Below are positions 1 to 60,652 of a DNA stretch of 60,652 bases, one piece after another. The stretch's first letter is position 1. Every line of letters starts with the position of its first letter. The position numbers and the translations under genes are program-made. The stretch comes from Haplodiscus bocki (taxonomy: Eukaryota): contig CBFHFQ010000478.1 in assembly GCA_965655095.1 (NCBI GenBank), positions 1-60,652 of the forward strand, given 5' to 3'. The notes under the pieces are model-generated. The model searched no databases. It was not told the DNA's origin and saw only the letters and a list, made by a program, of their open reading frames with translations.

Positions 1-64
1 AGAATAAGACACAGCACCAATAAGCCATGGATACGTAGACACAAGAAAGAAGAAGACTACTAAC

Positions 65-1450
65 CAACACCTCATCAAGGGACCATGTCACGTCAACGTT
101 CTTACGGCTGGCAGTCAATGTGAACTGTGACCACAGTTGGTAAACTAGCTCGTAGGGGCCGCCCAGTTGCAACACTTCAATTAGTGACGACACCTTGGCA
201 GGGACTGGCAATGTGGCAACCTGGGACCCAAACTCGTCCTTGGCACAGGGCTACTCTCAATCCCAAACGACCACAGCAACTCGAAGATTGCGCTCTTTTT
301 GACGCTCCAACTCGTTCTCACTGAGGGGGTTTCCCCCAAACTCCAGTTCCCGCCAACCTGGTGTCACCAGTCTCAGTCGCTGGTCACAGGCAAAATGTTT
401 GACACCTTGAAAGTGGCTCAGGACTTCATATGGGCGTGCGTCAACACTGACACGTCTTTGCGGCAGATTCGGCAATAGAAGTGGCAAGGTTTGCCAAACG
501 CTTCCGTAGCTCTAGTGACGAAGAACCGACCCACTTCATCTGCTCCCCACACCTTCCTCAATTTATACGCACGTTTTGATCGCACATGACCACGGGGATG
601 ACTGGTTTGTGATTTGTCTTCGCTGGTGTCACTCATGTCAAGAACTTGTGGACCAGAAGGTGCAACACCCTGTCCCAGATGATGGGGAACAGCATCTAAT
701 TCCCTGAACAGGAGAAAAACAGCGAACAGAGGAAAGCTATGAAAGGTATGAGATACGTAGTAAAAAATTACTCCCCATTAACAGATCCAAAGGATGTGCT
801 CTTTCTTCAGCACAATATGAGCAGCTGATGTCTGCTGGCATTATCTGGAGCAATTGCAAGATCAACTAGAAAATGGTCTGAACAAATTCACGGAAATGAG
901 GAAACCCCAAGGAACCAAATTTAAAGTATCCTCATTTGAACTCAACATTGCCATCTTCAAAATTCTGCTCCAGCAATTTTCTGCTCCGCTCGAGGCTTCC
1001 AGATTCAACTCGGCCTGGCTGTTGACACGATAAAGAAATAAAACGACTTGTAATGACCTCGCGTTTTTGTCTCCTCTCATGCCTCACTTCTGCTTCTGCT
1101 GAAATATCGCCAGCCGCTGAGAAACATGGAACTTCACCAACTGCACCTGTAAAAAAGCAATGTATGACAACTGGTCCCTATTTTGCCAACACGAAGCACG
1201 AAGATCTCAAACTTAACGGAAGTTCCATGGGAGCGCCTGTCGAAGCGCCAACAGCCCCGTTATCGGACGCAGAGCGTCCCATCACAAATTCGGTGCCAGG
1301 ACAGCACGGAACATGACACACTATCTCCTCAGGGCGAATAGCAGGCTCTCTGGAAGAATCAAACGCCAAAACACAATAGCCCCATGATGCCATCTGCATG
1401 AACAGGCGCGCGCTGAACACTAGCTTAGGGAAAATATGAGTGGCCACCAT
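65..1450 (-). pseudogene. Spliced zinc-finger gene remnant resembling the N-terminus of a DNA transposase; continues off the left edge
   Basis: Reads FYCRICRKDVSVLTH..EVLSHFQGVKH (CxxC...H...H) across a frameshift. A GT-AG intron at 704-771 joins the flanking exons in frame (VNGE|ELDAVP), and a further GTTAGT donor starts at 64. In-frame stops are present. Confidence 0.5.
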
Positions 1451-2859
1451 ATTACTCCTACATATAAAAACTTATGGAGTTTGCAGAAAGAAGACTAACA
1501 CAATGGCAAATCAGGAGTTTCGACCACACCCACCAACACAGTCTCTGACCAAAAATAGGCACGTTGCAGAATGTCCGCAAATGTGAATCCTTCTGATGTG
1601 ACTCCTCCCGTCTCATTTCCCACGCTACCCATGATATCCACGCAACTGTCTCCTTCACCTGTTTCCTCGGCTCGACTATCACTTGCTTCAACCGCCTCCA
1701 ACGCTCACCTCACACAATCCTCCCCCCCCCACCGACAACAACATTTGAATCGAGGACAAAATGTGAACTGGGGATCAAACAACTCGGCGAAACATCCTCT
1801 TGAATTGCCAGTTCTCGCTCGTCACTGTCTACGCTCCCAACAAAAGGGGAAGTGTTCCCTACCTCTTCTTCAGTAGAACTCAATATTTCGAAAAATGATT
1901 GACGTGGCTAATGATCTTTTACATGGTGCACTTATATAATCATTCAAAAAAATTATTTACTTTCAATTTTGATTAGATTGTCTGCCAGCAATGACGTCAG
2001 CATGCTTTTTCTTGGACACATTGGGGAACGATACTCAAGTGTTCCTTAAATATGAAAATTCATTTCTTGAGATTTGTCCACATCTCATCAACTTCAACTT
2101 TGCTCCTTACTTCAAGACTTCATCAGAGCTGACCAGCAACGCGAGAACACCAAAAAAATTTCGCTTGATGAAAAGTAAATGTCATTAGTGGCAAAACCAA
2201 TCACTTTTCTGAAGTCAATACATACTAGTCAGCTGCATCATATCCATCATTGAATTCGAAGATGTTTCGACTAATTTCTGCAGAACCCAATGATTCAGAT
2301 TTATTTCATGTGGATCAATAGTCCAATGAATTAAGTCCACCCAGGTCAAACACGCCGATTGTCATCAACTCGACAAAGATGTCAGGCAGAAATACCCAGG
2401 AAATGATAACAATATCATCCATCGCATCGCATCGCCTGGGCTTCAAATTGTTACGATCGACTGATTCGAATGAACCAACGATGCCATTTGGATTTGGACG
2501 GCAGCTACCAATTGTTCCACCAAATCTGAACGATCTGCAGTTGCCTCCAATCCATTTAATATACTGGCAACAATAGGAGTAGCAAATCTTACAACAGAAG
2601 GACATGAAAAAAACTACAGCCCACATTCACCGGAGCCGTCGGAACCGTCACCGATATAGACGCCCCCGATGAACCTCAGCAAAATTGAGTGATGGGAGAC
2701 ACCTCACACGACGGCGGACGAGAATACATTCTACTCCGATGACGATCCCAGAAAATTTTTTTTCTTAAATCCTTCCCCACCGCCGCCACCCCGAAGGATG
2801 AAAAGAAAACTGAGCCTTGGAATGTCCGTCCCGAAGAGAGGGGGGAAGTCGCAGCACCT

Positions 2860-3060
2860 CTGCTACGATTGTGGAAATCTTTCCCTGAGCCGAAGGGAAT
2901 ACCAGTCTCTTCGTCAACAACCTAAAAACTCTAGACTGAAAACTTAATATACATACAGTACACTGTTTCCACTATTTGTATTTTAAATGATACGCAATAG
3001 TGACGTATCAACGCTGTGCACATATATGTAATTCATGTAAATGATACGTAGTGCTTACAT
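2860..3060 (+). repeat. Dispersed repeat end with hairpins, copy 1 (homologous to 16640-16845)
   Basis: Shares ctaaaaactc.agactgaaaactt ... tatttgtatt..aaatgatacg ... cacatatatgtaattcatgtaaa.gatacgtagtg with 16700-16840. Confidence 0.8.
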
Positions 3061-4832
3061 TTTGTCCCATAATACTTATTCCATGATAAAGCACATTTCC
3101 TATAGGTTCAATTCCGGTGGACTGATCCCAATCGGGACGGAAAAAATACGGAACAAACGGATATTCATTTACTTTCCGTACTGCATTTTTAAATTTTTAT
3201 TAGGTGCTATTTTTATCACTAATTCAACTAAATTTTTTTATTTCCACTTTTTCCAATTGACTTGTGCAGTCTTAAAAACCAAGATTGACAGTGTCAACAA
3301 GTTTGCAATTAATATTACAGCTATTATTACAGAGCGTAACTTCAAAAGTGAATATTTGTTCATTATGTGTTCTGTGGCAAACAATGTGGTGACGTCACTA
3401 GATTTTAAGCCAATCCACTGTGCTACCGCGCCGTGTCATTTTGGACGGACAGGAACGGTTACGTAGCCACCCATTTCAATCTCCTCAGTAGCACCTCAGT
3501 ATTCGTTCTGGAATGCTTCGGCCAAAATGAGGAACGGGCCAGGGAAAAGCCTAGTTTTGTTCCCAGCAGTGGATTTAATAGTTGCAAAGAGTAAACAAAT
3601 GTACACATGAACTTTATCCATCAATTATATACCTCACTTCATTTATGTTTTCTATTTTTTGCTGCATTTTCAAACTTTGATTTTTTTTCACGATTTTCAT
3701 TTTCACGATTCATTGTAAGTTTGAACGGTGTATCCCTTTGACTGTGCGTTGCATGATCGACGGTGATTGGTGCAATTAGACCAAAAGGTCGCAAATTTGT
3801 GGCAAAACTATGTGCGGTTTTTTTTTAATGTCACGAGAGGTTATGGTCTATCTTATCACATCAAAAAAATTTTTTCATTGTGTTTTATTATACCTACGAC
3901 AGTTCAAACAAATTCTCACAGAGTAATTTTTGTTTTGACTTTTCATCGAATTAACGATTTCTTTTCGGCACAAGCGAGTTTTGAGAAACACTGAAGCTTT
4001 TGGACCACCATATCTCTAAAGTGTCGAGCAACGTTGTTGGAATCCTCGCAAATAATTCTGCTCCATGTTATTTATCGGAGAAATCCAAGTGATTGTACAT
4101 ATGAAACACTTCTCTGACCGCTTTGGTTTCTGGGTTTTTGATTTCATTTTCTCGAGCAGTCTTTCATATTTTGTAATTCTAATAACTTGAGGACCACTTT
4201 ACTCCGTAAACAGGCCATGTAAGTTGAGGAATTGTCACCTTCTAAAAGGAACCTGGTGTCCCAGTAAATCTGCGAAGCCTGCAGACATATAAACCTAATA
4301 AAGGAAAGATTTTCCCGGATTCTGAAAAGAAATATTGAAATGAATTTTAACAAACAAAAGACTTCAATTTTTTTTACACTTCACCTCTCAAGTCAATATT
4401 CCGTAAATATACGAAACATCGTACTAGACTGATCCAGACTGGTACGGAACCGTTACAGAACGAACATATATTTACCTAGTACTTACTCTAGGGTTGAACA
4501 ATTGTTCCATACGCGTTCCTTCGCTACTATTCTAGCGACGTCACATCTGAATCATTCAAATTATTAGAGTGCTATTACGCTGTGCTGATATAGCCGATTA
4601 CGGAACAGTTCCATATTCACTTCTTTTTGCCCCATAGCAACGCTGCAACTAGCAGTCCTACAAGAGAATGCGAAACCCTTCCGGAACGCATTGGCTGAAA
4701 TGAGGAACTAACTTGTAGAAATGATGAATAGACTAGTAAAATTCCTAGTTCCGGCGTAGTTCTACCTCGAAACTTTCGCAGTGGGCTAAAATGTATCGTT
4801 CCCGTATTCGAGAATGAAAATTTAGACCATTT

Positions 4833-5941
4833 ATCGCCTCTATTTTTAATATACGATAATTAAGTGACGATATACTTTAATAGTTTTCCAACTGAAGGAA
4901 ACCTTTTGTTCTATTGTTTTTATTATTATTTATTGTGTCGGTGCGGAAAAAAACATTCTCATGTCCCATTTTGATGGATTAGGCCCGTACATTTTCGATG
5001 GAAAGATGGAAGATACGCAGCCTAAGAGGGAAGAAGAGGATGAAAAGTTGTTTATTTGCCGCCAGAGACGGCAGTTTTCCTTTATAGATGATATGAATAA
5101 AGTAATTTTCCTTAGTTCTTCCTTGAATTGGCGTTTAAACATTTATGTTTCCCATCAAGGAAAAGATAAAAATAGGAGAAACGAAAATACTAATTTAGAA
5201 GACCAGTCATACTGTTAATATCATCAGTTAACTTTACCATTTGCGACTAGGTGTTTCTTTTAAAGAGTCTTATTTCGTTTTATTGTCCCAAGTTGACTGA
5301 CAAATTCAAAATAAAGCACTGTTTTTCACCACTCATCAGCAGTTTTTCCTCTAAAAGATTGCAACATTCAGAAAAAAGAGAATATTGGCAGCTGTTGCTA
5401 GAAAAGCCCAAGAGGAACATCCTAGGAAGGGCCAGTTACGAAAAACGTTCGCTCCCTGAAGTAACGAGGATTACAAAATCCAGTTCTCAGAGGAGATAGA
5501 AGGCCGAGCTAATAAAAAAATTGTCCGAGGAATATAGCAGAACAGGGAGCTGCAATTTGGGTGCTCCGCTTAAACTAGATGACTTTCTCCATAACCCACA
5601 AGTACGGACGCAACACGGAACCGTTCCGGGAACATTCCGGAACACAGACATGGGAAACCAGGAACCATACGAGGATTGTTCCCAGAAAGATCATCAACCT
5701 GAAGTAGGGTCATCTGTCTATCCCCCCCCCCGAGTTAGTCGAATTAGACCCAGACGAGGCTCCTTACACCTGGCTCAACAAAAAATCCAGAGAACGGAAA
5801 TCTGAACTATCTATTTCTAGAACCAAGCCTTCAAAATTAACAGACACAGAAAATTGGAAATGATCGATGCGTGTCAGCTTGCAGATTCGTCGCTATAGAA
5901 GAAATGGCGCAGTTATTGCGTTTTTGTTCGGTGAGACAGTA
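4833..5941 (+). repeat. ~1.1 kb repeat, copy 1 (inverted relative to 16860-17973)
   Basis: Colinear reverse-complement match along its length. Both copies encode LDDFxxNPQxRxQxGTVPGTxxNTD (ORFs 5521-5805 + and 17067-17270 -). Confidence 0.9.
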
Positions 5942-8500
5942 GGGTACATGACTCCGCCTCTAAGCTTCTATGGGATTCTCCTGGGTTTATTAGAGTGATT
6001 TACAGGATGATGAGGTATAAATCATTCCATGGGAGGCACCGTATCTTTTTGGGTTTGCTCAAGGTTGATTTTGTACCCCAGATGCAAATCATTCTGAGCA
6101 ATTCCAGAGAACTTGCTTTTCAGATCTGGATTCTAACATAAAAAGCACCCTGAAATTGCGGTTGTGCAGGTTGGCATAGTTTTTCATCAGGAGTGTCATT
6201 GAATCTTTCGCACAGAAGTTACTGACTTAAAAGGGCTCTTGGGAGAAGATAGATGCTTGGTAAAAACAAAAATCTGGAAAAATCTTGTCAGAATCCAATC
6301 AGGGAAATTTTCAAACTCCAACTGACTCCAGATTGCTTTAATATTTTCTTTCTGCGGCCACTATAGAATGATGATCTACACTTTCTGGAAAATGATTATA
6401 TAAAAGATTTATCTGAAAAGAGCTTGGTATGCATAGTACCAAAGAATCAATTCCACATTGGGGTAACAATAGAAACGTGATTCCAAAATGTTAAGATGCG
6501 GAGATTTTTGTCGAAAAAAATGGATATCAACCAAACCCGATCAAATACGCAATCGTTCTATTACATATGCTGGGTCTTACAAATAGAATGAATAGCTTCG
6601 TTTGTGTCAACCTTGTGAACAGTTTTGGCCACTTTTGGTTCTGACTTTCTACAAATTATTGGAAGCTCTGTTTTCCAAACGGTATATAGAATCTCTTAGA
6701 TTAGTCTTTTGAAGTTCAATAGATAGCACAGGTAGAAGGCAAAGAGCGCTAGAGCTCGGAGCTTCCAGATATTTGTGAAAAAAACTTCATCACCCTTAAA
6801 GATGATTTTTCATACCTGTTATTGATGATTGCTCCCGAAATATTCCTTGTTGCCCACATTTTCAAAAACTACTGTCTTTTTCTGATGCCTCAACTGGGGG
6901 CGGGACCTCGTTACTCATTCTATTGATGGCAGCTGAAAACATTTTAGATGAAAAAAACTTTTCACCTGTGTAGCAGACTGCCGATAGAGCTATTGCAACT
7001 GGGCTTTTGACTGTTTTTATCAGTTGTATCTTTGCAGAGAGACCGTTCAATGTTATGGAAAAAGAAACTAAGGTGTGACACAGATTGTATTTTTGTTCCT
7101 TCGGACGGTATTTTGACTTTGAGAGAACAATGGTTTCGCCTTAACAGTCAAAACATGGATCTGCAACAGTGCGCAATGTTGTTCGCTGAATGTCAGTGTC
7201 AGAGCTTTATGAGTTGACTGCGAAGTCTGTGGGTGCTTGTCCGCTAAGGTTTTGTGAAGTAAATTTTTTAACTGAATAGTTGCGTTTTTTTTCTTTTCCT
7301 GAAATTGTCCAGACGAGCAGAGCTCGATGCAACCTCATTGCCTTGCCTTATATAATTTGCGGCATCCTCGTGGTTAGAGCGGACAAGTAGCGATGTCGAA
7401 TCCCCATATAAAAGTTATCCATTTACGTTGAAGCAATTTCATCAACATTTTTACAGTGAGAAGTAGGTTTTTCTGGTTAAGTTCAACTTGATCAGTTTGA
7501 TTCGATTGATCAGTTAGATTTTATTTTCTTCTAGTTGCACCAATAAAATAAACAATTCTTCTTTTTTTCAGAGTTTTAGCAGAAAGTTTCGAAAAAATCG
7601 AGCAAACTTTTCAGAGTAAATATCCTTGATTTTCAAAAAAAAAGATCTCAAAGCCCCCGGTGGACCATCCCCTATCAAAATTTCAGTAGATAATTTCCCC
7701 AATTCAGAAAAGTTTTTGATAGATGCTTTAATTATTTCCATTCTAGCGGCAGACTTCTGTTGGGCTGAAAAAAACAAAGATCAAATAGAGGTGATACTTC
7801 TATTCCAGGTGAGCAATAAATTCTGCGAAGAAAATCATCTTAGAGAGTCGAGGTAAACATGACGAAGAATGTGGGGAAGATGGGTTGAGTTGTGCAAACC
7901 AATCTTGCCTTTTTAGCAGGCTACTTTCATTTCAACTGACGTGGAATACATTTCCTGTTAACTGTCAACATGGCCAGTGTTTTTTTCATTTTTGAGATTT
8001 TTTCGGCCATGTCGTTTCAGCTTCCGATTTTTTTTGGATTTCTAGAGATGTGTGTGTCATGAACCTCGTGTTGAGCGCCGGCGGAAGTGTTTTCAGGAGC
8101 GACGTTTTTTTGGTCTGATTCAATTCTTAGAGACCCGAGCTGATCTAGACTGACTATTTCCTGTCACAGGGTAACCTCGGCGCTCATATCAATTACATTG
8201 CCATGAAGTGAGTTCTTTGACAGGGAACTCGGGGCTTTCAAAATTTTATTCTCAGTTCTTCGGTTTTCGTCTTTATTTTGCCGGTCGATTTTGTTGTCAA
8301 TTTGTTGGGTTGTTTATGATCTTTGTTCTTCGGTGAGGTTGTTTTTCTCTGTATGCAGCCTCTGGAAGCACTAGTGCTAGTACTCGGTGAATTATCTCAG
8401 TCTTGAGCGCTTCTCTGACGCATTTTAATTTTAGAAGCTCTAGTTGGAATTGACTCAAAAGAATTGAAAGTTAACAGTTTATTACAACTTTAACTTTCAA
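5942..8500 (-). mobile_element. Decayed Penelope-like retroelement (RT plus GIY-YIG endonuclease), 3' end truncated
   Basis: GMIY...GESHRSL GIY-YIG-like motif at 5961-6028. RT-like fragments LIGDGPPGALRSFFLK (~7650), NCFNVNG...GKAM (~7335-7440) and KYRPKE (~7110). Heavily frameshifted. Confidence 0.55.
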
Positions 8501-11483
8501 CGATAACAAGTGTAAATGATTATTTTTCACCTTTCTTGGCAGTTAGCTCCCCTTTTTTATTAGTTATTACTATTTTGACAAATCGTAAAACAGCATTTGT
8601 TCAGAACCTTTTTTTACGTCAGTACTCGCACCTACTTGCGATTTCATACTGCGCGTCCTTTCAGTGTTGACCTGCCTGAAAAAAATTGGGAAAAAACTTT
8701 CAACTTTCCCGGGTTTCTGGAAAAAGACCGAGAAATTATAGACAAAAAGACGCCAATACTGACGCCAACAACGATAAATACTGCGCCAATTCTGGTGTTC
8801 CAAACAATTAATAAGGAATGGTAATTAACCGTAAGTAAATGTAAATTGCTCTTAATGTGTATTTGAAAGCGCATAAATGGCTATCTAGGTCAAATTTCTC
8901 ACAGATTATTTCTGAAATTGGAAATTTGATTTACACTCCAAGTTCACAGCAGATGACCAATTTAGACTGTGGATGCGTATGTAGCGTCCGAAATGTTTCA
9001 TATCACAAATATTAAAGTTACATACTTCGAATTAAGTTTATTTTAGTTTCATTCATTTACCGTCCGAATAATGGTGGGTTGTAATATTTGTGTGCAAATT
9101 AAACTTTTACGTAGTTTGAATCTGCATTACAATGACCTTATTTAGATCATGATACATTTTTTGATGAGCATTCTATCAGTTTCTAGTCTTGTTTTCGTTT
9201 TTCTTTCTCCCCAATTTTCCCTGGCGCTTGTTGGGCACCACAAATCGTTTTTTCTGCTTTTTTTGTTTGATAGTTTTGTAAGTTGTGTCCTGACAATGTT
9301 CAGACAAGTCTGGGGCGCAAATTTGCGCTTCAGATTAAGATCTGCATCCGGGATGTCTGAGACATGCCTGATATTTTAAAAAGAAAGCAACTGATTGGTG
9401 TTCTGAGTTTTCTAAATATCGTTTTTTTTCCTGGGAAGGTTTTTTTATGCGCTTTCCACAATCGTCGCAGATGTTTTTCTCATTCTGAGACAGTACAGCT
9501 CCAGGGTTGCTTGATGATGGAGTGATAAAAGTGCGGTAGCTACCGAAGCTGTGACAACGGATGCTTGTTGGCAAGACGTTCTCGCACCGTATTTTAGGGG
9601 AATGGTAACTCCGTCAAAGCTTTTGAGCAATACACAAAGGAGTTTCCCTCGTGAAAATAGTCGTTATGCAAATTTTCTGATTTGGATTTCGGAAAATTGA
9701 AAGTTCAGGCCACCTTTTTGCTTAGCACTCAGTATTGGAAACCGGATAAACATGGCTCATTTTCGAAGCCAGAGAAGCAGATAATTTTCCTGGTTCACAA
9801 TTTGCAGAGGAATTGTTTTTGAAGTAAAGGCTACTGGCTTTTACATTTGAGATCAGGGGATGAAATCGTCATACCGAGGTCTCGCATGGAAAAGTGAGCC
9901 AACTTTTGGCAACCAAAAAAGACTGCTCTGAAATGGTTTTTTGACGCTAGCGCACAGACAACCTCAAATTTAAAAACGAATCTAAATTGGGTCGATCTTG
10001 GATGTGCAACGATGATCGGGCAGCTTGCCGGTGTGAAACGTTGAAGAATTTTAGTTCCTCCACTTCGGTTTCTTCCCAGCTTCACATAGAAGGCTTTTTC
10101 TGACAATTTGACACAAGTACTACATCCAGCAATCGCTATTTGCAACAACAACCACTTCAAATATTGATTTGAGGCACAAATTGATCCCAATTTCATCAAC
10201 TCCAAGTGTCTTTTTTTCGGCCGCAGTCAGTTGTTTCTGATTGTTCCTAGTTTATTCACCATTTCTAGACCTTTCTTCTGTTGAAGAACATTGAAGCTGC
10301 TCTGTTATGTCACTCCACTTACATTTACAGCATTTAGCCAGTCATATAAGTTCATTGCGTTGAAGGCTAGATGTAATTGTCTGCTTCTTGATAGACAATT
10401 CCAATCGTGATTTTCTTTCCAAATAGATTTCTTTTAAAACGTAGGATGTAATGAGAGTGTTCTTTTACTCCCATGACATTTTCAAACATGCGTCGCCACT
10501 ATCAGTGGCTTTTTTGATCCAGGTACTCAACTCCTCAACTCAGCCATTCTTTTCTTTGAATTTTTTTTAATTTCAATGCCAGTAACACCAAGTGATGGTC
10601 TTTCGCTGCTACAATGATCTCCAGGGCTTTACTTAGGATCATAAAATCTTTACCACATGTAGCTCCACTTTCACCTAATGAGTCTGTTTTTTTGCGGTGT
10701 CAGTTATATTCTTCTAAACCAATATCAATTTTTCTCTAATCATGCCCTCGCTGCCTCAATAAAACCCTCTTTGAACTGAAAGATACAGATACCAGAACAA
10801 ACTCGATAGGAGAGGTTTATACGTGGCAAGTCAGCATTTTATATTATGTTTTTTTTCAGCAGGCTCTTATTTGTCTTGTGCTTCTGAAAAGAACAAATTG
10901 TGAGGAAATGATTTTGCTTTGGAGTAAAAGCACTAAATCAGTTATCGAGAGAGAAGATTGATGAAAGGTATATAATGGCAGTTGGGTTGGCCAGGGACAT
11001 CAACAACTGTTCTCAACCTTATCGATACTGTCGCGCGTTCAGGGGTTTGTAGTTAAATCTACTTATCAATCAAATTTACCTTTGTTCGCTTTACCTAATA
11101 ATGCTAAGCAGCGTGTGCGGCCATACGTCTACGTTATCGTGTAAGAAAATCTCAAAAGCTTACACTGTTATTAGTTTTGTAAATTTGCCTTGCTAAGCCG
11201 CGCGGACAAAGCTGCGTAAGTTCTACTAGCAAGGAATTGGTGAGCATAGAAAGAGTACAAAATAGGAGACGAAATATTTGGTGAATATACGGAAATTCCA
11301 GTCAGTCTTACAAATAGAAATGTGCATAAGATAGGATAAAAGATTGGTCGATTGAGATTATTAAGGGTGAAAAGTGAGCCATCCATTTTATTTAAATCTA
11401 GCAGCAATCTTTCCAGTTGAACCTCGGGAATTATTACATAACTTTATTAATTTCATCTATCATTCATATAATTTATTTTAGAA

Positions 11484-11983
11484 ATGGCCGCTAACAATGG
11501 TTCTTTTCAGTCTCCCCTTTAAATGACAAAGTATTCAATAATCCGAGATTGGGGATTGAAATTCCTTTAGGTCTCCCAGAGCACCTACTTCAGCAAGAAA
11601 TGACACCATCACCGGTAGCTCCCGAAGAAATTACCGATAACTTTGGTCTTCATTATAAAGTGGACGTCGAAACGATTAATGACTGGGCCACAATTACCCA
11701 CCATCTGAAAGGGAGCATCGAATTTATTGTTCAGGAGTCAAAAATTACAGGTGACTTTAAGCAGTTTCTGATAATATTGTATAATTCCAACTGCGAAAAA
11801 AGGGTTCTGGGTTATCAGACCATGATAATCGAACGATTATATGCAGTGATTACTGGATATGGTAAGCTGACTTCTCGTATGAAGCGCGCTTGGTTAAATC
11901 AGTTCGACTCTCGGAGTCCAAGTCAGCTTCGGGCTCAAATAAAAAGGCTCACCGAGTCTGGAGGCTTCTTAGAGATAGAATAA
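11484..11983 (+). pseudogene. Orphan ORF of ~165 aa with one frameshift near the start
   Basis: ATG GCC at 11484 joins the 144-aa open frame (11549-11983) after a 1-nt shift. No recognised motif. Confidence 0.4.
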
Positions 11984-13574
11984 GTCTTCGGGTGTCGCAG
12001 TAGGTGGCGTGGGATTAACTTGTGTCACATTTATTTTACGTTTCTGTGACAGTGCTGCGTTAAAGTAAGATGAAAAATTCACAATATTAAAAACTCCCAA
12101 AGAAACTTTATCACAAAGTAAGTAGAGATTAAATTCATCTAAAAGCTATACAAATGAGGATAATAATCGGTATTGTTAACTGACAAATTTTTCCAAAGAA
12201 ATTGTAAATTTGCATCAAATATAAAGACTAAGTTGAGGCAATGATTTTTTAGCTCTTTCTGGTTAGGACGAATGATTACATTATTTTTTTCTAACATAGA
12301 CTTTGCCCTATGTTTTTGAATAATTTTCTGTCTTACATTGTCTTATCCAGTTCATTTTTATCTAAGACTCTGGTAACATGCCAAAATATTAGTCGACCGA
12401 GTCAAGCCTCTTAGGTCCCAGTTAGGTCCAAACCAACAGTTAAACCTGATATAATTACCGGACGGGATATCAGATTTTATCCAACACGCTGGTAACATGC
12501 CAAAAAATCAGTCGACTGAACCAAGTTTCTTGAGTCCTCTTTTTTTTCAAGCGTGAACCACTGACGAGGAGTTTACATGCATTTTACTTTTAGGAATGAA
12601 AAGTTCCTTTAGCCGATTATTAAAACCCTAGAAACCGGCTTGACCATAGCAACTGCCCAACAGGTCTTAATTTTCCCGTCCTTCCAACCGTGAAAAAAAT
12701 TTCTGTTATTATTGGAGGGGCCAATTTTTTTTTAGTTTTTTTTCTACTGCTCAGATATGGCTCACTGTAAGAGACAATGTGGTGATTTTCTCTTAGTCCC
12801 TTTTTCAACTCAAACGCGGCAGTTCCTTCGCGATTTGTCGAGATGGATTTCTTAGAGGAAACTGACTAGTGAGAATACCTCTAAAAGATCAGAGCAAAAT
12901 CACCACTTACGAATACCGAAGTTGAGTAAGGTTAAATGTAGGTTGACTACAGGATGACGCTCCGTTGGATAGTCCTGGATTGGTTTGGAAATAAGTGCAA
13001 AAGACACGGTTTCTGCGTATTTAAGCCGCAACTAGGAACTTGAAAAGAGTTCTAAGTTACCATGGCCGCAGACGAGATGAGATTTTGTCTTTGTAATGCC
13101 AATTACATCTCTTTCGAGGAACTTTGTTTTCGTTGTGCAGTATAAGATTCACTCTCGCTTCAGAAACGAAGTTCATCCACGGAATCCACAAACGCTAATA
13201 CCGAAGCTAGAGTTAGTGGACACTGTTTAGACTCCAGTGGCAAGAGTATGGATTCGGTGAGCAAAGAGATGGAATTTTTGGCAGAGACAGATTCTAAAAA
13301 TGTCGTAGAATAATGTCAATAAGATGCAATTGGAATTAGGCGAAGACATAGTTTGAAAAAGTCTTGGAAGAATTCCGATAAGATTCACTTGAAATTTGGG
13401 AAAGACATAATTAGAAAACGTCTTAGAATATTTTCGCTTGTCCAAAGGAAGAAAAGAATTGGTAAAGTAAGAAAAAAAGTGAAGAGAAGTTCGAAGTCAA
13501 GAGTAAAAGAGTTTCGCCTCGGGTAATTATTCAAATGAACGGGAGCGAACAAATGAAAAATGCAGCTGTGCGCT

Positions 13575-13632
13575 GGGTTTTTATACCCCAATTGGTCACG
13601 TGACCAGGTCACGTGATTGATCATGTTGATCA
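13575..13632 (-). promoter_or_regulatory. Promoter-like cluster: tandem GTCACGTGA E-boxes plus TATAAAA on the minus strand
   Basis: Perfect palindrome TGGTCACGTGACCA at 13593-13606, a second GGTCACGTGA at 13607-13616, and minus-strand TATAAAA at 13578-13584. Confidence 0.35.
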
Positions 13633-16600
13633 GGTAAACAATAGGAAAATCCTGCTGGCTTGTTCAGTTAGAATTTTTGTTCCTGTAAAATTAAATCTTG
13701 AAATTGTGCAATTTGAACCGAATATTTCGAGTTGTCCATCAATTTTATATTGCGGCCGTACTGACATCCAATGTCAACCTGTTGTTTGCTTGTGTCCGTT
13801 CTATCGAAACTTTCATCCCTTATCGCTCGTCAGAGTTAGTGCGTGTATTTGCTTTTGCCCTGGGTTGTTGCAACATCCCTTCCAATCTGTGTAGTAAGTA
13901 AAGTATACTTGCTTCGTAATCTCGTAAATTTCGTAAGTCAAGATCAAATAGCAAATAATCAAACTGCACTAATCACTTTGGGTGCTTATCTGAGAATTAC
14001 AATTTCTCGAGTTCTTCTTTTTTTACCGAAAGGTCTCGAGTTTAGTCTCAATTTGACGTTAATTTTTGAATATAAATTAGAGCCTTTTCTAAGGTTTGAG
14101 CGTTGTCTGTAACGCGATAATACTAAATCTAAAACCGATATGGGTCAACGGTTGGGAAGGACTTGTGCAATCATCAAGTATCTTCGTTTAATATCAACAA
14201 TAACACAGCCAGCCTCATGCCAAACGAAATTGAAGCACCCTATCTGAACCGAATCAAGCTTTTGAAGTAATCGACGATAGTTCACTTCTTCAGCATCTAG
14301 CATTGGTACACAGCTGTCAAATAGTGAATTTGAGGTTTTGGTTTCGACGAAGATCAAGGTGAATTTTCATCAAGACCTGTTTTTATTTTCCTTCAAAAGT
14401 AAAGTCTTTCTGAGCTTCTAAAACATAAGGGACATCAGTCTTGAAATGTACAGTATCCCGTTCACTTTTTTTTCGTTTTGACTGTATCAACTTGGAAAAG
14501 TATTCGCCCACTGCACGTTGCCAACTGTCATTTGTTCTGAAACGTTAACGATTAATATCAACATTGTGACAAATTACCAACCTGTTTTGATCGCGGAGGA
14601 TGACAGTCCGTAGAAGTTGCACATTTGGCGTAGAATATTCGAATAATGATTATTTGAAAACCCAAATCGGAAACTGAGAAAACGGTTTTTATGGCACTGT
14701 TCCTACGAATTCGGGACAATTTTTTTGGGATGCAAAAAAAAGAACTCGCCTCGATGTGAGAAAGACTCATATCTTCAAGACAACTTCGTGTTGTTTTTCT
14801 CGGAGTTAACAGTTCCTTTGTTTCAAAGCGAACTAGATATATTTTTGAGTCAGTAATGTAAAGAAAATGCTGACCAAACGCTTTGCTCCATTCGATGTAG
14901 AAAAATTGAATCGAAAGTTGGGGAGGGATTCGTCGAAAGTAGTCTTGAAGATCGGCAAAGTTTTCTCCAAATTGGTCTGCAAGAACTTCGAATTTAGGAA
15001 CAAATTTGTTTTAACATCTTCCAAACACCAAAATTTGGATATCGGTTTTAGTTTAAACGAAAGGAATGAGGTTAAAAAAACTGTGAAATGTCTGTGAAGG
15101 GGTTGTTGGATGAAATAGTAGTGGAAAGTCTGAAAAGCCACTCTATTCCAAGCTTGAAAGCCTACCCAAGTCTTCAGATAAAACTCCTATTTCAATTTTA
15201 CAACTGTTGCCTTCCTAGACTTCAAAAAAAGGTCGTCTCAAGCATGAGTTCAAAGGGAAAGTTTCTCATTTTACTATCTGGCAAGTGCGGTGAAGAAATA
15301 TGATAATTATAAACAGTTGATATAGGAGTTATAGTGTTACCAATACTGAACTTATGTACATTATCAAAGTTACAACAACAAAACAAAAGAGCGAAGAAAT
15401 TGAATAAAAGGATCAAAACAAGAGCATCTTGATAAAAATTTTGAAATGGGAAAACAATCATAAGACAGTCTTACAGTTATTAATTGTCCTAATCTTCCTT
15501 TGTACAGACTGTGTTGTCAACAAACGACAAATTTGGCCAAAGAATCTTTCAACTGAGCAGATTACTACCTGTTTATGCCCGCTTACATCTATGGCTCTTG
15601 GTTTTCAACAAAGACTTCATTCTGTAGGTCAAATCATTAGATCCGGAATTGAATTGCTGAGACCAGTTCTATCTTTTCCTATGTCCAGAAAGGTTGGGAC
15701 TGTCTCAGAGAAAAGAAGTTTCAACTCCGTCAATTGAGAAGAAATGCAAGATTGTCAAAATTAAAGTCCGTTCAAAAGGAGGAGTTTTAAAAACGCCTGC
15801 GTTAGGCTCAGTCACTCTACTTTTTTGTAAAAAGAGTTAAACTTGGTTGCTAAAATTTTTAGTTCACATCTATCAAAAGTTAATATAAGATATAAAATAA
15901 AGTATCACCCGAAAAAGACAACTTGAAAACGAAACGATAAGTAGACACGATATTAAACTCATAGCTACTGGTAAAACGTACTGCTTCACTGGGTTTCAAC
16001 CGTCTCTGCTTGAAGATTTCTAAAGTGCATTGATAAACATCTCGTCCTCTGTTACGCCCTGGTTTGAAAATCTGATGGCGTAGAATTTTGATCCGTTTTC
16101 AAGCCAGAATCGCTGGGTTTGTAAACTAATTTGCGTCCGTTCGTGCGATGGTCATAATAGGAGTAGCACAGGATTGGCCGCGAACATAATGTCAGGTCAA
16201 GCGACGGATCACGTGACTTCAGACTCGTTAGTGTTCATAATGTTTCCATACATATGACGTCGAATGACGTCAGATGTCGTTAATGACACGAGATAGGAAG
16301 AAGCACACGAAGTGAAATACGGGGGTGTCGGTGGTCATGTGGTTGTAATTAAATGCACGAGCACGATGGCAGGCGCACTGGCAACGAGAAATTTTCAAAT
16401 ATAAATAGATATTGTTTCAAATTTAGTTTTTCGGAGTTTTATCCCTTTTATATTTCTGCTGTAGGTCAAAGACGAGAAAAATAGGTTTCTTTTAAAAACT
16501 GCGATGACACCCATGTCGGCGTGAAAACTTTGCAAATCTTTTGAGTGTCAAAAACCTTGTCAACTTTGTCAAATAATTGCTTACTCAACAATCGATAAAC

Positions 16601-16639
16601 AGTTGAATGATCCATGGCAAGACAACCCTGTCGCAACAC

Positions 16640-16845
16640 ATCTGCGAGGCTTGTGGCAGTCGCTCTCGGATCCAAAGGACATACGAGGATCGTCGTCAAC
16701 AAACTAAAAACTCAAGACTGAAAACTTCATAAACAAACAATACACTATTTCCATTATTTGTATTCAAATGATACGTAGTAGCTACGTATCAACCCCATGC
16801 ACATATATGTAATTCATGTAAACGATACGTAGTGGTTACGTATCG
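16640..16845 (+). repeat. Dispersed repeat end with twin hairpins, copy 2
   Basis: Homologous to 2860-3060. Perfect stems TGATACGTAG/CTACGTATCA (16769-16791) and CGATACGTA/TACGTATCG (16823-16845). Confidence 0.8.
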
Positions 16846-16859
16846 CCCAATAAAAATTT

Positions 16860-17973
16860 TACTGTTGGGTCACCGAAGAGAAACGCAATAACTGCGCCAT
16901 TTCCTCTAGAGCGACCAATCTGCAAGCTGATACGCATCGATCTTTTCCAATTTTCTTGGTCTTTTATTTTTTTAAAGCTTGGCTATAGAAAAAGTTGGTT
17001 TAGATTTCCGATCTTTGGATTTTTTGTTGAGCCAGGTGTAAGGAGTTTCTTCTGAGTGTCATTCGACTAACTCGGGGGGGGGGGGTAGACAAATGACACT
17101 ACTTTAGGTTGATGATCATTCTGGGAACAATCCACTTTTGGTTCCTGATTTTCCAAGTCTGTGTTCTGCGATGTTCCCGGGACGGTTCCGAGTTGCATCC
17201 GTATTTGTGGGTTAAAGAAAAAGTCATCTAATTTAATCAGAGCACGCAAAATGCAGCTCTCTGTTCTCATATAATCCTCGGACGATTTTTTAGTAACTCG
17301 GCATTCTATCTCCTCTGATACCTGGATTTTTTAGTACTCGTTACTTCAGGGAACGGACGTTTTTCGTGACTGGCCGTTCCTAGGATGTTCCTCTTGGGTT
17401 TCTCTAGCAACAGCTGCCAACATCCCATCCTCCTATTTCTGAAGGTTGCCATCTTTTAGAGGGTAAAATGCTGATGAGTGGTGAAGATAAGTGAATTATT
17501 TTTCATGTGTCATCAACTTGGGACAATAACAAAAAATGTGACTCTTTAAAATAAACACCTAGTTGCAACAGGTAAAGTTAACTGATGCTATTAACAGTAT
17601 AAATGATCTTCAAAAATAGTATTTTTGTATCTCTTCTTTAACCTTTTCCTTGGCGGGAAAAATAATTGTTTACACGACAAGTCAAGGTACAAATAAGTTA
17701 ATTTACTTCAATCATATTATCCATAAAGGAAAAATGCCGTCTCTGGCGGCAAAAAACAACTTTCCGTCCTCCTGTTCCCTCTTAGGCGGCGAATTTTCTT
17801 CGTATCAAAAATGTACGGGCCTAATCCATCAAAATGGGACATGAAAGTGTTTTTTTTCTCCGCACCGACACAATAAATAAAAATAAAAACAATAGATCAA
17901 AAGGTTTTTTTCAGTTGGAAAACAATTAAAGTAACTCGTCGTTTAATTATGGTATATTAAAAATAGAGGCGAT
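16860..17973 (-). repeat. ~1.1 kb repeat, copy 2 (inverted)
   Basis: Reverse complement of 4833-5941 with scattered substitutions. Confidence 0.9.
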
Positions 17974-18084
17974 GCAAAAGGAAATTTGGCTTATTTAAGA
18001 CAGCGAGTGTCACTCATTACAATATAATTTACATGGTAGGACTATAAAATTGAAATCTAGTCACATAACTTTAATTGGAGCTGT

Positions 18085-18520
18085 CTTTCAAAAGTTGATC
18101 GGACACCGTTGGTAGCTCAACAAAGAAAAGCAATTGAAAAACTTAATACAAACAAAGTGAAGCTATTCTCGATTGATCAATGCAGCTGGTCTTTGTTTTA
18201 GTCGTTTTTTGTCAGCAACTACGTACGTCAAAATAAGAATTTGTTCGGTTTCTGTGTTGACACAAATTGAAAGACACAAAAGTTGAAATGAGACCGTTGG
18301 TAACCCAATAAGGACAAATAACTGACAGTTCAACACAAAAGAATGTGAGGCTGCTCTCTATTGATAGTTCTAGCTAGTTTTTCCTATTAGTCTTTTTTTT
18401 CGTCAACACAACTTATCATTGAGTTTACCTAATGAATGAAAAACACAGAAATTGAATTGACCCCGATGGTACCCTAAAAAAAATAGACAAGTGGAAAGCC
18501 AATAAAATGTATCTGATATC
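18085..18520. repeat. Diverged tandem repeat, ~170-190 bp period, about 2.5 copies
   Basis: The anchor aa(g/a)ttga....ga..ccg(t/a)tggta recurs at ~18090, ~18279 and ~18450 with colinear downstream sequence. Confidence 0.6.
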
Positions 18521-21500
18521 GTTCTGTAACACCACCTAAATAATCATTTTGCTGGTACTGATCAAAACAGTGGCTATCACTTAAAAAGCGAACTCCCAGT
18601 TTTTTGCAAATTGTAACCTTTTTACGGAGAAATGCCAGAAAAAATAGTGCACGACACAGACGTAGGTTTTTCTCTTGATCTAATCGTATTTGATAATTCG
18701 CAGCCTCAGTGTCGAATAGGACGGGATAGCAGAGAAAAAATATTTACGTTTCTCGGCAGAAGTGATTATCAATGACCAAATTGCGCGTCTATGTGTCAGG
18801 AGCGAAAACTTTCTGTTTAAAACCAAACAATTTTTTTTCTCTTGATGTCTGACCAAGCAATATACTTTTTTAAAGCGACACAAAAATCACTTGAAGACCT
18901 TTTTGGAGGGTTCTTTTGTCCTGACAGGTAATGTGCAGAATACAAAATTTCCATTTCCAAACATAGAAAGAGAACGAAAAAACCGTTGGGAACGTCTGCA
19001 ATGCAAAGCGATCTGTCACGTTTTGAAAACTCTCTTTACGGATCAGAAGCCGACAATGACTCAATTAGTGGGTATGGTACACATTGTTTTGCGAAAAAGA
19101 AGTATCTCGACGACGAAAAGGATAAACCGTCTCCTTTTTTAAAGAGACTACTTCCCTGGTTACAATGAGTCATATCCGAACCGGTTCCCAATGCCAAAAG
19201 TGCTAGAGTCATCTCATTCCTTGCGGAATCGTGTCGAGACCTCTTGGGTTGAAGGAATGAGCAAAGATTTTTTTTGTTGCTTTTCGTGCGACTTTAACCT
19301 ACATTCAAGCAGCATGAATTTCTCAGTTTCCAACAACAGTATTTAGTGAGCGCTGGTTTTTGAGCAAAATCTGTGACTCTAAACGTGAGAGATCTCCCCA
19401 AAAATTGACAGTCAGCTCAGAAGAAAATCTTTTTGCGGCGTGGAAATTGCAGGACTCTCTGGACTGTCATCTAGCGAGTGCTACAATAACTCACAATCAG
19501 CAAGGAACTATGCAGATGCAGGACAAAGTCATTTCAAGTGTAGCGGCACATGAGATGGACACAAGCGGATATCAAGCGTCTGATCTAGAAGACATTGAGG
19601 TTTATTGGGAAGCTCTTGACTTGAATACGGATACAGACTCTCGACCAGGCATAGACACTCCATTTTGGACTCTAATTTTCACCGATTTTGAGATAATTCC
19701 TATGATTCAAAACCCGATTGATAAGGAGGACGACAAAGAAGATTCTCTTCTCCTCACTCCATACCAGTCTCTGAAAGACCAATTGAGCCTCCTATGTTGC
19801 TGAGGAGTTGTCCTTCTGGAACGAGAAGAGGAAATGTTCCTGACTATCTTCAGAGAACTTTGTTTATATGATTAGTGTTATAATTCTGTAGAAAATTTTA
19901 AAATACAATTTTTAAAAGTGTTTCATTTTGTCATAACCTTTTTAGAAGAGAATTCAGAATTGTCTGCAACTGCAACATCTATAGTTTTTTTGTTTATCCT
20001 GCTTCTAGAAGCCAGCCTTTGCATACATCACATTCAAACGGAGAAAAAATTGAGACAATTTAGAGACACCAAAAGCGAAAGTATCTATGAAAAAGAGTCC
20101 AAGAAATTTTGTTTGAGCAGTGAAAGCTAACACCTAACTGTCGAGGATTTTGTAGGCTGTTTTTTCAAATTGCGTTTTGGAGGAAAACGTGAAAAGTTTA
20201 TGTAACTGAAAAAAAAAGATTTTAACAATGAAAATAACAAAAAAAGTTGATTTGAAGAAGTGACGCGTCGTAAAGCCGTTGATTGGAAGCTGACACATTG
20301 AAAAAATTTTGTTTCAAAATCTGATTTTGCAAAGAAAACCTTGACTCAGATACATGGTTTTAAGATGTCGAAAAAAATGCAGACTTAGATGTCTTCACCG
20401 GGTAAAATTTTTCAAAAAGTATTGTTTTGACTACAATTTTCTTCCTCATAAAATGACACGCTGTAAAATTTGCCTTCCAAATGTGACGCTTTGTGCAATT
20501 TCCATTATAAAACGTGACTCGTTGTAGAATTTTCCATTCAAAAATTGGTTTTTGTCCTGATTATCATGCTTTGGCTGTATGATAAATTCTGTTGCCAGCA
20601 TCAACAACAGCTTGCTGTTCTGAGAAGAAAGAAAATTTACTGTCTGTGTTAAAATCGGCCATAACAACTACAACTTGAAACGGTAAATCGAAATCCTTCC
20701 CCTATCAAATTTGAAGAGAGACTTCTTTTACGACAGACAATTTTTCACAAAGGTTCTAGACAAAACCCTGTGCAGCATAGGTTATTGCAAATCAGCAGCG
20801 TTTGTCATACAACATCATTCTCAGAACGACAGAGCTTGCTTTTTTTATTGAGGTTCTAATCATAGTTTTCACCGGTTTTGTTCAGTAGCAAGAAAACACA
20901 GAACAACTCAAAGACCTTGACGGGTGAACAGAGTTTGTTTTGGTTGGATTGGATATATAGCGATAGCTAGTGCAGTCTCGGTAGGGAAGAGAACAATGTT
21001 GTGAACCTTTGTTGTAATCACAAAATGTGACAATGGCCAAAATTTGAAACATTTACTTTACATGGAAATATCACGTGACACTGACCAGGAAAAATGCACA
21101 TACAAGCCACAAATAGGAGCTCGAAAATCAATCACTAATTATCAATCTCGAAAAAAAATCACTTTTTCAGCTAACACCGTGCTATCGCGAGAACCACAAC
21201 TTTTGGTTTACAACACTGCTGTGTCTTTAAACAGGCTATCTCGTACCGGTTAACTGGACTTTGGAAAGGGTCAAGACAGTTTTGGGCAATTTTTAGCCCA
21301 AAAAACGATTCCAATTACTCAGGTTCAAAACTCAAAGTTTCGAGAACGTTGTCAGCAAAGGTTTTTGACTCGTATAAAAACTTACAAGGAGAGACAGAAT
21401 TCAATCATTTCCTGAGATTGTAGAATCAACTGGTCATTGCAGCAGAAAATTTTGGCGGAGTGAAAAAAAAGGTCCCCTAAAGATATACCAGCATTGTTCA

Positions 21501-22276
21501 AAGACAAGGTTAAACAACTCGAAGTAGTTCACAGGGTGGTTGACGTTGTGAATCGTCCAATTAGTAAGATATGAGTGACTGCTGCGATAAGATATGGACA
21601 AACCAGTGAAATCTTATGCTCGAGTCCGATTAATTGCAGGGAAGAAGAAAAAAGAGGAATTTCAACAAAGAGTCTTTGTCAATTTTAGACTCGGTCAATT
21701 TAAAAAAACTATTCGACGTATTTTACTCTGCAAATGATAAAATCATTACTAGGAAACCCATTTGTAATGTTCTTTAAAATCTATTTGCAATTTTTACTCT
21801 TCATCGATTTTCTCCATATTCAATTCAGGATGAGTTGGAACATTGGAGGTAATAGAGAACTCAATTCTGAGGTTAAAATCAAAAATAGGACTTTATTAGG
21901 TTGTACTAACAATTCCAAAGAGTTCTCCCTGAACGCTTACACTATTTCATACAACTACCGTACACTGAAGACAGCCATTTCTTACCTGAAATGGAAAATA
22001 TAAGAGGCTAGATAAAAAGTGTTTGTACTTTTCAAGATTGATACAGACAATAAAATTTTGTAGTGTACCGTTACCACACCCGTTTGTACCTCATAGACAA
22101 GGAAAAATGTCTTAATTTGACACAATACCAGAAGCGGTTGACAAACGAGTATATCTTTTGAGTTACTTGACGTATTTCACAAGAGGTGGTTTGTACTGTA
22201 TATTACGAGTACTTATAATTAGAACAACCTTCATCAAAAATAGATGTTTTTTTATGGAGCATTTTCCGATACAACT

Positions 22277-22277
<1 letters not shown>

Positions 22278-22315
<38 letters not shown>
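22278..22315 (+). repeat. (GA)19 microsatellite
   Basis: Perfect dinucleotide run. Confidence 0.97.
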
Positions 22316-22319
<4 letters not shown>

Positions 22320-22679
22320 AATGAAAGCACTGGTGCCCGCAAAAGCTAATTCTGAGTGCATGTCGCTGTTGGGGTTGGTAGAGTCTCTTCACGTGACATG
22401 AACCAAAAAAAATCATTTGGTCATTTGGCGGATTCATTGATTGTGGGGAATGTATTTGGACTTTGTCTTTTGACAATCCAAAGTTTTTAAAATACTTGCC
22501 TTAATACATGACGCTAATGGAGCAGTGCAGTTGCGTACTGGCGAAGGACTTGAATACTGTTAGGGGTAGTGACTGCAGGAGAATCAAATTCATGTTTGCC
22601 TGCTCGCGTGAATGGACTACTTTCTTGACTTTGCTTAAAACATTTTTATTCGTTCCGTTTTCACTTCCGTCTTGTCTTG

Positions 22680-23140
22680 AAGCAGTATGTTTTGTGCCCT
22701 ACTGTATACTGAGTTGAGAGATGAAAGCATTACTAAGGTATTGAGAATCTTTACTGACGAAAATTTTGAGGGTTACCCATTTCGTGCTCCAAAAAAGTAC
22801 CAACCAACAGAACAAGCATTTTGCTGCACAAAAAAAAAGATCGGAGTTGGCTGGAACAGTAGAAATTTGGATTAAGGCGAGCTTCTAAACATTCTGCCCA
22901 AAAATGTGAGCTACGGATAAATTGCAAAAAGAACAAAAAAGGCATTTTTATGGCAGTTTTTTGGACCAACCTGTGGAAATTCAAGGATCACAGTTGCCAC
23001 AAAGTTCATGAAATTCTAGGTCCCAGGTAGTGAAAAACCTGTGGATTTGCTCCGGTTACCTTTTGCTCCGACACAGAAAAACCGGTTCACTGCGGAGTGG
23101 GATTCAAAACTTTTGCTAACTCGACATGGCATTACTTGAA
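22680..23140 (+). pseudogene. DEDD-family exonuclease-like protein (Polinton accessory gene)
   Basis: ITKVLRIF..GYPFRAPK..QAFCCT..IGVGWNS ... NL..F.DHSC matches the IKEL..F.PP..HG..W..G..NLE..GCP pattern of Maverick DEDD proteins. Confidence 0.55.
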
Positions 23141-23509
23141 GTTGTAATGTTTGTATTGTTATGTTTTTTTGTCTGTATCTACGTAATCGAATTTTTTTAA
23201 ATCTTCCTTTCTTCAAACGTTATATATTTACAAACTTCTTCTAGAAGCGAAATGACTGATCAAGAAGATAAAACTAGGCTAGGAAAAGTTTTCTTCGACG
23301 TCCACAATCAAGAGAGGAAATCGTCGGTTTGTCTGGGACAACCTTTTCTCTATATCTCTGGTTGTCTTTCTTCCCAAGTTTGTGCCAATTTGTTGAATAT
23401 ATTTGGTTGCTTTTGGTGAAGTCATCTTTCAAATTTTGTGATGAACCAAATCTAATATTGTTAAGTTTGTGTTGTGCATTAAGGTTCAACTTGGCCTCAT
23501 CGAATATAC

Positions 23510-24130
23510 GAATAAGTTAGTTTCTTTAAGAAAACATGCACCCTTCTATATCATTGGTTAAATCGTTCGATTCTAAAAAATCAATCTTCCACCAATTGGT
23601 TGAAAATTGGAACTTCTCAACTAAAGTTTGACTTAATTTACTTTTTTATCAACACTAGCTGTCATTCTGCGATGACACGCGAAACGACAATGAAAATCTG
23701 AAGTGTTTTCATAACGTACACATTAACTTTGTAGATCCGGTACGAAACAACGGTTCAAAGTACATACTAATCGTTAACAACTCGTGCGAAGATAATTACC
23801 GATCAAAAGTTTTTGTTGATATTGCCACTTCTGCGAGACATCGCAATGGACGCTTCTAAGTAAACTAGATAGGGATATTGACCTAGAAAATTAGACAAAT
23901 TGTTCCTTTCAAATCTACCCATGTTGTGTTGCAAATCAGTATGCTGAGTGCGCAGTTAGCTCTCGAATCAGAAACAACTGATTGGCTGGCATCAAGACGC
24001 AACCTCTGTCCCCTAAGGTCGTTTTTTGTTGACTTGCTGCAACGATCGTTTACGTTACTGTACAAACAGCGGACCTTTTCCATCAAATTTTCAAAACGCC
24101 AAACGATTGAAGCCTTGAAAGACTTACATT
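23510..24130 (+). pseudogene. A32/FtsK-like packaging ATPase
   Basis: Degenerate Walker A region (ISLV...KSI), then IYFFYQH, a Walker B region YILIVNNSCE, and IATSARHRN carrying the arginine finger. Confidence 0.75.
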
Positions 24131-24829
24131 GAGCAGACGAAGTGTCTTTATTCTCCAAGAAGTGTTCTATCCTTTTTCCCGCAAGTGCATTCGTCCTTGC
24201 TTCCAGTCTTGTCTGAAAGAAATTATCCCGTTTCTCTGCGAGTGCATAGTAAAGATGCTCAGAGGAAGCCTGCAAATCCTAAAAGATATCACATAGCGAA
24301 GTTTCACAACGGAGCTCGGTTTTATATCTCAGAAGGGCTACTTGGACGGAGAAAAAGGACTTCTGGCATCACAAGATGGCTTGCAACTAATAAAAGTAAA
24401 AACCCTTTCGGTCTTTAAACATTTGTCTTGATATAGGCATTTTTTTTCCGTCCTGGCAGCGGTTTGCATTAAGATTTCGACTACGCAATCAAATACAATC
24501 AGGAACTATCGAAAGATCAAGTTTAAAAATGTACTCATAAAACTGATTCGCTTACAAAATATACTAACAAAAAAATTAATTGCCAAAGCTGACTCACTAG
24601 TAAATAAAATTTAATGTTGTCCTCGTAAAAATCTTTCAAATTCACAAACATTAGAAATGAATGATATGGAAACTGGAGTGCCTTTGTCAGACATTGCTGA
24701 ACAATCACGTAGTTAGAACGCAAGCGTTTCAGACAACTATCTTACTTCAGTTGACGCTGCTCGTGTATCTCCCACCGTGGTTGCGGATCACAATGCCAAA
24801 ACCGAAGAGAGAGGAGTCTGCGTCCTTTC

Positions 24830-25720
24830 CAAATATTGAACGTCAAAAGCTGAAAAGTCTGTACAATCAAGGTGGCGCTGCCTCTGGGTCTGTGCGCAAT
24901 ACATCGACAACTAGCAAGCTATCATTTTCAAAGGTGAGACAGTTCCTGCATTCAAAACCTACACATACAAAATTTAACCTGGCTAAATGTAAATCCAAGA
25001 GAATGGAAGCTTTCGCTAGATTCAAAAATGAAACTTGCTCCGTGGATCTTGCTTATGTCGAAAAGCTAGCAGAAGATAATAACAGTGTGAAGCACATTCT
25101 AGCTCGTCAAATTTTGTTTGATAGAACCGTAGTTGCAAATGAATGAAAACACAAAACTTGCAAAAAACTGTTAGGGCGTTTTCAACTAGGATGATAAAAA
25201 GAATGGATCAATGATTTTTTCGGTTGACAAGGGCAGAGAATTTGTTGAAGAGGTTTGAAAAATTTGGCAAAGGTGAAGGGATAAATTCTACTCCACACTG
25301 AGTGAAACTACGGCTGCTTTTGATAAAAGGTAGATAACGATCTCCAAGAAAAGAAGGCTTCACTGTTACATGGAAGATTATGGATACGAGTGCTTTCCCA
25401 AAATGACTCAAATTGTCACAAGACTTCATTGTAGAAAAAACTGTTTTTAGACTTGATACGAAAAAATTTCAAGACTACCGTCTTTCGACCACTTTCCACA
25501 GCAAACAGCTAAGACAATAAAAGGAAACCCAAGTTTAAAACTGGAGGCAGTGTCCGCATCGCCAAGTAATATTTGCTCATCAGTAGGGGTTAGAAGCCAC
25601 AGTTCACACAGAAGTTTTTCGCAAGTGTTGTCAGTTTTTCCCGAAAATCACCAACATGAACAAAAAAAGATGGACAGGAAAACATTTTGGGTGGTTTCAT
25701 GTTTTCTCAAGAAAATTTAA
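24830..25720 (+). pseudogene. Retroviral-like (rve) Polinton integrase
   Basis: LKSLYNQGGAASGSVRN..KVRQFLHSKPTHT..VDLAYVEKLAEDN; VDKG.EF; YST.SET; PKFKTG..VRI; PQFTQ.VF. Confidence 0.9.
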
Positions 25721-25729
25721 TTAGCGACG

Positions 25730-26530
25730 GAATCGTTCACAGTAAAGTTGGTTTCTCATGCATCTGGAGATTTTTGTCCAGAGAAAAAACTCAGTTCTTG
25801 TACAGAATTTTGACGAACCAACTGAATCTGGAAGGGCCATGAGAGGTTGAATTTTCAGAAATATCCTACCCATCAATGAAACAAAATGTTACAGTGGAGC
25901 GGCAGAGTTCATGTTTTTTGATTTCAAAAATTTTCAAACTCGTCAGATTTCTTAATCTGAAACCCCGTTTCCACAATTCAATACGGAAATTTTCCTGGTT
26001 TTGAAGAATCTCAATCAGGAGAGGCACAAGCACAACGAAAGTTGAACCCTAGTAAAACAGTTTAGGAGAACGCAAAAAGAAAAAATTTACCACCAATTGG
26101 ATGATCTGGTTTCCATTGTCTGGTACAGAATTTCCACAAAGATTCGAGGGTTATGTTTCCAATGGATTCGGTGCGATGTTGACCGCAAAAAGACCTCACA
26201 AACCAGAATTTGTTAGCGATATTGTTGGCAGACACTCACTCAAGAGTTACAGGGGTCTCCTTGAACAATATTGTTGACGACACAAAGGCTCAATTCTTGC
26301 AACGTTCTCATTGTTTTTCCGAGCCAAAAGCTGGAGGCGTTGTAACTGCTGGACAGTACATGAACTATCAGACCAATATTAAACTTTAACTCAGACTGCT
26401 GCTCAACATTTCTTTTCAAAGATTTCCAATTGACTTAGGAGACAGAAGTCTTGAAAAATGCCCTTTTTATCTGTTGGAATCACTCGTCTTGTTTTGATGT
26501 TTAGAGAATCCCCGAAATTTCCTTTGTACC
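25730..26530 (+). pseudogene. Minor capsid protein (penton-like)
   Basis: FTVKLVSHAS..LNLEGP.EV..EISYPS N-terminal signature; position between the integrase and the major capsid gene. Confidence 0.7.
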
Positions 26531-26549
26531 GAAAAAACCGCCACAAGGT

Positions 26550-26880
26550 GATTGCTTGCAGACGAGTAGAGATTCCAGTCTATAGACAAATTCGACGGCA
26601 GCGTGGAATGGGATTCAGGGTACTTTCACAAGATATTGTGAGACCCGCAAATCCATTTCTGCAATAATAGGTTTTCCCAGCTGCAAAACGTGTCGGTGCT
26701 GATTTCTTTGATTTTACTGCGCCACAAAATGCAGAAAAAATCAGTGGTAGAATAAATTCCATGAGATCTGCAAAAAGTGTGGGAGGAGAAACTCTGAGAA
26801 AAGAGTAGGGTATTCTTAGGCAGTCCGGAGCGCAAGGCAGGCAAGCACAGTCATTCCAACAAAATCTGAACCAGTGGGTC
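26550..26880 (+). pseudogene. Basic core protein (pVII/pX-like)
   Basis: YRQIRRQRGMGF resembles the QRGxG motif of Polinton core proteins; lies immediately upstream of the major capsid gene. Confidence 0.55.
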
Positions 26881-26899
26881 AAAGACAAACAATTCTACA

Positions 26900-28270
26900 A
26901 ATATGTCTCATTTATTCTGTCGAGCAATTTTCGGTATCAACCTTTTGTGGCAGTTTTTGGAAATTTTGGAGGAAAAGTTCCACTACTTGACCATGTCCAA
27001 CTGTTCCACAATCAAAAACTATATCCCAATACCTCATTCGATGAAAACTTCCAGGATTTTGAAATTCGAAACAATCGGATCTGTTCCGTTTATTTGAGAG
27101 AGACTCATTTGGCTTTCAAACTGGAAATGATCAGGGGTCGTGGTTGCGAAACTTACAATAGCAATGAGGTTTGACGAAGCATCATGGATAATCGAAAGAG
27201 ACTGCAAAAAGAAGCTATAGGCGTAAGGAAGACGGGAAATGGAGGAGGAGGAAGATCACGCTCCAGTTCTTCTGGTTATTCATGTAAAATAGACTTTGCA
27301 TTCAAGTTTTTTGAATGTTGAGGTGTACATTAATCTTGAGCATTTTTCAATTTTAATGGATTGCATGTGCAAAAGTTGTCCAATTCTAACAACTTCAAGG
27401 GAGCCATCTCTGAAAACGAGGGAAGTTTGCACTGTGAAGGGTGTGAATATGAAGAATTTTCCCATTATATTGTGGAGACACCCTTGTTTGATCCGTTTTC
27501 ACGAAGAGAATCGAAACACTTTGTATGCTTCAAGTTGTTTGGTAAAATGGGATTTGACTATTTCTCCACTTCTGAATTGTTACATCCTTTTATGAAATTC
27601 AGGCTGTGAATAATCAGAGCTAGACTTTTTTTACATGAATAGCAACAAAGCCCACGTTAGTCCTGCAATTGTTGAATATTCGCTTTACAATAGTCGTTTT
27701 GTCATCAAGGATGAATACGAATTGGAACAAAATGGATAAGGTTACATAAACTCCGATGGTGTTCAAATAAATGGAGGTTTTAGCGAAGGTTTTCATGTTT
27801 ACTGCCAGACAAAGAGAGTTCATTCAAGAAAACATTTTTTAATGTTGTTCCAGCTCATCGGATTGCTAGTACAATAGGTACAAACTCTGCATTCATTTGA
27901 CCTCACGCTGACACTTTTCTCAGGTGTCAACAGTTTGAACGCAGACAAATTAAAGTTACCAATGGTGGTGAGTCATATGTAAACGACGATACAGCCTATG
28001 GTTGTCGTTTTTATGTTACGATATTGAAAGCCAAGAAATTTCAAGATGAGATGCCCTCAAATTCTTTTGATAAGTTCAAAGACCACTACGTAGTGGTGTA
28101 TGATATGACTTCAAAGCAAGATTACAATCAGAATTGCCATTACCCAGAACTTGTTGGCAACCACTGAGACATGAGCTAAACTTTATCTTTTCTCTAGAAA
28201 ACGTTACAGACTTCATTGAATTGGGTGAATGAATGGCTTCGTTTGCGGTTGACAAATATGGCGTTGTTGG
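26900..28270 (+). pseudogene. Major capsid protein (double jelly-roll)
   Basis: FEIRNNR..VYLRETHLAFKL; LHSSFLNVEVYIN; KLFGKMGFDYF; FIQENIF...RIAS; VVYDMTS; ~1.4 kb span between core and protease genes. Confidence 0.75.
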
Positions 28271-28279
28271 AGAGAAAAT

Positions 28280-28680
28280 TTGAAATTATTAAGGTAGCTC
28301 TCAAACGAAAAGATAGTAGCATCTTTCTACTCAAGTATCTGAATTTGGATCATTCCCTTCAAAGTATGTCTCATATCATCCCGAAAAAAAACTTTTGCCA
28401 ATATAGATACGAAACTGAGCAGCATGCAGGGTGAGCATTGGATACTGATTGGAAACTCTTGTAACAAGCTGTGTTTCGCAGTCTCTCTCGGACGTGAATT
28501 TTACAGTTTGTCCAAGCAGCAGTTTAAGCAAGTGGTGGCAGAGATTTTACAGTCGCATACCAGAGTTGACAATTTTTTTACCATCTATGCAGCTTTACAT
28601 TGTCCCAAGTTGCGAAAAGACGAAATTATTGGAGTTCACGGTGTTAATATATTTTCAACTACAAGTATATACTTGTAATG
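28280..28680 (+). pseudogene. Adenain-like cysteine protease
   Basis: GEHWIL catalytic His motif, F.VSLG, and LQSH (catalytic Cys appears lost). Confidence 0.75.
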
Positions 28681-28904
28681 TTTCATTCTCTGCAATTTAA
28701 TTGTGCAAGACTCATCAGGTTTTTTTTACAGTTTGATCTCTCTACGCAGTTCTTTGAAAAGTTCAACAAAAAGTTAACATAGCATCAAGTCAATAAAGTA
28801 TCCCCAGGCAATAAAATTGACAGCCATAATTTTGAACCGCTGACCTAAAAAATAGGTCATATTTTGTCTCTACCCTAAAAAGAATTCGTTTTGCGCCTAC
28901 CTGT

Positions 28905-29270
28905 TGCGTACAAGTTCCTCCAAAAAACGTTCTGAAAAAATTTGAAAAGTTTTACAGTGCCGAAAATGAGTCAAAAAAACAATTCCCGATCTTTTTACAT
29001 TCCAAAAGCCAACAGCCTTTACTAGTAAACGGCCGATCACACTTCTCTCTTTTAATGCATTACCTAAGACACAACGCTCTTTCTCAAAACCAATAAGTTT
29101 TTAGCAGCCAATCACAATCGAGCTCGCAAAAAACCTAACTTTTGTCGGCAATTGAAAATTGAGTTATAGGTCACCTGAAAAAACATTGAACGGAGAGCCG
29201 GATAGTGTTGAAGACCCTTCTCGGCTCTCGGTTCTAATTAGCTTGCTTTAGCTTTACTTAAAACATAGCC
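28905..29270 (+). repeat. ~350 bp CCAAT/hairpin module, copy 1 (direct repeat of 31785-32130)
   Basis: Colinear similarity, including an exact 19-mer GACCCTTCTCGGCTCTCGG at 29213 and 32091. Confidence 0.8.
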
Positions 29271-29339
29271 TAACTTCAACCCCTCTCCATCCACTCCAGC
29301 TGATTAGATTCTTCAAAAGCTAAGTTTAGATTCATATGT

Positions 29340-31580
29340 CCTGTTTTTATAAAAAATAGTGCCATTGTTTTTCATTTCCATCTCTTTTATGCTCTATACT
29401 CAAGTTTTTTCTTTGGGGGTGGTGGAGCGGTTTCCACATCTACATGTCTACACATGCAAAAATCATTTTTTCACAAAGAGAGCTAATGATCTAATGGTGA
29501 AAATCCTTGAAGAAGTTTTTGTTGCTATCTATCGTTTTCACACGCAAAACAGTTGTTGAAGATTCTTTTTCCGAAAGTTGACAAACTTGTTCATATCTAT
29601 GGATGAGGTTGATGCTAGCGACCATACCCATACTTCATCTGTCAACCGATGTCGCCCGGTCTTTATGTTAGGACACGTTAGGGTCTCGATAGGGGAAACA
29701 ACTAGATTCACACTTCTGCAAAACAAGACCTGAATCTTTAAATAAATGGTATCGTCACTTCTCCAACAAACGAGACGAGATGTAAAATTGAAAAATTCTA
29801 TGCGACGGGAAGACAGAAAATGTTGTTTGTTTCAGTGTTGATGGGTTCTTAGCTCATTGGAACACTCTCTTTCAAGCCAAGGGTTGTTTCTATCACCGTT
29901 GCTACTTCCTAGATGTTCGTCCAACGCTCACTGAAGTGGAGTTCCAACAAGGTAATTTGAACTGGGGAACCGATGATTTCAGAACCCATGATAGAGTTAC
30001 ACCTCTGCAAAACAAGACGTGAAGCTTTGAAAATATGATCCTGTTCTTTTTTCATCAAACAAGAACAGACTTTAAAATGGAAAGCCTCTATATAACAGAC
30101 ACACAGGAGAAAATTGATTGTTTCAGTGTTGATTTTTCTCGTCTCATTTTAAAATTGTGTGTACGGCCATGCGTTTTTTCTATCGACGTTGCTTTTTCCT
30201 AGTTGTCCGTCCATATCTCACTAAAAAGAATTTCCGAAGAGGTAATTTGAAGCGAGGAGCCGATGACTTCACAGAAAATTATAGACAAAAAAGGCTTCAC
30301 TGTCATCGAAAATGTGAGACTGACTCATGGAGACTGTTAAAGACCACAAAAGTAGCTAGACCTAATATCCGTGAAAACTTCCCTTAGAGACGTTCACTTA
30401 CAGAAGACCAACTCCTAGAAATAAAACAAAGGAATTTCTTTCAGCTGCGTTCAATGCGACATTGAAGTACCTGAAAATTTGAGAACCACTCTTTCAAAAT
30501 TCTTTTCAACCTCCGATAAGATATTAGTCAGCAGAATTGATTTAGGAAACCTAATGGAAAACTACTGAAGAAGAAAGATGTCCAATCCTCCGAAATTGTT
30601 GATATCAAGCTTCACATTTTAAAACTTACACTCAACATTTATTTCTTTTGACTTAACATGAACTGCGTCTTGTTTGTAACACATGGGGTTGCTGAATAAA
30701 CTCCTGATTTTGTTTCATCAGCTTTGTACAGTCAGCAGTGGATGCAAAAAGTCAAGGCGACCAAAATCCAAACTCCAGTGTAGTGTCAGAGACAAAAGAG
30801 TCTCTCACCAATGGCTTTTTCGAATACCATGTTATGGACAGCAGCCGACACACCCTGACAAAGTTCCTCAGTGAAGGAAAAACTGATGCGGCTAAACAAA
30901 TTAAACTGTTCAAAGAGCTAGATTTTGTTTATATTTCCTTGCACAGAATGAACAAAAAGTGCCAATCGTTTGCAGGTTCTTCATTCTTCAAAACGCAAAA
31001 TTTCGAAAATGAGAACTCTACAAATTTTTCATTAGATTCTGTGAGGTAAACAAGTTGGAAAACCTGGATTTGGTCACTGTATCTTGCTCTCGTTGAGAAT
31101 CAACTGAAAGATTGTATCCAAGCTGGAAAGAGAGAAGAGTGAGAGCGATTTGTTCGAAGTATTGAACTGATAGTTTCACAGATAATGCTGTTGGAAGTTT
31201 GTTCCTCAAAAGTGCTGTGACAAGCACAGAACAAATGACAAGAGAGAACCGAGTGTTCTCGAGGAGAGTTTCAGTTGTTAGGAAATGCTGTGTTTTCGTA
31301 GTGAAACTTACAACTGCTACGATACTACCTCTAACAATTTGATTTTCTGCAAAGAAGGTTTCAATAAGCAAACAGACTATACCAGAGCAGCGACAGTTCT
31401 CTGAAAAAGTATCGCAAAACTATTGATGATGCAGTGGAAATTACAACTTCAAAAAGAGGTTTTTTTCTTTTATCTCAACGGTGCAACGTATACAGAAACT
31501 AAACGAGGATAATTGTATTTCTATCCTGAAAGGATCGTGGGGATTGATAAAACTGGCACTCAACCTCTCAATTTGTTATT
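29340..31580 (+). pseudogene. Protein-primed DNA polymerase B (SLYP-type, Vsr-like insert); N-terminal half missing
   Basis: VDAS..(L)YP motif A near 29610; FSVDG...CFYHRC insert; VQCDIEVPENL; DKREP..F.EE; C-terminal TQPLNL. Confidence 0.85.
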
Positions 31581-31784
31581 TTATCAACTAAAATTTTCCG
31601 TTGTCTTGTGCTTTTTAGTTTTTGTATTCTCCATTTAAACATTTGAGAAATTTAAGACAATCTTTTTACTTAACATTTAGTCAAAAAAGTAACCGCAGCC
31701 ATGAAATATAACCGGTGGCGTCATCAAAAATCCGCAGGTGCCGTGTTTCGTCCGCGGTATTAAATATTCGCTCAGCGGCCGTCT

Positions 31785-32130
31785 GCTGCCAAAAAATTTT
31801 GACAGAAAAAAAACTCAATTCTCAAAAAAAGTGTTACAGAGACAAAAATGAATCATAAAGCCACTCCCGATCTCTGAACCTTGTAAAAGCCTATAGCTTA
31901 TACTAGTTTATGGCTGATAGATCTTCCTTCTTTTAATACAAAACCCAACACAATCGGCTCCTGGACAAAACCAGAATGCTGAGGGCGGCCAAATAGAATC
32001 GAGCACGCAAAAATTTTAATTTTCGTCAGCCAATCAGAATCGATTAGTACCTCAGCCGAAAACGACCGAGAGCTCTCGGATAGGCTTAGAGACCCTTCTC
32101 GGCTCTCGGCTCGATTTGGCCCTTTTAGGT
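31785..32130 (+). repeat. ~350 bp CCAAT/hairpin module, copy 2
   Basis: Direct repeat of 28905-29270. Confidence 0.8.
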
Positions 32131-32299
32131 TATCCTAATACCCGGAGTCTTCATTTCCTCACCAACTCTCGCCACCAGATCAGAAACGACAAAGAACACT
32201 TTCGTAATTGAATGCAAGAATTAAAACATTGCAAATAGTCTCAGTTTTCTAATTTTACAATTGTTTAGTTTAGTTTTTTTTTACTTTTTTTCCAAAACT

Positions 32300-33157
32300 G
32301 GTGCTATTTTTTTCTCTTTCTCTTTCTTTTATGCTTTATTTTTTGCATTATAATAAAGTACTGTCTTTTTTTGGAAAAGTTTCTCATATTGAGTATTGTG
32401 TTGGCTTCAATTTCAAATTTTTCAAACATATAATTCCCAATCAATGGTTTTTGTTCAACACTTAGATCATTTTCTAGCTTTGCAGCTTCCATACAATGTT
32501 TGTGCTTAAAAGTCCATTTTGTTTTCACTTTGACAACTGTAGAGTTTTTTCCGCGACCAATCGGAAGGAAATTTTTCCGACCGGTTCGCAATTACGAGGC
32601 CTATGTTTTCCACCTATTTTGTGAAAAGTAATACATCTCCTTTCTAAGATTTTGTACAAAAATGAAAATTTCTGTTTTTTGTTTTTTCTAACTGTGTGTT
32701 TTAAATCTACTTCTACTAAACAACCAAACTCAGCATCACCTTCTGATGCTGGAATGGTTCTCAACGGTTTAGTTTCAAAAAACTTTTATTGTCCTCATAT
32801 GGTAAAACTTGTGTCATATGTAACCCATATGTTTTTTTAGCATCAAATAGCAATCTTTTTCTTTCTTCTTTACTTTTAACAACCCTCAATCTCAGCTAAG
32901 GCGAAGGTCTTTTCCCTGCTCTCGACTCAAGTCTGCTCATGTAGGCTCGCTATAGCCTATCCGGAAACATCAGGACCTCCACCCCCGAGAAAAACTTCTT
33001 TTACACAATGTTGACAGCCATCAAATCCTAGAAATGAGTTAGCCTCTGGTAATATTACGCAAAGACCATACTATTAAATCTGCGACCAAATGAAACATTT
33101 CAATATTCTAAAAAAGAACTGCTCTTCAAAATATTTGACTGCAGCGAAAAAAATTAC
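32300..33157 (-). pseudogene. pPolB polymerase-domain fragment (NLYG-type)
   Basis: SRGG...LFDAKKTYGLHMTQVLPYE, matching the D.N.LYG..M...LP motif A, and GCLVEVDLKH. Confidence 0.75.
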
Positions 33158-33357
33158 NNNNNNNNNNNNNNNNNNNNNNNNNNNNNNNNNNNNNNNNNNN
33201 NNNNNNNNNNNNNNNNNNNNNNNNNNNNNNNNNNNNNNNNNNNNNNNNNNNNNNNNNNNNNNNNNNNNNNNNNNNNNNNNNNNNNNNNNNNNNNNNNNNN
33301 NNNNNNNNNNNNNNNNNNNNNNNNNNNNNNNNNNNNNNNNNNNNNNNNNNNNNNNNN
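33158..33357. other. Assembly gap (200 N)
   Basis: Run of exactly 200 N, most likely a scaffolding placeholder. Confidence 0.99.
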
Positions 33358-34000
33358 AATATATCTAGGCCATATATCTTTTCCATTATAACAACCGAGA
33401 TTAACACCCAATTTCCTTAAACAATGTTGAATAAGAGCCATAGTCCTAACATTTGATCGTATTTATTCATTTCTAATTAATTCTAAATATTTTTTTTTCT
33501 GTTTCTAGAGTAAGTTAGATAGTTAATACATTATGTAAAACAATAACAATTAGATGGAAGATCTTAATTCTTTCCACGATATACAATAATTTGCTGTTTG
33601 AAATCGCATCCGTTTCCACATTTACCTCTGTTAACAACAATAAATTGAGGTGTATTTGAGTTATACATTTAACCATTAAAAATAGCATCATCAGATTCAT
33701 AGTCTTGATCGATAGCGTTTACCCAATGCTCGTAATCAGTAATAATTCTAAATCTAAAGTGTGTTTGACGAATGTGGTCACCAATTGATATTTCACTGAC
33801 CATTTCGAAATCATCAGTATAATCTCTCAATGTTTCATTTTTTTTGTAAATTTTTATCAATAACTTGAATTTTTTTTCAACTTTCCACTCTAAACTGTGG
33901 TTTATCCGCATTTTTAATTTCAACCAATTCATTATCTACTTCATTAATTTTTCTAATGACCATTCTTAAAATTATTTTTTCTTGATAATTTTTATACTCG
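33358..34000 (-). pseudogene. Probable pPolB N-terminal region
   Basis: YEHWVNAIDQDYESDDAIFNG..C..KCINYL..MA.IQ.CLRKLG lies upstream of and co-oriented with the polymerase fragment across the gap. Confidence 0.45.
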
Positions 34001-35375
34001 CTATTCATTATCATTTAAGTATCAAGAATTTTTTGAAATGGTTTATCTGAGATCTCATTTTCTCTACTTCAACATCACATCATCATTTTTTATTCCTGTT
34101 TTATGTTTAGGAGCAAAAAAGTCATCGAAATTAAAATAATCGTTCTCAATATTTTCATATTAATATTCTTCATTTTATTTATCATCTCTATTTTTAATCA
34201 CAGTATAAAATAAATCGTAAAGATTAATATTCATACTCTTAATGTTAGGCTTAGTCTGTAAAAAATTCATCAACAACAATACTTCCTGATAATGTTTACA
34301 TGTTTACTAATACCTTGAAATCTTTACTAAAAGGGTCTTCTTCGAAGTGAAAAGAATTGATTTGCCTTCTATGTTTCATATCATCATAATAATCAAAAAT
34401 CTTAAATTTGTTTTGTAATATTTTAATCATATCTACTGTTGAATTATGTTTAGTATTAACCACAGAATAATATATTTCTCTAATCTTTTTATTAGCAGAT
34501 GGCAATCTAGTTGAAAAAGTATGATCTTTTCTACGAACTTTGTTAACGATTTGATGTTTTTGTTTCTTGATATTATGTTCACAGTTTTAAGAGTAGTAAC
34601 CTTTATAAAATTCTAACTAATTATGTCTTTTACAACTAGGACATCAAGGTAAATTAACTTTTGGTTGTTGAATATTTGGTTGTTTGTTTTTAGGATAATG
34701 TTTAACTAATATTTCATCATTATTATTTTTAAAAAGTTTATGATTCTTCCTTATCTCTGTTCCATTCTATCGGTTTTTTGGTTCCTCACGGAGTCTTAAT
34801 ATAATATTTTCAGTTGGATGAATAATATCTCGTTTACTGTTTACTTCAAAATAATAGTTACCATTAAGAAGTTTCATTCAAATATTTTAAAACAGATCCC
34901 ATTAGATCATAATAGTTTATATTCACATAATAAGACCCATCATATTAAGCTAACCATTACATTAAACTACCACAATCATTACCATATTTATAAATAGCTT
35001 TGTTGTTCTTGAATAACAACTTTGTTGGAAATAAGGATTTATAATCATATCTCTATATTTCTCAATCTTTAGAATTTTAATTTTCACTTTTCTGTTTTTT
35101 AAAATGCATAGAACTCAATGTTTGTTCATGTAATCTTGACGTTCATAAGTTTTATGAAGATCTATACGAATACAAAATTTTTTGTGTTCAGCATTGTTTA
35201 ATCGATTGATAATTTTTTTTTCGTTGAATTTTACTGAAATCGTTTTTTTGTTTACTTACGTTGTTACCACATGAAACACATGTAAGTTGATACTCATATG
35301 GTAAAAACACATTTTGACCACAATGTCCACAATGTTTAGCAATTTTCTAATACTTTCATCTTCTGTTAGTTGCGT

Positions 35376-36240
35376 TTAGTATTTAATATATTTTTGAATT
35401 AAATTTAGTTTCTTCATACCTTGATCTTTTTCTTCAAGACATAGTTTTGATGGCAGTAAAAAATATTGGTTATATCTCTCAGTTAGATAATTGATTCTAT
35501 AGCTAAGAAAAGTGTCATGTATGACTTCAGTAATTGTATATAGATCATAGAACCAATTTGTACTATCACCTTTTGAGAATACATTTTTAAAATCAGCTGT
35601 ACGAAGTAATTGTCTTAGATGAAAGTCTGCTGTTTGTTTTTCTCTATCATCTCTGAGATTGGTGTAGACTTCTTTATTGTTTGGTTTTTTAGAAGCATCA
35701 TTTGGATTCATTTTAGCTGAGTTAAGAATGTTATTATTATATTGTTTAAGGATAGAATGTTTTTCACTTATCCAATCAGCGTTTCTTTTCAGTAAAAATT
35801 GTTTCATTAATAAATCATAAGTTTTTCTAGTGACCCTTCCAGCTATACTGGGACCTTCATCAGTAAATCATGATTAATATCGTATATTTTTCACTTTTAA
35901 GATTTTTTGAAACATAGATTTATACCATTCATTTCCTCTATCGTTTTTCAACTTGAGTGGTGTTCATTTTTATGTTGAAAGAATAATTGAAGATTCCTCT
36001 GTTCTTGTTTAACTGTTTTTTTTAAGTGGTATACACCACAAATAGTTTGAGAAATTATCGAATTTAATGAATATATACCTATATCCTTTGTTATTTGAAA
36101 TTTCGTAATCAATCATGTCAGCCAAATCAGTATTCCAAATTTCATCAAGGTGATTATATAAGATTTTATTAGTTTCAAAATTTTTCCTGGGGCTTTACTG
36201 TATATCTCAATATGAGAGTATCAATATTATTCTTCTTCAT
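35376..36240 (-). pseudogene. Retroviral-like (rve) Polinton integrase
   Basis: IWNTDLADMIDY..GYRYIFIKFDNFSNYLWCIPLK; NDRGNEWY; YNNNI..MNP; VFSKGDSTNW. Confidence 0.9.
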
Positions 36241-36249
36241 TATTTAATC

Positions 36250-36880
36250 TGAGAAATTGATAGACTTTTATAAATTCTTGTTGATAATCTAGGAAACTAA
36301 ATTTCATCCCCTAGTGCTGATGATGTTGTTTTAAAAGTGGTTGAGTAATTTTCCAATCAATTGCTTCTTTTAGTCTTTCACAACTGGATAGTGGGTATAT
36401 GAAATGAACATATTGGTTTCACATGGTTGATTTAGATTTTTAACCATTTCATCTCTGGTGTAAATTGAAACTCTATCCTTTTCCTATAATTATCATTACC
36501 TATACCCAAAATATCATTCGTTGAAACTGATTTTGACTTTCCCTGTAGAGTTTGTCTAATTGTACTTCTTGCTTCACAAACTAAACGAGAATTGGTATCT
36601 GTTTTGTATGTAATATTGGAAAAAAATTTTTCAAGAGCAATAATTTTATCATGAGTTTTCAATTGATCTTCATTTATTCAATCTGGATTATCTAAATAAA
36701 AATTTTTTCATTCGATTATCTAAATAATATTTTTTAGTTCTTACTGAAATTTCATTATAAAACTTTTTTCTATGAAATTTACTAAGCTTACATAATCCAT
36801 ATCTTCGTTTTTTATTTTTATGAAATTTTGTCAAAAATTTTTCTTTTTTACATTTGGAACATCTCTTCAAATCTTCACTC
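36250..36880 (-). pseudogene. HNH-type endonuclease with an N-terminal CxxC region
   Basis: KRCSKCKKEK..FHKNK; DILG..FQFTPEMKW; INHVKPICSF, resembling the (D)H.xP HNH motif. Confidence 0.65.
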
Positions 36881-36910
36881 GTTTATTTTACAAACTTTGA
36901 TTGAATTAAT

Positions 36911-37337
36911 TTACATAACTCGCAAGCGTAAGCCATTTCCATGCATAACAGAAGAACTCAAAATTTTACCCCCTGATATACTCTTTAGAATATTTGTAGT
37001 AGACTGTCCAACTTTTGGATTTTTAGTTTTAGCACTCCCAGACATGACAATAAACAGTGCTGATGCATTAATTGCTGGTTTTAGAATTTTATTCCAAGCA
37101 GCTTGTGTTCCTCGGAATATCGATTTAGGTTCGTTTTTAATTGATCCTCCTACGAGTTGAAATTGTCTTGGAGTGAAAGTAATTTGTTTCTGACATTTAC
37201 ATTTTGGATTTGCACAAAGATCATGTAATTTCAATATATCATGCTTTATTATTTAAATCGCACCATGTTGATATTGACATATTTGAGCAATGACTATTTT
37301 TACTTTTTGTTTTTTCCACAAAATCTTCTCGTGTCAT
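36911..37337 (-). pseudogene. Basic core-like protein with adenain cleavage motifs
   Basis: K-rich; contains LVGG|S, ISGG|K and MHGN|G. The start at 37337 connects by a frameshift. Confidence 0.5.
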
Positions 37338-37496
37338 TTACTCAGTAAAAATTTGAGTTATATCACGACCACAAATATCACAATTTGCTTTTATAATTAA
37401 AATGAGTTTTTGAGTTTTGGGTTTTAATTTTCCATTTACATTCCAATTAATTGGCTCACTATAATCACTTCCACCAACACACCATGTTTTTGTCAT
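37338..37496 (-). CDS. Small Cys-containing (zinc-ribbon-like) protein, 52 aa
   Basis: Open ATG-to-TAA frame MTKTWCVGG...ANCDICGR, tightly packed with its neighbours. Confidence 0.5.
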   Translation of the reverse strand: MTKTWCVGGSDYSEPINWNVNGKLKPKTQKLILIIKANCDICGRDITQIFTE

Positions 37497-37529
37497 TTAA
37501 CATTTAAATTATTGAATATTCCGGAGGAG

Positions 37530-38211
37530 CACTCGGTTGAATATCATTTTTTTCTTCTTTCTAGGTTTGAATAAAGTTATCTCTATACAGAAATTATTAT
37601 TCACAATAATTTGGCTAAAAAATTGTTAAGTTGAACTAATTGTTCTGGTGGAAGAAAATCTTTACTTTTTACATCACCAAAAACAACTTCTGCTCTGAAA
37701 ACAGTATTTTGCATAGTTTCTTTTCTTTTATCAAGGTAATGAGTATAAATCTTTTCTAAAGCCTGTGCTTCTTTATCATAAATTTTTTATCTATCAACGA
37801 TTGTTTCAAATTTTTCTCACATAACAAAGTAATAACAATAATCCAATCTCTCAATTTAGTAAATCGTATCTTCAATTTTGATATAAGTTCATTAGTGATT
37901 AAGGAAGCAATACCAGTTAATAAAGCTGTAGAACTAGTTAATTTTACACCAATGCTTGGATTTGCTAATGAAACAGTGGAAGTGAGTATAGCTGATCCTG
38001 ATCGTAAAAAAAATTCAAAGATATTTATTAGTACTTTCATTTTTTTAAAGCTTTATATTTCTTCCCAATACTCGTTTTCTTTTCTGAGTGATTTAAATAT
38101 ATTCTCATCATCATGTTTTTCTTTTTTGTATCCTAAATCTTTAATTTCATCATCCTTTGTTTTTATTTTTAACAGTTTTCGATCATTAGTCAAAATTGGA
38201 TATGTACTCAT
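37530..38211 (-). pseudogene. Putative membrane protein: charged segments flanking two hydrophobic helices
   Basis: Charged N-terminus, then SGSAILTSTVSLANPSIGVKLTSSTALLTGIASLIT, then a charged C-terminus. Confidence 0.5.
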
Positions 38212-38431
38212 TTGTTAAACAGAAAAGACTCTTCTAATAAGTGTAAAAAAATTATCTTTTAATCACTTTTGGCGGTCTAATGTTTGTAGAGCCAGTTTTT
38301 TTTATATTACAAAATTCTTCATCAGTAAATATTGATTGTTTAGAAATATCAAGATCTGTTAAGGATAATAGTAAAATATAACTTCTTTCATGACGTACAC
38401 CTTCAAACATTGCAGCAAAATAATGTTCCAT

Positions 38432-38674
38432 TTACCTATAGAAAATCATTTCCAAAAATGATTCTTCTTCGTTTTCAATATAAATCAAGTATTCTCCATT
38501 TTGTTCAAGTAAAATATATTCAAACTCTTGAAACAAACTATTAATATCATTTTTTATATAACCACTTTCTATTAAAAAATCAGTATCCTTTTTAAAATTT
38601 AAAAATGAAACTACTAGTTTTGTATAATCTGGTATTATTTCGAATAAATCTTTAAAGTAGTTTACATGATCCAT
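38432..38674 (-). CDS. Small acidic hypothetical viral protein (80 aa)
   Basis: Intact ORF whose start and stop abut neighbouring genes through TAAATG. Confidence 0.5.
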   Translation of the reverse strand: MDHVNYFKDLFEIIPDYTKLVVSFLNFKKDTDFLIESGYIKNDINSLFQEFEYILLEQNGEYLIYIENEEESFLEMIFYR

Positions 38675-40278
38675 TTAGTAAACAGAATGTGTTGTTGTTA
38701 TATTATTGAAGCTTATATCAGCATGAGGAGTATCTATTTCATCGTATATTATTTTTTTACCATATTTTTCTACAGTAACTTAATTTCGTCCATTGTGTTG
38801 ATGTTGGTAAATCGATCCTTCTTAGGTCTTTTATATCTTGTAGGCCATGCATTATCACCGAATAACAGTTAAAAAGTAAGCCTACCCATTGATTTTAATG
38901 AGTCATTAAATAAAATTGAAAATATTTTATAATAGAAAGAACTTTTAGTAATTTGTCTAATATCTGTTCGTTCGGAGGAAACAATCATATTATTACCATA
39001 ATTATTAGAGCTCGTTTCTCTATACATAAAACTAGCACCAATCGGAGCTAAGCTTGTCGCTCCGGAAAACCCTGTTGGACTGTTTGTTATTGTTGATTTC
39101 ATAAAGTTTTGTATTTTACCAATAATATTGTTATCATTACGCTTTATAACCAAATTCTGTTATAGATATTCTCTTTTACTTCAGAATAGATTGATTGTTG
39201 TATCAGTAGTTTGTTTTTTGTCATATGGTGTAAAATTATTTGTTTTATTTTCAACAGATACTTCCACTTCCAAATAAATATCTAACATGTGAAAAAAACT
39301 GAGAATACTTCCATCTCCTTTTGAATCATCAACACATTTTTTGTTGGCTAGCTCTTTATGTGAATTAGAATTTCAAAAAACCACAACGCTTGGAAATTGT
39401 TTATTTTATTATTGTCAAATTCTTTGCCTTGATCATTATATACTGACGATAAATCTCGTCTTTTTCAATTGCTTTCATGTAAGGTATCAACATATGGTTT
39501 AGTAGGTATTTCTATTATCGTCTTTGGTGACGTTAGATTAGAAGTGAGAAGTGGTGAGTTTGTTTCATCTAGTTTTATTTTTTCCATCAGGACCCAATCT
39601 TAACATTGATGGTTCGTTTGCACTACAAAAAATAGCATTTTCAACATAATAATTTGCTGCTAAATGTTGTCCAACTACGGGCATGCTGTTTACTTTAACG
39701 AATTTAACGTTATCGGCATTTTCATCATTGAACTCAACATGAACAATGTTTTTTTATTATACTGGGATCAATAAATTATTCATCAACGTAGGATTTGGTT
39801 GGTATTTCTATTATCGTTTTCGGTAATGTTAAAGTAGAATTAAAAATTATTGAAGTTTTGCACCTAGTTTAATTCTTTAATCAGGATCTATTATCAATAA
39901 TGATGATTCATCTACATTATTAGAAAAAGTTTGATCAACATGTAACTTCGGTGTTAGATATCCTTCAAGGGTAGATATTGAGTTTAATTTGATAAAAGGA
40001 ACAATCTTGAGATTTTTATCATCGAAGTCAACATGAGTGGTCTTTTCTTTTATACTAGGATCCATAAATTTATCTTCAACAAAATTTTTTGGAGCCGTTT
40101 CTCATATGGATTTAGGTTCTAGTAAGTTTTTATTTGAATATTGATTTTTTAAGTCTATATCTTCTTCAAACTTAGCTTCCACATAATTGGTTCTCAAAAA
40201 ACATTTTTGTACCAATAAACTAGTATCAATTTTATTTGCAGAAATATTTGAACTAATACCAAATTTGTTATTGGACAT
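38675..40278 (-). pseudogene. Fibre/spike-like repeat protein (the only copy with the native C-terminus)
   Basis: Repeated KxYVD-type motifs (TKSYVDE, TKPYVDT, NKKCVDD, PKLHVDQ) and two ~95-aa internal repeats. Confidence 0.5.
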
Positions 40279-40282
40279 TTTT

Positions 40283-40683
40283 AATTAACTGAAATACATT
40301 TTTTGAAATAGCATCATATTATTTCAATCTTTTAATTAGAAAGAAAAACGACAAGCAATATGATCCGCATGATCGGAATTTTTTTCTTTGAATTTTCTAA
40401 TTATGATATATTCTTGGTTTGGGTAATTGATTGAGTAAAATTTTGTCTAGAACTTTACCGAAACTAACGAAATAAAATGATTTATCGTCTTTTACTATAA
40501 TGAAAACCCAATGGGCTCCCCCTTGTTCCCGTTGTCTTTTTTTGAGAATCCTTTATCTGAATTTAATTTTGAATCTCTCGGGTATTTCTTATAAATATAA
40601 ATTTCTTGCAAATCACTATCTTCCCTACCACCATTTTTTGAAATATATGTTTTCATGAAATCTTTTAAAATAAATATACTCAT
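40283..40683 (-). pseudogene. Adenain-like protease (copy 1; repeated at ~44230-44631, ~48180-48581 and ~52120-52522)
   Basis: G(A/T)HWV, YF.SFG, KIQ and CGSYCL motifs across frameshifts. Confidence 0.8.
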
Positions 40684-43600
40684 CTTTATATATTGTTAAC
40701 ATCTCCATCTACAAGAACTCTGCTAGCTCCAACAGCAGCACCTTCTTCTATTGTCTTTTCATTTTGAAGATAAGCATTACCGATTTGATGATAATTATAA
40801 ATTTCACCAAAAATGAATTCACCATTTTGATCAGAATCATTTATATTTGCTGCTTGTTCATGACAAGTATTCTAAAAATCTGTTTTTCTAATTGAATTAT
40901 CAATTGTTTCAATATCTAATAATTGAAAATCTTCAAGAATTCTTTTGTTATGCATAAAAAGCTAAGTGTAATCAATAAAGCCACTTCCTGGGAATATATT
41001 TCGTTTAAATGATTGTAAGTTTGGTGGTAATGTAGATGTATTATTTTTTATTTGAGGCTTAGGTTTTTGTTTAAAATGTTTTAAAAAAATCTTGGTTTTA
41101 TTAAGGTCTTCGTCATTTATTGGATAAAAATCAAACTTCTTTGATAGTTAATCTAAGTGTTATTGATTGACCAATAAAAAATACTAACTTTCCATTTTCG
41201 ATTTTCAATTTCAAACCAAAACTTGAAATGAAGTCTTTAGATTCCTTCATATACCATTGTACTCCTCCTCTGAATTTTTCAATTTTTTTGTAACCAGGAT
41301 CAACCCCATTGTAAAATTGTGTATTATTCTACTTCGTTTTTTGTCTAAAAGTCATTCCTTGAGCGATATCAATTTCTAAAAAATATTATCAATTGATACA
41401 ATATCATAGATCTCTGATACTATTATCATGAATGAAACTAATTTGAGTACCAATGAAGTTTGGTTTAATTTCTGTATTATTTCCATAAAGTGGAAAAAAT
41501 TGGTTAATTTACAAATGGATATTTTTCTTCTGTAAAATGCTCTTCTTTGATAATATTTCAATCAATTTCATCGTTTAAGCTCTCGAGTTCATATGTACCA
41601 GGTGAAATAGAAAAAAACAATAAATTCATCATTGTTGATTGATACCGTGAAATAAAATTTGTTATTTTTGTTTATAACATTAAAAATACCACTATAGCCA
41701 GTTAGAAAAGTGACAGCTAGTTTAGGTTGTTTATTATTCGTTTGTAATGATTGAAGTAGATGTTCTTCGTGTGTAGATTGATTCATGATAATTAACATAT
41801 GTTCTTCCACTTTAGGTCTTGTATTAATTGCGATTTGTTCTGATTTTTTACTTGGAAGCTCCAATTTTTATGTTTGGAATTTTTCAGGAGCTTTTCGATG
41901 TTGTTGTTTGTTTTTTATTTCCGCCTTTTGTAGAATTCATCTAGTAAATTACTAGCTTCTGTTAGGGTTTCATTGTGTCCAGATAACTTAAAACCTAGTA
42001 ATACTTCTAATCTAGAGTAGATATCAATTATATTGGATGGTATGATAGTTTTTTCAATTCCCTGGCTTTCTAAGTCATTATCAGAGATTTTTTTTTCATT
42101 AGAATCTTCTATATTCTCAATTTCTGGTAACGGAAGATATAAAAATTGAGTTTTTGTTTTTGGTAGATTATGCAAAGCATCTTTCAATCAAGCAGAAATT
42201 GAACATTTTGTATGTTCCTTATCAGAGAATCCAACAGTATTAAGTATATCAACTACTGTTTCTCTTTCAATATTATTCGATGGATTATTAGTGAGTTTAA
42301 TATAAGTAAAAAAATTTTGACTTTTAGGAGTTATATCAAATTCTCATTTTCAACATTATTTCTATTTTGTCCAAGTGGTTGAAAAAATACACCAATCCAA
42401 ATTACATATCAGTTTGATTTTTTTTTTCTAATTTGAAAAATTTTTTGCTGCTTTTCATAAGAGTTAAAGTATCACGTAATGGTTGAGTACCGGTTATTTT
42501 TTCTGAAGCTGGTCTTTGTTTGTTTTAATCCTCAACATATGATTTCTTAACTATTTCACCTATTTTTTTCAGTACTCCTTTTCACCTCATCTAAATTTCC
42601 TGCTAGTTTTTTATCATAAGTTTATTTTAAAGTTCTATTTTTAATTTTACGCGCTCGTTGATTTTTCTCGTAGATTAATCAAACTTTGTTCTGTTTCGTT
42701 GGATTAAATACTCAGTTACCTGATTTAAAAAAGCGAACTGTCTGGTACGTATATTGAATTTAATCCTAATCGATAATGGCCTGTGTGTTTATACTTTGTC
42801 AAATCAATGGTAAGTGGTTGATAAGTTTTATCCCAACATGTACTACTAAAGTATTTAAATTCGTTAAGTGTCATATCTATGATAGCTTTGTCTTGCTTAA
42901 GATTTTGAACATCTCTATATATTTTAGGTTTGAAAATGTGATAGATATTTCCCTTGGCTCGGATATTTCGTTTTGGTAATTCCTAGTAATCTTGAAGGCT
43001 CACAAAAATTGGTATATCCAGAAAACCCTGTTGGACTGTCTGTTTTTGTTGATTTTATAAATTTTTGTATTTTACCGTTAATATTGTTATCATTACGTTT
43101 TGTAACCAAAATCTGTAATAGATATTCTCCTCTATTTGGGAATCACTTAGTTGTTGTATCAGTAAATTGTATTTTGTCATATGGAGTAAGATTATTTGTT
43201 TTATTTTCAACAGATACTTTCAAATAAATATCTAACATTTGAATAAAACTGAGAACACTTCCATCTCCTTTTGAATCATCAACACATTTTTTATTGGCTA
43301 GCTCATTATCTGAATTAGGATTTCAAAAAACCACAACACTTGGAAATTGATTATTTTATTATTATCAAATTCCTTGCCATGATCGTTATATACTGACGAT
43401 AAATCTCGTCTGTTTTTATTGCTTTCATGTAAGGTATCAATATACGGTTTAGTAGGTATTTTTATTATCGTCTTTGGTGACGTTAGATTAGAATTGAGAA
43501 GTGGTGAGTTTGTTTCATCTAGTTTTTATTTTTCCATCAGGAACCAATCTTAACATTGATGGTTCGTTTGCACTACAAAAAATAGCATTTTCAACATAAA

Positions 43601-44633
43601 TATTTGCTGCTAAATGTTGTCCAACTACGGGCATGCTGTTTACTTTAACGAATTTAACGTTATCGGCATTTTCATCATTGAACTCAACATGAACAATGTT
43701 TTTTATTATACTGGGATCAATAAATTATTCATCAACGTAGGATTTGTTTGGTATTTCTATTATCGTTTTCGGTAATGTTAAAGTAGAATTAAACATTTTG
43801 AAGTTTTGCCCCTAGTTTCATTCTTTAATCAGGATCTAATATCAATAATGATGATTCATCTACATTATTAGAAAAAGTTTGATCAACATGTTTCTTCGGT
43901 GTTAGATATCCTTCAAGGGTAGATATTGAGTTTACTTTGATAAAAGGAACAATATTGAGATTTTTATCATCGAAGTCAACATGAGTGGTGTTTTCTTTTA
44001 TACTAGGATCCATAAATTTATCTTCAACAAATTTTTTTGGAGCCGTTTCTCATATGGATTTAGGTTCTAGTAAGTTTTCATTTGAATACTGATTTTTTAA
44101 GTCTATATCTTCTTCAAAATTAGCTTTCACATAATTAGTTCTCAAAAAACATTTTTGTACAAATAAACTAGTATCAATTTTATTTGCAGAAATATTTGAA
44201 CTATTACCAAATTTGCAATTGGACATTTTTAATTAACTGAAATACAATTTTTAAAATAGCATCATATTATTTCAATCTTTCAATTAAAAAGAAAAACGAC
44301 AAGCAATATGATCCGCATGATCGGAAAATTTTTCTTTGAATTTTGTATGTATGATATATTCTTGGTTTGGGTAATTGATTGAGCTAAAGTTTATCTAGAA
44401 CTTTACCGAAACTAACGAAATAAAATGATTTATCATCTTCTACTATAAAGAAAACCCAATGTGTTCCCCCTTGTTCCCTTTGTCTTTTTTTAAGAATCCT
44501 TTATCTGAATTTAAATTTGAATCTCTCGGGTGTTTCTTATAAAAATAAAATTCTTGTAAATCACTATCATCCCTACCACCATTTTTTGAAATATATGTTT
44601 TCATGAAATCTTTTAAAATAAATATACTCATCT

Positions 44634-44903
44634 TTATATAATGTTAACATCTCCATCTACAAGAACTCTGCTAGCTCCAACAGCATTAACTTCTTCTCTT
44701 GTCATTTCATATTGAAGATAAGCATTACCGATTTGATGATAATTATAATTTTCACCAAAAATGAATTCACCATTTTGATCAGAATCATCTAAATTTGCTG
44801 CTTGTTCATGACAAGTATTCTGAAAATCTCTTTTTCTAATTGAATTATCAATTGTTTCAATATCTAATAATTGAAAATCTTCAAGAACTCTTTTGTTATG
44901 CAT
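44634..44903 (-). pseudogene. Internally deleted major capsid (89-aa open mini-ORF, array copy 2)
   Basis: The N-terminus of the major capsid is fused in frame to its last codons; compare 52526-53814. Confidence 0.7.
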
Positions 44904-47900
44904 AATAAGCTAAGTGTTATCAATAAAGCCACTTCCTGGGAATAATTTTTGTTTAAATGATTGTAAGTTTCGTGGTAATGTAGATGTATTATTTTTTATT
45001 TGAGGCTTAGGATTTTGTTTAAGTTTTTTTTAAAAAAAATCTTGGTTTTATTAAGGTCTTCGTCATTTATTGGATAAAAATCAAACTTCTTTGATAGTTA
45101 GTCTAAGTGTTATTGATTGACCAATAAAAAATACTAACTTTCCATTTTCGATTTTCAATTTCAAACAAAAACTTGAAATGAAGTCTTTAGATTCCTTCAT
45201 ATACCATTGTACTCCTCCTCTGAATTTTTCAATTTTTTTGTAACCAGGATCAACCCCATTGTAAAATTGTGTACTATTCTACTTCGTTTTTTGTGTAAAA
45301 ATCATTCCTTGAGCGATATCACTTTCTAAAAATATTATCAACTGATACAATATCATAGATCTCTGATACTATTATCATGAATGAAACTAATTTGAGTACC
45401 AATGAAGTTTGGTTTAATTTCTGTATTATTTCCATAAAGTGTAAAAAATTGGTTAATTTACAAATGGATATTTTTCTTCTGTAAAATTCTCTTCTTTGAT
45501 AATATTTCAATTAATTTCATCATTTAAGCTCTCGAGTTCATATGTACCAGGTGAAATGGAAAAAAACAATAAATTCATCATTGTTGATTGATACCGTGGA
45601 ATAAAATTTGTTATTTTTGTTTAAAACATTAAAAATACCACTATAGCCAGTTAGAAAAGTCACAGCTAGTTTAGGTTGTTTATTTTTCGTTTGTAATGAT
45701 TGAAGTAGATGTTCTTCGTGTGTAGATTGATTCATGATAATTAACATATGTTCTTCCATTTTAGGTCTTGTATTAATTGCGATTTGTTCTGATATTTAAC
45801 TTGGAAGCTCCATTTTTTATGTTTGAAATTTTTTAGGAGCATTTCGATGTTGTTGTTTGTTTTTTATTTCCGCCTTTTGTAGAATTCATCTAGTAAATTA
45901 CTAGCATCTGTTAGGGTTTCATTGTGTCCAGATAACTTAAAACCTAGTAATACTTCTAATCTAGAGTAGATATCATTTATATTGGATGGTATGATAGTTT
46001 TTTCAATTCCCTGGCTTTCTAAGTCATTATCAGAAATTTTTTTTTCATTAGAATCTTCTATATTCTCAATTTCTGGTAACGGAAGATATAAAAATTGAGT
46101 TTTTGTTTTTGGTAGATTATGCAAAGCATCTTTCAATCAAGCAGAAATTGAACATTTTGTATGTTCCATATCAGAGAATCCAACATTATTAAGTATATCA
46201 AATACTGTTTCTCTTTCAATAATATTCGATGAATTATTAGTGAGTTTAGTATTAGTAAAAAAATTTTGAATTTTAGGAGTTATATCAAATTCTCATTTTC
46301 AACATTATTTCTATTTTGTCCAAGTGGTTGAAAAAATACACCAATCCAAATTACATCTCAGTTTGATTTTTTTTTCTAATTTGAAAAATTTTTTGCTGCT
46401 TTTCATAAGAGTTAAAGTATCACGTAACGGTTGAGTACCGGTTATTTTTTCTGAAGCTGGTCTTTGTTTGTTTTAATCCTCAACATATGATTTCTTAACT
46501 ATTTCACCTGTTTTTTATCAGTACTCCTTTTCACCTCATCTAAGTTTCCTGCTAGTTTTTTTATCATAGGTTTATTTTAAAGTTCTATTTTTAATTTTAC
46601 GCGCTCGTTGATTTTTCTCGTAGATTAATCAAACTTTGTTCTGTTTCGTTGGATTAAATACTCAGTTACCTGATTTAAAAAAGCGAACTGTCTGGTACGT
46701 ATATTGAATTTAATCCTAATCGATAACGGCCTGTCTGTTTATACTTTGTCAAATCAATGGTAAGTGGTTGATAAGTTTTATCCCAACATGTACTACTAAA
46801 GTATTTAAATTCGTTAAGTGTCATATCTATGATAGCTTTGTCTTGCTTAAGATTTTGAACATCTCTATATATTTTAGGTTTGAAAATGTGATAGATATTT
46901 CCCTTGGCTCGGATATTTCGTTTTGGTAATTCCTAGTAATCTTGAAGGCTCACAAAAATTGGTATATCCAGAAAACCCTGTTGGACTGTCTGTTTTTGTT
47001 GATTTTATACATTTTTGTATTTTACCGTTAATATTGTTATCATTACGTTTTGTAACCAAAATCTGTAATAGATATTCTCCTCTATTTGGGAATCACTTAG
47101 TTGTTGTATCAGTAAATTGTATTTTGTCATATGGAGTAAGATTATTTGTTTTATTTTCAACAGATACTTTCAAATAGATATCCAACATTTGAAAAAAACT
47201 GAGAACACTTCCATCTCCTTTTGAATCATCAACACATTTTTTATTGGCTAGCTCATTATCTGAATTAGGATTTCAAAAAACCACAACACTTGGAAATTGA
47301 TTATTTTATTATTATTAAATTCCTTGCCATGATCGTTATATACTGACGATACATCTCGTCTATTTCTATTGCTTTCATGTAAGGTATCAACATATGGTTT
47401 AGTAGGTATTTCTATTATCGTCTTTGGTGACGTTAGATTAGAAGTGAGAAGTGGTGAGTTTGTTTCATCTAGTTTTAATTTTTCCATCAGGACCCAATCT
47501 TAACATTGATGGTTCGTTTGCACTACAAAAAATAGCATTTTCAACATAAATATTTGCTGCTAAATGTTGTCCAACTACGGGCATGCTGTTTACTTTAACG
47601 AATTTAACGTTATCGGCATTTTCATCATTGAACTCAACATGAACAATGTTTTTTATTATACTGGGATCAATAAATTATTCATCAACGTAGGATTTGGTTG
47701 GTATTTCTATTATCGTTTTCGGTAATGTTAAAGTAGAATTAAAAATGTTGAAGTTTTGCCCCTAGTTTCATTCTTTAATCAGGATCTAATATCAATAGTG
47801 ATAATTCATCTACATTATTAGAAAAAGTTTGATCAACATGTAACTTCGGTGTTAGATATCCTTCAAGGGTAGATATTGAGTTTACTTTGATAAAAGGAAC

Positions 47901-50900
47901 AATATTGAGATTTTTATCATCGAAGTCAACATGAGTGGTGTTTTCTTTTATACTAGGATCCATAAATTTATCTTCAACAAATTTTTTTGGAGCCGTTTCT
48001 CATATGGATTTAGGTTCTAGTAAGTTTTCATTTGAATACTGATTTTTTAAGTCTATATCTTCTTCAAAATTAGCTTTCACATAATTAGTTCTCAAAAAAC
48101 ATTTTTGTAAAAATAAACTAGTATCAATTTTATTTGCAGAAATATTTGAACTATTACCAAATTTGCAATTGGACATTTTTAATTAGCTGAAATACAATTT
48201 TTAAAATAGCATCATATTATTTCAATCTTTCAATTAAAAAGAAAAACGACAAGCAATATGATCCGCATGATCGGAAAATTTTTCTTTGAATTTTGTATGT
48301 ATGATATATTCTTGGCTTGGGTAATTGATTGAGCTAAAATTTTTCTAGAACTTTACCGAAACTAACGAAATAAAATGATTTATCATCTTCTACTATAAAG
48401 AAAACCCAATGGGTTCCCCCTTGTTCGCGTTGTCTTTTTTTAAGAATCCTTTATCTGAATTTAATTTTGAATCTCTCGGGTGTTTCTTATAAATGTAAAA
48501 TTCTTGTAAATCACTATCATCCCTACCACCATTTTTTGAAATATATGTTTTCATGAAATCTTTTAAAAAATATATACTCATCTTTTCATATTGTTAACAT
48601 CTCCATCTACAAGAACTCTGCTAGCTCCAACAGCAACACCTTCTTCGATTGTCATTTCATATTGAAGATAAGCATTACCGATTTGATGATAAATATAATT
48701 TTCACCAAAAATGAATTCACCATTTTGATCAGAATCATTTAAATTTGCTGCTTGTTCATGACAAGTATTCTAAAAATCTCTTTTTCTAATTGAATTATCA
48801 ATTGTTTCAGTATCTAATAATTGAAAATCTTCAAGAATTCTTTTGTTATGCATAAAAAGCTAAGTGTAATCAATAAAGCCACTTCCTGGGAATAAATTTC
48901 GTTTAAATGATTGTAAGTTTGGTGGTAATGTAGATGTATTTTTTTTATTTGAGGCTTAGGTTTTTCTTTAAGTTGATTTACAAAAATCTTGGTTTTATTA
49001 AGGTCTTCGTCATTTATTGGATAAAAATCAAACTTCTTTGATAGATAATCTAAGTGTTATTGATTGACCATTAAAAAATACTAACTTTCCATTTTCGATT
49101 TTCAATTTCAAACCAAAACTTGAAATGAAGTCTTTAGATTCCTTCATATACCATTGTACTCCTCCTCTGAATTTTTCAATTTTTTTGTAACCAGGATCAA
49201 CCCCATTGTAAAATTGTGTATTATTCTACTTCGTTTTTTGTCTAAAAGTCATTCCTTGAGCGATATCAATTTCTAAAAAATATTATCAACTGATACAATA
49301 TCATAGATCTCTGATACTATTATCATGAATGAAACTAATTTGAGTACCAATGAAGTTTGGTTTATATTCTGTATTATTTCCATAAAGTGGAAAAAATTGG
49401 TTAATTTACAAATGGATATTTTTCTTCTGTAAAATGCTCTTCTTTGATAATATTTCAATTAATTTCATCGTTTAAGCTCTCGAGTTCATATGTACCAGGT
49501 GAAATAGAAAAAAACAATAAATTCATCATTGTTGATTGATACCGTGAAATAAAATTTGATATTTTTGTTTATAACATTAAAAATACCACTATAGCCAGTT
49601 AGAAAAGTGACAGCTAGTTTAGGTTGTTTATTATTCGTTTGTAATGATTGAAGTAGATGTTCTTCGTGTGTAGATTGATTCATGATAATTAACATATGTT
49701 CTTCCATTTTAGGTCTTGTATTAATTGCGATTTGTTCTGATATTTAACTTGGAAGCTCCATTTTTTATGTTTGAAATTTTTTAGGAGCATTTCGATGTTG
49801 TTGTTTGTTTTTTATTTCCGCCTTTTGTAGAATTCATCTAGTAAATTACTAGCATCTGTTAGGGTTTCATTGTGTCCAGATAACTTAAAACCTAGTAATA
49901 CTTCTAATCTAGAGTAGATATCATTTATATTGGATGGTATGATAGTTTTTTCAATTCCCTGGCTTTCTAAGTCATTATCAGAAATTTTTTTTTCATTAGA
50001 ATCTTCTATATTCTCAATTTCTGGTAACGGAAGATATAAAAATTGAGTTTTTGTTTTTGGTAGATTATGCAAAGCATCTTTCAATCAAGCAGAAATTGAA
50101 CATTTTGTATGTTCCATATCAGAGAATCCAACAGTATTAAGTATATCAAATACTGTTTCTCTTTCAATAATATTCGATGAATTATTAGTGAGTTTAGTAT
50201 TAGTAAAAAAATTTTGAATTTTAGGAGTTATATCAAATTCTCATTTTCAACATTATTTCTATTTTGTCCAAGTGGTTGAAAAAATACACCAATCCAAATT
50301 ACATCTCAGTTTGATTTTTTTTTCTAATTTGAAAAATTTTTTGCTGCTTTTCATAAGAGTTAAAGTATCACGTAATGGTTGAGTACCGGTTATTTTTTCT
50401 GAAGCTGGTCTTTGTTTGTTTTAATCCTCAACATATGATTTCTTAACTATTTCACCTATTTTTTTCAGTACTCCATTTTACCTCATCTAAAATTCCTGCT
50501 AGTTTTTTATCATAAGTTTATTTTAAAGTTCTATTCCTAATTTTACGCGCTCGTTGATTTTTCTCGTAGATTAATCAAACTTTGTTCTGTTTCGTTGGAT
50601 TAAATACTCAGTTACCTGATTTAAAAAAGCGAACTGTCTGGTACGTATATTGAATTTAATTCTAATCGATAACGGCCTGTGTGTTTATACTTTGTCAAAT
50701 CAATGGTAAGAGGTTGATAAGTTTTATCCCAACATGTACTACTAAAGTATTTAAATTCGTTAAGTGTCATATCCAAGATAGCTTTGTCTTGCTTAAGATT
50801 TTGAACATCGCTATATATTTTAGGTTTGAAAATGTAATAGATATTTCCCTTGGCTCGGATATTTCGTTTTGGTAATTCCTAGTAATCTTGAAGGATTATA

Positions 50901-52525
50901 AAAATTGGTACATCCAGAAAACCCTGTTGGACTGTCTGTTTTTGTTGATTTTATAAATTTTTGTATTTTACCGTTATTATTGTTATCATTACGTTTTGTA
51001 ACCAAAATCTGTAATAGATTTTCTCCTCTATTTGGGAATCACTTAATTGTTGTATCAGTAAATTGTATTTTGTCATATGGAGTAAGATTATTTGTTTTAT
51101 TTTCAACAGATACTTTCAAATAAATATCCAACATTTGAATAAAACTGAGAACAATTCCATCTCCTTTTGAATCATCAACACATTTTTTATTGGCTAGCTC
51201 ATTATCTGAATTAGGATTTCAAAAAACCACAACGCTTGGAAATTGAGTATTTTATTATTATTAAATTCCTTGCCATGATCGTTATATACTGACGATACAT
51301 CTCGTCTATTTCTATTGCTTTCATGTAAGGTATCAACATATGGTTTAGTAGGTATTTCTATTATCGTCTTTGGTGACGTTAGATTAGAAGTGAGAAGTGG
51401 TGAGTTTGTTTCATCTAGTTTTAATTTTTCCATCAGGACCCAATCTTAACATTAATGGTTCGTTTGCACTACAAAAAATAGCATTTTCAACATAAATATG
51501 CTAAATGTTGTCCAACTACGGGCATGCTGTTTACTTTAACAAATTTAACGTTATCGGCATTTTCATCATTGAACTCAACATGAACAATAATTTCTATTAT
51601 ACTGGGATCAATAAATTATTCATCAACGTAGGATTTGGTTGGTATTTCTATTATCGTTTTCGGTAATGTTAAAGTAGAATTAAAAATTTTGAAGTTTTGC
51701 CCCTAGTTTCATTCTTTAATCAGGATCTAATATCAATAATGATGATTCATCTACATTATTAGAAAAAGTTTGATCAACATGTTTCTTCGGTGTTAGATAT
51801 CCTTCAGGGGTAGATATTGAGTTTACTTTGATAAAAGGTACAATATTGAGATTTTTATCATCGAAGTCAACATGAGTGGTGTTTTCTTTTATACTAGGAT
51901 CCATAAATTTATCTTCAACAGAGTTTTTTGGAGCCGTTTCTCATATGGATTTAGGTTCTAGTAAGTTTTTATTTGAATATTGATTTTTTAAGTCTATATC
52001 TTCTTCAAAATTAGCTTCCATAAAATTAGTTCTCAAAAAACATTTTTGTACAACCAAACTAGTATCAATTTTATTTGCAGAAATATTTGAACTATTACCA
52101 AATTTGCTATTGGACATTTTTAATTAACTGAAATACAATTTTTAAAATAGCATCATATTATTTCAATCTTTCAATTAAAAAGAAAAACGACAAGCAATAT
52201 GATCCGCATGATCGGAAAATTTTTCTTTGAATTTTGTATGTATGATATATTCTTGGTTTGGGTAATTGATTGAGCTAAAATTTTTCTAGAACTTTACCGA
52301 AACTAACGAAATAAAATGATTTATCATCTTTTACTATAAAGAAAACCCAATGGGTTCCCCCTTGTTCTCCATTGTCTTTTTTTAAGAATCCTTTATCAGA
52401 ATTTATTTTTGAATCTCTCGGGTATTTCTTATAAATATTTTTTTTTGTAAATCACTATCGTCCCTACTACCAATTTTTGAAATATATGTCTCATGAAATC
52501 TTTTTTAAAATAAAAATACTCAATT

Positions 52526-53830
52526 TTATATATTGTCAACTTCTGTAACTTTATTACCATCCGATGTTATTTTCATTCTCTATGTCTAATTAAAAAGATA
52601 AACAGTCTAGTATTATTAGTAGCACCTCTATATTCTTCAAAAATTTGAATTTTCTATAGGTTAATAAGATCAACTTGAAATCCTAAATCAATGACTTGAA
52701 TAGGGTATATATTTTTCTCATCAGTATAACTTGTAAAAGGACTGAGTAGTTGTTCACAGACATATTCTTTTTAAAATCTTTTTAGATCTCTATACTGATC
52801 AACATAGTTATCTGATGTATGATCAATGCTAACACAATCTCCGGGTTAGCGACCACCATCGACATCAACATGATACTTTCTCCTATTTAGATTAATAAGG
52901 ATAGCAATGCTTTTTGCTTTGTTAGGGACTCCTACTCTAGCTACTGTTTGATTAGCTACTATTAGATACCTAGGACTATTGATATTTTGAGCAAAAACTA
53001 TGTCGACTTGGTATTCTAACTGAGTATGGACAGTTTTTCTATCGGTACTGCAAAAATATAATGACAATGTAAAACTCTTCTTAATAGAGTCATTAAACAT
53101 TATCTGTGTTTCAGCATCGGGAATGAATATTGGTACAAATAAAAAAAAATCATCAAATTTTACTTCAATATCATCACCTAGTGTTGTATATATGATATCT
53201 TGAAATCAGATGTTTTGAATGTTACATGAAATCCTAATTGTTTAGTGATCTTTTTAAAAGTTCTCCAAAATCCAAAAGTATGTTCAAGAGGTAATTGCCC
53301 TTTAGTTTTACCTTTTTTTGACAGCTATATTGTGGTTGTTAATAGGATGATGATGTAGTGATGTCTATTCAATTTCAGCTTCTGATTCAGCAATTTTATC
53401 AAAATGGGATAATAAATCTCGATATTTACCTGTTAAAGCTCTCATAATTGGGATAATTTGTCATACATATTTACTTTGTTCTATATCTGAACCTCCAGTC
53501 TTAGATAATCTAGTTTCTTTAAAACAATTTGCAAAAGCATTATTTACTAATCTATTAACATCTCCACCTTCAAGAACTCTTTTAGGTGCAACAGCAACAT
53601 CTTTTTCTATTGTCATTTCATATTGAAGATAAGCATTACCGATTTGATGGTAATGATAATTTTCACCAAGTATGAATTCACCATTTTGATCAGAAACATT
53701 TAAGTTTGCTGCTTGTTCATGACAAGTTTTCTAAAAATCTCTTTTTCTAATTGAATTATCAATTGTTTCAGTATCTAATAATTGAAAATCTTCAAGAATT
53801 CTTTTGTTATGCATAAAAAGCTAAGTGTAA
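52526..53830 (-). pseudogene. Major capsid protein (full-length only in array copy 4)
   Basis: RLVNNAFANCFKETRL..GGSDIEQ.KY; LPLEHTFGF; YQVDI..AQNINSPRYLIVANQT; YPIQVIDLGFQ. Confidence 0.8.
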
Positions 53831-53989
53831 TCAATAAAGCCACTTCCTGGGAATAAATTTCGTTTAAATGATTGTAAGTTTGGTGGTAATGTAGATAATT
53901 CTTTTTTATTTGAGGCTTAGGTTTTTGTTTAAGTTTGTTAAAAAAATCTTGGTTTTATTAATGTCTTCGTCATTTATTGGATAAAAATT

Positions 53990-54830
53990 AAATTTCTTCG
54001 ATAGATAATCAAAGTGTTAATGATTGACCAATAAAAGATAGTAACTTTCCATTTTCATTTTTTAATTTCAAACCAAACTTGAAATGAAGTCTTTAGATTC
54101 CTTCATATACCATTGTATTCCTCCTCTGAATTTTTCAATGTTTTGGTAACCAGGATCAACACCAATTGTAAAATTGTGTATTATTTCACTTCGTTTTTCT
54201 CTAAAAATCATTCCTTGAGCGATATCACTTTCTAAAAATATGTTATCAAATGTTACAATATCAGCGTGATTTGGTGATAGGTTATATTTTTCAGATATTG
54301 CACCTGAATCAATTCCTAATAGATCTCTGATACTATCATCATGAATGAAACTAATTTGAGTACCAATGAAGTTTGGTTTAATTTCTGTATTACTTCCTTG
54401 AATTGGAAAAATAGGGTTAATTTACAAATGGACAATTTTCTTCTGTAATATGCTCTTCTTTGATAATATTTCAATTAATTTCAACGTTTAAGCTCTCGAG
54501 TTCATATGTACCAGGTGAAATAGATAAAAACAATAAATTCATCATTGTTGATTGATACCGTGAAATAAAATTTGTTATTTTTGTTTATAACATTAAAAAT
54601 ACCACTATAGCCAGTTAGAAAAGTGACAGCTAGTTTAGGTTGTTTATTATTCGTTTGTAATGATTGAAGTAGATGTTCTTCGTGTGTAGATTGATTCATG
54701 ATAATTAACATATGTTCTTCCACTTTAGGTCTTGTATTAATTGCGATTTGTTCTGATTTTTTACTTGGAAGCTCCAATTTTTATGTTTGGAATTTTTCAG
54801 GAGCTTTTCGATGTTGTTGTTTGTTTTTTA
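53990..54830 (-). pseudogene. Minor capsid protein (penton-like); copies with a 56-bp deletion at ~41140-41900, ~45090-45850 and ~49040-49800
   Basis: IFNVINKNNKFYF..SPG.YEL..LN; IIHNF...PGY; ENG..SF.GQS, a Polinton penton pattern. Confidence 0.7.
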
Positions 54831-55660
54831 TTTCCGCCTTTTGTAGAATTCATCTAGTAATTTACAAGCTTCTGTTAGGGTTTCATTGTGTCCAGATAAC
54901 TTAAAACCTAGTAATACTTCTAATCTAGAGTAGATATCAATTATATTGGATGGTATGATAGTTTTTTCAATTCCCTGGCTTTCTAAGTCATTATCAGAAT
55001 TTTTTTTCATTAGAATCTTATATATTCTCAATTTCTGGTAACGGAAGATATAAAAATTGAGTTTTTGTTTTTGGTAGATTATGCAAAGCATCTTTCAATC
55101 AAGCAGAAATTGAACATTTTGTATGTTCCATATCAGAGAATCCAACAGTATTAAGTATATCAAATACTGTTTCTCTTTCAATATTATTCGATGAATTATT
55201 AGTGAGTTTAGTATTAGTAAAAAAATTTTGAATTTTAGGAGTTATATCAAATTCTCATTTTCAACATTATTTCTATTTTGTCCAAGTGGTTAAAAAAAAT
55301 ACACCATTCCAAAATACATCTCAGTTTGATTTTTCTTCTAATTTGAAAATTTTTTTGCTTCTTTTCATAAGAGTTAAAGTAGCACGTAATGGTAGAGTAC
55401 CGGTTATTTTTTCTAAAGCTGGTCTTTGTGTGTTTTAATCCTCAACATATGATTTCTTAACTATTTCACTTATTTTTTCAGTACTTTTGTTTACCTCATC
55501 TATTTTTTTAGTGATATGTGATAAATTTTCTGCTAGTTTTTTATCATGACTTTATTTTAAAATTCTATTTTTAGTTTTAAGCGCTCGTTGATTTTCTATT
55601 TTTCTGCTGTTCTGCTAAATTATGCAGATTAATCAAATTTTGTTCTGTTTCGTTGGATCA
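54828..55660 (-). pseudogene. Conserved Polinton hypothetical gene
   Basis: C-terminal IDIYSRLEVLLGFKLSGH resembles the RL.LL....GN/GH motif of a recurrent Polinton ORF; present in all four array copies. Confidence 0.45.
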
Positions 55661-55669
55661 AATACTCAG

Positions 55670-56405
55670 TTACTTATAATAAAAAAGCGAACTGTCTGGT
55701 AAGTATATTGAATTTAATCCCAATCGATAACGGCCTGTGTGTTTATACTTTGTCAAATCAATGGTAAGTGGTTGATAATTTTTATCCCAACAAGTACTAC
55801 TTAAGTATTTAAATTCGTTAAGTGTCATATCCATGATAGTTTCCTCTTTCTTGAGATTTTGAATATCGCTATATATTTGAGGTTTGAAAATGTGATAGAT
55901 ATTTCTTTTGGCTCGGATATTTCATTTTAGTAATTCCTAGTAATCTTGAAGGATTATAAAAATAGGTAAAATGTTGTGTCTAGATCTCTTAAACATCGCT
56001 TCTACTCTAGGATCGTTCGTCGCTCGTTCATTCAAATCATCTAGAATAATATTACCCCCATCATATTATTCTTGAGAAAAATTTTCATTCTTCAGTTGCT
56101 TTTCATGCCTGTATTTCAGTATCTGATTTTTCAAAGTCTTCAGCAGTACATATCTCATTAATTTTTTTATCAATATCTTCGTCATTGAGAATATTTGGGA
56201 TTATATAAATTAGTATATAGTTGCTAAAACGTTCAATCAGTTTTTGATATGAATCTTGGTGTACACTTGGAGAGTAGATGTACATTTTACTATTTTCATT
56301 GAAAATATTCAAAACTAAAGTTGTTAGAAATACTGGTTTACCACAATCTGATGATTCGGTTATGCTACAACGAACTGGATGAGATGGGTGTAAAATTTTC
56401 TCCAT
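55670..56405 (-). pseudogene. A32/FtsK-like packaging ATPase
   Basis: Degenerate Walker A ITESSDCGKP, IYSPS, Walker B GVIILDDLN, and arginine finger MFKRSRHN. Confidence 0.85.
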
Positions 56406-56593
56406 TATAATTTTATGGTTAATGAAGGTTTATTTAGTCTGTATATCATTAAATTCATTAAACATAAAATTGATAAACCACATGGTATTGTTAATAGTAA
56501 TGTTGGTATAATTATATCATTATTATTTTCATTGTCTGTACTATTAGCGAAGGTAATAATATCATAATTATCAGTTATATTTAACACATACAT
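56405..56593 (-). CDS. Small single-pass membrane protein (62 aa)
   Basis: Hydrophobic IIIPTLLLTIPCGLSILCLMNLMIY; stop overlaps the ATPase start (TAATG). Confidence 0.5.
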   Translation of the reverse strand: MYVLNITDNYDIITFANSTDNENNNDIIIPTLLLTIPCGLSILCLMNLMIYRLNKPSLTIKL

Positions 56594-56929
56594 TTCTTTG
56601 ATGAAATGAAATACTTTTTGTCGCTGATAGTTTTGATTATCATTTCAATTGTATGTAAAAATATATAACCTTTTAAATCAAAACATTCAATCCAATATAA
56701 TAAAAAAAAATTTCGTGTGGATATTTGATGTATTCTAATGAAATTCAAATTTAATAAGAGAACAAAATTAATTAATTAAAAAAGCTAGTTTAAAATAACA
56801 TTTGATAAAATAAAAATCAAAAAATTTTTTTGTGGTTAGTCATATGATCTTTGTATATTTTATCTATTTCAAAGAAATCAGGTTTAATCAATAACAAAAC
56901 TTCTATTTGCAATAGATTTAATATATTGC

Positions 56930-57124
56930 TCACAATTGTGATCCCTTGTTATTTGTAAGAAGATTATTTTTTTGTTGTCTTTTACGGGTAATAGTAATAT
57001 GATTTCCTGATTCAAGATGACTGTTATAAAAACTTTCTAAACAGAGTTTATCAAATATATCACAACTCTTTCTATTTTCATCATCATCAGCGCAATATAT
57101 AGCTTCTTGATGTTCACTCTCCAT
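56930..57124 (-). CDS. Small zinc-finger-like protein (degenerate C2H2/matrin type)
   Basis: CDIFDK...HLESGNH spacing; TAAATG start. Confidence 0.45.
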   Translation of the reverse strand: MESEHQEAIYCADDDENRKSCDIFDKLCLESFYNSHLESGNHITITRKRQQKNNLLTNNKGSQL

Positions 57125-57245
57125 TTATTTAAAAATGATTATTTCGAATGATTTACTCAAGATCCTGATTTTCACCTATATAAATGAAAACAATTAAAGA
57201 TGTGTTGATTTCTTTTAATCAATTTTTTTGATAGGTAATTTTAAT

Positions 57246-57720
57246 ATGGACAGAGTTATCAGACTAAATAAAGCACCTAATTGTTTGAATAAATATTTAT
57301 CAGAATACAATAACAAAGATGAGAGTCTTTAGTTTGTAATTTTAGCTATTATAGAAAAGATACCAATAATGCTCATTGATAGAAATACTGGAGATCTTCA
57401 TATTCAAATAACTGATTTTCGAGCTAATCTATTAAAATTAGTTTGTTTAGAAAATTTAAAAAGTCGTCATCAAATTGAAGAAATAGAAGTGGAGGATATT
57501 ACTAATTTTAGAAGTGAAAAAAGGAATTAATACTAATAAATGGTTGTGAAAGTGAAGGAAAATTTGAAAAGACTAGACATGTTAAAAATAAATTTTACGT
57601 GGGGAGAGAAATGTGAGATATTATGATAAAATTCTATATAATAGAAGGAATCTAATAATTTCAATTAAATTTATAATAAAAAATGTTAAAATTTCATACC
57701 AGTTTAAAAATTTATACGAT
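57246..57720 (+). pseudogene. Divergently oriented hypothetical gene of element B
   Basis: MDRVIRLNKAPNCLNKY... frame with internal stops; TATATAAA lies in the divergent intergenic region near 57177. Confidence 0.3.
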
Positions 57721-58174
57721 AAAAAACAAAACCCATAGACATGTGCACTGACAAACCTATAGTAAACTCAAAGTGTTTCCACAGCAGGGATCATCATTTT
57801 TAAGAACTGTGCATTTGGTGATTATCCTCCTCCGGCATGTAAGATATAACAAAGACTGGGGCTACGTGTGAAGTAGTGAAACCCGAACACTACGGCAAGC
57901 CTTAACTTCATCAATGATCTTTCCACTAAGCCATAGGAGACAAAATAGAAAGAGAAAAACTTTTCTATATATACATATTCTGTTATGTCAACATACTTTT
58001 CTCAGTCTTGAGTACATTTATGTTGTATTATGTCGACATAGTTGGAAGTGATTTTTTTCAATCTCGCGCATGTGTTATGTCGACATAATTTTGTAATGGT
58101 GAGTTTTTTATTAGTGTGGAGGAAAAATAGAAAAGCATGGTAAGTTAAATCTTTTAACGTTGGTAATGCTAAAA

Positions 58175-58324
58175 CAGGCGAGGCGTAGCCGAGCAATAAT
58201 ATAAGCCAGAGGCGATATAAGCCTGAGCCGGTGAGAGAGCAAAGCGAACGAGCGAGCCGGTATATTGTCGGATACATGAATAAATTGAGCGCTAGCGAAA
58301 ATCAGTCGTGTATCCGCAATGTAC
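58175..58324. repeat. Hairpin-rich module, possibly a mobile-element terminus
   Basis: GGCGTAGCC mini-hairpin; ~20-bp imperfect stem 58260-58279/58306-58324 with an internal CGCTAGCG palindrome. Confidence 0.55.
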
Positions 58325-58429
58325 TATATTGTTCAATTGGATTTTTTTAAAGGAACCCGTTCTTTCTATAATAAGTTTAGGCATCTCTGCATAAATCATT
58401 CAAAAAATGGAGCAAAAGTCAAACTTAAA

Positions 58430-60652
58430 CTAGTTTTGTCATCAGAAAACTTCCACAGTTTCAACTCACTGTAATCATTTAATACACTTTCTCCAAAAGG
58501 AGCCAAATTCAACTCCTGAACTTAGGGAAAACAACTTCAGTCTTCAATCAACAGCTCGAATTCTAAAGTATTTTGCAAGGAATACTGAAACTATAAATTC
58601 AAAAGAAACGGTAACTCGTCAAATATCAATGACATTCAAATTTCTGATCAGGATCATTTTTCAGAGGAGTTATGAGTCGTCAAAATGAGACCCCTGTTAC
58701 CTGAAGCGCAATTTTCCAAATCAGTTCAAAACCTATTGGTCTCGTTATATGATGTGATACCTCAATGGCAGATACCGAAATGAAAACACTACCGAAACTT
58801 ATCAGTAACAAGATTATCACAACCTATTAGAACTAACTTTAGTCGCCAAATTGAAATTATAATTACATACCGCCCAACCGAAACGTCGCATCCTCTGACT
58901 ATTTTTGCCGAAAAATTCTAAAATGAATCTAGGATTTTCTGCTCGGAACCAGACGTCCAAAGCAATTGATAACTGTCAATGAGTGGAAATACCACAGGTC
59001 AATGTTTCCTTCTTCCAGTTCAGAATGGTTTCGCTATGATTTTCTTACTTTAATACCGTTTTTACTTGATATTACTGAAAGGAAAATTATAATTCGAGTT
59101 CTCAAGTTTGAAAATACTGTACAGCTAACTCAATTCTTTGATTCTGAAATCTTTAATTAAATTGACAACCAACAAATACAAAGTAAATTCACTTTTGCAT
59201 TTCTTCCGTTTACTTACACGTATTTGGTAAGTTCCAATGCATGAATTTTGATAAAAATTGATTATATTATCCAAAAACCAATCGGTTTTCAGTATACCTT
59301 GATGATGCTGCAACCCGTGTCAATCTTGAGAGCCAAAAAAAGAAAAAATTCGTGAAAAGTTTCACTTATTGCCAAAACAAAAAAAAACCTTGATGTTCAC
59401 ACTCTTCCGTGTCTCTGCGATTTGTAGAGAAGGTTTTTGTGAACCAACTATTGCTTGTACTAATGCCTGGTTAGTTGAAAACTTATGGCTTATTAGTCGC
59501 AGTCAAAAGATATCTCATGGAAGTTTTGAACTTCATTCTCACTTTTAGAGATAAACTCTTTTTTTTTCCAACACCCAAAACTCAGTGCAAACAACAGCAA
59601 ACCCCGTTGTTAACAAAAAGAAACAATTTTAGATGTTCTCCTCTGAGAGGTCCCCGAACAGTAGCCATTTGGTCGAAATCCTGACCCTCTAATTTTACAT
59701 TCGAAATCTTGATTTATTTGTCACTTAGAAACGAAAGATTTGATTTGATTAGAGGCCTTTAAATTTTTTTTCAATAACATCATGGTACCAACCAGTTGAA
59801 CAGTAACCCCACTTCACAAGACAACCAGTTCGATCTTCTAACAACGGAGAAAAGGAGGGATACTTTTCCAGGTAAAAAAAGTGTTTACTTCTAATGTTGC
59901 AGATGAATCGAAAAAAACTATCACCTGATCGATATTTCTTGCCAAAAACTTTGATAACCTTTTAGAAACTCTCAGTTCTTCGGAGTTTCAAGTCTGAAAG
60001 GTAGTTTTCACTCCGTTTATAAACACGACTTGTAATAACATTGCTTTTACTATAGTTTTTCTCAGATTTTCTCAAAATTTGAACTTATCTCAATTCGAAA
60101 GGTGAGCTCAGAAATATTTGTCACTGAGAATTTGAAAAAGATATTTTTAGCATTGAAACTTTTTCGTAAATCATTTTACAATAATCTAATTCCAGTCTTT
60201 CATCTGAAGAGTTTTCGCAAAACGTTATTTTTCAAAGTTAAATTTTACGGATAGCTTGGATAGCTTGTTTATAGCTCAATGGGAACTGTTTTTAATGTTT
60301 TTAAGGAGCCAATCGAAGTTCTTTCAAATAATTTGACATGCCATTCTAAACCTGTATCTGTATTTCTTGCTAATTGCTCGTTTATGTTTCTCAATTTGAA
60401 TCAATTTTGTTTGCCACAATACTCCCGTATATCCAAATTTAGGCTAAATTGTTAACACTTCCAAACAAAACGCATCTCAAAGAGATTCGGCGATTTGAGA
60501 TTGACTTTTCTGCAACATACTGCTGCTAAATCGTAAGGAAATCTGAGTTTTTTCATTGCCAGTTCATTGTATCGTTCATAGAGAAAATCAATTTACAAAT
60601 TATGGAAAGTTTCTCGGCGAGAAGATCTTTAGCTTTTTCAGAAAAGGTTCGG
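58430..60652 (-). mobile_element. Decayed Penelope-like retroelement (RT plus GIY-YIG); runs off the right edge
   Basis: EGQDFDQMATVRGPL (Q..G..MGSPL-like), KVY*KP thumb motif near 59295, VVFSFR...SYNETNR endonuclease motif near 58730-58790. Confidence 0.6.

Follow-up and report, generated by a model that had tools for sequence, protein, structure and literature searches.

A four-unit tandem array inside a decayed Polinton/adintovirus-like element of Haplodiscus bocki, probably formed by stepwise neutral repeat turnover

The element and its genes

We analyzed a stretch of 60,652 nucleotides from Haplodiscus bocki, referred to below as the window. It contains the visible part of a decayed Polinton/adintovirus-like element. 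Within this element lies a head-to-tail array of four units. The features are as follows.

33158..33357, no strand: assembly gap of 200 N, which cuts the left end of the element.
33358..57700, minus strand: visible part of the element, placed by GC and gene content; the right end is approximate.
33358..34400, minus strand: candidate 5' part of a protein-primed polymerase gene, taken from the translation and labeled by position.
35340..36200, minus strand: retrovirus-like integrase gene, broken, single copy (PF00665 rve, E 6.5e-5, 23.6 bits against a curated cut-off of 32.6).
38678..40278, minus strand: fibre-like gene, the sole full-length copy, broken (the 532-aa homologue P0121 aligns at 40278-39061 and ends at 38678).
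39061..43016, minus strand: copy 1, the left terminal unit of 3956 bp, with the capsid deletion; the outlier of the four at the left end.
40696..40937, minus strand: 5' stub of the major capsid gene in copy 1, with equivalents in copies 2 and 3 (residues 3-60 of the 418 in the homologue P0005).
43017..46966, minus strand: copy 2, a chimeric internal unit of 3950 bp with the capsid deletion.
46967..50912, minus strand: copy 3, a chimeric internal unit of 3946 bp with the capsid deletion.
50913..55968, minus strand: copy 4, 5056 bp, right terminal unit of the original unit length, outlier at the right end.
52131..52536, minus strand: adenain-like protease gene of copy 4, broken, also in copies 1-3 (placed by homologue alignment).
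52537..53555, minus strand: segment unique to copy 4, 1019 bp, the 3' ~80% of the major capsid gene, holding the PF21738 match.
52538..53796, minus strand: major capsid gene, double jelly-roll, broken, full length only in copy 4 (PF21738, E 4.8e-5; 6 stops and 3 frameshifts).
53991..54777, minus strand: penton-like (minor capsid) gene of copy 4, broken (placed by homologues and lesions; copies 1-3 have a 56-bp deletion).
54802..55669, minus strand: conserved ORF of copy 4, broken, also in copies 1-3 (homologues P0270, P0376 and P0242).
55679..56660, minus strand: A32/FtsK-like packaging ATPase gene, broken (homologues match 56584-55679; the 5' limit was set by eye).

The GC content of the element is 0.23-0.30, against ~0.34-0.41 across most of the flanking sequence. 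A GC step near 57.7 kb marks the approximate right end of this AT-rich block. No long inverted repeat was found within 30000-60652, where the longest arms were 40 nt at 70%. The element has no similarity to the sequence left of the gap and no relative among prokaryotic genomes. The window contains no Rfam family. In gene content the element agrees with the adintovirus set of PMC8502044 in its rve integrase, double jelly-roll capsid, FtsK/A32 ATPase and, more weakly, adenain-like protease. As far as these tests reach, the parent is Polinton/adintovirus-like.

The capsid frame of copy 4 has 460 homologues, the best of them 59% identical, and most of the 120 listed carry PF21738. A sequence-profile search of the PDB with the major capsid gave no match. 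The penton-like gene has 626 homologues; among the matches listed, most are 260-261 aa long. Its Atlas feature match to the Sputnik minor capsid V18/19 cluster scored 0.97 at rank 28 of 30, and 26% of the members of that cluster carry PF21507. The penton-like gene itself has no Pfam or PDB match. The structure predicted for a homologue had a pLDDT of 37.0; the model was unusable and the fold was not confirmed.

The protease gene is weakly adenain-like. One of 10 homologues matches PF00770 (E 8.9e-4), and the best PDB match is adenain at an E value of 0.28, which is not significant. The ATPase homologue P0247 matches PF04665 Pox_A32 (E 4.7e-16), and the two frames of the window itself have no Pfam match. 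The conserved ORF matched no family in a Pfam search.

The fibre-like gene has the 5' three quarters of its length inside copy 1. It contains an internal repeat of ~296 bp at 66-69% identity. One of two homologues matches a tail protein in PHROGs (E 2.7e-5). The closest PDB match is a tail fibre at E 0.15, and the best Atlas score is 0.79. The structure predicted for a homologue was unusable (pLDDT 36.8). A fold search with this poor model placed an uncharacterised Drosophila-associated adintovirus protein at the top with a TM score of 0.15, which is a lead at most. The identity of this repeat-containing gene as a fibre is weakly supported.

The original prediction also named single-copy integrase, pPolB and HNH genes. 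The integrase-like region is indeed single copy within the window. The other two labels found no such backing, as neither the candidate polymerase stretch nor the HNH stretch has a significant Pfam or PHROGs match (best E 0.036, to a family of unknown function). We take 33358..34400 to be the candidate protein-primed polymerase from its position. Its part at 33358-34100 has no match in Pfam or PHROGs. The candidate polymerase start is only ~1 kb from the 200-N gap, and the catalytic part falls outside the window.

Layout and divergence of the four units

Self-comparison of the window resolved a head-to-tail array from 39061 to ~55968. The four predicted units are present and start at 39061, 43017, 46967 and 50913. 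A 9.5-kb self-alignment at 96% identity places the array far above chance. Tandem Repeats Finder, with a period limit of 500, does not report it. The array genes are all on the minus strand, in the ATPase-to-fibre order first given. Its units meet at a single type of junction, present three times, and the outer flanks share no long homology.

Both unit breakpoints lie within genes, one in the ATPase gene and the other in the fibre-like gene. The unit was said to be almost exactly the virion-morphogenesis module. Of the ATPase it takes in only the last ~95 codons, and of the 532-residue fibre-like gene residues 1-401. A 5056-bp segment placed uniformly would fall wholly inside the 6131-bp ATPase-to-fibre block 8-14% of the time, a range that depends on the assumed length of the element. 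The match of unit to module is therefore loose and is a mild coincidence.

The major capsid gene was also thought to be part of each unit. It is present at full length once and as a stub three times. Copies 1-3 share a 1019-bp deletion that removes ~80% of the gene. Copy 4 aligns with residues 3-415 of the 418-residue capsid homologue, and copies 1-3 align with only residues ~3-65. Relative to copy 4, copies 1-3 also lack segments of 56, 24 and 21 bp in the four-way alignment. A near-identical ~5-bp word is found at both ends of the 1019-bp segment, and the deletion was probably made by microhomology-mediated repair. It sits in a zone that resembles copy 1, with copy-1 matches at 61 of 76 and 62 of 77 sites. 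From this location we infer that the deletion happened in the left lineage and reached the inner units from there.

Sequence differences among the copies are larger than the slight ones noted by eye. In the four-way alignment, pairwise differences run from 2.46% (copies 2 and 3) to 6.11% (copies 1 and 4) over ~3930-3946 shared columns. Divergence between copies 1 and 4 is 9-11% at the array ends and reaches 13.6% in the first 199 columns. A 638-column patch in which these terminal copies differ by 1.1% lies beside regions at 8-11%.

The differences are ordered along the unit. Variant classes are clustered, with 151 of 329 neighboring variable sites in the same class, against 79 +/- 7 when permuted. 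Of 43 singleton sites at the left end, 37 belong to copy 1 only; of 63 at the right end, 48 belong to copy 4 only. In both cases the observed value was reached in 0 of 100000 permutations. The clustered variant classes and polarized singletons rule out amplification in a single burst.

Copies 2 and 3 are chimeras of copies 1 and 4. Among informative sites at the left end, copy 2 agrees with copy 4 at 40 of 48; at the right end it agrees with copy 1 at 54 of 56. For copy 3 the corresponding counts are 43 of 49 and 48 of 56. Unequal crossing-over in a two-copy tandem gives inner units with a left part from the right copy and a right part from the left copy. The divergent edges and chimeric inner copies are what unequal exchange predicts. 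A single crossover is insufficient for copies 2 and 3, because they have 42 and 30 private sites, respectively, and 19 more sites common to only the two of them, all in clusters. The clustered private tracts and the 1.1% patch thus call for further conversion, lost copies or other haplotypes. The array has the characters of tandem arrays derived from mobile elements: monomers made from an internal piece with one repeated junction, recombinant monomers and edges that are the most divergent part.

These data also bear on the assembly. Plain duplication of one unit by the assembler is ruled out by the structured differences of 2.5-6.1%. A partial artefact would leave the array real and its copy number wrong, with copies 2 and 3 as alleles set in tandem or with other copies collapsed. 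We regard this as unlikely. In its favor, no other pair is as similar as copies 2 and 3 (2.5% different), whose left junctions are identical at all but 1 of 300 bases. The assembly gap is 5.7 kb away, and the array is judged from the assembled sequence. Against this, the terminal copies are without doubt separate sequences. Neighbors are identical over runs of at most 500 bp and copies 1 and 4 over runs of at most 335 bp, and every copy has private sites, 30-126 in number. The array is therefore not one unit assembled four times.

Decay and proposed history

Every gene in every unit carries stops, frameshifts or truncation; the lesion calls rest on homologues 48-68% identical, some of them probably decayed themselves, and single frameshifts, mainly in the ORF, are uncertain. 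Across the sequence that all units have in common there are 24 stop positions, and 11 of these are present in all four copies. The predicted TAG early in the major capsid gene is present in copies 1, 3 and 4 and absent from copy 2. The protease frameshifts are not shared by all units as had been supposed. One is common to copies 1-3, and copy 4 lacks it and has two others instead. Some stops could have been spread by conversion after duplication, so the shared-stop count is possibly inflated.

The copies have diverged without protein constraint. Across the six pairs, with 1102-1137 codons per pair, pN/pS is 0.69-1.01 and in no pair differs from 1 (Fisher p 0.21-1.0). The differences between copies 1 and 4 are even by codon position (63/55/62). 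A frame-free spacing test found no 3-periodicity in the copy differences. The array ends were tested separately, as copies 1 and 4 are least homogenised there and conversion could spread lesions later. At these ends copies 1 and 4 share 6 stops, with 2 and 2 unshared. Their pN/pS is 0.99, from 16.5 synonymous and 65.5 non-synonymous differences in 310 codons. Stops had already begun to accumulate in the element when it was first duplicated. The proposal that amplification followed decay is thus borne out, even at the ends that are 9-11% divergent.

Stop density gives 0.075-0.094 substitutions per site since loss of constraint, assuming equal rates. The distance between copies 1 and 4 at the ends is 0.094-0.124, or ~0.05-0.06 per lineage since the first duplication. 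Set side by side, these values suggest that the first duplication came part-way through decay.

We consider it likely that the array was formed by neutral tandem-repeat turnover, in several steps, inside a dead endogenous Polinton/adintovirus-like element. Stops were already building up in the element at the outset. A single head-to-tail duplication of a 5.06-kb internal stretch, at a break with little or no homology, would have come next. The left and right copies would then have drifted 9-11% apart. The left lineage would have lost the 1019 bp of the major capsid gene; the deletion is observed, and its order and mechanism are the likeliest we can propose. Misaligned recombination may then have added the two internal units, the left part of each following the right copy and the right part following the left copy, which is the pattern seen. 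Gene conversion or further exchanges would have homogenised patches. The initial duplication and the capsid deletion are consistent with illegitimate repair, judging from the lack of long homology at the former and the ~5-bp word at the latter. The process is ordinary, and the substrate is uncommon. The single amplification of the morphogenesis module first proposed does not describe this multi-step history, in which three units are capsid-depleted.

No working protein product is encoded by the array, which most likely does nothing. Its sequence lends no support to a small-RNA role or to a decoy role. A role as a protein decoy is very unlikely, because stops, frameshifts or truncation affect every gene of every unit. 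An RNA-level function needs no open frames. The array could be neutral in origin and now be kept as a source of piRNA or siRNA against active relatives, which we think quite improbable. It multiplies the structural genes and not the integrase, full-length members of the family are numerous in public assemblies, and the 500-bp identical run points to recent exchange in an array that is still turning over. Three of the four units, however, have lost most of the major capsid gene, and the sequence has drifted ~8-9% from its own coding ancestor. The closest of 120 capsid homologues compared have 62-67% protein identity over the tested stretch. All copies have the same orientation, with no long inverted repeat in 30000-60652. 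In mammals, degraded Mavericks are reported to be neutral and to lie outside piRNA clusters (PMC9683012).

In its strongest form, the small-RNA reading makes the array a host defence locus. Unequal exchange would maintain dosage, and the array would be transcribed into small RNAs that silence virion genes in intact elements related to it within that genome. We likewise hold this to be quite improbable. If array small RNAs did target live relatives, the locus would be of far greater importance. Local amplification would then have produced a DNA-virus equivalent of antiviral endogenous viral elements. As an instance of neutral turnover, the array illustrates clearly, on a small scale, the birth of a multi-kilobase tandem array within a dead DNA-virus fossil; its importance is modest. 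In such genomes, the number of capsid, penton or protease genes may reflect host recombination and not viral activity.

Viral origin and known systems

An origin in the virus itself is highly improbable, whether as a concatemer, as a defective genome replicated in trans, or as a pair of related viruses that inserted in tandem and were joined by a deletion. For this virus group, 10.64898/2026.10.13.758929 describes tandem integration as well as tandem morphogenetic modules with 70-78% identity, and the terminal copies here are 9-11% apart at their ends. Two functional viruses would, however, differ mainly at synonymous sites, against the pN/pS of 0.99 at the array ends, where the terminal copies also share stops. 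A one-step concatemer predicts a star pattern, which the permutation test rejects. The unit is sub-genomic, and its breakpoints are inside genes. Derivation of the copies from different functional viruses is ruled out by pN/pS and the shared stops. The same two results support the original preference for a host-chromosome event over a viral concatemer.

The tandemly integrated polisuviruses can be compared with the array. As in this array, capsid-gene blocks are repeated in tandem in them, in some cases within degraded endogenous elements (10.64898/2026.10.13.758929). They are viral genomes, either distinct or mosaic, and their replicases differ, whereas the copies here descend from one dead element and show no protein constraint. 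Tandem integration is disfavoured here because the synonymous-biased divergence that it predicts is absent.

Degraded adintoviruses and Mavericks also resemble the parent element. As described in PMC8502044 and PMC9683012, they contain the integrase, packaging ATPase, adenain-like protease, double jelly-roll capsid and penton-like gene. Their genes are likewise interrupted by stops and frameshifts and evolve neutrally. The element described here differs in its tandem array; the word "tandem" is absent from the main text of both papers. The available portions of PMC11131425 and PMC9248874 describe no internal Polinton array. A limited search of the open-access literature found no array of this kind described within a Polinton, which is not proof of absence.

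In mode of formation the array is like tandem repeats derived from transposable elements in plants. These include CRM1TR and CRM4TR of maize and, as cited in the same paper, Sobo of potato with its 4.7-kb monomer (PMC3648361). In CRM1TR and CRM4TR, as here, an internal stretch of a mobile element became a head-to-tail monomer through an illegitimate junction. Variation by gene conversion or unequal exchange, with recombinant monomers, is also common to both (PMC3648361). The sources differ. CRM1TR and CRM4TR derive from the LTR and UTR of an LTR retrotransposon, and the present array derives from the coding structural block of a Polinton-like DNA element. Unlike those repeats as described there, this array has only four copies and is still in place inside its parent element.

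Array copies and the early capsid stop

The major capsid gene repeated in the four-unit array is broken, and an early TAG stop lies near its start in copies 1, 3 and 4. Copy 2 is the only unit without the stop (around 44820). It carries private variant tracts near 44820, close to the site of the missing stop. Together, the missing stop and the nearby tracts hint at a donor copy that has since been lost from the array.

Further features of the right-hand element

Small broken genes were found at 36900-38200 (minus strand), with the integrase region of the decayed Polinton/adintovirus-like element on one side and its fibre-like gene on the other. One contains a hydrophobic stretch, and another is basic. 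A Pfam search of the tested frames, some of them off-frame, returned no match. They lie beyond the repeated unit and could encode accessory or core components of the virion.

Near the approximate right end of the element, GC content steps up at about 57.7 kb. A short palindromic word is repeated at 57970-58090, and short inverted motifs occur at 58180-58310. The interval 57700-58300 may be the end of the element or a separate small mobile element.

Sequence left of the assembly gap

The stretch at 24600-31500 (plus strand) is far more decayed than the right-hand element. By eye it contains integrase-, capsid-, protease- and polymerase-like pieces, which we take to represent a candidate second Polinton family. 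The label stays a candidate because a Pfam search of the stretch gave no relevant match and comparison with the right-hand element showed no resemblance. Within it, self-comparison of the window retrieved two adjacent copies of ~280 bp (29703-30271; 71.5% identity). The pair may have arisen by a further local tandem duplication, of greater age than the array, or may be a natural internal repeat of the gene. A direct repeat of ~296 bp (28945-29242 and 31827-32120) has 69% identity and a spacing of 2.9 kb.

Self-comparison also retrieved a 1.1-kb inverted repeat (4833-5934 and 16870-17973; 85% identity) and a 225-bp direct repeat (2848-3072 and 16630-16853; 81% identity). These dispersed repeats are probably host mobile elements.

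Internal repeat of the fibre-like gene

The fibre-like gene contains an internal tandem repeat of ~296 bp (about 99 codons) at 39486-40080, with 66-69% identity. Equivalents are present in each array copy. Full-length fibre-like homologues contain a comparable repeated block by eye, and they fall mostly into two length classes of ~495 and ~532 residues. The internal repeat is therefore older than the array.
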